A stretch of 64,000 bases of DNA from Octopus vulgaris (Eukaryota), in assembly GCA_951406725.2 (NCBI GenBank), contig CATOCA020000001.1, positions 4,650,001-4,714,000 on the forward strand, in the 5' to 3' direction. The notes under the pieces were generated by a model. The model was not told the origin of the DNA, did not search any database, and saw nothing but the letters and a program-made list of their open reading frames with translations. The translations under genes were made by a program, and so were the position numbers. Position 1 is the stretch's first letter. Every line of letters begins with the position of its first letter. This document shows positions 1-64,000 of this stretch, piece by piece.

Positions 1-20
1 GACCATTCCGAAATATAACA

Positions 21-92
<72 letters not shown>

Positions 93-315
93 TCATACAT
101 ATATATATGTATATATTTATTATATATATATATATACATTGACCTGCTCGCTTAGCCAGCGGGGTGGCGTCATTCGAAGGCTAAAATAATGCGAACGCAT
201 TGTGACCAGCAATGTGTAGCAACATCTGATGGTCTAGTCGGACACGTGATCACGTGATATATATATATATATGTTTATATATATACGTATGTATATAAAT
301 ATATTTATAGATATA

Positions 316-378
<63 letters not shown>

Positions 379-416
379 GTACATACATATATACATACAT
401 ATACATACACACACAC

Positions 417-474
<58 letters not shown>

Positions 475-477
<3 letters not shown>

Positions 478-900
478 AGAGGTATTTTAAGTACTTTGTA
501 AGGAAATAAAATGAAATGTCAGTTGGAATTGATCCAAAAGCCATAGAAACCCTTGCTTCAGACCGAGTTCAATGGCAAACAAAATTGCATTGAAAGTTTT
601 GAAGAAGCCAGGATGACCCAATCAAAACTGAAAACAAAATCAATGAAAAATGTTATTATCAACGAGAAAATGAAATTCAACTATTTCTTTTGTGTGTGGA
701 GAATATTTTTTGAAAATTCTATTTCTGGACCATATCTCATTTGCGAAACCATACAAAACGAACCTCCACCAACTATTCTGCGTATATGTCTGCGCACACC
801 TTTCAATACTCTGTATGCCAGAAGGTCTGAAAATCTAAGGGACGTCTCAATACACTTTAGGACCCACAAAGATCACAGCTCATCTGCACCACTTGGTCAT
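475..900 (+). mobile_element. Decayed RTE LINE 3' fragment
   Basis: [16 protein letters not shown]...and terminal ..SIHFRTHK Zn-finger remnant typical of RTE 3' ends. Confidence 0.55.
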
Positions 901-1008
901 ACAAACCGGGCATGCATATGTATGTGCATGTATATAAATATAAATGTAAATGTAAATATAAATATATGTATATATATGTATATATATGTATATATATATA
1001 TGTATGTA

Positions 1009-1333
1009 TAGGCGCAGGAGTGGCTGTGTGGTAATTATTTTGTTTACCAACCATATGGTTTCGTGTTCATTCCCACTCCGTGGCACCTTGGGCAAGTATC
1101 TTCTACTATAGCCTCGGGGAGACCAGCGCCCTGTGAGTGGATTTGGTAGATGAAAACTGTATCTGTATTTGTCCCCCCAAGATCGCTTGACAACCGATGG
1201 TGGTGTGTTCGGCAAATGAGACCGATAGAATAAGTATTAGGCTTCCAAAGTATAGGTCCTGGGGTAGATTTGATCGACTAAAGAGCGATGCTCCAGCATG
1301 GCTGCAGTCAAATGACTGAAACGAGAAAAATAG
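1009..1333 (+). mobile_element. tRNA-derived SINE (octopus-type)
   Basis: ggcgcaggagtggctgtgtggtaa..cccactccgtggcaccttgggcaag.. tail ctccagcatggctgcagtcaaatgactgaaac; same family at 4055, 15198. Confidence 0.85.
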
Positions 1334-1395
<62 letters not shown>

Positions 1396-1444
1396 TACAC
1401 ATAGAGGCACGCACACACATATATATACATACATACACACATAC

Positions 1445-1475
<31 letters not shown>

Positions 1476-1979
1476 TGTATGTATGTATGTATGTATGTAT
1501 GTGTGCATATCTTTTGTTTTTCCTAAGTCAGTTATTAAACTGCAATCATGCTGGAGCAACAATTTGTAAAGATTTAACCCAAAATAAATTACTCCGGCAA
1601 TTTTTCTTTAGCCTACGTCTTATTCTATCGGATGTCTTTTGCCGAACCGCTACATAATGGAGACAAACACAGATACAAAGAGAGAAAGAGAGACAAAGAG
1701 TGAGAGAATGAGGCAAATAAACATGTGAAACTTGTTGGGATTGATATATAAAATAAATATCAATGGATAGATGTTAGCAGAGAGGAAGCAAAGATTGAGG
1801 ATGTTCCACTCTCTGCTTTGTCTTTATCTCCGTGTATCCATGGATTTCTGTTGCAGCCACTCTTCATGTCGGGGACTTGGTCGTCGGTAAAGCTTTCCGA
1901 GTCGAAGTTGAATCTGTTTGGTAGCTGCTAAGTGTTTTCTACATTGAGAATCTCTTGAGATCTGTTAAACCGCTCTCTT

Positions 1980-2010
<31 letters not shown>

Positions 2011-2140
2011 ATATATATATATATCTGTCTATCTCTCTTTCTCTCTCTCTCACGTCTGTATATATATGTATATATTTGAGTGTGTGTGTGTGTATGTGTT
2101 TATATATGTATGTATATGTTTATAGTATATATTTATTGAA

Positions 2141-2221
<81 letters not shown>

Positions 2222-2254
2222 CTATATATAAATATATATATATATATATGTATC

Positions 2255-2306
<52 letters not shown>

Positions 2307-2309
<3 letters not shown>

Positions 2310-2860
2310 CGAGAGGTCAATACCTCGAAATTCGAGTCCGTGTGTATCATAAGTTGAAGACGGGAAGGATGACTTCCCTTTGCAGATACTGATAGGACAC
2401 AGATAGTGTTGTCTATGGCCAGCTGGAGGAGTATGTCCTCCTGGGGCTAAAAACTACAGTAGCATCCACCCTTAGGGGTTAGCCATATTGAAATGGCAAA
2501 AATACGTCACGATGTGTTACCGCTACTGTATATAACTCACTTTGATATTTATCATTGTTTGATTTCACTTTTTCAATATCAGCGACAGTGAACGCTGGAA
2601 AAAGTATAAGTATTTGTGAAGGAAATCTAATTCTCGGCGACAACTATGATTGTCACACGCTGACGAGAGGTCAATACCTCGAAACTCGAGTCCGTGTGTA
2701 TCATAAGTTGAAGACGGGAAGGATGACTTCCATTTGCAAATACTGACAGGACACAGATAGTGTTGTCTATGGCCAGCTGGAGGAGTGTGTCCTCCTGGGG
2801 CTAAAAACTACAGTAGCATCCACCCTTAGGGGTTAGCCATATTGAAATGGCAAAAATACG

Positions 2861-2864
<4 letters not shown>
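2307..2864 (+). mobile_element. Tandem 354-nt hammerhead-containing repeat (~1.6 units; retrozyme / Penelope pLTR-like) in (TA)n
   Basis: 2307-2510 nearly identical to 2661-2864 (offset 354); each copy starts at the ribozyme core; flanked by (TA)n. Confidence 0.8.
2654..2698 (+). ncRNA. Minimal type-I hammerhead ribozyme, intact core
   Basis: CACACG-CUGACGA-GAGGU(CAAU)ACCUC-GAAAC-UCGA-GUC^CGUGUG: 6-bp stem I, 5-bp stem II, palindromic stem III ACUCGAGU, GUC cleavage after 2692. Confidence 0.9.
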
Positions 2865-2910
<46 letters not shown>

Positions 2911-2912
<2 letters not shown>

Positions 2913-3251
2913 GGTCAATATATAAACACAAAAACCGGGAAAATATTCACAAACGCGAATATGAACTGCAAAAGCAGAAATTTAATTTACTGCATCAAAT
3001 GCCCAAATTGTGAAGAAATATATGTAGGTCAGACGGGAAACGCACTATTAGAACGCTCACGTGTACACCGGCAACAGATTAGAGACCCAGAGGTCCGTCA
3101 GATACCTTTGAGTAACCACCTAGCAACATGTGGTCGGAAAAAATATATAATATTTCCATTCTACAAATTACACAGCCCAAGTGAAATCGAGAGGAAAATC
3201 AGAGAAAAGAATTTTATTGATAAATTCGAACCCAAGCTAAATAAGCAATAA
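2911..3251 (+). mobile_element. Penelope-like element GIY-YIG endonuclease fragment
   Basis: NLIYCIKCPNCEEIYVGQTG..L.ER...H....R.....LSNHL...RKIREKNFI..F.PKLN. Confidence 0.88.
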
Positions 3252-3751
3252 TAATAATAATAATACTTAGAGGTATTACTTCCACTGCTACGACCATGAC
3301 CACTAACAACAACAACAATACTAAAGGTGATCAAGACGAAGATAGCAGGAAAATTATCTTATTTAGGGTTAAAAGTTCTATTGCCACCACCATCACCACT
3401 AGCAACAATAATTAAGGTGCTGACAATGATGATGATGACAATTGAAATATAAAAATATAAAAATCTCTGACAAAGGATATTTACAACATTTCTAAAAATA
3501 ACCCAACAATTGCTGCTTCGGCCAGGGTCAAGATACAGGACTCTTGACATGTCCAACAAAGCGTGATGCCTAAACCAATCAGCTCAACCAACCAATCAGC
3601 TTAAGTAATTGAGTGATACTACACACTGATTGGTCAGAATACAGTTTGCAAAACCTAGCACTCTGGAGCCTACCCAGCTGTATTTATAGCACAGAATCAA
3701 TCATCTTGCTACAGTCAAAAATTGTGAAGCATGACTGTCAACACTACTACA

Positions 3752-3796
3752 TGAACCCGAAGATTGCAGAATTCAATGCATGAAAGTACTAGTTCA
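3752..3796 (+). ncRNA. Penelope-associated minimal hammerhead (U4>C variant)
   Basis: UGAAC-CCGAAGA-UUGCA(GAAUUCAA)UGCAU-GAAA-GUAC-UA^GUUCA; palindromic AGUACU stem III; ~500 nt downstream of the GIY-YIG ORF. Confidence 0.7.
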
Positions 3797-3958
3797 ATCA
3801 GAATGAATATTTAACATTCTACTATTTCATTTTATTTTATTCAATTATAATATATTATCTTATGATATATCATTATAAGATTGTAAATAAAACGTGAAAA
3901 TCAGACAAGGTTGGAATTCTTTTTATTAATATATTCTTCTATACACAATCACACACAC

Positions 3959-4002
<44 letters not shown>

Positions 4003-4054
4003 CTATATATCTATATATATATGTGTGTGCATTTCTTTCTTTCTTTTCTTATTC

Positions 4055-4618
4055 TCTTACTTGTTTCAGTCGTTTGACTGCGGCCATGCTGGAGCACCGC
4101 CTTTAGTCGAGCAAATCGACCCCGGGGCTTATTCTTTGTAAGCCTAGTACTTATTCTATCAGTCTCTTTTGCCGAACCGCTAAGTGACGGGGACGTAAAC
4201 ACACCAGCATAGGTTGTCAAGCAATGCTAGAGGGACAAACACAGGTACATAAACATATACACATATGCATTACATATATACGACAGGCTTCTTTCAGTTT
4301 CCGTCTACCAAATCCACTCAGAAGGCATTGGTTGGCCTGAGGCTATAGCAGAAGACACTTGCCCAAGGTGCCACGCAGTGGGACTGAACCCGGAACCATG
4401 TGGTTGGTAAGCAAGCTACTTACCACACAGCCACCCCTAAGTCTATATACATATATACGACAGGCTTCTTTCAGTTTCCGTCTACCAAATCCACTCACAA
4501 GGCATTGGTTGGCCTGAGGCTATAGTAGAAGACACTTGCCCAAGATGCCACGCAGTGGGACTGAACCCAGAACCATGTGGTTGGTTAGCAAGCTACTTAC
4601 CACACAGCCACTCCTACG
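4055..4618 (-). mobile_element. tRNA-derived SINE with tandemly duplicated 5' head
   Basis: Head segment present twice (~4275-4437 and ~4452-4618). Confidence 0.85.
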
Positions 4619-5022
4619 TCTATGTATATATATATGCACACACATACATACGGAACCTTCATAGCTGCTCTACTGGTTGTCATCACCCTTAAGATGAAAC
4701 TTTAATTTAACAGTTCAAGGGCAATAACTCTTGTAGAATAAGATGTATTACCTCCCTTAATGTAGTTAATTAAATTCTCTCGTTTGGGTCAAATTTTTCT
4801 TTCCGTCCTTCATTGACGATAAAACGAAGTGGCAAAGGTCGCTTCTTGCGTGTGTATGTTCGAGTGTAACTCAAACCGTTGATTCGCTTCCCCTTCTCTG
4901 ACGCAGATAACCGTCTCTTTCGTGGGCCACAATATAAACATCCTGACAATTTGGCGAGTGTGTCCGTGTTTCAGTGGAATTGCTCAAACGGTGATCCGAA
5001 ATCGATCCGCTTACCGTCGCCG

Positions 5023-5220
5023 TCGTTTGACTGCGGCCATGCTGGAGCACCGCCTTTAGTCGAGCAAATCGACTCCGGGACTTATTCTTTGTAAGCCTAG
5101 TACTTATTCTATCAGTCTCTTTTGCCGAACCGCTAAGTGACGGGGACGTAAACACACCAGCATCGGTTGTCAAGCAATGCTAGGGGGACAAACACAGGCA
5201 CACAAACATATACACATATG
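5023..5220 (-). mobile_element. SINE 3' half
   Basis: Near-identical to 4070-4267. Confidence 0.85.
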
Positions 5221-5700
5221 CATTCAGTCAGTCAGGCGGCCATCAGGCAGGCATTGGAGAGAGAGAGAGTGGGAGTGAGAGACGAAGAGAGAGAGGGAGA
5301 ATGCGTAAGAGAGGGAGTGGGAGAAAGAGAGAAGGGGAGAGAGAGAAAGAGGAGAAAGAAAGAGATAGAGTGGGAGTGAGAGACAAAGAGAGATGGAGAA
5401 TGAGTAAGAGAGAGAGTGGGAGAAATAGAGAAGGGAGAGAGAGGGAGGCAGATAGGGACAGAGAGAGAAAGAGAGAGAAGAGAGAGAGACAGAGAGAGAG
5501 AGAAGAGTGATAGAGTGGGAGTGAGAGAGAGAGAGAGAGAAACAGGCAGGAAGAGAGAGACGGGTGACACAACGGTGCCAGAGACACACAGACAGACAGA
5601 GATATATACAGTGAGAGAGAGAAAATAGAGTGACAGAGACAGGTAGGAGAGAGAGAGAGTCTTTTTTCATCGTATGAGAATAGCAAGTCAGAGGCAGGTA

Positions 5701-6350
5701 TTAGTTCTTCCGTCGTTGTCGACGATGACCAAATACATTACATGGGAGAAGGAGATGGGTAACGGTGTGTCCGGCAGTTGTCGTCCAGTCCGATACGTGC
5801 TGGGAAGTCTTTGCCACAGGTCGGGCAATGGTTGTCTGCTGGGTCTGAAGGCAAGAAGCCGACTCTGGACCCGCATAATTGAAGCTTTCTTTGCTCTTGT
5901 AATACTTTTTCCTCGGGTGCAAGGTGTACGGGGTCAAGTAGTACCTCTGTCAAAGGCATATACAGTGACCTTTGGAGTAGTCCGTCCGCTTTGTTCCTCC
6001 TGTGACACCCACCTGTCACCTGTGAGTCATCAATGCTATCTGCATGCAACAGTATCCACACCCAGGCTCACGGCTTCCACAGGCTGGCTAAACCTTGGTA
6101 AGGGTAGCACACGGCCTTTAACCATTGGTGGACTAGGGCTTGTCTATCTAAGGATGTGAACCTGTTGAGTGTGCTGAGGAAACCACTAGACAGGCTCAAC
6201 GGACCAGCAAGCTTTGTGGAGGGTGAACTGCAACCTGTCTGTAGTTTTCTTGACTTCATCCTTCCACTGGAATCACAGAGGAAAGGACGAGAGAGTGAGT
6301 CAGATGCTATTGTGCAACCTTCTATCACTTTAATCCATGTCACGCTCAAT
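5701..6350 (-). mobile_element. Internally deleted RTE/BovB-like LINE
   Basis: 3' end encodes HCPTCGKDFPARIGLDDNCRTHR followed by a tggtcatcgtcgacaacgacggaagaac tail; 5' part looks like UTR with no RT between. Confidence 0.65.
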
Positions 6351-6386
6351 TCAAGATATCACACCATCCCAGGGTCAGGTAAAATA

Positions 6387-6624
6387 TTGGGTTGGTGCAT
6401 AATTATTGCGGCTTCTTTCAACAAATATTATTCAACAAAAACAATAAAAATATTTATCAAAAACATCTTTACATAATCGTCTATCAAGCGAATGGGAAGC
6501 AGTTATTGAAGTAGATGGTGAATATGCTCCGGAATAATCATTTAAAGATGTTTTTGTTACATGTTATTGTTTTTGTTGAATAAAATTTATTGAAAAAAGC
6601 CGCAATAATTATGCACCAATCCAA
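6387..6624. mobile_element. Mariner-derived MITE
   Basis: TA|ttgggttggtgcataattattgcggc ... gccgcaataattatgcaccaatccaa|TA, ~60-nt TIRs; internal transposase C-terminus WEAVIEVDGEYAPE*. Confidence 0.9.
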
Positions 6625-6629
6625 TATAT

Positions 6630-6689
<60 letters not shown>

Positions 6690-7489
6690 CGGCCGACAAT
6701 GGCAAAGAGACGGACGGAACAACGGTTCGCCTATTGATGAGAGAATCGGATGTGAGGACATCTGGATGGAACGCCTCTTCAGAGAGCATCGTGTGGTGTG
6801 TGGAGGGAGAGAAAGGGACGGAGCGACGGCGAGTGATGCCTATTATTAAAAAGAGAGAGAATAATATAAAATAGTGTTTATAACACATTATCGATAAATA
6901 TCGAACATTGATCAATGGAATTAGTACAGATTGCGACTCCACGTCACTGATTCGTTTTTTATTTCGCTTTTTCACATTTCCAATTCTTTACTTTTCCTTT
7001 CACTCTGCCTGCAATCATCACACAGTTTGCATGGTCGCTGGAGTGAAGTGGCTTAGAGGTTAGGGGTATTCGGCTTAGATTTGGGGTGATATATTAATAT
7101 ATGCTGAGGTGGGAGAGAGAGGATTTTCTAAGTACCCTTAATTTTTATATGAGTGACAACACAAAACTTTTATATACCTGGCTGTTATTTCTAGCATCAC
7201 GTAGGACCACCAATTGTGTATTATTCCTCCGGATGCTTCTTAAGGTCTCCTTCAATCTTTCATGAAAAACAATGCAGAATATAATGTATTGAACTGTTAT
7301 TTCTACCATCTTACCCGACAACCTGTAGGACAATATGTTTGATAGACGCTTCGTCAAGTGTCCTGCTTTTATAAAATAAAAACTTTAGAAATTTCAAGGT
7401 GTTTGGTTGCTGTTTCACGAATGATGCGAGACAATAGAGAGGTGAGATTCTTTTATAAAAGTCGAAATGGTTTTGGGAGGGAAACAATG

Positions 7490-9143
7490 AGATTAAGGAA
7501 AGAAAGAGAGTGAGAGAGAGAGAGAGTAAAAGGAAGGAAAGAATGAAAGAGAGTGAGAGAGAGAGAGAGAGAAAGGAAGAAAGAAAAAAGAAAAAAAGAA
7601 GGAATGAAAGAAAAGAGAAAGGAAGAATAAAGTAACGTGATTCTGTAATAATGCATGAAATCAGAGCGGAAGAAAGAAAGAAAGAAAGAAAGAAAGGAAG
7701 AAAGGAAGGAAGGAAGGAAGGAAGGAAGGAAGGAAGGAAGGAAGGAAGGAAGGAAAGAAGGAAATAAGGAAGGAAAGAAGGAAATAAGGAATGAAGGAAA
7801 TAAGGAAGTAAAAGAAGGAAGGAAAGAATGGCAGTAAGGAAAGAAAGAAAGAGAGACAGAAACAAAGAAAGAAAGAAAGAAAGAAAGTAAAAAGGAAAGA
7901 AAGAGAGACAGAAACAAAGAAAGGGAGAAAGAAAGGAAGAAAGGGAGAAAGTAAGAAAGAAAGGAAACAGAAAAGAAAGAAGGTTAGAAGGAAAAAGAGG
8001 GAAAGATAGAAAGAATGAAAGAAAAAAAGAAAAAAGAGAGAAAGAAGGAAAAAAGAAGGAAAGAAAGTGAGAAGGATAAGAGCAGGGTGAGAGCGAGAGA
8101 GAGAAAAAGGAGACAAGGAAAGGAAACGAAGCAACGACAGAAAAAAGAAAGGAAGAAAAATGAAAGACGGATTGAAGAAGGAAAGATGAGAGGGAAGAAA
8201 GAAAAAAAGAATGAAGGTAAGAAGAAGGAAATGAAAAACAGAAAGTAAAGAAAGAAATAAGGAAAATAAAGGAAGGAAGGAAAGAAAGAATGAGAGAATG
8301 AAGGGTAAGAAGAAGGAAATGAAAAAGAGAAAGTAAAGAAAGAAATAAGGAAAATAAAGGAAGGAAGGAAAGAAAGAAAGAAAGAATGAAGGGTAAGAAG
8401 AAGGAAATGAAAAAGAGAAAGTAAACCAAGAAATAAGGAAAATAAAGGAAGGAAGGAAAGAAAGAATGAGAGAAATGAAGGAAGAAAGAAAGAAAGAAAG
8501 AAAGGAAAGAAAGAAAGAAATGAGGGAAATGAAGGAAGAAAGAAAGAAAGAAAGGAAAGAAAGAAAGGAAAAGGAAAAAAAGAAATGAAGGAAGAAAGAA
8601 AAAAAGAATGAAGGGTAAGAAGAAGGAAATGAAAAAGAGAAAGTAAAGAAAGAAGTAAGGAAAATAAAGGAAGGAAGGAAGGAAAGAAAGAAAGAAAGAA
8701 TGAAGGGTAAGAAGAAGGAAATGAAAAAGAGAAAGTAAAGAAAGAAATAAGGAAAATAAAGGAAGGAAGGAAAGAAAGAAAGAAAGAATGAAAGGTAAGA
8801 AGAAGGAAATGAAAAAGAGAAAGTAAAGAAAGAAATAAGGAAAATAAAGGAAGGAAGGAAGGAAAGAATGAGAGAAATGAAGGAAGAAAGAAAGAAAGAA
8901 AGGAAAGAAAGAAAGGAAAAGGAAAAAAGAAATGAAGGAAGAAAGAAAGAAATGAGGGAAATGAAGGAAGAAAGAAAGAAACAAACAAACAAAGAAACAA
9001 ATAAAGAAGGATGAAAGAAAGAAAGAAAGAAAGTAAGAAAGAAAAAAGAAAATAAGAAATGAAGGAAGAAAGAAAGAAAGAAATGAGGGAAATGAAGGAA
9101 GAAAGAAAGAAAGAAACAAAGAAACAAATAAGAAAATTAAAAA

Positions 9144-9175
<32 letters not shown>

Positions 9176-10160
9176 AAAAATGAGGGAAATGAAGGAAGAA
9201 AGAAAGAAACAAACAAACAAATAAAGAAGAATGAAAGAAAGAAAGAAAGAAAGAAAAAAGAAAGAAAGAATGGAAAAGGAAAGAAAAAAAGAAAGGAGGA
9301 AAGAAAGGAAAATGAAAGAAAGAAAGAAAAGAGAAAGTAAGTAAAGGGAAACAAAAAGAAAGAAAGAAAGAATGAGAGAGAGAAAGAGAGGAAGGCGACG
9401 TAATTCTGTAAAAATGATGAGAAGAAAGAGAGAGAAGGAGGGAGAGAAGGGGAGGAAGGAGGAGGGATTAGAGAAATAAATGTTAAGAAGAGAGGAGGAG
9501 TATGAGATGAGAGAGAAAGAGTAAAAAGGCGGAGCATTAATATATAATAAGGTAAATAGAGAGAGGGAGAGGGAGAGAGGGAGAAAGAGAGAGACAGACA
9601 AACAGAGACACGGAGACAGAGAGAGAGACATGAGAAGCGAGAGGGAGAAAGAGAGAGACTGAAATAGAGAAATCGAGAGAGCAAAGACAGAGAAAGACAG
9701 ACATAGAGAAAGAGAGGGAGAGGGAAAGGGAGGAGAAAGGGAGGGAAAGAATGAGGTAAGAGAATGAGAGAATATTATATAAGGAGGTGGAGGGAGAGAG
9801 AGAAGGATACATAGGTTTAGAAAGAGAGGGAGAGTGTGACGTGGGGCGGAGCGCAAAAGAGGTAGAGGGAGAGTATGACATATGAGGTGGTAAAGCGGGA
9901 GGGAGAGAGACAAAAAGTGAGGGAGGGGGAAGGAGTCAGAGATGATGTATGAGATATATGCTTTGTGAGGGAGGGAGAGTAGAGTTGAGAGAAAACGAGG
10001 GATGAGGGAGGCGGGGTTAAACAATAACATAAATAAGTGAAAGAGGGGAGGGAGAGGAGTAGAGAAGGAGAGGGAATGATGTGTGTGATAAGAGAGGGAG
10101 TCTATCATGTATTAGAGAAAGGAAGAGGGGAAGGATGAGGTATTAATACAGAATGAGGAA
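7490..10160 (+). repeat. Polypurine (GAAA/GGAA/GA)n tract containing a ~90-nt tandem unit
   Basis: Unit gaatgaagggtaagaagaaggaaatgaaaaagagaaagtaaagaaagaaataagg repeated ~6x at 8210-8860. Confidence 0.9.
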
Positions 10161-10789
10161 GGAGAGAGAAGAGTTTCGAAGTGTCCTTCATTTTCATATG
10201 AAACACAAAACCAAACTTTAACATACTTGGCTGTTATTTCTAGCATCACATTTGATCCCCAATTGGACTATATTTCCTTAGAAGCTTCCTTAAAGTGACC
10301 TTCATGATAACAATGTAAAGTATAGCGTAATGGGCTGTTATTTCTAGCAAGATAACAGACCACCAATACGTTTTATAGACGCTTCTTCACTTGGTTTCTC
10401 TCTCGATGAAGAAGTCTGACCAGATCCGGGAAAAAGTTTTATAAATGCTTCTTAAATTGTCTTTCAATTTCGTATGAAAAACAAAGCAACTTTGAGTGTA
10501 GTGGGCTGTTATTTCTAGCATGATGTCAAACCAGGTGTAGGAGGATTCTTTGAATAAATGCTTCTTAAATTGTCCGTCAATGTCTCGGCTATTTAATTTG
10601 CTCAATTAAGAACTACACAGTAATTATGTAATTAATGGTTAGTTAAATAATTAGCTTCTGGTAAAATAATTAGCGAGAGAGAAATTTGAAGGTAAATCTG
10701 AAAATATAATTTATTTGTAAGAAAGTAAGGTTTCTTAGGGATAAGGGGAGAGGAAGAGGGAGAGGGTGAGATATAAGGAAGTGGGAGAG

Positions 10790-12290
10790 ATAGAGAGAGA
10801 AAGAAAGGAAGAAAGAGTGAGAGAGAGAGAAAGAAAGAAAGAAAGTGTGAGAGAGAGAAACCCTAGGGAAGGGGAGGGATATATTAATGTATGAGGAAGC
10901 AGAGAAAGAATGAGAGTGGGAGAGAGAGAGAGAGAGAGACAGAATGCGTGAGAGAGAGATAGAGAGAGAAAGAAAGGAAGAAAGAGTGAGAGAGAGAGAA
11001 ACCCTAGGGAAGGGGAGGGATATATTAATGTATGAGGAAGCAGAGAGCGGGAGAGAGAGAGACAGAATGCGTGAGAGAGGGAGAGAGAGAGAGAAAGGAA
11101 GAAAGAGTGAGAGAGAGAAACCCTAGGGAAGGGGAGGGATATATTAATGTATGAGGAAGCAGAGAAAGAATGAGAGTGGGAGAGAGAGAGAGAGAGACAG
11201 AATGCGTGAGAGAGAGAGAGAGAGAAAGGAAGAAAGAGTGAGAGAGAGAAACCCTAGGGAAGGGGAGGGATATATTAATGTATGAAGAAGCAGAGAGGGG
11301 GAGTGAGAGTGGGAGAGAGAGGGAGACAGACAGCGTGAGAGAGAGGGAGAGAGAGAGAGAAAGGAAGAAAGGGAACGAGAGAGAGAAAGCCTAGGGAAGG
11401 GGAGGGATATATTAATGTATGAGGAAGCAGAGAAAGAATGAGAGTGGGTAAGAGAGAGAGAGAGAGAGAAAGAAAGGAAGAAAGAGTGAGAGAGAGAAAG
11501 CCTAGGGAAGGGGAGGGATATATTAATGTATGAGGAAGCAGAGAAAGAATAAGAGTGGGTGAGAGAGAGAGAGAGAGAAAGAAAGGAAGAAAGAGTGAGA
11601 GAGAGAAAGCCTAGGGAAGGGGAGGGATATATTAATGTATGAGGAAGCAGAGAAAGAATGAGAGTGGGTGAGAGAGAGAGAGAAAGAAAGGAAGAAAGAG
11701 TGAGAGAGAGAAAGCCTAGGGAAGGGGAGGGATATATTAATGTATGAGGAAGCAGAGAAAGAATGAGAGTGAGAGAGAGAGAGAGAGAGAGAAAGAAAGG
11801 AAGAAAGAGTGAGAGAGAGAAAGCCTAGGGAAGGGGAGGGATATATTAATGTATGAGGAAGCAGAGAAAGAATGAGAGTGGGAGAGAGAGAGAGACAGAA
11901 TGCGTGAGAGAGAGAGACAGAGAGAAAGAAAGGAAGAAAGAGTGAGAGAGAGAAACCCTAGGGAAGGGGAGGGATATATTAATGTATGAGGAAGGAGAGA
12001 AAGAATGAGAGTGGGAGAGAGAGAGAGAGAGAGAAAGTAAGAAAGAGTGAGAGAGAGAAAGCCTAGGGAAGGGGAGGGGTATATTAATGTATGAGGAAGC
12101 AGAGAAAGAATGAGAGTGGGAGAGAGAGAGAGACAGAATGCGTGAGAGAGAGAGAGAGAGAAAGGAAGGAAGAAAGAGTGAGAGAGAGAAAGCCTAGGGA
12201 AGGGGAGGGATATATTAATGTATGAGGAAGCAGAGAAAGAATGAGAGTGGGTGAGAGAGAGAGAGACAGAATGCGTGAGAGAGAGAGAGA
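10790..12290 (+). repeat. Minisatellite, ~12 copies of 105-140 nt
   Basis: Core (a/g)cctagggaaggggagggatatattaatgtatgaggaagcagag recurring, spaced by variable (GA)n. Confidence 0.95.
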
Positions 12291-12969
12291 GAGACAGACA
12301 GACAGATATACAGTTAGTGAGGGAGAGGAAGAGGTGAACGCTTTTCCAAGGGAGGTGGGCGGTGATGAAAATGAATATATAATGAGGTTCTGAGAGAAAG
12401 GAGACAAAGAGGGAGAAGTGGGAGGATATGTTTTGTAGGGGAGGGAGAAAGAGTATGAAAATGCATTAAGGGTTCAGTGAGGTACAGACAGAGGGAATTA
12501 AGAGTAAAAGCAAGGGAGGGGGAAGCATTGGGTAATATATGAGGAGGTGGGAGAGGGAGGCGAAGAGAAAGAGACAAAGAGGGAGAGCGCGCTTATTGGA
12601 CGATATATATTTAGTAATAGGGGAAGGGTATGAGTTAATAAAGAAAGCAAAATGGGCGGAGTCAGTCTACATTATGCAAAGTGGTGGGAGGAGTCAACGT
12701 TGAAAGGGTAAGAACAATAACTCTTATTGCATCCCTTTTCGCTTTAAATTCTATTTTTTTCTTGCGCAGAATTTGAAGATTTCCAAAAATGATTTAATGT
12801 AAATAATAGATCGAAGGGTTTAATATTGCAATTTTAGCCCTTAATTTCCTCCTCGTAATCTTCACACTGCACCCTGCACCTATTGTGGAGGCAGCCGCTA
12901 GAAATAGCAGCCAAACATCGCATACTAAATGAAACCTCTGATTTCTTTAATTGCTTCAAAATTTATTTA

Positions 12970-13093
12970 TTAAGTTGAGGAAAAAGTTCGTGCGTTTGGT
13001 CTTTATTTTGAAGAATATTTGTTGCTTTTGAATAAATTCTTGCATAAAACAATCATTATTTTAACACGACGCACGGACTTTCCCTCAATCTAA
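12970..13093. mobile_element. Mariner-like MITE
   Basis: TA|ttaagttgaggaaaaagttcgtgcgt ... acgcacggactttccctcaatctaa|TA. Confidence 0.75.
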
Positions 13094-15197
13094 TAGTTTC
13101 TATTTTATAATTGGCATTTGGTCAGATTACTGCAAAGATTAGCCATTGACTGTCCACTACAAAGAGAAGGGAGCAAGAATATGCAATGGAAGTGCAGTTT
13201 AGTGCAGCCGTGCACTGGTTGTCGTCCTATTTTAAGCTGCAAAAATGTGAAAGTAAACTTCGAGAAGGAAAGGGATCAGACCGGAAGTGATGAGAATAGA
13301 ACAGGAAACAAGTGAATGCCATCTAACGGAGAACAATTCAGCTCATAGTGACGACGCCTCTACCACCGAAACATCTCGACACACTGTTTTTACTCATCGC
13401 AGGCCGGTCTCATGGATGTGTGACGGAGCTGTGTTGCGGGGAAACAGCTACGAGAACGGAAATCGACGGAAATTGACGCATCTCGACGGTTATGAAGGAG
13501 TTCAGTGTGAAGATATTAAATGCCTTTCGGTATTGCTTCAGATGTTTGACACCCGAATTTCCTGCCTCAGAGCTTCCAGAAAATGGAGATTTTAAATTAT
13601 ATTTTCTAAAACTGAGCTTCTGATGCTGTAAATTGCGATTATATCGGAATATTTGATGAAAACATTTTTCCTTCTTCAGAAAATCAGAAAATAGTAAATT
13701 TTTAATGGAATTTTTTTATAAATGCCTTTCAGAGTGTGTCAATTACAATTATATCGGAAATGAATATGAGAAAATTAATTTGGTGGATTATTACAGATAC
13801 AGAGAACAACAGGTCACATATCGACAACAGAAAATTGTGGTGTGTGTCAGTGTGTGTGTGTGTTTGCTCATTATTTTTTCTTTCCACATTAAATTCCAAT
13901 ATAATCGCATTTTACACACACTGTAACGTATTTGCAGAAAATTACCTTAGAAAATAACCCATTTTTTGTTTAAGTTCTGAGCAAACACAGACAATTCGTG
14001 TGAATTTTACGAAACTCATCTTTCCGCCCACAGACAAATTTGTTTCGCTACAAATTCCGATATAATCAGAATGATCACCATCTGAAGCGTATTAACAGAA
14101 AATTTAATTAAATATGTCCGTTTGGCGGGGAGTTATGAGGAAACAAATTCGGTGCGTCGCACACATCTGTGAGAATGGCTGCCTTCCCAAGACGGGTCTT
14201 CTGCTGGAAATCGCTGTTCCAGTCGGGAAGCTTCTCGGCTCTCCTCTCCCGCATCTGTGCGTGTCGGTGGGACATTACCGTCAAATCCAAGCACCATTTG
14301 AGTCGTCTCTTTTCCTCACTAACATCTCTCTCTCTCTCACTCACTCTCTTTCTCTAATTCTTTTTTCTTTCTTTCTCTCAGCCCTACCCAACCATCAGAA
14401 TCATCCTCACCTGACCTAAGACCGACAATGACAGAGAAAGTAGCCGTCCATCTGCAGCTGACATGTACCCTAAGCCTCGACCCCTTGAAGAATCAACGGC
14501 TTAAAATGTGTAAGAAGCCGGTTCCCATTGTTAACAGCATGTAGGTCGACGGCAGAAATATCTGGTCGGTTGTGAAAGATTGAGACAGATGCACAGGTAT
14601 CTCGACGAAATTCAGCTGCGGGGAAGTGGCATCTGTCTTTACGATCAACCATGTGTTTCATTTTTCTTGAATCTTTTATTTAAATAAGAAATTTCAGTGT
14701 TTTCCCTTTTGTACAGACATATTACGTTTATTAAGTTGTCCAAAAATGTCTGACAAATAGAATAATTTGTATAACGAATCTTATTGTGGAACAAATCTGA
14801 ATTTAATCCCAGCAGGAATATTATGTCTTCATTTTCTTAAAGTTCTAACAATTGTTTCAAAGCTTCTCCATTTCAGATTCATCACACTTCTGTTCTTCAT
14901 AAAACTTTGCTGAAATTGGATGCCATTTCCTCACAGAAGAGGAAACTATTGAGAACAAGAATTTTAATAACGTTAATAATTTTAACCGCTTCTTGTAATA
15001 TTGCAAAAGTATCTGGAAATATTTTCTGAGAAACCAACACCTCTCAGTGAAGATTGTAATAAGTGACAGAAATAGGGTTTTTATCTTACAAATTTAACTT
15101 GAACCCCAATTTCCCTCCTTATCATAGCTTCTGCATCTTTATTACATACTACATTACATTTATACCATCCAAGGCCTACTTCTATCTCTCTTTTACT

Positions 15198-15596
15198 CTT
15201 TTACTTGTTTCAGTCATTTGACTGCGGCCATGCTGGAGCACCGCCTTCAATCGAGGAACTCGACCCCGGGACTTATTCTTCTGTAAGCCCAGTACTTATT
15301 CTATCGGTCTCTTTTGCCGAACCGCTAAGTGACGGGGACATAAACACACCAGTATCGGTTGTCAAGCAATGCTAGGAGGACAAACACAGACACACAAACA
15401 TATACACACACATATATATATATACATATATACAACAGGCTTCTTTCGGTTTGCGTCTACCTAATCCACTCAAAAGGCATTGGTCGGCCCGGAGCTATAG
15501 CAGAAGACACTTGCCCAAGATGCCACGCAGTGGGACTGAACCCAGAACCATGTGGTTGGTAAGCAAGCTACTTACCACACAGCCACTCCCGCGCCT
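15198..15596 (-). mobile_element. Full-length tRNA-derived SINE
   Basis: Head aggcgcgggagtggctgtgtggtaagtagcttgc..ggttcagtccc, central (TA/TG)n, tail ..cagtcaaatgactgaaacaagtaaaag. Confidence 0.9.
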
Positions 15597-15936
15597 TTCA
15601 TCTACTTTTAGCTACAAAGTCCCCTTCTAACGAACCAATCTTCCTGGACCCTATTCTATATTACTATAGTTTGTAATTTTACTTGCTTCATCTAATTGAA
15701 TTGCATGTTTAGAGACGTTGTTTAAAAACCTTCGCATCATTTACTCCAACTAATCATTATTCATTTCTGAAATACAAATACCAACATTATCATTTCGCAG
15801 TCGAACTTTGATTCATCTGCATGTTATTTCAATGAATAATTCCAGATGTTTTCATTGCTGCTGCTAATACAAGTTCTTCGCCGATGTTGTTTGGGGTTTC
15901 TTTTATCTCTTGCAATTAAATAAACAGCTTCAAAAG

Positions 15937-16290
15937 ATGCCCTTCTACTATAACCTCTGCCCCATCAGAATATCGTGAGTGTATTTGGTAGATGGAAACG
16001 GAAAAAAGCCCGTCGTATACATATATACATACATACTTATGTGTTTGTGCTTGTATGTTTGTGCGCGTGTCTTTGTGTTTGCGTTCGAGAAGCCACCCCG
16101 CTTGACAACCAGTGTTTCTTTGTTTACGTCCTTGTGGTATAGCCGTTTGGCAAAAGACACCGTTACTAGAAGTAGTATGCATAATTATAAAAGAAAAATC
16201 TAGAGGGGTAATTCATGCGATTAAAATTCATCAAAACGGTGCCCCAGCATGGCCGCAGTCGAATTACTGAAACCAGTAAAAAATATAAGA
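15937..16290 (+). mobile_element. Older SINE copy (head truncated)
   Basis: Diverged match to the same SINE family body and tail. Confidence 0.7.
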
Positions 16291-16499
16291 TTTAAATAAA
16301 ACAATAGTTTCCTCTTCGCTAAACTTATTTGCCTTTTATAATCAGTTCGATCTCTTATTTCCATTCAATCATATTTGGCAGTTTTCTGAAGTCTTCGCAG
16401 AGACACAGATTCGATTTAACCCAACCGAAAGTAATTCAGTTGAAAAGAAGAACGGGGTTTAAGAAGAGGAATTATCTTTGCCCCGTCTGGGATAATCTC

Positions 16500-17260
16500 T
16501 TCCCTCTCATCCTTCTCTTTATTCCATTATCACGTCCTATTTCTTTCAATCTCGTTCATTCCTTATTTCCTTCCTTTTTTCTTTTATTCATTCATTCTTT
16601 TTTCTCTTTTCTTCCTTCTATCTTTCAATATAACTTGCTTTCTTTCTTCATTCTTTCTTTCTTTCAGTTTATCTGCCTTTTTTCAGTCCTTCTTTCCTTC
16701 CTTCTTCCTTTCTTTTTTCTATTTTCCATCTTCTATCTTTCTATCTCTGTTTCTTTTGTTCTTTCTTCCTTCTTTCTGTCTTTCTGTCAGTTTTTCTTTA
16801 TTTCCTTCTTTCTTATCTCCTCCTTTCTTTCTTTCTTTCTTTTATTCTTTCTCTCTTTCTTTCTTTCTTTCTTCTTTACTTTCTCCCTTCTTCCTTTCCT
16901 TCTTTCTTATCTCTTTCTTTCTTTCATTCTCTGTCTCATTTGTTATCAATCTTATTTTCTCCTTCGCAAAATAACTTCGCCGTTTGTTTATTCTTCCTTT
17001 CTTTTTTCCACACTTTCTTTATTTCCTTCTTTCTTTCTCTTCTTTCTTTGTTTTATTTCCTTCCTCATTTCATACTTCCTTTCTTTTCTTCTTTCTACTA
17101 TTCTTTCCTCTTTCTTTCTTTCTTCCTTTGTTTCTGTGTTTTTCTTTCTTTCTTTCACTCTTTTAGTTTTCCTTTACGTACTCTTTTTCTCTACCTTTCT
17201 ATCTCTCTTTCTATCTCTCTTTCTTTCTCTCTTTCTCTCTCTCTCTTTTCTTTCCTCGTA
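16500..17260 (+). repeat. Polypyrimidine (CTTT)n low-complexity tract
   Basis: Direct inspection. Confidence 0.9.
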
Positions 17261-17949
17261 AGTCGCGGTTTTCTCTTTTCGTCTAGCGTCATTTGGGAAA
17301 CATGACAACAAAGCTATAAGACGGACACACCGAACAAAGCTAGCAGTCAGAAACTCACTGGAGAAAAGGCGGCCTAGTTTCGGTTCAACTTCCAGGGAGA
17401 CTTAGACAGATAGACACACATGCTGACGTCATGAAACGAGAGGATGTATATTTTGGTGGTGGGATCCATCTTTGCCGGCACCGTTCAGTTTTGATCATTT
17501 GCCGAGTGATTCGTGTCGCCGATGTCGTCGGATACTTCTAAGTTCTTTACACCGAGCTACACTACACCTCGGATGCTGGTTCATGTCTTTCGAAAGACAC
17601 AGCGCATTGTAGTAGCTGTTCTCTAAAGCAAGTCTCTCTGAACAATATCACTAATCATAAACTAACGATGGTTTTCACCTCGTCCAATGAAAGGGTACCC
17701 GCAAGATTGTTTGTTTTTTATATCATCGGACAGCGATGGTAAGTGGAATGACAGCAGATCACCGCTTAAGTGGATCCTTTTTCTAACGTCTGGATACCAT
17801 TTCTAACGTCAGCCAGTTTATAGAGTGTTCTGATTGTGTTGATGTGGCACCAGTGAGGCTGAATGTTACATTGCACCAGCCTCCACGAGCGCACAAGATT
17901 AGGTACGCTCAGCTTAAAAGAGATGCAGGGGACATGCCTATATGCAAGA

Positions 17950-18545
17950 TCAACCACGATTTTACTTCGCCTGACGTCTTTTCTCAAGCATAGCAAACCG
18001 TCCTGTGTCTCGGTCCTTGTCATCCCTTCTGTGAGACCCAACGTCTGAAGATCCTTTCTCCCCATTTCGTTCCACGTTTTCTTGGGCCTACTCCTTCCAC
18101 AGTGTTTCCTTCACAATTAGAGATCAGCACCTCTTGATGAGAGAGTTTTCATTCATACTCATTACATGATCATACCAGCGCAGTCTTCTCTCTTGCACAC
18201 TACATCTAATGCCTCGTATACACAGTCCTTCTCTCAAATCACTTACAAACTGTTGTATACGCTCACTGATATTACTCATCCAGCGGAGCATACTGGCTTT
18301 ATTTGTTTCAAGCCTTCGCATATCTTCACTAGTCACAGCCAATGTTTCACAATCATGTAGCGCAGCTGTTCGTACATAGGCATCATACAATCTGCATTTC
18401 ACTCAGAGTGAGTGACCTATCGTCACTAACAGATGTAGTAGCTCTCAGAACTTTGCCCAGCCTATTCTTATTCAAGCAGTTATGCCTTTGGAACAACCTC
18501 ACTCCACAACATTCAACTTGGCCACCTAAGCAAACAGTCTGCTAC
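17950..18545 (-). mobile_element. Decayed RTE LINE 3' fragment
   Basis: RLYDAYVRTAALHDCETLAV...LRWM...RRLRWYDHV and G.PKKTW motifs. Confidence 0.85.
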
Positions 18546-19257
18546 TTCTAAGGGTCCTCCTGACTTTTGAGGGAGTCTATTTTTGTACGTTCCTAGTGTT
18601 TAAAGAACCTGGACATCTGCTACACGTAAAGACTACATTCTCATCTTAGGCTTCCAATGATACAAATAGATGTTGAACAAATACAGCCCCAAGGAGTCAG
18701 GACCGGCTTTAATTTCCTTGATTCCCTGATGAACTCAGTGTACAGGGAAACCGGTGACCCCCCCAGCTCAGCATAACTCCCTTATATAGAAACCTGTTTC
18801 TATAATTGTTATTCAGCAAAAAGGTGGAGGGTCATTCAAACACAATGTCATACCAACTTGAAAGATGGAGATTTCCTATATTACTCAACCAATTCTCTTT
18901 CATCACCATCATCATAGTCATCAACATCATCCTAGGAATGTCCAGCTTCTCTCTTTCAGGCTGGTGTAGGTGGGATGTTACGGACAGTAGGTCAGAGAGC
19001 TCTGTCCAACCAATCCCTCTGTCCTTGCCTTGCTTGAAACTGAGCCTCAGTAGTATTTCTCCTTGGCATAAAACAAAAGCTGCATCTCATCTACGCTAAT
19101 TCTCTGAATGAAGTTTAATATTTTGAAATGTATCGGAGCACTGACCCTTTTCAACCAATTTGAAGCGATTCAGTTTTCTGAAAAAAGGGATTTCAGCTAT
19201 AGGGCATAGAATTCGTTTCGAAACAGTAAATGTTGACCTTAAGAAGATTAATAACCC

Positions 19258-19620
19258 ATGGTTGTGTGGTTCAAAAGCTTTCTTCCTAAGTATGTGGTCG
19301 CGAGTTCAGTCCCACTCCACGGTTACTTGGGCTATTATCTTCTCCTTTAGGCCAAAGGTTAACCAAAGGATTTGTATGTGGATTTAGTAACCGGAAACTG
19401 AAAGAAGCTCATCATGTGTGTACTTGATATCATGTGATGACTAAAAACGGCCTTACCATCAATACAAGTGATGTCCGGCCGTCGGAAAATATTGCCGTGC
19501 TTGGGAACAGGTGAGAGTTGGAAGCAGCAATTGCGTCCAGCTATAGAAAATCTGCCTCAATAAATTCTGTCTGACCCATGCGAGCATGGAAAAGTAGACG
19601 TTAAATGATGACAAAGAGAA
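19258..19620 (+). mobile_element. Diverged tRNA-SINE with LINE-derived tail
   Basis: tggttgtgtgg..gagttcagtcccactccacgg.. and tail gacccatgcgagcatggaaaagtagacgttaaatgatga. Confidence 0.7.
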
Positions 19621-20328
19621 TGGCATGGGCGATGTGTGTACTTGTACATATGTATATATGTATGTACACACACACACACACGCATTTTTTAATCGAGACC
19701 CATTATGATCGGTGGGAACGTCTGAGATTCTAAGTTGGGTTTCTCTAATAGCCTGACCATCGTTTCTTACACAAACGAATCAAATTTAATCCTCTTTAGA
19801 ACAAACACTGTGTATATATGTGTCGGTGTGTGTTTGTATGCCTGTGTATGTATGTTTGCGGATGTGTGTGTGTTTGTGTGCGTGCATCCGCAAATGAACT
19901 TAATGTTGTTGTAAACATATTTCAGACAGGTGGCCAATACAATGCCTGATTCCATGCAGTCTCTACAAATTCTACCCGCACAGCTTATATCGATCTTGTC
20001 TAAATCTACAATGAAGATCTGTGGTAGTCCTTACCAAGTTCTTCTGTGTTGCCACTGAACATTTAGAACGGCTGCTCTTCATCGAAATTACAACAAAATA
20101 TCTGGAACAGATTCTCTCTGTGACATGCTGAAATAGTATCAAAGATTTGTAAACTAGACCTATCAAACCCCATTAATATCAAAACAGTTTTTAAAAATAA
20201 GAAAATCAGGAAAACATCTTTTTGTTGAATAATATATTATTTATTTACATTGAGATGAATCACACAGCTCTATAACGTATGATGTAATATATACTTTAGA
20301 ATATGTTCTACCGTAGCTTTACAATGTA

Positions 20329-20725
20329 ACTAGCAGTATCGCCCGGCGTTGCTCAGGTTTGTAAGGTAAATAACTATAAAGCATTTTTAGAGAGTTATAT
20401 CCAAAAAACAGCAAAAAGATGGAAAAAAATGATGGTAAATTTTTTTTTTAGTTAAAAAAGGTGGAGTTGAGTCCCCTAGACAGTTTGCAATTTGTGTTTC
20501 TGATTCTCGACCCCATGTCGAATTTATCGATATTTTTCAGAACTGGGGGAACTTTTCAAAATTTTCGCTGCGTTAGTTTTGAACTATGACATTGGGCTAT
20601 GTGTGTGTCAAGTTTCATCAGAATCGGTTGAAAGCCGTGGTCAGGGTGAGGGTACAACCTGACAGACACACAGACACACAGACACACAGACAGACAAACT
20701 GCCGTTTATATAGAGAGAGATATAT
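20329..20725 (+). mobile_element. Non-autonomous Helitron/DINE-like element
   Basis: actagcagtatcgcccggcgttgct start, aagtttcatcagaatcggttg, (ACAG/ACAC)n, tttatata end; related copies at ~31592-32325 and ~37518-38250. Confidence 0.6.
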
Positions 20726-21228
20726 ATTTCGAGCATTGGTTTATGAATATAATTTTGTGATTAATTCAAACAAACTTTCTAAGATTAAGCATTATCTTTA
20801 AATTAGGGTTAAATATATAAAATATATTCAAGTAAAGAAAAAAAAAAACATTTGAAAGATTTGTTGAGAGGAAAGACGACAAGGTGAGAAAAGATTAGAA
20901 TTGAAATGGAGTTTTGTGTTTCTTTTATAAGATTGTTAACATGTAAGAGTAACAATTTGAATCAGATAATGTCGTCATTGTGTGTGTGTGTGGATGGGGG
21001 GTGAAACGCTATTCCAGTGGAATACATACACTGTTTCTAGTTCATTAATATTTTATTATCAATTAACTAATTAGGAATCATTATGGTAACTATCTTTGTT
21101 CGAGGATCCAGGTTAAAACCTACGTATTTTGTGTGACTATTCCAGAAGCATCCCATCGAATAAAGAAATATAGTCAAAAGGCTGCTAATGCCAATTGCTC
21201 GTAACATATATTGATTCAATATAGGGCC

Positions 21229-23191
21229 TTATCTCTCATAATAAAATAATCCATCAAAACGGTTGTCCAAATTTCCGTAAATCATGATGAAATAATCCGA
21301 AACATGTATGGCCTTGATGTGACAGACTTCAATTTCCTGAGAGCTGAGAAAGATTTCGCATTTGCTGTCTACAGATACTTGGTGGATATTGTTATTAAAA
21401 TCTGATATGTAAATATTTTCGCCGTGGATGGTCAAGGATTTGTTGAAAATGTTTGGAAATGGTTCCTCACCTTGAATCATTAGTTGTTGACTTCTTACCC
21501 AATTGTCTCTGTACCAACATACATCGTAATGATCTTCCTTGTACTTAAGAACGACAATGTCTTCATTCGATGTCACACCCATTGCTACAACCTTCCCCTC
21601 CTTCCCTAAATTCACTCGGCCCTTATACTCGTACATTTCACCGCCAATGTGAAGTATGTCTGCGTATGTCACATATGGAATATTACTACATTCATTTGGA
21701 GCGTCTTCAAACACACATACCAGATTTTTGCCGTTCTTTTTGTACATTAAATTGTATGGTTTTTCAGTTGTGATCTTTTTTAAAAGACACAAATCTGTAT
21801 CGAAGAACATCAGTTGTTTATCGTCACGAAAGAGGACTACAAATGATTCATCGGTCCATTGACATATATCTTGAGCTTCTTTTTCAAATGTTTGACTGTA
21901 AAGCAGATGACCGTCTCCACTGGTGACCATGAGAGTACATTTATGGAGGAGCACGACGATACTATTGTCTTGTAACATAATTAGCTTAAAAGCATTAAGA
22001 AAACAAAACATCGAATTTGAATCTAGTAAACCAGATAGAGAAAATGAAAGCGGGAACATTGCTGTTCTATGTGGCAGTCTTCTCACTGATATTTCATCAA
22101 TTCCTAACATACTTTCCGCTATGTAATTACCACGTCTTACTTCTATTTCTCTTGATGTACTTCTTCTTTCTCCTCCATCGCCACCGTTTTTAAGTTTGTT
22201 AAATAATTCATTACTGAACATTCCCTTCTTCTTCTGAGATGTAATGGAAGGGAAATGAAGGCCAGAATCAAGATTCGATAACGACATAGATTCCAGAACC
22301 TTCAGTTGGTCCCCATCAATTTTTATAGTATCACATTCAATCATGTTGATATGTACACACCAGTAAATATTTCCCACTTTTCTCCATATTATACCATAAG
22401 GTACTCGACTTTCCCAAACTTTATATTTCTCCAAGTTTTGTGACTTCAGTTGAAATATTTCTTGTCTGTTAGGGAGTGTGACCAAGATATTTCTTTCTCC
22501 TGTAAAACATACACCACCAACAAAACTTCCAAAATCTCTGTAACATAGCAACTTCCCGTCTTCATCAAATAGTTTAACATTTCCACTATTGGCCATTTCG
22601 CACACAACTGTCTGTCCTTCATCAGAGATATCGATATCTTTTACTTGAACAGGACAATTGTTTGTTTGTAACCGTGAAACGGGGAATTTTTGCCGATTAA
22701 TCTTGTACAAACCTTCAATATATAAGTACGAGTCATAGTTTGCAACAATTCTCGGGCCTTTACAGTTAATACTGTTGAAATCCAACGGACGTTTATAATG
22801 TCTTTCATTTAAGAATATTCCCTTGTATTCACCGTTCTGCAACAATGAGACAATACGATACTTTTTCGTGTTTTCATAGATGTTCTTCCGCCCAGTAATG
22901 TACAAATAAGTATCATCGGTTGCCATAGAAATGGGTCGGGAATAAATACTGTGCTTAAATGAATATAAATATTGCCCGTTCGGGTTCAGAATAGTGATGA
23001 GCCTCTCGGTATTGACGATGATGTTGTCATTAGCAATAACTGAGATATGGGTGATATTATATCTGTAGCACATCCAAAATAAGTCTATTTCTCTCATAAT
23101 ACGGACAGCTGACTGTATTTCATCGATATATATATAAAACAGGCTGTTTTCAATTTCGGGTATGCGGGTACCACCACCAACATTACTGCTG

Positions 23192-23250
<59 letters not shown>

Positions 23251-26084
23251 GCTGCTGCTACTGCTACACACCAGTAGATTGTCGGATCGACAAGCGATAC
23301 AATTGTATCTATTTTCCGTGTGGTAAGTTGCCAAGATCAATGGGAAATTCCACTTTTAATGTCAGCAGTTGATAGTTATTGGTCGTTATAACCAATGTGT
23401 TTGATCGCCAGCAACACATATGTCTAGGGACAACATTTAACTTGATAGAGTCAACAAGTTGACCATCAAAAGTTAATATCTTAATGTTTTCATTTGTGCT
23501 GTCATATAAAGCAACCAGGTTATTTTCTGTAATAACCAAACAACCAATCTCCACTGGATGTTTATCTCCAAAACTTTGAGGGACAACAACTTCATGAGCT
23601 TTATCAGAAACTGTGAGATCTTGTAGATACAATCTAGAAGACAACATTTCACTGAGACTGATGTTTCTAGAAAATACATCTACCAGATCGATGAACATGT
23701 TAATTTGGCTTCTTGTGACATGATCTTTCACCAGCAAGTCATGCTCATTTACAGCAAACATGCGGCTGTTGTCTATCAAATGGACACACATTTTATCAAT
23801 ACGTCCACCATAGAGATTGGATTGTGTTTTCCCTTGCGACAGTAAAATATTGGGTATCATCTCAATGCTATAAGGACCACCGTCATAACCATAGAGATTG
23901 GAGGGTGTTTTCACTTGGGATGGTAAAACACTTCTTCTCCTCTTCCTGATGATCTTGTAGAAGAATACTGCTTTCTTACCAACAATCAATAGTTTTAGTG
24001 TTTCATTTTCTAACGATAATGATTTCATTACAAAAGGAATATTAATTTTATGAATTATTTGAACTTGATTACAATTGTTAATGTTTAAAATATCTAAATG
24101 CGATGGTTTATCGCAATAACAAATAATATGACTTTCACCCAGCTTACACACCCGTACATAAGCCTGGTTTAATGCTACACTTATAACTGCCTTTGATACG
24201 TTTCCGACGACCCGTAATTGCTTCTCTAGAGGTAATGTGACGCCTATCTGATTATAATTCCATCGACATATATCTGTAGCTGTAGACGGCAGAGATAATA
24301 TAGACACAATGTTCCCTTCGTTGGAAATGTATAACAAACAATCATTATATATGTCGGACAACACCAACTGTCCATTTGCCAGATGACATATTTCACCAAT
24401 GAGAACTTGGTCATTCTCCTTTTCTTCGAGTCGAATATTTAGATTTTTATTATAAGGATTTTGAAAGGTTACATGACAGTCTGACCAGTCATGGTACTTG
24501 TAAAGAAGAATCCGACTGAGCAGATCGTCCAGCACATAAGCTGTTCCTTGGAAAACAGCAGCGTGACAGCGAAAGTTTGAAGGAAGTTTCAACTGCCATT
24601 TCCTTTGTCCAGTTATATTGTAACAAGTCATCAAAGACTCTCTCCTGAAGATAACATAGAAGTATAATTTGTCTGTGAAAACATGATGAGGATAGCCATT
24701 GAACTCAATGTGTTTCTTGGAAAGCTCCTCACCAAAGCTTGAATAAAATATCAAGTTACGTTTCTTTCTGTCTACAACTACAAAATTAATTGGAGTAGCA
24801 GCAATGGCGACATTGTCATGTTCCAATGAAATTCTGTTTACAATGTCGACATGATCCGTTTTAATCAATAAAATATGTACCTCCACTTTACCTTCATTGG
24901 TGGTCAGAGCCAAACACCTATTTGATACCATATGACACATTTGAATGTAATTGTTTTCGACGTCTATTAAATCACCTTCAGTTAGTTGTGGACAGGTAAT
25001 ATACTGAAGTTTCCTGTCCTCACTAAAAAGGACAAGAAATGTGTTCGAATCCACTCTGCAGAAAACAGAAGGCTGGAGTTTAAAGGTTAAACATTTTCCA
25101 CCAAACGGTTGCCCTTCGTCAGTAACTAATATAGCTTTTAGATCCCGATATATAATTACTACTGAAGAGGCTGACATAGGTAGAATCGTTGTAATGTTGG
25201 AGGGGTCATCAATATGGATTTGGTTTATCAGGCTCGGGACATGGTCTTGGTGATGGTAAGACAGCCGAGGCCAAAAATCTTTATTTGTCCTAATAATATG
25301 TACAAGACCAAAACGGTCAGTCAAGTAAATATTATTTGTTGCCACACAAATATATCGAGCTTTTATCCCAATTTCTCTTTGGGACACAGCACCGTTTGCT
25401 GAAATCTTGTAAATTACATTTCCTTGCAGAGCGTAAGAATAATTTCGATATACGGTGAGGTCGGTTGGAATATCGATGGAATGGGTCCTCAACTGAAACA
25501 AGTGTCTGCCATCTATTGTGTAACAGCTAATTCTATTTATATTAGCTAAGGCTATTAAGATATGATACTGTGGACCAACTGCTATGTTTCCAACAATTTC
25601 TTGTACACTAAATTTTTCTTCAAATTTATTTTTATCCCAGTCTATGAGATATATTGTCTTACTAAACATTTCAGTCCCTACAAATGTAGAATGTTCGAAA
25701 TAGAAATTGTAAAGAAACTATAATCCAGAGATTTTATGTGGAAACTTGATGGATTAATGAAAACTATTTTCTTGCGGAAAGGAATTGTGGCTAGAACAGT
25801 GTGTTCACCAATTCTTGTCATGTCTGTGACATTAGAAGAACAATGAAAATCAAAATCACCGCCTGTTGTGGCACAACTTATTAACTTCAAATCTGGTGAA
25901 TAGGTTACTATTCCATTGCAGATTTCAACGATTCTTGAAACTGTGACCAGGTTCTTGGAATCATTATCGGAGTCTGTGAGCTGCAATATTTTGGACACAG
26001 CTGGGCAAAGGGGACGGAATTTGGATGAATGCGACTTCATAATACTTTTACAGTCAAAACGTGGTATCTGCATGTAGTGATCAT
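21229..26084 (-). CDS. Giant terminal exon (~1,620 codons), about six tandem NHL/TRIM-like beta-propeller modules; two 1-nt frameshifts (~25700, ~23342)
   Basis: ttattcag|(g)at gat cac tac atg cag.. phase 1. ORFs 25678-26073, 23309-25669 and 21229-23340 abut or overlap in shifted frames. A recurring motif appears roughly every 220-300 aa, e.g. IGEICHLANGQLVLSDIYNDCLLYISNEG...DICRWNYNQIGVTLPLEKQL. AATAAA at 21052-21057 (minus) lies downstream of the stop. Confidence 0.85.
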
Positions 26085-28489
26085 CTGAATAACAATAACA
26101 AGAGAAATAAAATTATATTAAATTTTCAAAAGACATGAATGGGTAATATTAATTTGTAACAGCAACTTCCTACGCAATTCGAGTCACAAAAAAAATCAAA
26201 TCTTCTCAATTTAACGAAAACATTGCACAACATTCCTACCACACCATTTTCAAGACACTTTCCATTTCATTTATTGTAGATAAACACGGAAATAGCAACA
26301 TCAGTGGGGTTACAAGCTGAAAACACTGATATACACCAGCGGAGTTTGTTACTGAAGAGCGATATCCATGATGATCTGGCTATGTATACCTTGACCACTT
26401 CAATTGTGGTTAATACTAGAAGGTCTACACATGTACAACCACATACTGTACAATGAGGAAATAATTTATTGCATCCCGACTGCTACCACACTCCACCCCA
26501 CAAAACAAAACACTGTATTTTGTAAGTTAACTCTGTGATGTTTAACAAGATGAAAGAATGGAATATTTGACGGGTTAGATCTGGGTGTTTTTTACGGAGG
26601 CTGTGACCAGCTGCGTATTGTTATATATGTGTGTGTGTGTGAGTACTAAAGATGGCCTGAGTAGCTATTACACAACCAATCGTAAGATTTATGATCTCTC
26701 TCTTTCTCTCTCTCTCTCTCGCTCTCTCTCTCTCCCTGACCCCATGTTAGACGTTAAAAATTAGATTAGCCCCAACACCAATTCTATGAATGAATGAGGT
26801 AAATAAAATTCGAATAAACAAAACAGAAATTGCCTTTTACCGATTTAGAGATAACGAATAATTATTGATAATTTATAGTCAATAACTTTCTGCACTCCAC
26901 TTCCTTAATGCTGGGCTAATTCTAAATGCTCTGATTTAAAATACCAATTAGTGTTTTACAAATATACAGATATATATGAAAATATTCACAGAAATATATA
27001 ACCCTGTAATTACCCATGTGATCTTTTAGTAATTACTAGTATTTATGGCAATCCAGAAACCTGTAATTATCCATTATCTCAGTTGAGATTTGGTCAGTCT
27101 ATCTCCTAATTTAACATGTATAACTTTGATGTATTTGCAAGTAATTAGTATCCATCGCTACCTACCATCACTACCACTATCATCATTGAACGTCGGTTCC
27201 CCATTCTGGCAGGGTTTGTACGTTTTGTCAGGGGCTGGCTAGGGAGAAGAATGCACCAGGCTTCACTGTCTGATTTGGCAGGATTTTACAGCTGGATACT
27301 CTTCCCAACACCAACAACCTTACAGTGGGGTCTGGATCCACAAGCACTGGTGGGGGTCACCAAAGAACTTGCAAGACAAAAAACCTTTGAGAGGGAGAGC
27401 ATTGGAGGAGGAGGTGGTCGTGTGTCAGGGGATGACAGGTTCGACTGTGACAGAGGGATTGAAACAGGTGTCCTATAGTAGAAGACATACATGATTACCC
27501 AGTGAGAGGAGGAGGGCAAGAGAAACAGTGAGAGTGAGCAACCAAGGAATGTTAATAAATAATTAAGCACTCTGGTACCTCACACACCGTTGTAACTCAG
27601 TCTCCATCATTTACTGTTGTCAGCCTCCACCGCTCCTTCGAATCACTTTTTTTATCCTTATTGTCTCGTATCTTTTAGTCTGCATTCCGATTCTTCTATA
27701 ATCTCTTCTTCTCCCATCTTAAACATATCAGTGAACAAACACATCATAGAGTAGTGAGGACTAACTTTCTAATAATTTGGAATGTGACTCAACCTCACTA
27801 ATGCTGGTGCTATGATCAAATGCTCCCACTACACACTAGGAGGTGGTTGTTGGATGAGAGTTGACACCGTAAGTTTGAGAGGGAGGTTTAATCTTGCCGA
27901 GGACATGGCAATCTCTTGTAGTGTTTGTGCCACAATTATATTCACCCAGGACCCTTTGTAAAGTGGTTGGTGATAAGAAGGGCATACCACCATGAAAAAG
28001 CTGGAATGGTTAATTGAGAGGTAATCCTCAAGCAATCATTATGGGTAGTTTACTGTTATGACATGGACAGTGACCACCCATCCAGTACATGGGAGCATAG
28101 AGAGCAGATGATAAAAGGGAGAGGATGATATCATTTACTGTATTGAAACTTGCAGATAGTGAAAGGGAGCGAGAAAGAGAGAGAGAGAGAGAAAAAGAGA
28201 GAAACAAAGAAAGGCGGAGAGAGAGAGAGTTTGTCTGAGCTGCAAAGCAGCCTTCTACTTGAATAAAGGCAATATTGAATAGATGTAATGGTTGAATAGT
28301 GGACGTAATGACAGTGAAAAGAAACCAGGCTGTTCACTATTGGAACAAGTTTCACCATAACATCTGGTTAAGCAAAAGCACCAACAACAATAATCAATCA
28401 GTAAGCTTACTAAAAATGTAAAACGAACAAACACTTTGTCATTAAATCACCCGTTTACCTTTAAACAACAAAATCCTTTTAGTTCCTAT

Positions 28490-28725
28490 TCTAAAGGACA
28501 ATATCATTTTCTACTCTAGGCACAAGGCCAGAATCCTTTGGCGACGGAGTCAGTCGATTAGATCGACCCCAGTACGCAACTGGTACTCAATTTATCGGCC
28601 TCGAAAGGATGGAAGGCAAAATCGACCTCGGTGGAATTTGAACTTAGGATGTAAAGACAGATGAAGTAAAGCTAAGCATTTCGCCCGGCGTTCTAATGTT
28701 TCTGCCAGCTCGCCACCTTCCCAAA
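28490..28725 (-). mobile_element. tRNA-derived SINE (second family)
   Basis: Head ggcgagctggcagaaacattag..gttcaaattccaccgaggtcga, tail ..gccttgtgcctagagtagaa; degraded copy at ~60960-61070. Confidence 0.8.
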
Positions 28726-29248
28726 GGACAATATTAACTCTATTCTGTTTTCTAATTTAGCCATTTTGCCAACAGCGATAACCTTGGTGGACATTTTATT
28801 AAATTTCAATAATAACAATATTTTAAAAAACAAATTGATGTGGTTACTTGACTGGGAACGAGAGGAGCTGCTGCTTGTTGTATACAAAGGGAGTGAAAGA
28901 GAGCGAAAAAGGGAGAGGACGAGAGAGACTAAAGTGAGATGACAGACGGTACTTATTCTCCTTAAAGGGACAGAACCGCTTTAGGGTTTATATTTTATCT
29001 TTTGCATATTTCTCCTTATCTTGAGACGCCTTTTTTTCTGAGTGGAAGAATATCTGATGCTTCCACTTTTCTATAAAATCCATTTCTTGGATATTCCTGT
29101 AGTTGTACAAGAATAGAAAAAATGTGTAGCTAACCATTCGAAATAAATGTAGCAAAAGAACTTGTTCTCAGTCATTCTGTCAAACAAAGTTGTTTGGATA
29201 ATGGTAAAATTGATCGAAATCAATAAGGTATTGGCAATTTATACTCAC

Positions 29249-29299
29249 CAGCTGGCTCCACCTCTGTTTGGACTTCATTGTCAACAAGCGTTAAAGTAA
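29249..29299 (-). pseudogene. Micro-exon 10 (TLTLVDNEVQTEVEPA), acceptor AA instead of AG
   Basis: tgtttcAA|51 nt open|gtgagt. Confidence 0.75.
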
Positions 29300-30081
29300 T
29301 TGAAACAAAATTTTCTAAATTTTACACTTTACAGAAAAATGTCTTTATCTTAATTAATAATCAAAATTTTGTTATTCTGTGACATTCCTGTCCTTGATGG
29401 TCAACTGGTGACCCTTACGGCTTGGGTCAACATTTTCATACTTTCTATAGGGATACCATGTAATAGCTCAATATTCAGGTCCACAACTAAATAGACTAAC
29501 CTTCATATATCTCCCTATTAAGACATCCCACATAATCTAAGAATCACTCTATTAAGATATCTCCATAATCTAATAATTATCTTATATAATTATCACTTGA
29601 TAACACTGATTATCTCTTAGCTTAATTTTCCCTTCCATCTATCGGAGCCCAATCTACGATATGGCATTGTTCTCTCACCTCCAGATTTCCCTAATGAACT
29701 CCCAGGAAGAATGGGACGAAATGGTGAGTAATGATCTTGAAATGTTGAGCCTAACAGTCACTTGGCAGTTTGCTGTGCTTGAGAACAACCACCGACCTAA
29801 ATAAAATCAATGTCCCCCAACAATGCCTCCCCCGCACATGTCGCATTCTCCTCCATTCTCCCTCATGTACCTACATGCACATATGATGCCCTACTGTTTC
29901 TCATCCCCAACCATATCCACCATTCCTCCTTCCTCTACTACCTTCCTTTCACAAACTTATAAACTAACCCTCCCTCCCAGATCACTCTCTGTCGTATTTC
30001 ACCATTTTCTCTATCGACACATGAGGCAGCCATAGAAACAAAGGCAAAATAGACATTTGTGGGCTGTTATTTTATACTTAT

Positions 30082-30136
30082 CAACTGGCTCTGCTACCAT
30101 CGTCTGCACTTTATTTCCCTTTAAGCTTTAGATTCT
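30082..30136 (-). pseudogene. Micro-exon 9 (..NKVQTMVAEPV), donor AT, 55 nt frameshifted
   Basis: tatttcag|55 nt|ATaagt. Confidence 0.7.
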
Positions 30137-30272
30137 CTGAAATAAATATTATTTACACTAAAACCATTTTATCATTACCAATAATCTATATTCTGTTATT
30201 GTGAGAGATTCCTATCATCAATGGTCTACAAGAGTTCACACAGGTTTCGGTCAATATTTATATACTTTCAAC

Positions 30273-31337
30273 AGTGGGCCCATTATTTATGCCCTCCACA
30301 AAATTGATTGGCATTCCTAAATCTCCGCTCTCAATTAAGACATCTTACATATCTCATATACTTCTCACGTATCCTCCTTAATAAAGTAGATGAGGTAATG
30401 GCAAACTTGATAGAAATCAAAAAGGTAATGTTGATTTATACTCACCAACTGGTTCTACTTCTGTTTCAACTTCATTGTCAACAAGTGCTGGCGTCTCTGA
30501 AATAAATATTCTAAATTTTACCCTTCATAGAAAAACATCTTTATATTTCTTAATAATCAAAATTTTATTCTTTGTGAGGTATTCCTGTCGTTGCTGGTCA
30601 GCTGGTGACCAGTACTGCTCGGGTCGACATTTTCATACTTTCTACAGTAATACCATGTAATAGCTCAATATCCAGGTCCACAACTAAATAGACTCACCTT
30701 CCTATATATCCCAATTATGGCATCCTACATAATCTAACAATAACCCTATTAAGACATCTATATAATCTAATCATTACCTTCTTTAATTTTTCATTTGAAA
30801 ACACTGATAATCACCTAGATTAATTTGCCCTTTCATCAGTCGGAGCCCTATCAATGATTTGGCCTTGTCTTATCACCTGCAGATTTCTCTAATCAACATT
30901 CTTCTCCTCTTCTCATTCTGACGTCAATGAAACTGGACTCCAAACATCTAACCATAAACGCATGTCACAATACATCAAGTAGGATTAATATACACCTGCT
31001 CTCTTTTTAAAAGGTTACTGCTGGTAATCTTTAACCTTAAATCCCCACATCACAATTCATCAGAATAGGATATGATTCTGGAAACATTTGAAGATATTTC
31101 AATGTCATTAATCCTCCTTAATAATCAGTTATTTTCAGGTGAACAATGTTTGCTCCTAAGCAAGTGGAGCAGAAAGTGATATCAGGTATCCCAAAACACG
31201 GTACTCTTGTATAGAAACTCATTATCTGTACACACACAAACACACAAGCACATACACACACGCACACACGCATACACATACATATTTATGTGTGTGTGAA
31301 TGTATATATGTATATGTATGTATATATAGATGTATGT

Positions 31338-31385
<48 letters not shown>

Positions 31386-31390
31386 TTATA

Positions 31391-31441
<51 letters not shown>

Positions 31442-32618
31442 GTTTATGTATCATATATGTATATATATATATATATGAACGTTCATTTACTTATTACAGC
31501 AAAGGAATTATATTTGGAATAGTACTGACTTTCAAGAATATATAAGCAAGACAGAGACATACATCAAACTGGAAGCGCCAAATTTATTTTGCACTAGCAT
31601 TAAAGACCCATCGTTGCCGTGTCATAGTGCTAGTGCATGTATATATGTGTATATATTTGTGTACATATTACATTTACATCTATAAATATACATCTACACA
31701 TAAAATGCAAAATACAAAGTTATATCTTGATATCGCTAGTGATAACAATACTCAAAATATATAACAGACTGGAATTTTTAGCTCTTCTTATTTCTCCGCA
31801 TTTTATACTTTATAGACAATAGTCTTTTCTTTAATTTAACTTTTTACTATCCATCTGGACTATTCCATTTCTGCTCGCTAATTTTATTTTTAATTTATTC
31901 CCATTCATGTGAAACCACTTATTCTAGTTCAAATCATTGATGCAATTTTATACCAATTGCGACTTTTCCTTTTGTTATGTTACGATTATATTACAATTTA
32001 GTTTGATTTTAATTATTACTTACTACATATAATTCAATTGTTATTATTATTTTTATTGTTAAAATGAAAGCATCTGACATAAAATAGAGAATTATTTTTG
32101 TTTCACTTTTAACACGTAATACTGAAATAGTGGAGAAGATATGATATTGCTATGGGCTCGCTCTAGGCAAGAAGTTGAACATTTTCGTTGGCCCATGACA
32201 CTCCCCGGACCCTAAGTAAGGCATATGTAAAATCTGAATGAAATTGGTTGTGTAGTTCTCAAGTTTTAGGGAAACACACAGACAGACAGACAGACAGACA
32301 CACATTCTCAGTTTTAAATATATAAAGTTTATATATGTTGTTTTTTAACCGCATCACAGTTTGTGCCTTGATCCGATTGCCTCAAGACGTGTCTCTCAGC
32401 AAGCTACCGTACCATTGTCTTCAAGCTTTTGGCATGATTTCTCCTGCTATTTGTAACTTCACTTGTTTCTGCTGATCATTTACAAACGATACACAGCACT
32501 ACTTATTCGATTTAAACCACACTTTTGCCCCAAATGATGAGTTAATCCAGTCTAACCAGAATTATTTGCATATCCTTCTGATCTCTGCTTAGTATTATTA
32601 AGTAATCCATGAATGCCT
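30273..32618 (+). repeat. Recent segmental duplication copy A (copy B 36254-38545)
   Basis: Nearly identical ~2.3 kb including a micro-exon, Helitron-like element and RT fragment. Confidence 0.95.
30446..30496 (-). CDS. Micro-exon 8 (ETPALVDNEVETEVEPV), recent duplicate of micro-exon 7
   Basis: tatttcag|51 nt|gtgagt; lies in a near-identical 2.3-kb duplication. Confidence 0.8.
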
Positions 32619-33480
32619 TCTTGTTGTAATTCACTTGAGCCCTTTCTGCTGATATAAGTAACATCCTCATAACCATCTCAAACCAAATGGCTCATATTGT
32701 CAACATACGGCTATTCAAATTCCTGTCTCAACACGATGCCAGTGTGTTGTAACATTTTCTGTGATGAACCGCATTGTGAAATCATTATAGCAGCTCATAA
32801 TCAGATCTTTAATCTCCTATTAATCGTTCATTGCTTCCATCAACCATTTCTATGGTATAGAACAATAAGCATTAGCCAGATCAGGCCATACATCTTTCAA
32901 ATCAGTTATATTCTCCTTTCCTTCTTGCATTAATTCCAGATTGAAAATGCTTGTTGCGCACACGCTGGAGGTCCGGTGATTCCAGTCCTCCGGACACATT
33001 TACTCAGATAGCCATTCTTTTATAGATATGTAGCTGATATCTAAGCCCATGTAAACCTTACCATTCTCTATTGAAATTGTCCTGCTGCCACTTGCTTTGG
33101 TAAGTAAACACTTTCTTGTATGTACAGGTCATCAATCGGTTCACCTTTATACCCCAAATCTCTTCTTCCAGGTTATGCTTATAACATAACTGAGTACAAC
33201 GTTTCTATACGTTCTGTGGTACAGCATCACCTCGTGTTGCACTCTAAACTCTTACTTTCTTTACACAACTCTCAACTTCTTTCTTCCTCTTTCTTCATGA
33301 AATCACTAAGCTGAAATATTTTGATTCTTCGTTTCATTCGGCATTTCAAACTGTCCATGGCTGGGAATGGTTGATTTCGCTTTAGGTCACTGTACATCTC
33401 TTGTATATTCCCATCATTTTCCATGCCTTATAGCCTGCGACACATGGCATCAACAAACACCATTCTCGTACCATTACAAT
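32335..33480 (-). mobile_element. Heavily decayed R2/NeSL-like RT fragment (homologs ~38275-38545, ~40480-41400, ~43960-44880)
   Basis: Minus-strand remnants DLKDVWPDLANAYCSIP / LNVVWLDQSNA.GC, EMLLRSAD, AFMD. Confidence 0.7.
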
Positions 33481-33550
33481 GGTTCTTTAGGAACTGCTAT
33501 CTAAAACTATTTACCTTATTTAAATATATGGCCTGATCTTGTTTGTTGTT

Positions 33551-33596
33551 AGCACAACGTTTCGGCTGTTATACCCTGCAGCCTTCATCAGGTGCT
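33551..33596 (-). ncRNA. Minimal type-I hammerhead ribozyme
   Basis: AGCAC-CUGAUGA-A-GGCUG(CAGGGUAUAA)CAGCC-GAAAC-GUU^GUGCU; stems I and II 5 bp each, palindromic AACGUU. Confidence 0.8.
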
Positions 33597-33650
33597 TTGG
33601 GGAAATTCCTAAGGTATTTTTCGATGTTGTTGTTATTATTATTATTATTA

Positions 33651-36006
33651 CTTTTTTTTCTTCTTTCAAATTCTCTTCCATTTCTTGCCGAGTGTCTTCC
33701 CGACTCCTAGGGCAAAGAAACTCATAGTATACATTGGTAAGCCATTAAACCAAACTCAGTAGTTCGTTCATTTTTTTTTTTTTTAAAGTTAAATTAAAAT
33801 ACATGAGCAGCAACAGTTCTCACATCGACAATGCTCTTCTCAATACGTGTGATGTACCAGTTAAGACAATCTTTTGCACTTCTTGCAGGGTTGGTAAGCC
33901 AGGGATCATTCTCATATAATTTTCGGTTCCCTTCTTGATCATTCCTAGTGCTCCTACGATCACTGGTATTGTAACTGCCTTGAGATGCCACATTTTCTCA
34001 ATTTCAATGAGTAGGTCTTTATATTTTCTGAGCTTGTCAAACTCTTTCGCTGAGATATTATGATCACAGGGGATGCTCATGTCGATCAATAAGCAAACTT
34101 TATTGTTTTGGTCTTTCACAACAATATCTGGTTTATTGGCCTTGATGGGTCGGTCTGTATGTACTGGAAAGTCCCACAGAATGGTTACATTTTCTCCTTC
34201 AGTTACAGCCTCAGGGTGGTGATTATACCACTTGTCGGCAGTTTTGATATTGTAATGCCGACTTATTAGCCAGTGGAGATATTGGCCAACTCTGTCATGT
34301 CTTAATTTATACTCCACTGGTGCTAAGACTTTACATCCAGAGATTAGGTGGTCCACTGTTTCAATCATGTCGTTGCAGAATCGGCATTTTGGGTCTGCTC
34401 CATTTTTCATCACATTGGCCTGGTAGTTCCGGGTTAATAGGCTTTGATCTTGAGCAGCCAGGATGAAACCATCGCTCTCTGCTTTTAGCCCTGAGCTCCG
34501 TAGCCACTGATGGGTTTGCTTCTGGTCAACATCAGCTTGTTTGATGCGGGTCACATATTTGCCGTGCAGAGGTTTCTCCTCCCACCTATCAGCCAATTGC
34601 TCGTGCGCTTTCTTCATTGGCATCATTTTTACCTTCTTTGCAACAATAGTTGCCCTACTTCCCTCGGGTTGTTCAGTTTGGGTTTCCTGCACGAGATCAA
34701 TAGCAAATTTTTTGCTTTCCTTTATGATAGAATGAAGCTTCTTTCGTCTCTCGTGATTTTCCACGAGCTTTAGCATCCAGTCATTCGATATTTCGAGATA
34801 TTTGGCCAGTCCAATTGTGGTTGTTTTGTAAGCTAGTTCAAATTGGATCAGGCCTCGACCTTCTTGGGCTCTGGGAAGGTAAAGGCGATCTACGTCTGCC
34901 TTTGGGTGGTGCATCCTATTACAACTCAGCAGCTTGCGTATTTTTCTATCTATATTCTTTACTTCACTCATATTCCAGTTCAACACATCGTAGCTATAAG
35001 TAACAACTAGAACTGCTAAGGAATTTATAGCTAACACCTTGTTACGTGCATTTAGTTCAGATTTCAGGACTGCACGAACTCTCCTATAACATTCCTTCCT
35101 GATTTTCTCTTTCATGCTTGCATGCTGAATACCAGACCCTTCATTTATCCCTAAATATTTGTATGTTTGTTCTTGCTCAAGCTCTCTTATGACTGTGTCA
35201 ACATCTAACACGACTGAATTTGTGGTCTTCACTTTACCTTTCTGGAAAGTGGCCTTGGCACACTTCTCAAGTCCAAACTCCATCCCGATGTCATCGCTGA
35301 ATGCTTTCATGGTGTGCAATAGGCCTTCAAGTTCATTATTGTCTTTACCATAAAGTTTTAAGTCATCCATATAAAATAGATGGCTTATTTTTTTATTGGC
35401 AATTTTATACCCATACCCTGTTCTGTTTAATTCACTTGTAAGTGGTATTAGGGCTATGCAGAATATTAAAGGTGAAAGTGAGTCACCTTGAAAAATTCCA
35501 CAGTTGATGTTTATATTTTCTGAGGCAAGTACTCCATTAGAGTGGTATAATTGGAGATTCGTATTCCACAACGACGTATTGTGCTTCAGGAAGTTTGAAA
35601 TCACAGGGGAAATTTTGAAGATGTCCAGCGATCTCAAGATCCATGGATGCGGTATACTGTCGAAGGCCTTTTTATAGTCAATCCATGCGGTGCTGAAATT
35701 TCTGCGCTTGTTGTGACAGTTCTCAAGGATCATACGATTGATTAGCAGTTGATCTTTGCATCCGTAAGAGCCTCGGCGGCACCCTTTTTGTTCAATGAGG
35801 AGAATATCGTTCTTCTCCATGAATGCATATGTTTTCTCCGCCAGGATAGATGTTAGGATTTTATACGTGGTGAATAGACAGGTTATAGGCCTATAGTTTT
35901 TTGGAAGGTTGGTTTCGTTATTCTTTGGGAGTAGGTAAGTAATGCCACGTGCTAACCATTCAGGTGTTTTCTTTGGGTCTCTCATAATTCCATTGAGCAG
36001 CTGAAC
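33651..36006 (-). mobile_element. 5'-truncated non-LTR retrotransposon, R4/Dong-like clade (RT + CCHC finger + restriction-like endonuclease)
   Basis: Uninterrupted ORF to 33820: NYRPITCL, EQKGCR, IDYKKAFDSI, GIFQGDSLSP, YMDDLKLY, YKYLG, CRFC..ETVDHLISGC, RHD, KPDIVV..IDMSIP..KLRKY; (TAA)n on both sides. Confidence 0.95.
33820..36006 (-). CDS. Reverse transcriptase / RLE endonuclease ORF (N-terminally truncated)
   Basis: ORF track 33820..36096; first ~30 codons are (GAT/AAT)n microsatellite. Confidence 0.9.
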   Translation of the reverse strand, partial: VQLLNGIMRDPKKTPEWLARGITYLLPKNNETNLPKNYRPITCLFTTYKILTSILAEKTYAFMEKNDILLIEQKGCRRGSYGCKDQLLINRMILENCHNKRRNFSTAWIDYKKAFDSIPHPWILRSLDIFKISPVISNFLKHNTSLWNTNLQLYHSNGVLASENININCGIFQGDSLSPLIFCIALIPLTSELNRTGYGYKIANKKISHLFYMDDLKLYGKDNNELEGLLHTMKAFSDDIGMEFGLEKCAKATFQKGKVKTTNSVVLDVDTVIRELEQEQTYKYLGINEGSGIQHASMKEKIRKECYRRVRAVLKSELNARNKVLAINSLAVLVVTYSYDVLNWNMSEVKNIDRKIRKLLSCNRMHHPKADVDRLYLPRAQEGRGLIQFELAYKTTTIGLAKYLEISNDWMLKLVENHERRKKLHSIIKESKKFAIDLVQETQTEQPEGSRATIVAKKVKMMPMKKAHEQLADRWEEKPLHGKYVTRIKQADVDQKQTHQWLRSSGLKAESDGFILAAQDQSLLTRNYQANVMKNGADPKCRFCNDMIETVDHLISGCKVLAPVEYKLRHDRVGQYLHWLISRHYNIKTADKWYNHHPEAVTEGENVTILWDFPVHTDRPIKANKPDIVVKDQNNKVCLLIDMSIPCDHNISAKEFDKLRKYKDLLIEIEKMWHLKAVTIPVIVGALGMIKKGTENYMRMIPGLPTLQEVQKIVLTGTSHVLRRALSM

Positions 36007-36023
36007 TATTATTATTATTATTA

Positions 36024-36079
<56 letters not shown>

Positions 36080-36253
36080 TTCATCATCATCATCATTATT
36101 ATTCACGTCACTGCCTGAAATCAAACACGGAATCTTGGGGTTTTAGAAGCATGCTGTACGCCAGGGGGAGAAATTATGAACCAAATTTTAGGGATTATTT
36201 TCCTATATTTCCTTAATGCAGGTTCCAATATGCTACTCATCTCTACTTCGGAT

Positions 36254-37334
36254 AGTGGGCCCATTATTGATGCCCTCAACAAAATTGATTGGTATTCCTA
36301 AATCTCCGCTCTCAATTAAGACATCTTACGTATCTCATTTACTTCTCACGTATCCTCCTTAATAAAGTAGATGAGGTAATGGCAAACTAGATAGAAATCA
36401 AAAAGGTAATGTTGATTTATACTCACCAACTGGTCCTACTTCTGTTTGAACTTCATTGTCAACAAGTGCTGGCGTCTCTGAAATAAATATTCTAAATTTT
36501 ACACTTCATAGAAAAACATCTTTATATTTCTTAATAATCAAAATGTTATTCTTGTGAGGTATTCCTGTCGTTGCTGGTCAGCTGGTGACCAGTACTGCTC
36601 GGGTCGACATTTTCATACTTTCTACAGTAATACCATGTAATAGCTCAATATCCAGGTCCACAACTAAATAGACTCACCTTCCTATATATCCCAATTATGG
36701 CATCCTACATAATCTAACAATAACCCTATTAAGACATCTATATAATCTAATCATTACCTTCTTTAATTTTTCATTTGAAAACACTGATAATCACCTAGAT
36801 TAATTTGCCCTTTCATCAGTCGGAGCCCTATCAATGATTTGGCCTTGTCTTATCACCTGCAGATTTCTCTAATCAACATTCTTCTCCTCTTCTCATTCTG
36901 ACGTCAATGAAGCTGGACTCCAAACATCTAACCATAAACGCATGTCACAATACATCAAGTAGGATTAATATACACCTGCTCTCTTTTTAAAAGGTTACTG
37001 CTGGTAATCTTTAACCTTAAATCCCCACATCACAATTCATCAGAATAGGATATGATTCTGGAAACATTTGAAGATATTTCAATGTCATTAATCCTCCTTA
37101 ATAATCAGTTATTTTCAGGTGAACAATGTTTGCTCCTAAGCAAGTGGAGCAGAAAGTGATATCAGGTATCCCAAAACACGGTACTCTTGTATAGAAACTC
37201 ATTATCTGTACACACACAAACACACAAGCACATACACACACGCACACACGCACACACACACATATTTATGTGTGTGTGAATGGATATATGTATATGTATG
37301 TATATGTAGATGTATGTTGATATATATATTTATA

Positions 37335-37373
<39 letters not shown>

Positions 37374-38545
37374 GTTTATGTATCATATATGTATAAATAT
37401 ATGAACGTTCATTTACTTATTACAGCAAAGGAATTATATTTGGAATAGTACTGACTTTCAAGAATATATAAGCAAGACAGAGACATACATCAAACTGGAA
37501 GCGCCAAATTTATTTTGCACTAGCATTAAAGACCCATCGTTGCCGTGTCATAGTGCTAGTGCATGTATATATGTGTATATATTTGTGTACATATTACATT
37601 TACATCTATAAATATACATCTACACATAAAATGCAAAATACAAAGTTATATCTTGATATCGCTAGTGATAACAATACTCAAAATATATAACAGACTGGAA
37701 TTTTTAGCTCTTCTTATTTCTCCGCATTTTATACTTTATAGACAATAGTCTTTTCTTTAATTTAACTTTTTACTATCCATCTGGACTATTCCATTTCTGC
37801 TCGCTAATTTTATTTTTAATTTATTCCCATTCATGTGAAACCACTTATTCTAGTTCAAATCATTGATGCAATTTTATACCAATTGCGATTTTTCCTTTTG
37901 TTATGTTACGATTATATTATAATTTAGTTTGATTTTAATTATTACTTACTACATATAATTCAATTGTTATTATTATTTTTATTGTTAAAGTGAAAGCATC
38001 TGACATAAAATAGAGAATTATTTTTGTTTCACTTTTAACACGTAATACTGAAATAGTGGAGAAGATATGATATTGCTATGGGCTCGCTCTAGGCAAGAAG
38101 TTGAACATTTTCGTTGGCCCATGACACTCCCCGGACCCTAAGTAAGGCATATGTAAAATCTGAATGAAATTGGTTGTGTAGTTCTCAAGTTTTAGGGAAA
38201 CACACAGACAGACAGACAGACAGACACACATTCTCAGTTTTAAATATATAAAGTTTATATATGTTGTTTTTTAACCACATCACAGTTTGTGCCTTGATCC
38301 TATTACCTCAAGACGTGTCTCTCAGCAAGCTACCGTACCATTGTCTTCAAGCTTTTGGCATGATTTCTCCTCCTATTTGTAACTTCACTTGTTTCTGCTG
38401 ATCATTTACAAACGATACACAGCACTACTTATTCGATTTAAACCACACTTTTGCCCCAAATGATGAGTTAATCCAGTCTAACCAGAATTATTTGCATATC
38501 CTTCTGATCTCTCCTTAGTATTATTAAGTAATCCATGAATGCCTC
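36254..38545 (+). repeat. Recent segmental duplication copy B
   Basis: See copy A; the identical spurious 61-aa ORF appears at 31637 and 37563. Confidence 0.95.
36427..36477 (-). CDS. Micro-exon 7 (ETPALVDNEVQTEVGPV)
   Basis: tatttcag|51 nt|gtgagt, phase 1-1. Confidence 0.8.
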
Positions 38546-38592
38546 AGCTGAAGGTAAAATTGATAGAATTCAATTAGATATTTTATACTCAC

Positions 38593-38664
38593 CAACTTGC
38601 TGTGATGCATCTTTTGAAGTAAATGCCTCTGTCTGGACTTGCTTGTTCTGAGACTTGGGAAACC
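38593..38664 (-). CDS. Micro-exon 6 (FPKSQNKQVQTEAFTSKDASQQV)
   Basis: tatttcag|72 nt|gtgagt, phase 1-1, open. Confidence 0.8.
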
Positions 38665-41600
38665 CTGAAATAAATATTTCAAGGTTTTTAAAATTTATTA
38701 TAAAATATTTTAAATCTAGATATTAATAATATATATTTTATTATTGTTGGAGTTTCTGATCATCAATGGGCAGCCTGTGTATGAACAGCTGTGTATGCTA
38801 CATAGTAGGGAAATATATGTTGTGAACACAGAGGACGTGTAAAGTCTTGAACAAAATGGAACCAGCATGCTCCACTGGATGGTCACTGTCAGTGTGCAGG
38901 TATAAAATGCTGACATGTTTTAAGATAAAAATCGAGTGTTATCACATGTATGTAGTACGCAAGACAGACGACTGTGCTAGTATGACCCTGTGATATGTAT
39001 GAATAAGATCAGCTGTATAAAGAGCACCGATCTGTAAATGTGGAGAAAACCTCAAGAAAACTGGAAGGAATTGTTGAGAAATGAGCTTCAGATCTTGAAC
39101 CTGAGAGTCAATCGGTAGAAAAGCGGGTATCTTTAAGAGACATATGTTCCTCGACCAATGGGGGTGGATAGTATCTCAGAATAGGACGTGTCTTGGGTAG
39201 AGACCGCCCATCAAATACATTTTAGAAAGAACATCAGACGATAAATGATGAGGATGTATTCGATTGTATTGTTATATGCAGCTAGTATTTATCTTGAAAG
39301 AGAAAGAGACAATGGTTTCTCAGCAGAAAACCAAAGTCATTACTTCGATAAAGACAATGCTTAGTGGATGGAACGATAAATTTAATGTTGTATCTAAGAA
39401 AAGACAACAGCAAAAATAAAAGTTTAAAACATTGTTAAAAGATATGAAGAGATAATATTTTGTAACAGCAACATCCGACATAATTCGTGATATAACAACT
39501 CAAATCTTCCTAATTTAACTAAAATATTGCACACAGTTCTACAACACCATTTCCAAAACGCTTCCGTCCCATTAATTGTCGATAAACACAGAAATAGCTA
39601 CACCAGTCGTCTCGTTAGCTGAAAACACTGATATACACCAGTTGAGCTTACTACTATAGAGAGAAATCCGTGATTATCTGGCAATGTTTAACTTGACCAT
39701 TACAAAATTCGTTAACCCTAGAAGAAGTTCAGATGTACAATTACAAACTGCACGGTGGAGAGATATCATATTGTACCCTGACTGCTACCACAATCCGCCG
39801 TACACAACAAAACGCAGCATTTTAGCAGTTCCTTGTGTGATGATTAACAAAATGAAAGAATGGAATATCTCACGGGTTAGATCTGTATTTTTCACTGAGG
39901 CTATAACCAGCTACCTCTGGTTATAGATCTATTAAAGGGCTGAGTAGAAATTAAACTACATGTGGTAAGATTTCTCTCTCCGACACATAATAGACATACA
40001 AAATTGAGATAAGCCCGCCCCAGCACGAATTTTATCAGAGAATGAAGTAAATAATTATCGAATAAACAAAACAGAAACGACTTTTTACTAAATTAGATAA
40101 ATCAATTAATTACTGCACACCAATTTCTAATTGCTGGACAACTTCAAACAATCTGACATCGCGACATCAAGTATCCTGAAACATTGTACACTTGCACAAA
40201 ACCTTATTAACTACATTTAACTGGTCATCTACATACTATTGCATAAACATATCCGAAATGATACATAATAACTGACAATTAAGCATATATAAGCATGACA
40301 CAAATATAGATCAAACTGGAAGCATTGAATCTTACGTTTGCCAGCAAGTTTCGAATATTCTCTTTCTTTTAACCCATTCCCATGTTTTCGTTTTCATTTT
40401 AATGCCCTTACAATTATTGGAGAAAGAGGCAGCGCACCAATGTCGAAACTTTTATAAGTTTAAACCTAAACGTATGCATAGTTTCTCCTGCTACTTTGAA
40501 CTTCACTTTGTTCTGCTGATCTTCCACAAGTAACAGATTGTATTATTTATTTGCTTCAAGTCAAATTCTTGACAAAGTAATCAGTCCACCCAGGCTATCC
40601 AGAAATATTTGCATAACATTTTGGTCTCTACATAGTATTTTTATGTCATCCATGAATGTCTTGTCTTGTTCTTTCACTTGGGTCATTTCTTTTGAGCAGA
40701 CTACTGATCTAAGTAACATCTCGAAACTGAAGGATTAATATTGTGCACCCTGCTCCAATTCCGATGACAGTCCCTGTAAAATGGTTTGTAATGAGCTGCC
40801 TTTTGAAATTGTTATACCAGCTCATCATCAGACCTTCACACTGCCCCAGTATGTCAAAGAAGTTCATTGATTTCATCAATAAATTGTATGGTACCCAACC
40901 ATATGCTTTAGAGCGATCAAGGCATACAACATTCCAATTACTTCAATTCTTCTTTGTGTGTTGATCCCAGTTTGACATCTCATGTCCTTCAAACCAAGAA
41001 AGTCAGGGGATTCCAGTCATCTGCACACTTTCCATCACATATCAATTATTTTGTATTTGTATAGGTGATCTCTTAGCATGTACATCCACGTAAAGCATGT
41101 CATTAAGGATTGAAACTAATTTCAATTGGCCAATTAATTGTGATTCAGATTCCTTTCATAAGTGAACTCTTTCTGCCTTATATCAGTCATAAATCCCTTC
41201 AATTTTATACTACAAACCCTTACTATTATATAATGCTTATATAATGCAGTTTTTGCTCTTGCCTCCTTGTTGCTGCAATCTCTCAGTTAAAATTTTAATT
41301 CCTGACTTTCTTAGAGGTTTTATTAGAAAGACATCAACGTTTCTTTTGCTTGTACCACAATAAAATGCACCTAGGACACTTTATCAAATGGTTTGTTTTA
41401 GGAAATTATACCCTCATATAAAACCTAGAATGGTTAACTGAGATTCGTCTGCACTCCGATCAAGAGGTGGGAGCCTGGAAATCAGACGATAAAGGATGAA
41501 GAGATAGTCAATTATTGTATAGTATCTTGCAACCAGTATCTGTTTTGAAGTAAGAAATATAGACAACAACTATCACAGAAGTAAGTTGGATGAGGGCAAT

Positions 41601-42118
41601 GTTTAGCGTATGTAATGAAATATCTGTGAAATAAATCAGACTGCTTATACTTGAAATACATTTCAAAGTACTTTTTTAGAAATATCAGCCAAAATAACAA
41701 TATTAATCTATCAGCAAACATAGTAGAAAATGTAAAACAAAGAGAAATGTCATTAACACGAATGTTTATCGCTAAACAACTACGAATATTAGTTTTCTCT
41801 TCCAAAGTGAAATATAAAATCTATTGTCTTCGAAGTTATCCATTTTACAAACCATGCTCACCACATCGGATATTTTGTGAAATTACAATAATATCGATAT
41901 GTTTTATTGGGTAAACTGGCAATATGACCATTCCGAAATATAATAATATCTGTTTCAACACACGACTTCACATAAAAAAATCTTGCACAACAAATATTTA
42001 ATAGAATTATTATGCATCAAACTTTTCAAATGCAAAATTTGGATTGGAAGATGTTGTCAGTCATTCAGTAAAGTTAAAATTTACAGTAATCGATAAGGTA
42101 ATGATATTTTATACTCAT

Positions 42119-42181
42119 GATCAAATGATTCTGTTTCAAGCATAGGAAAGTTTGGAGACAGTATTGTTTGCGACTATGTGT
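42119..42181 (-). pseudogene. Micro-exon 5, dead (DT*SQTILSPNFPMLETESFD)
   Basis: Acceptor ttcCG, donor ATgagt, in-frame TAG; homologous flanks. Confidence 0.65.
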
Positions 42182-42284
42182 CGGAAAAATATATTTTCAA
42201 GTTTTACATTTTACACTATAATGTGATTATATCTATTAATCAAAAATATTCCATTACCGTAAGATATCTTTATGTTCAATTGTC

Positions 42285-43295
42285 AACGGCTGACCACTAT
42301 GCTTTTGGTCAGCACGCTTTACAGATTCATTACAACAAAACTCTATATTAAGAGCCACCAAAATATTAACTAATTTCCTATCTTTACTCTCTGTATTCAG
42401 ACATCAAATATAATTTAACAATATTGTAATTATTTAATTTCATTGTCTCTTTATAACAATATTTTGCTTTTAGTTTTCTCTTTCCTTCCGTATTTCTCTG
42501 ATTTTCAGGGAGTTTAAGGCACAGGTATAAAGAGAGGATAACTCAACTACTGAAAAACAGTGCTATAAAGAGATAATTACGTGAAGTATTTGCAATATTG
42601 TTCAATTATGTTGGATGTCACAGTACATTGCATAGATATGTGAAAGTTGGTCTCAAAACGAAGCTGGATTGGACCAATCGCATAAATCTCTTCAACGACA
42701 CCTATTTACCTGCAATTTACAACAGGTGTGAAAGCTGGTACACAATGAAGAGGGAGGAAGTGAGTCTGATAATGGCCAAAATCACAATCGAAAAATCGAC
42801 GTTATGGAATGTTGCTAAATTTGCACATCAGGGGTGAGGCGATCATAGAGAAATCAGGTGTGAGAGACATCATCACTAAAAACTTATGGCAAAATTTCAG
42901 ATGGGACAGGTAACCAGCTCACTGAAAATATTTAGAGATGCACAGTTGTTGAGAGTTGTATACACGAGCAGAGGAGGTCACTGAGAGCGAATCCAAAAGT
43001 GAGTGTTTGACGAAATACGACATGCTACGTAGGTGAGAAGGTCAAGATGAAGACAGAAGTGGAGGATGCACTGTGTTCTCTGGTGTCGTCAATACACTCA
43101 GTCAGTCGACCATGGTCAAGGTGGTATTTCTGTCACATCTATGACATAGCGTTTTCACCTCTACCGTAGTAAACGTCACGAACCAAACTTCTCGTTTTCT
43201 GCTCAACTCCAATGTCAAGCAAGTGGATGACCATATATCTATCTACAAAAACTGGTCACACCACTTACCGTTAGACAGAAAGTACCTGCTCTCTG
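42285..43295 (+). repeat. ~1-kb duplication (second copy ~45800-46810) carrying a decayed RTE fragment
   Basis: High identity by eye; RINLFNDT.LPAIY.RCESW resembles the RTE LFN..VLP.MLYG.E.W motif. Confidence 0.85.
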
Positions 43296-45615
43296 TGAAA
43301 TATTGCTTCTGGTAATCTTTGATTTTAACTGCCCACATCAACCTGCGTATTTGTGACGCATCAATGACATGGCGTTTTCACATCTACAGTAGAACTCACT
43401 AATCAAACATTCTTATAATTTTCTGCTCACCTCCAATGTCAACAAGGTTAATCATCAAATATCGATCTTCAAATACATTTCACACCACTTCATTTTAGAC
43501 AACTAGCACCTACTCTCTGCGTGAAACATTGCTGCTGGTAATCTTTAAGTTTAACTGCTCTCACCAACGTTCGCCAGAATGTCTTCTGATACAGAAGATG
43601 TGTGAAACCTCCTTACGGAAACAGTTTTCTTTCCAGATGAGTAATAATTTATTCTACTAAGATGTTGGCGAAATTGGTATCAGGTACCCCAAAAACTACA
43701 CCGCCGTTTATCTACACATCATTGCATAAAATGCATCCGAAATGGTACATAATAGAACTGATTCTCAAAAATACATACGCAAGCCATGCTAGAAACATCA
43801 TATACTATATTTACTTTGAGGTTTTCACAAATCTATTGCTTATAAACCATTATCGATTTTTACCATGATCTCAATATCTCTATTCTTACTAGACAATAGG
43901 GAAGCCTACCAGCATACGAAATACTTACAAATTTGTCATTAAAATATGTCATGGTTTCTCTTGATACGTTGTATATCACTTGTTTCTGCTGCCCTTTGAC
44001 AATTAAAAAACCGTATTATTTATTTGCATTAAGTCTTAATCTCGACCAAGGATTAAATCCATTCCGGTTGTCCAAAACTATTAGCATATTCTTTTGATCT
44101 CTTTCCCTTATTTGTATGTCATCGATGATGTTTCTTCAGCCATATCTGCTGATCTGAGTAACATCTCATTAACAAAGACTGACATTTTGCATCCTACTCT
44201 AGTTTCACGCCAATCCTACTCTCTGTATAATATGTGTGTAACGAATAGCATTTGGAAATTGTTAAACCAACTCTTCGTCATATTTTTAAAATCCTCCTGT
44301 ATGTAAACGAAGGCCATTGCTTTTCTCGATGGTTTATGTTGTTCACATCCCTAAGCATTAGACTGATCCAACCATACAACATTCAAATCACTTCTATTTT
44401 TCTATGTATGTTGGTCCCACTTTTACAAGGCATGTCCCAAACACTCAGGATGTCAACGGATTCTTTTGCATTCACACTTTCAGTCTCATTAGAGTTATTT
44501 TGTCGATGTGTAGTTGATCTCTGACCATGGAAATCTTAGCAATCATAATTGCAATCGGTGCCAACTTGCGAATTAGTTTCGCTTTAGCTTAAGTTGTACG
44601 CAAAATCTTTCTCTCTTCCTCCAGCCATCAATCACACCAACTTTATACCCGAAAGCTCCACCATTATGTGATGCCTACAACAAAACCTTGTACAAGACTT
44701 GAAACTTTCTAATGTACAGCCTCACCTTGCCTTATACCCAAAGATAACTACTTCTTTCCTGCTGCAATCCTCAAGCTCAAATTCTTCGTTCCTGATTTTG
44801 TTGGACATTTTCTAAGAGAGACGATAATATTTCACATGCTTTGCAACAATAAAATGCACCTAGAACCCTTTAGAAAGTGGTTGGTGTCAGGAATGGCATA
44901 GCACTACATGAAAGCAGTGATGTTTAAGTGAGATATGTTCCTCTACGAATGAAGAAGGGAAGTAGTTCTGAAGAAGAACTGACTTGGACAGCGACAACTC
45001 ATCTAGTCCATAGGAGCCTGGAAATCTAACGATAAGTGTCGGGGTTGTTACCTGTGATTCACTTGCATCGTGCAACCTGTATCTTTCATGAAGTAAGAAA
45101 GGCAGATACCGATTATCACAGTAGCAAAGAAATGTTTTCTATTCGGGAAAAGACAATGTGTAGTGGATGTAATAATGAAATTACTACCAGTGTAACATAA
45201 CAGAGAGTTTACACTTGGAACGCATTTCATTGTAATTCTTCTAGATTATGAGAAGCATCCGTTTAAATAACAACAATAACAATAATAACCTACGAGTGAA
45301 TGTGGTAAAAAATGTGACAAAAACGGCTGTCATTAACTCTAAATTTATGTTCCTAAACAAATAGCTTAGTTCTATCTTTCTCAAAACTATACTAAATATA
45401 TTCCCGTTTCAATTTTCCATGTTACAAACCACGCTAACTTCGTTGGATATTTTGTGAAATTTCAATAATATCGATATATTGAATAGAATTATTATACAAC
45501 AAACCTTTCGAATCTAATTAGGGATAGAATCTGTACTCAGTCGTTCTAACATACAAAAGCTCGAGATAAATTGAAATGTATAGAAATCGGTAACTTAATA
45601 TTATTTCATACTTAC

Positions 45616-45702
45616 ATTCTTCCTCTGATTCATCTACTCCAGAAGATGATTGTAAACCGGAATCGGTACTGGCTCCGGGTACTATACTTGCTGTTGAATG
45701 TT
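45616..45702 (-). CDS. Micro-exon 4, Ser/acidic (EHSTASIVPGASTDSGLQSSSGVDESEEE)
   Basis: atttcag|87 nt|gtaagt, phase 1-1, open. Confidence 0.75.
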
Positions 45703-47082
45703 CTGAAATGAATATTTTCAAGATTTGCGTTGTATAGCATGATGTGCTTATCTTTGTTAATAATCTATATTTCACTATTGTGACTTATTTCTATTGTCAA
45801 TGGTCAACGGCTGACCATTATGCACGCTTTCAATATAACAAAACTCTATATAAAGGGCCACCAAAATATTAACTAATTTCCTCTCTTTACTCTCTGTATT
45901 CAGACATCAAATATAATTTAACAATATTGTAATTATTTAATTTCATTGTCTCTTTATAACAATATTTTGCTTTTAGTTTTCTCTTTCCTTCCGTATTTCT
46001 CTGATTTTCAGGGAGTTTAAGGCACAGGTATAAAGAGAGGAAAACTTAACTACTGAAAAACAGTGCTATAAAGGGATAATTACGTGAAGTAATTGTAATA
46101 TTGTTAAATTATGTTGGATGTCACAGTACATTGCATAGATATGTGAAAGTTGGTCTCAAAACGAAGCTGGATTGGACCAATCGCATAAATCTCTTCAACG
46201 ACACCGATTTACCTGCAATTTACAGCAGGTGTGAAAGCTGTTACACAACGAAGATGGAGGATGTGAGTCTGATAATGGCCCAAAGCACAATCGAAAAATC
46301 GAGGTTTGGGAGTGTTGCTAAATTTGCACATCAGGAGTGAGGCGATCATAGAGAAATCAGGTGTGAGAGACATCATCACTAAAAACTTATGGCAAAATTT
46401 CAGATGGGACAGGTAGCTAGCTCACTGAAATTATTTAGAGATGCACAGTTGTTGAGAGTTATATACGCGAGCAGAGGAGGTCACTGAGAGCGAATCCAAA
46501 AGTGAGTGTTTGACGAAATACGACATGCTACGTAGGTGAGAAGGTCAAGATGAAGACAGAAGTGGAGGGTGCACTGTGATCTCTGGTGTCGTCAATACAC
46601 TCAGTCAGTCGATCATGGTCAAAGTGGTATTTCTGTCACATCTATGACATAGCGTTTTCACCTCTACCGTAGTAAACGTCACGAACCAAACTTTTCGTTT
46701 TCTGCTCAACTCCAATGACAAGCAAGTTGATAACCATACATCTATCTACAAAAACTGGTCACACTACTTACCGTTAGACAGAAAGTACCTGCTCTCTCCG
46801 TGAAACATTGGATTTGGTAATCTTTAATTGTAACTGCCCACTTCTACGTACATCAGAATGTCATCTAATGTAGAAAATATTTGAAGACCCCTGAATGAAA
46901 TAGATTTCATCCCAAGTGAGGAATAATTAATTCTACACAGGTGTAGGAGAAAGAAATATCAGATGTCCCCCAAAACTGTTACCACCTAATTTACTTCATA
47001 TAAGTTCATGGTAAATTTACTATCAGTGAAATATGACAGAATCTTTATGGAAATCGATAAGGTAATATAAATTTAAACTCAC

Positions 47083-47133
47083 CATGAAGTTTTCTACTGA
47101 GTAGTCTCCTTCTGGCTAAATTTCTTCTATAAT
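47083..47133 (-). CDS. Micro-exon 3, basic (DYRRNLARRRLLSRKLH)
   Basis: atttcag|51 nt|gtgagt, phase 1-1, open. Confidence 0.65.
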
Positions 47134-47639
47134 CTGAAATGAATATTTTCACGTATTACATTTTATTGTATGAATTGGTTATATCTCTTAATCTATATTT
47201 TGATATTCTTCGACATTTATATCTTAAATGGTCAACGGATGACCACTATATCTTTGGTGAGCGACTCATACTGTTTACCACAATATTTAGAGCCTTCAAA
47301 ATATGCGCAAATTTCCTACATATCCCCTCTGTATTTAGATATCCAGCATAATTTATCAAGATTGAAATTATTTAATTCAATTACCTCTTTATAACGGTAT
47401 TCTTCATTTAGTTATGCCTTTCCTTTCGTATCTCCCTGCATTTGAGCGAGTTTAATGTACAGATATAAGAGAGCAAAACTAAACTAATGAGAAACAGTGT
47501 TATAAAGAGATAATTACGTGAAGTAATTGCAATATTGTATAAATTATGTCGGATGTCGCATTACAGTGCGGTGATATATATCCGTAATCAAGCGATCAGA
47601 GAGAATTCTGGTGAGAGCGACATCATCACCAAATGCAGA

Positions 47640-48010
47640 AGGAAGAAGTGTTGTATTACTCTTGAATAGTCTCCTGATGTTATATGGGCAGCATATCTTT
47701 TGTATCTTTTCGGAGAGGCCTTTCACATAGGGTAGACAGACTGTGGACAGTTCATTGGTTTCATCCTCTTTTTTCGTCATAATTGGAGGGGATTGTATGT
47801 TTTTGGGTAGTTGTTGCTTAATAGATTGTTAATTAGCTTGATCATTTCTTCGTGGTGGGTTTCACGATCGACACTTATATTCTTAGTCGATGTTTTAGGC
47901 ACTGAGCAATCCCTCTCTTTACACTGTATGGATGGTAGGAAATGAAGTTGAAGTATCGTCCAGTAAAGGTCAGTTTGCGGTATACGGATGTCCTGAATCC
48001 ATAATTTATT
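47640..48010 (-). mobile_element. Penelope-like RT thumb/linker fragment
   Basis: VYRK.T.TG..NF.SYHPYSVK.G, LLSNNYPK, VCLPYVKGLSEKIQKIC..YNI...FKSNTTL. Confidence 0.8.
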
Positions 48011-49006
48011 GTATTGTATCTTGCAGCAAATATTTATCCTGAAGAGAGTGAGACAATGGTTGTCCCAGCAGGAAACCAAAGTCTCCTTCTTGGACAAAGA
48101 CAACGTTTAGTGCATGTAATGATAGATTTACTTTCAGTGAGAAAAGTATGTTCACAGTTGGAACAAATTTCATTGTAACTCTGCGAGATTATGAGAGACA
48201 TCTGCCTAAACAACAACAACAATAACAATAACTGCCTATCCATAAACAGTCAGAATGAAAAACAAACAAAATCATAATTCTCCTGCTTACACTTAACCCA
48301 TGGTCTGCTATGAGAATCTAATAAAAATTGGTGTGTTTAACAATATTTAGTAATTAAATTTTGTCATTATTAACTCTGGCTAATTCTAGAGGACATTTAT
48401 ATCATAAATCGCAATTTTTGAACTACAAAAATATCGACTGTTTTGAAAAGTTCTTTTTTCTTTTCTTGCATTTCCCTTCTATATCATTCATTGATATTTC
48501 ATACACATTCGCATTTGATACTCTAGTTTCAGAAAAACTAAAATCTTTATTATTGCAATTGAATAGAAAGAGATAAATATGCTTTTTCTCAGCGATCCCC
48601 ATTTGGGACTTATCGAAACAATTATCATAATTTCCAAAATAAATCACATATGAAGAAAATTTAAATACTATGTATTATTTTAACTCCTGAGACACCAGGC
48701 AAAGCCAAAAATATGAATACAAAATTGGCAGTTAATGGTTAAACAACATTATTAGTTTCATGATCAAATGACAAAATCAACTCTATTGTGTCCTCTATTT
48801 TCAACACTATTACCAACCGTGCTAACTTGAAGCGATATTTTATAAACTTTCAGTAATATCGATATCTTTAACAGAATTATTATACAGCTAATCGTTCAAC
48901 TTGAAAGTAGGAGTGGAATCCATTTTCAGTTATTCTTTCAAACACAATATACCCAGGTAAATTAAATCTTATAGAAATCAATTGGGAACTCTTATTTTAT
49001 ATTCAC

Positions 49007-49071
49007 CACTTTGCTCGGATGTAGGCTCTAATAATTGTAAATCTGTTTGCACTCCCTTGTCTTTGGAGATA
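49007..49071 (-). pseudogene. Micro-exon 2 (..KDKGVQTDLQLLEPTSEQS), acceptor TG, 65 nt (frame-breaking)
   Basis: tatttcTG|...|gtgaat; homologous flanks; apparent internal deletion. Confidence 0.7.
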
Positions 49072-50458
49072 CAGAAATAAACATTTACAAGTTTTACATT
49101 TAATAATAAAATTTCTTTATCTTTATTTTTATTAAACTCTATCTTGTTATTGTGAGACATTCAATTCCTGTTGTTACTGGTCAACTGTTGACCATTATGG
49201 TTTTGGTCAATATTTCTGTACTTTCTAAAGTGGTCCCATGTAATAGCCCAATATGTCCACAATAAAACAGACTAACATTCCTAAATCCACCCTCTCCCTC
49301 TCTTTCTCTCTCTCTCTCTCTCTCACTCTCTCTCTCTAAAAACACATTAAATATTCTAACAATGTTGCAATTATCCCGTTTAATTAACACTTGATAACAG
49401 TTTTCTCTTAGCTTTGTCTTTCTCTTCTTATAACTGTGCCAAATCTATGGCATGGCACAGTCCTCTCATCTCTAGAATTCACTAATCAACATTCCTCTCT
49501 AGTTAAGTAAAACTGAGGCCATAAAGATGTCCTTTATGTGTATACACTCCACTCCGCAACACTGTCTGTCCCCTAAAAACATCTCCACAAGCCAAATTGC
49601 ATACACACTTCCCCAACATGATCCCTAACAAGATATAAAATGTAAGGTAAGGGTACATGATGATGCTATGACAAAATTTGAACGCAACAATCAAGACCAA
49701 AGGGTGAAACACTCAGAAAACTGTGCCTCTTTTAGCATTAATATCATCTAAAATCTAACAAGTGTGAGAAAAAGAATGACTATATGGATGGTAAATGCTG
49801 TTCAAACAACGTAATAAGTGTATATTATATATAGTTACAAACAAGGATTTGTGAGATCAAGTCACACAGGGAACTCATATTTAATTCCTATCTTTATATT
49901 TTATGTCAACGCCAATATTTTGTTTAAATGCAAACAGATGTTCACGGTTCAATACTAAATCTAACATTTAATAAAATTAAGTTCATGATGAATATTCTTA
50001 TACAGAGTTAATATTTAATTAGAATTTTCTAATTTGCAACTACAAAATGTATTCTAACCAGAGACATTCAGGGTACACAACCCCAGAAAATACAAAATAT
50101 TACGACAGACATCTGGCTACATAACAACATCAAGAATAACCTATCAGAAAACTTACGAAAGATCTTAGTAGAAAAACAAACAACTATTTTATTAATTCAC
50201 GAGTTTACACCTAAAATAATAAATTATAGTTCCATAGAAGACAATATTAACTCTTTTGTGGCTTTTAATTTATCCATTTTACCAAACATGTTAACCATGA
50301 CTTTATGAAATTTCATATTTTTAATACAATTACTTTAGAGCTAACCTTTAAATGGAAATTAGAAATGGGATTTGTTCTCCACCATTCTAATACGCAAAAT
50401 AACTGAGGTGGATGTACAATCTATAGAAATTAATTAAGATCTCTAATTTTAAACTCAT

Positions 50459-50509
50459 CAACTGTCTCTGCCACAGTCTGCACTACCTTCTCTTCAAACT
50501 TTGGACTCT
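50459..50509 (-). pseudogene. Micro-exon 1 (ESPKFEEKVVQTVAETV), donor AT instead of GT
   Basis: atttcag|51 nt open|ATgagt; flanks homologous to the other micro-exon units. Confidence 0.75.
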
Positions 50510-51643
50510 CTGAAATATGTGTTTCCAAGTTTTATAGTTATTTATAGCACAATCTCTTTATATTTATTAATAATCTATATTTTATTAATGAGAAACATTC
50601 ATATCATCAATGGCCAACCAGCGATCATAATTGTTTTGGTCAATATTTTTATACTTTCAACAGTGGACCCATGTAATAGCCAATATTTAGCTCCAAAACG
50701 AACTCTAGTTGATCTTTGTAAATTTCCTCTCTCTGTTAAGATATCCTACATAATCTAACAATGCTGTAATTATATCACTTAATTATCACCTAATAACAGT
50801 TAATCTGTAGGTTTTGGTTTCCTTGCTTATATCTATGCCAAATCTATTGCATTTTCAAAACCCTGATCTTCACTAACAACCTGTTTGATTCCAGTGTCAA
50901 CAAATTTATTCATCAAAGATATAACAACAAACACATGTCACAACCACTTCAAGAAGGGGAAACATACACCTAATCTCTTTGTTAAACATTGTTGCTGATA
51001 ATCTTTAATTTTAACTTCACAGTTCAACAGAATGCCATCTTATTCAGGATATATTTGAAGGTTTCATGATCTGGTTGGAACGTGACACTCATGTCAGAAC
51101 CAAAACCAAAATTTGAGAGACGAACAAAACTGTGTCTCTGTTAGCCTTGATATCACCCAAAGACCAACACAGCAACATGGAGTTGTGTGTTGAAGTCTCA
51201 AACACTGGTGACACAAACTTTTACTCCTTTAAAATATTCTACTGAATTTAATACTTTGCCAAAGATGACACTGATGTCCTTGTAAGTACTGTTGTATTTA
51301 ATTATCTTCTAATAACTCATAATTAATTATAGAGTTGATGGAGATTTATTAATACTTCAGTTACTCACTAATTATCTTGCAGAATCCTCCATTATCTTTA
51401 TGTTGCAGACTACAACCCTCTTGAAGTGTGACATGTTTCCTACTTGGATAAGGTCAATGTTTATTGGATGTAGTGTGAGAGATATACTATTACAGAGAAC
51501 AGACACTAGGAACACCTTTTATCATAAATCTGCCAGATTATGGCAGACCTCTGTCTACATAACAACATGAAGTATATTATTCTACACAATAAGGGCAGTG
51601 GGACAAGCAGGACAAACAGACAGATCAGACAAGATTTTCTTAC

Positions 51644-51784
51644 CATCTCCAGTTCTGCTCGTTACAGGTTTCCCTGCACTTCAGACATCGTTTAAGAGAG
51701 ATTCTCGAACATGTTTCACATGTGACAAAATGCCCGCATGGAAGAAATTTTATTGTGGCCGTTTTATTTTTGCACCACAAACAT
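51644..51784 (-). CDS. C3HC4 RING finger exon (MIB/IAP-type), with a probable +1 G near 51672
   Basis: ccacag|a CLWCKNKTATIKFLPCGHFVTCETCSRISLKRCLKCR...|gtaaga; C-x2-C..PCGH..C-x2-C..C-x2-C. Removing one G gives CRKPVTSRTGD and a phase-1 end matching the downstream exons. Confidence 0.9.
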
Positions 51785-52243
51785 CTGTGGAACAAAATAG
51801 AAACATATCAAACCAATAACATTCATGTATAAGAAATATTAGAAATATTACATCGTGTACATGTTTGGAGTAGGGAATATTATGAGACACTCCAGTGACA
51901 AGCAAGAGTATATCAGAAATTCTTCTTTAAACAATTACATACATACAGAATTGTGTGTAGTTAAATGGCATGCTCACAAACACACATACATACATACACA
52001 CACATACATACATACACACACATGCATACATACATTGATAAATGTTTGTCTTGACCCTGATACATCATAGAAATTGGTTGACACACAGTGAACTGCATAT
52101 ATTCCAGAAATATATTTCACTTCTAACATCGAACTCATTTCTTCTGAACAAATATATCTACACAGGTTTCTTTATATGCACATACTTTATTATATACACT
52201 TTATTATATACACCCTGTCTCCACAGATTAGCAGATGAGGTGT

Positions 52244-64000: not shown

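Follow-up and report, generated by a model that had tools for sequence, protein, structure and literature searches.

ASCIZ/ATMIN and Nup159 are multivalent clients of LC8 (DYNLL). Linker L2 of KANK1 has many weak LC8 sites, whose cooperative binding makes it stiffer (PMC12803091). In disordered chains the anchor residue that LC8 favors is Gln, and gephyrin is bound via a G-V-Q-C site (PMC12057147). The micro-exon genes (MEGs) of schistosomes carry small symmetric exons in arrays, are alternatively spliced, show high dN/dS and are enriched in transposons; their products have signal peptides, are mostly encoded by micro-exons and are reported as restricted to flatworms (PMC4350168).

The window analyzed here (64,000 nucleotides of a contig of Octopus vulgaris) contains an array of ten exon-like cassettes on the minus strand, c1 to c10 (Table 1). 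A first-pass annotation had described ten such units, five intact and five decayed, and all ten were located in these states. Cassettes c3, c4, c6, c7 and c8 have AG/GT splice sites and an open phase-1 frame, confirming the claim that the intact units are phase 1-1 with lengths that are multiples of 3. An acceptor-to-donor pattern matches five times in the region and in none of 200 base-shuffled copies; a stricter version matches 141 times across the genome, versus 0 for the reversed control. The intron blocks upstream of the cassettes align pairwise at ~67-81%, a 2.3-kb duplicate at 96.3% contains c7 and c8, and the c7 type reaches five tandem copies in one paralog. The proposed origin by tandem duplication holds at the level of the family, and so does the birth and death of units.

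Table 1. Features of the window, in order along the minus strand.
Feature	Position	Strand	Description
Short ankyrin-region exon	60628..60664	-	37 nt, by eye; AG/GT sites; peptide resembles family proteins
Ankyrin-repeat exon	55864..56073	-	Pfam Ank_4 E 1e-10; 84% to a family protein
Last ankyrin-region exon	54097..54272	-	end phase 2; 95% to family protein P0237
RING (C3HC4_3) exon	51644..51784	-	141 nt; Pfam E 3e-8
c1	50459..50509	-	51 nt; donor dead; VQT triad; identical dead donor in 6 paralogs
c2	49007..49071	-	acceptor dead; 65 nt vs 72 in paralogs; VQT codons retained
c3	47083..47133	-	51 nt; intact; without anchor; fast-changing type
c4	45616..45702	-	87 nt; intact; Ser/acidic; in-register anchor absent; fast-changing type
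c5	42119..42181	-	63 nt; acceptor and donor dead; contains stop
c6	38593..38664	-	72 nt; intact; VQT triad, predicted LC8 site
c7	36427..36477	-	51 nt; intact; VQT triad, predicted LC8 site
LINE-type reverse-transcriptase ORF	33820..36102	-	760 aa; within c7-c8 intron; Pfam RVT_1 E 3e-27
c8	30446..30496	-	51 nt; intact; recent c7 copy; anchor Gln to Glu
c9	30082..30136	-	55 nt; donor dead; frameshifted
c10	29249..29299	-	51 nt; VQT triad; acceptor dead here, intact at 5 paralogs
Terminal exon, NHL-type beta-propeller repeats (probable)	21229..26084	-	phase-1 start; ~1,610 codons; frameshifts 25702, 23346

The array belongs to an octopus gene family of the type ANK-RING-[cassettes]-Death. Cassette number ranges from 0 to 14 units over 17 paralogous loci, and the earlier suggestion of a copy-number-variable linker is thereby borne out across paralogs. 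Three of four family proteins exceed the Pfam cut-off for the Death domain (33.5, 27.7 and 38.2 bits vs 22.6), and in a scan of seven proteins the domain is under the cut-off or absent; among solved structures the PIDD death domain is the one nearest to it (E 0.001). A search of representative proteins with the ankyrin exon returned generic ankyrin proteins only and was set aside, and a literature search covering mainly open journals yielded no account of the family, its array or an LC8 link. Our main reading, to which we assign a probability of roughly 0.6, is that the cassettes are tandem exons derived from exon 1 of the Death domain, mostly with one predicted LC8 site each, that crossovers produced chimeric genes, and that the window copy is probably dead.

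All nine Death exon-1 units have flanks whose alignment with those of the cassettes outscores every shuffle, at 58-156 upstream (null maxima 27-40) and 54-67 downstream (null maxima 22-28). When the exons are compared in a fixed register from the acceptor, Death exon 1 is matched by 16 of the 23 cassette subtypes (z 3.3-6.4). Because both intron flanks are common and these subtypes are in register, the cassettes are likely duplicates of Death exon 1. Global alignment of whole exon bodies was not above shuffles, and Pfam gave no match on single cassettes or single Death exon-1 pieces. A flank tree of 79 rows (one per distinct peptide; poor-donor units and one unrelated locus excluded) left its backbone unresolved and did not give the direction of derivation, and the closest Death-exon/cassette ancestor pair was judged by eye. 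With exon bodies unaligned above shuffles and such a backbone, the direction from Death exon to cassette is an inference.

The cassettes carry a recurrent short motif. A V/T/S-Q-T triad occupies residues 10-12 in 55 of the 76 intact cassettes, several subtypes being canonical K-x-T-Q-T; the anchor is missing from the other 21, its loss is frequent in paralogs, and in the window it is present in two of the five intact units. The triad is retained in O. bimaculoides proteins, and no Pfam domain exceeds the cut-off in the RING-Death linker of the scanned relatives. Its Gln is written with synonymous codons in a ratio of 7:6 over 13 subtypes, a conservation that is partly circular because these subtypes were chosen for having Gln. 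The triad is a predicted LC8 anchor. The predicted complex of an octopus LC8 dimer with a two-site piece of a relative's linker, rather than the window's, scored a weak 0.58, against 0.01 for the best control. Of 78 solved pairs, 51 attain the mark applied, as do 2 of 108 mismatched ones; scores of 0.60 or less account for 5 of the 78 solved pairs and for all four passing mismatches of 180. The runs agreed in at least 79% of contacts with a partner pLDDT of at least 51, no interface being given, and the score may reflect memory of solved LC8-peptide structures.

If the prediction holds, most cassettes would encode one LC8 docking site each, and the number of LC8 dimers joining two chains would follow from copy number and exon inclusion. 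The chains would be joined along the stretch that separates the RING from the C-terminal module, such that cassette number would tune the tightness of protein pairing and might affect RING dimerization and the spacing of the C-terminal domains.

The same exons could instead form a disordered spacer of tunable length whose Q-T triad was inherited from the founder exon and binds nothing. Anchor-less intact units are still kept in frame, isoform models take them as readily as anchored ones, and some Death exon-1 subtypes have Gln at the equivalent position. We nevertheless regard a mere spacer as unlikely: the triad persists though the other codons of the subtypes are heavily changed and its Gln switches synonymously, it is also kept in a second species group, and the LC8 complex prediction lies, weakly, above its controls. 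Death and RING domains often work in TRAF-linked pathways, and the TRAF2 consensus requires Glu immediately after Gln. That the triad binds another signaling partner, for example a TRAF-domain protein, fits the acidic surroundings of Gln-Thr, which are loosely like TRAF sites, but is very improbable given Thr after the Gln and the canonical form of several subtypes.

Splicing was followed in RNA-like runs, whose RNA nature is guessed, none being recorded as RNA, and which consist of contigs, so that depth is not read as expression. The c4-to-c6 joint occurs in 4 of 4 such runs, c10 joints in 3 of 3, and cassette-to-propeller joints with open frames likewise in 3 of 3; cassette splicing, for which junction analysis had been suggested, is thus found at the family level. 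Among the contig matches listed there is no joint leading from the RING through to the propeller; RING-to-c3 and c3-to-c4 joints are also absent among them, which is no evidence, as the 90% threshold would miss divergent c3 copies. The contigs carry open-frame versions, unlike the window copy, and therefore probably derive from paralogs or other alleles. Propeller-type genes showed a single skip, that of c10, and it can be explained without regulation because the state of c10 differs between loci (intact 5, dead 3, absent 1; n = 9), and regulated skipping of c10 was discarded as unnecessary: genomic differences in splice sites account for both joints. In automated isoform models, where near-identical exons are open to mis-mapping, one O. 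sinensis gene uses all 7 non-empty subsets of three cassettes, and the 12 isoforms of another gene give 10 different linkers. The claim of combinatorial splicing finds support in these models of related octopus genes; it does not extend to the window copy, with its three frameshifts next to open-frame contigs.

The window copy is a chimera in which a probable propeller exon stands in place of the Death exons: identity to Death-type paralogs is 83-91% over the 5' part and 94% over the 3' flank, and Death exon 2 has no match anywhere in the window. The terminal exon probably encodes an NHL-type propeller, judging from its profile: 11 of 13 weak PDB matches (E 0.004-0.09) are NHL domains of the TRIM71, Brat, TRIM2/3 class, and among its language-model neighbors NHL stands at 0.92; no Pfam match exceeded the cut-off. 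The placement of the cassettes between RING and propeller is correct for the window, while the usual C-terminus of the family is the Death domain. The propeller module occurs at nine loci and downstream of four different RINGs. At two loci the exon is open over 1,611 and 1,613 codons; neither has ANK or RING within 58-66 kb upstream, an exact database look-up of both returned no record, and Atlas contains one of them from its first Met onward. The repeated units likely served as crossover points, through which cassettes together with the propeller came to lie downstream of at least four different RING halves, in place of the Death exons.

In the assembly, each of the four loci that combine RING and propeller carries a lesion. 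In the window, the RING exon contains one surplus base near 51675, downstream of the last Cys, which the contigs spanning this site lack in all four runs. Paralogous RING exons have lengths of remainder 2 modulo 3 in 11 of 11 cases (ten are 140 or 143 nt long; for the other, the start used was shifted). As assembled, the window exon ends in phase 2 and this frameshift leaves the phase-1 cassettes out of frame. The terminal exon adds the two further frameshifts, of which 25702 is also present at a locus carrying a different RING and is therefore unlikely to be an assembly error, as 51675 and 23346 may be. The RING ligands are present and the product would be a putative RING E3 ligase; the window copy is probably a pseudogene or makes ANK-RING alone.

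Alternatively, the array could be a side effect of unequal crossing-over within an unstable cluster, with the propeller fusions as dead-end rearrangements and symmetric exons persisting because the frame stays unbroken. In the window half of the units are dead, many paralogs have these same units dead, lesions affect all four RING-plus-propeller loci, and the array contains a LINE and recent 96% duplicates. We consider this improbable, since cassette-to-propeller joints are open in all three RNA-like runs, the two long propeller exons stay open, and substitution patterns depart from neutrality: c10 is less variable than its flanks (1/51 vs 30/223 sites, p 0.014), whereas the c3 and c4 types, found only with propellers, are more variable than their introns, and neither fits neutrality. 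A wider reading, which we put forward tentatively, is that octopus possesses a modular intracellular sensor-ligase kit, in which Death-exon copies became one-motif LC8 exons in numbers governed by duplication and splicing, crossovers at these repeats swapped C-termini (Death or multi-NHL propeller) among ANK-RING halves, and a second exon class is under diversifying selection in propeller-type genes. Under the main reading, the emergence of a short linear motif from the exon of a folded domain could be traced through intermediates remaining in the genome, and a large, unstable gene family would have a way to exchange its C-terminal domains. The family would also constitute a natural LC8 valency series, a single scaffold bearing anything from no site to several, and hence make the role of multivalent LC8 binding directly testable.

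Compared with described systems, the family resembles Mind bomb 1/2 in having a C3HC4_3 RING after its ankyrin repeats; relatives bear the database name 'MIB2-like', and MIB1 is among the PDB matches. Mind bomb proteins have an N-terminal MIB/HERC2-ZZ-REP region and two or three C-terminal RINGs, whereas the scanned relatives show no match to MIB/HERC2, ZZ or REP and a single RING, followed by a Death domain or propeller. With the TRIM-NHL proteins (TRIM71, Brat, TRIM2/3) the octopus gene has in common a RING, a dimerizing linker (here predicted) and NHL-type propellers (here probable); it differs in lacking B-box and coiled coil and in its ~1,600 propeller-like residues within one exon, the matches being weak. 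The likeness to schistosome MEGs consists of small phase 1-1 symmetric exons, alternative inclusion in relatives' isoform models and fast change, here of the c3/c4 types against introns; the octopus array is a minor linker of 17-29 residues per exon in a multi-domain, probably intracellular ligase. With the LC8/DYNLL clients the family shares several Gln-anchored short motifs in a linker (here predicted), and the gephyrin site (PMC12057147) resembles the G-V-Q cassettes of octopus. It differs from these clients in that each predicted site is a symmetric exon, open to duplication, skipping or inactivation, and in that the sites appear to be derived from an exon of a folded domain.

All ten exon-like cassettes (c1 to c10) of the first-pass annotation were reproduced at their positions. 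Five are intact and of phase 1-1 (c3, 51 nt; c4, 87 nt; c6, 72 nt; c7 and c8, 51 nt each), the other five are decaying, each with damage at a splice site or in the frame, and the intron blocks upstream of the ten units are homologous, in line with the common origin proposed for them. Cassettes c7 and c8 lie within a duplicate of 96.3% identity, with a LINE in between. The cassette pattern occurs far beyond chance, with 5 matches in the region against 0 in 200 shuffles, and 141 matches in the whole genome against 0 in the control.

The cassettes are preceded by ankyrin exons and a C3HC4_3 RING exon, and followed by a terminal exon of 4.9 kb that probably encodes, judged from its sequence, a set of NHL-type propellers. 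In the proteins of the family the order is ankyrin repeats, RING, zero to five cassettes and a Death domain, whose nearest solved structure is PIDD; this domain is above the Pfam cut-off in three of four proteins of one family set, and below the cut-off or absent in seven other family proteins. Searches that depend on short shared words, and which more distant relatives may escape, returned 41 proteins for the RING-linker region, all named from three Octopus species, and 35 for the terminal exon (32 from Octopus, two from Argonauta, one unnamed). Literature searches found no published description of the family or of the cassette array.

Features of the window and of one paralogous locus
Feature	Position (strand)	Observation
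GIY-YIG endonuclease fragment	2817-3251 (+)	Pfam E 4e-7; probably of retroelement origin
Terminal exon	21229-26084 (-)	second indel-prone site near exon nt 2140-2200
Poly-Ser tract (AGT/AGC) in terminal exon	23185-23265 (-)	length varies by 3-63 nt among paralogs, with the frame kept
Frame site, terminal exon	23345	open frame in 3 of 3 runs, but part of depth only in two
Frame site, terminal exon	25701-2	open frame is all depth in two runs, about a third in a third run
LINE-type element, c7-c8 intron	33820-36102 (-)	open 760-aa reverse-transcriptase frame; same insertion, complete or partial, in paralogs
RING exon	51644-51784 (-)	
Extra base, RING exon	51675	absent from all listed depth in 4 of 4 runs
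(TA)n run, ankyrin-region intron	56500-57330	0.8 kb
(ATC/ATT)n trinucleotide array, ankyrin-region intron	61000-64000	3 kb
Death exon 1 duplicate (locus L073)	C29:19259706	full 72 nt, in frame; conserved Trp lost, no Q-T triad; similar units occur repeatedly on contig C29

The copy in the window is probably a pseudogene. Its RING exon carries, past the last cysteine, a single additional base relative to 11 of 11 paralogs, and as assembled ends with TG. Since c3, c4, c7, c8 and the terminal exon all start with A, the joint that follows the RING exon creates a stop, or, when c6 is spliced in first, the next joint does. Two further frameshifts lie in the terminal exon, one of them common to another locus. 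Transcripts bearing cassettes probably derive from paralogs or other alleles.

The claimed variation in copy number was borne out by a scan of 17 paralogous loci of the same genome with a profile made solely from the ten upstream flanks of the window: loci carry 0 to 14 units. Nine end in two Death exons, and eight in the long exon, as in the window, with 94-100% identity to it. The same profile detects Death exon 1 in identical register, and in 9 of 9 Death exon 1 units both flanks align with cassette flanks above all shuffles. Global alignment of whole exon bodies between Death exon 1 and cassettes is not above shuffles; an acceptor-anchored comparison gives a match to Death exon 1 for 16 of 23 subtypes (z 3.3-6.4), and the six outright failures are all of c3 or c4 type. 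Intermediates exist, namely a 72-nt duplicate of Death exon 1, full in length but with the Death tryptophan lost, and units of 51 nt in which the Q-T triad is partial. A common origin of cassettes and Death exon 1 is well supported. Because the backbone of the flank tree does not resolve their order, we infer the direction, from Death exon 1 to cassette, on the grounds that the Death fold is old and the cassettes are shortened. At three propeller-type loci (L002, L012, L017/L018), c6 copies occur in truncated form; a new donor within them would yield a 26-nt exon and break the frame.

Among the loci examined, c3 and c4 types occur at propeller-type loci only. Variable sites number 23/51 in the exon against 31/228 in the flank for c3 (5 copies, p = 2e-6), and 33/81 against 22/208 for c4 (6 copies, p = 3e-8), although the copies are few and related to one another, and intron conversion could imitate the excess. 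For c3, pN is 0.27 and pS 0.08. Of the six other classes, one is mildly faster than its flanks (p = 0.035), c10 is slower (p = 0.014) and four are the same.

Part of the window resembles Death-type paralogs: the segment at 53.5-48.7 kb is 83-91% identical to them, and the flank at 11.5-0 kb shares 94% identity with the sequence that follows Death exon 2 in another paralog. No Death exon was found in the window, where the long exon probably stands in place of the Death exons. Four of the nine propeller loci carry an upstream RING. These RINGs all differ in type, and every one of the four loci has a lesion as assembled; the other five, which include both intact propeller exons, have no ankyrin or RING sequence within the 19-66 kb examined, and at one intact exon an assembly gap lies 3.3 kb before the first cassette. 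The long exon has at least 111 matches, most on one contig (C28), which represent a large octopod family of probable NHL-type propeller proteins; many C28 matches to its start have open frames near 1,800 codons. Database proteins of this family begin with their own non-ankyrin N-termini. A functional ANK-RING-propeller protein is possible. The RING exons of the window and L012, both propeller-type, share just 58% protein identity within introns that are 90-97% identical, which suggests that this exon is also exchanged or fast-changing.

Splicing was read from joints in contigs of runs presumed to be RNA and compared with one large DNA-like run. The c4-c6 joint occurs in 4/4 presumed-RNA runs, c7/8-type to c10 and c10 to terminal exon in 3/3 each, and c7/8-type to terminal exon in 2/3; the last three joints are absent from the DNA-like run. 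Loose contig ends, inspected by eye, connect RING with either a c2-type unit or Death exon 1; others connect c2-type units with Death exon 1, or c6 with c7/8. The automated models of isoforms, whose genes were assigned from common scaffold length and numbering, are open to mis-mapping of near-identical exons; in them, one O. sinensis gene uses all seven non-empty subsets of three cassettes, a second has five linkers in five isoforms, and a third ten in 12. Three O. bimaculoides proteins contain five, four and three cassettes. Combinatorial use, as first proposed, is therefore supported for the family; at propeller-type genes a regulated skip of c10 was rejected, as genomic differences between loci account for both joints.

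Among 110 non-Death units (76 intact, 34 dead), V/T/S-Q-T stands at residues 10-12 in 55 intact and 18 dead units, in some as canonical K-x-T-Q-T. Its Gln codon switches between synonyms over 13 subtypes, selected because they have the Gln. LC8 (DYNLL) binding by cassettes is likely, because the triad fits the anchor as described in PMC12057147 and PMC5746249, the genome contains a standard LC8 gene, and a predicted complex, in which the octopus LC8 dimer was paired with 36 residues of an O. bimaculoides linker that include two sites, is weakly supportive (0.58 against 0.01 for the best control).

The array is real and represents a variant on known kinds of system. Symmetric exons are already known to be linked, in general, with disorder and duplication (PMC3632108). 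The array is built like those of micro-exon genes (MEGs), but the octopus gene belongs neither to these nor to Mind bomb. With LC8 docking as its likely mechanism, the array is predicted, from sequence and model, to work like a multivalent LC8 client.

Follow-up and report, generated by a model that had tools for sequence, protein, structure and literature searches.

Why should an octopus gene that encodes ankyrin repeats and a RING finger follow them with a row of very short exons, several of which spell the same V-Q-T motif? We analysed a 64,000-nucleotide stretch of the Octopus vulgaris genome (the window) in which such micro-exons (ME1 to ME10) lie between a RING exon and a terminal propeller exon. 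The original prediction saw in them docking sites for the dimeric hub LC8 that would tune, by splicing, the dimerisation of a RING ligase. From sequence analysis, the stretch is probably the linker of an octopus ankyrin-RING gene, made of ten duplicated intron-plus-exon units whose conserved V-Q-T residues would likely serve as LC8 docking sites. The parts of the locus are given in Table 1.

Table 1. Parts of the locus, from high to low coordinates of the window. Motif positions refer to the minus strand.
Feature	Position	Strand	Motif (position)	Remarks
Three further ankyrin exons	4-12 kb past window end			tblastn
Short ankyrin-region exon, 37 nt	60628..60664	-		AG/GT ends; peptide as in family protein P0221
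Ankyrin exon ANKa	55864..56073	-		Pfam Ank, E 3.9e-9; acceptor read directly
Last ankyrin exon ANKb	54097..54272	-		homologue of the final ankyrin exon in this genome's Mind bomb 2-type gene
C3HC4 RING exon, Mind bomb first-RING type	51644..51784	-		Pfam zf-C3HC4_3, E 1.5e-8
ME1	50459..50509	-	EKVVQTV (50483)	dead; donor AT
ME2	49007..49071	-	DKGVQTD (49052)	acceptor TG and 7-base deletion in window copy
ME3	47083..47133	-		in frame, without motif; groups with death-domain exons in tree
ME4	45616..45702	-		in frame, Ser/acidic, without motif
ME5	42119..42181	-	SQT (42173)	dead unit; broken ends and stop
ME6, 72 nt	38593..38664	-	NKQVQTE (38638)	intact; spliced joints seen
ME7	36427..36477	-	DNEVQTE (36451)	intact
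RTE-type LINE reverse transcriptase frame	33820..36102	-		Pfam RVT_1, E 3.4e-27; between ME7 and ME8 units
ME8	30446..30496	-	DNEVETE (30470)	intact; recent duplicate of ME7 unit
ME9	30082..30136	-	NKVQTM (30109)	dead unit; donor AT; stop before VQT in other copies
ME10	29249..29299	-	DNEVQTE (29273)	acceptor AA in window copy
Single terminal exon, ~1,610 codons	21229..26084	-		NHL-like propellers predicted; from intronless octopus family

The motifs that had been read from the window are all present on the minus strand and, as proposed, occur one to an exon: six VQT and one VET in duplicated phase-1 units, with a seventh VQT at 41454 outside any unit. The pattern [KNR]xVQT is found six times against a mean of 0.30 (maximum 4) in 200 local shuffles, although the six are duplicates of one unit, so these counts are not independent. 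Five of the ten units (ME3, ME4, ME6, ME7 and ME8) combine AG/GT ends with an open frame; ME3 and ME4 carry no motif and ME8 carries VET, which leaves ME6 and ME7 as the only two VQT copies in intact exons, as originally noted, the units of ME1, ME2, ME9 and ME10 being broken. The AT donor of ME1 is a lesion common to many paralogs, ME2 is intact in the paralog at C31:4.004 Mb, and the ME10 acceptor is AG in five of eight copies. An in-frame AG 15 bases upstream of ME10 is a candidate acceptor.

Two of the proposed motif variants fell away. SQT in ME5 lies seven codons out of register behind the stop and is not homologous to the others, and NKVQTM in ME9 exists only through an extra base at 30110 that is missing from three of four sequencing runs (the fourth has no cover at this point); six other genomic copies read K*VQTM here. 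The units of ME7 and ME8 are identical at 916 of 927 aligned bases (unique part). The VQT/VET difference that had been singled out in this pair is real, but it looks like decay: E occurs in two of 25 DNEVxTE exons, both in damaged copies. A haplotype duplication is not needed for the pair, as other cassettes (see below) carry one to five such units; DNA depth of run X13 at ME7/ME8 is too mixed to judge this.

The micro-exons and the propeller exon form a cassette that is present in nine near-identical genomic copies (98-100% alike) with one to seven motifs (2, 2, 7, 3, 2, 1, 2, 4 and 2 intact VQT exons per cassette). Four of the nine follow an ankyrin-RING gene; the other five have no same-strand ankyrin-RING gene within 63-70 kb, the interval including an assembly gap for two of these, and the link from RING to cassette is drawn from genome layout. 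As assembled, the propeller exon is open in two cassettes and seven are broken. The gene copy in the window has, as assembled, three frameshifts: one extra base near 51675 in the RING exon, which breaks phase with the micro-exons, and two in the terminal exon, near 25701 and near 23345. Either the assembly is wrong at three single bases or this copy is in decay. It was considered whether all three are consensus errors at positions that vary among the copies; the evidence for this covers 25701 and 23345 but not the RING base. The deletion near 25701 is common to the copy at C31:10.51 Mb, which also fits inheritance.

Four runs (X3, X4, X5 and X15) were treated as RNA on the grounds that they contain splice joints absent from the DNA run X13; they are not recorded as RNA. 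The extra base in the RING exon is absent from all four. These presumed-RNA runs contain spliced joints leading from ME4 through ME6, ME7/8 and optionally ME10 to the propeller exon, whereas none of the tested micro-exon and propeller-exon joints occurs in X13. The ME4-type-to-ME6 joint is seen in 4/4 runs and the ANKa-ANKb joint in 3/4. Since the nine copies are 98-100% alike, the joints are not assignable to the window copy; the end letters of ME4 listed for three of the four runs differ from the window and agree with those of copies at C31:3.16 or 10.50 Mb and 2.77 Mb. No joint from the RING exon or ME2 to ME3 or ME4 is among the 13 joints listed, which says nothing about its absence.

Where do these exons come from? 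Homology of the exons shows that the ankyrin and first RING exons of the family to which this gene belongs (ankyrin, RING, linker, death domain) were taken from Mind bomb 2. The last ankyrin exons and the first RING are homologous to those of the genome's two-RING Mind bomb gene (C26), and the order of ankyrin repeats followed by the first RING is kept in the window gene. In contrast to Mind bomb 1/2, the family has neither the coiled coil nor the second, catalytic RING at its C-terminus, and carries instead the motif ladder plus a death domain or propellers. None of ten MIB_HERC2 matches, marking the MZM/REP region at the N-terminus, falls on C31, and the family models begin with ankyrins. 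NCBI names these models 'MIB2-like'; the public annotation as MIB2-like ligases is corrected here, the genes being without the Mind bomb part that pairs and catalyses. The annotation models of the window locus miss every micro-exon, and no description of this octopus family was found in the literature searched.

The homology of the motif units with the first death-domain exon of the family extends to each codon, and flanks and codon register are shared; ME6 also has the length of that exon (72 nt). A pattern built on the flanks only gave 123 matches in the genome (control 0), with both death-domain and motif exons listed, and Pfam Death scores above cut-off in family protein P0182. We infer that surplus copies of the death-domain exon gave rise to the motif exons, the direction of this change being unrooted. 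The second death-domain exon has no match in the window (eight family proteins as queries, E < 0.05); in this copy the propeller exon (~1,600 codons) stands where the family has its death domain.

If the LC8 reading is right, QT should be preferentially conserved among homologous micro-exons, a test set by the original prediction, and it is: V-Q-T is the most conserved of 14 three-codon windows. Of 77 unique intact linker exons, 52 have V at -1, 54 have Q at 0 and 51 have T at +1, with every codon for V (four) and Q (two) in use and three of those for T. Between lineages, pN/pS of the core is 0.16/0.64 (12 lineages) or 0.37/0.67 (all 15), and the rest of the exon is near neutral (0.48/0.51 and 0.56/0.57, respectively). 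The 12-lineage set omits three lineages that group with death-domain exons, an omission decided after inspection of the tree; with these included the effect halves (jackknife ratio 0.58-0.72 versus 0.26-0.41), and the lineages, between which sequence may be exchanged, do not count as independent. Silent sites of the core have diverged (pS ~0.65) while the residues stayed, which suggests that V-Q-T is held by selection. The core has also been lost repeatedly (VKT, VQM, VKK, VQR, VET). A neutral reading, in which the repeats are what unit duplication left behind, with one ancestral VQT exon copied and in-frame exons tolerated as spacer, would account for the dead half of the window units, the seven broken cassettes, the near-neutral remainder of the exon and a core that is hardly constrained within young lineages (pN/pS 0.86). 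We consider it very unlikely, however, in view of the kept residues at diverged silent sites, a core that is the lowest of the 14 windows, and a motif retained in three species, being also present in gene models of O. sinensis and O. bimaculoides.

LC8 docking of the V-Q-T motifs is likely because their codons change mostly silently and the motifs are very similar to peptides whose LC8 binding has been measured: SDKGVQTP (1.6 uM) and YDKGIQTD (0.62 uM) for ME2, and VDNGLQTE (13.1 uM) for ME7 and ME10 (PMC12057147 supplement 1). ME2 has six of eight residues in common with the first of these, the ZFPM1 site, and ME7/ME10 six of eight with the last, QT5 of Nup159; both are unrelated proteins, and the resemblance, being convergent, does not prove binding. 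The [TVI]-Q-[TV] anchor is found in the intact ME6 and ME7 and in the broken units ME1, ME2, ME9 and ME10; ME8 has E at 0. Judged by inspection against published flank rules (PMC6607443), ME2, ME6, ME7 and ME10 have favourable flanks (polar -4, large -3, D/E/P +2), and ME1 (VQTV) has a hydrophobic residue at +2, which is unfavourable for LC8 binding (PMC6607443). In that study 7 of 19 motif-predicted peptides bound LC8 (PMC6607443 Table 2). As for disorder, the linker by composition has 23% order-promoting residues in 99 aa and is rich in S, E, T, Q and P. The genome (G000) contains an intact 89-aa LC8 gene. When the octopus LC8 dimer was modelled with a pair of P0186 peptides (residues 1-36, DNEVQTE), the complex scored 0.71, and one of three controls 0.52, which is no evidence either way.

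The arrangement resembles that of multivalent LC8 clients (ASCIZ/ATMIN, Nup159, Chica, 53BP1 and KANK1 L2), which likewise have a polar linker with several [TVI]-Q-T anchors at distances of 17-23 residues (PMC6607443, PMC12057147); individual octopus motifs nearly match the measured binders. Unlike these clients, the octopus gene has its putative sites on duplicated symmetric exons, one on each, that are homologues of a death-domain exon, and their number varies between paralogs (1-7 in the propeller subfamily). Conservation of V-Q-T for something other than LC8, such as phospho-threonine, an SQ/TQ-like kinase site or another groove-binding hub, appears quite unlikely to us. The selection test shows constraint on residues and not on a partner, and the consensus [DS]K-x-[TVI]-Q-[TV]-[DE] is matched in full by ME2 only, ME7 departing from it with E at -2 and N at -3. 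However, the conserved positions are the exact LC8 anchor (-1, 0, +1), the flanks are enriched in D/E at -4, K/R at -3 and E/D at +2, and variants have T or S in place of V at -1, a change that LC8 tolerates.

The term RING ligase turned out to be weakly founded. The RING exon has 22 identities to the first MIB RING versus 14 to the C-terminal RING, and all 27 family RINGs scored are of the first-RING type. In MIB1 the first RING is without ubiquitin-transfer activity, and pairing and catalysis occur only through the coiled coil plus the last RING (bioRxiv 2024.03.01.582834). The window RING has all eight zinc ligands in a complete C3HC4 pattern; its last-Cys region reads C-L-K-C-R (C-L-K-C-G in the three closest paralogs), and of the residues with which MIB1 RING3 contacts E2 (Pro, hydrophobic, Arg) it keeps the Arg only. 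'Ligase' is doubtful because this RING matches the one that is non-catalytic in MIB1, and the RING finger of the window gene likely does not work as a ligase.

We grade as unlikely the reading in which the RING ligase is active and regulated inclusion of the exons with LC8 sites tunes its dimerisation and hence its activity. It would draw on the symmetric phase 1 of all exons, on RNA contigs with and without ME10 that are both present in the same runs (X3 and X4), on three models of one O. bimaculoides cluster with four, three and two VQT motifs and two models of another that differ by one exon, on the C-P-V/M-C-R ending, like that of active RINGs, in 8/27 family RINGs, and on the dimerisation that many TRIM RINGs need (PMC7752041). 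Against this stand the RING type and the window and paralog endings described above; the O. bimaculoides isoform models, moreover, are annotations and not read-supported here. The ME10-skipping RNA forms are explained without regulation because the ME10 acceptor differs between copies (AA versus AG), and exon skipping in the RNA contigs may thus reflect different gene copies.

The terminal exon gave weak matches to NHL-like profiles (E 0.003-0.13) and an Atlas likeness of 0.93 to clusters with NHL on 34% of their members; Pfam NHL has no match in the terminal exon or the family proteins scanned, and profile comparison of the propeller family with P0163 detected no homology. A RING upstream and predicted NHL-like propellers downstream recall the TRIM-NHL proteins (TRIM71, Brat, TRIM2/3). 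The octopus gene differs in its ankyrin head, in having several predicted propellers in one exon, and in being apparently put together by exon capture instead of descending from a TRIM. No B-box or coiled coil turned up when the exons were scanned with Pfam, and only micro-exons lie between the RING and the propeller exon. A search for full-length RING-propeller proteins of 1405-4010 aa gave 35 matches, none of them with a RING.

In the reading that we prefer, the LC8-docking linker, LC8 dimers would bridge two chains in parallel, and the ladder would supply the pairing once given by the lost coiled coil, more rungs presumably giving tighter pairing. The paired output would be a death domain in the majority of paralogs and, for the window subfamily, NHL-like propellers, and the protein would more probably be an adaptor than an active ligase. 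Valency would be determined at the minimum by which exons each copy has gained or lost, to which regulated splicing may add; the window copy would carry two rungs. A bolder version, which we hold to be doubtful though conceivable, is that death-domain exon copies became LC8 modules replacing the coiled coil, their number acting as a duplication/splicing dial for the pairing of variable ankyrin sensors, and that ladder and NHL-like cassette form a mobile part set on at least four ankyrin-RING heads, TRIM-NHL-like with a host hub in place of the coiled coil. If the motifs bind LC8, the family offers natural versions of a single scaffold that range from 0 to 7 rungs, each on its own exon. One could then test on natural material what LC8 valency does to pairing and output, and in what way a short linear motif originates from a folded-domain exon and multiplies.

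Three intronic homology blocks (32432-33053, 40476-41082 and 43945-44535) were also seen. They were considered as death-domain relics and rejected as such; one frame in them resembles what we take to be a decayed reverse transcriptase.

The motifs named in the original prediction are all found in the window, on the minus strand, within ten duplicated intron-plus-exon units (ME1–ME10) that run from 50509 down to 29249. They are preceded by ankyrin exons and a C3HC4 RING exon, and followed by a single exon of ∼ 1,610 codons (the terminal exon). In five of the ten units (ME3, ME4, ME6, ME7 and ME8) the ends are AG/GT and the phase-1 frame is open; the splice sites of ME1, ME2, ME5, ME9 and ME10 are damaged. 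ME3 and ME4 are intact and motif-free, ME8 carries VET, and reading of splice ends and frame confirms ME6 and ME7 as the only two intact exons with VQT. Two proposed ladder members drop out: SQT, in a dead unit, is off register, and NKVQTM needs one extra base, absent from three of four runs. The motif count (6 versus 0.30 in shuffles) is raised because the units are duplicates, and conservation among homologues is therefore the real test, for which ME1, with its dead donor, is a possible neutral control.

Features located in the window and in the searched genome (G000; C, contig; L, locus)
Feature	Position	Remarks
ME1	window 50459-50509	dead AT donor; open EKGVQTV frame carried in many paralogues (L019, L068, L114, L137, L139, L141, L143, L144, L148)
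RTE-type LINE	window 33820-36102	760-codon open frame
Two-RING Mind bomb gene (L142)	G000:C26:2513932-2516270	C-terminal RING ends C-H-M-C-R
Longest ladder of the nine cassettes (L115-L119)	G000:C31:3165488-3198067	seven intact VQT exons: five tandem ME7-type, ME6 and an intact ME10
Sole open terminal exons	C31:2778691 and C31:9042976	1611 and 1613 codons

A RING search of the genome gave at least 56 matches, and the sequence downstream of 53 of 56 (mostly 10 kb each, with long ladders cut) yielded 192 distinct units. Requiring intact ends, an open frame and a complete flank, and dropping two register-shifted types, left 132 units, 99 of them unique (77 linker and 22 death-domain exons). In the 77 linker exons, position −1 is V in 52, position 0 is Q in 54 and position +1 is T in 51, with D/E at −4 in 56 and K/R at −3 in 55; this V-Q-T core is written with four V, two Q and three T codons. 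Compared pairwise between 12 non-independent lineages, after three linker lineages grouping with death-domain exons had been left out once the tree had been seen, pN and pS are 0.16 and 0.64 in the core versus 0.48 and 0.51 in the rest of the exon; with these relic lineages kept (15 lineages), they are 0.37 and 0.67 versus 0.56 and 0.57. Of 14 three-codon windows, the core ranks lowest either way. Preferential conservation of QT among homologous micro-exons is thus borne out between lineages; within young ones the core is hardly constrained (pN/pS 0.86). The VQT motif is present in models of Octopus vulgaris, O. sinensis and O. bimaculoides. VET occurs in two of 25 DNEVxTE exons, that of the window and a copy at C31:4.32 Mb that lacks the start of its own terminal exon. 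In the C29 paralogues (L103, L107, L110, L150, L153, L157, L161, L175-L177), one lineage has many separate anchor losses (VKT, VQM, VKM, VQA, TQA, IKT) and the frame kept, which could reflect relaxed selection or positive selection against LC8 binding.

A pattern built on the splice flanks only had 123 matches in the genome (control, 0), and the 100 listed include both motif exons and 72-base death-domain start exons in the same codon register, V-Q-T aligning with L-[HLQ]-[RSK] of the latter. The tree leaves this relation unrooted; the death-domain type would have come first. ME3 and ME4 fall among the death-domain exons in this tree, as separate relics.

Only ME2 matches in full the published LC8 consensus, [DS]-K-x-[TVI]-Q-[TV]-[DE] (PMC3078936). 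In sequence, the window motifs are very close to measured LC8 binders (SDKGVQTP, 1.6 µM; YDKGIQTD, 0.62 µM; VDNGLQTE, 13.1 µM; PMC12057147 supplement 1), a table in which no peptide has E at 0. Such likeness should not be over-read, since only 7 of 19 predicted peptides bound (PMC6607443). The genome holds an intact LC8 gene (89 residues, 93–99% identity to most homologues listed).

Database models named 'MIB2-like' from the same three octopus species comprise ankyrins, RING, linker and death domain; the two that match the window locus (P0040, P0187) lack every micro-exon. The Mind bomb gene on C26 has MIB_HERC2 domains, ankyrins and two RINGs, and the window RING shares 22 identities with the first and 14 with the last. 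The first is the nearer relative for all 27 family RINGs scored (34 proteins, 7 without a match to the search pattern). In MIB1, according to bioRxiv 2024.03.01.582834, ubiquitin transfer and dimerisation are carried out only by the last RING with a coiled coil. Beyond the observed architecture, homology, conservation and copy-number variation, and splicing within the subfamily, we propose that LC8 binds each rung and bridges two chains, standing in for the lost Mind bomb coiled coil. Avidity would rise with the number of rungs (80- to 500-fold gains upon dimerisation are reported in PMC3078936), and paired death domains or propellers would form the adaptor output. Titles and abstract openings gave no description of an octopus ankyrin-RING-linker family, and the literature search found neither an LC8 ladder on a RING protein nor a ladder of one exon per motif; most subscription papers lay outside the scope of both.

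Among sequencing runs treated as RNA for their splice joints, the joint between the ankyrin exons ANKa and ANKb occurs in three of four and ANKb–RING in two of four. The latter (54097-54098 / 51784) reflects either a pair of donors separated by a single base or a paralogue difference, and one run shortens ANKb via a second acceptor at 54237. ME4-type–ME6 and ME6–ME7/8 joints are present in 4/4 runs, ME7/8–ME10 and ME10–terminal exon in 3/3, and ME8 straight to the terminal exon in 2/3; the DNA run has none of the last three. Skipping of ME10 can be accounted for by AA acceptors in three of eight copies. At the RING, RNA contig ends continue into exons resembling ME2; in two runs, contigs with such exons lead back to another paralogue's RING end, skipping ME1. 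Three window frameshifts are missing from these runs (4/4, 3/3, 4/4). Because the letters at the end of ME4 agree with other copies and a paralogue RING exon is near-identical (two bases and the indel apart), joints and missing frameshifts describe the subfamily and cannot be pinned to the window copy. The best pointer to true alternative splicing is a hint from annotated models, O. bimaculoides isoforms with 4, 3 and 2 motifs.

Ladder and terminal exon form a cassette with nine genomic copies, whose terminal exons are 98–100% alike and whose intact VQT exons number 2 (window), 2, 7, 3, 2, 1, 2, 4 and 2. An ankyrin-RING gene precedes four of the nine, with four different RINGs, and is absent within 63–70 kb of the other five. 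The window gene head is 88–93% like a death-domain gene at C31:4.00 Mb; the window gene is therefore a chimera whose junction lies between ME2 and ME3. The terminal exon is open in two of nine copies; that of the window stops after 134 codons, and that of the longest ladder is interrupted at codon 357 in the assembly. Both open exons lack an ankyrin-RING head within 63–69 kb, and the shorter follows an assembly gap at a distance of 3 kb. The terminal exon derives from an intronless family of stand-alone proteins (35 matches of 1405–4010 aa, none with a RING), one of which (P0003) maps to C25 as one block; for the exon itself, sequence evidence hints at NHL propellers.

An (AGT)n microsatellite (23169-23271), in frame in the terminal exon, encodes a poly-serine run of 21, 22, 24 or 35 residues in four copies. 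The RTE-type LINE has a very high copy number in the DNA run, is covered in the RNA-like runs and also flanks a unit at C31:9.05 Mb. Two intronic blocks of ∼ 770 bases (26097-26867 and 39406-40115), 70% alike, precede cassette ends.
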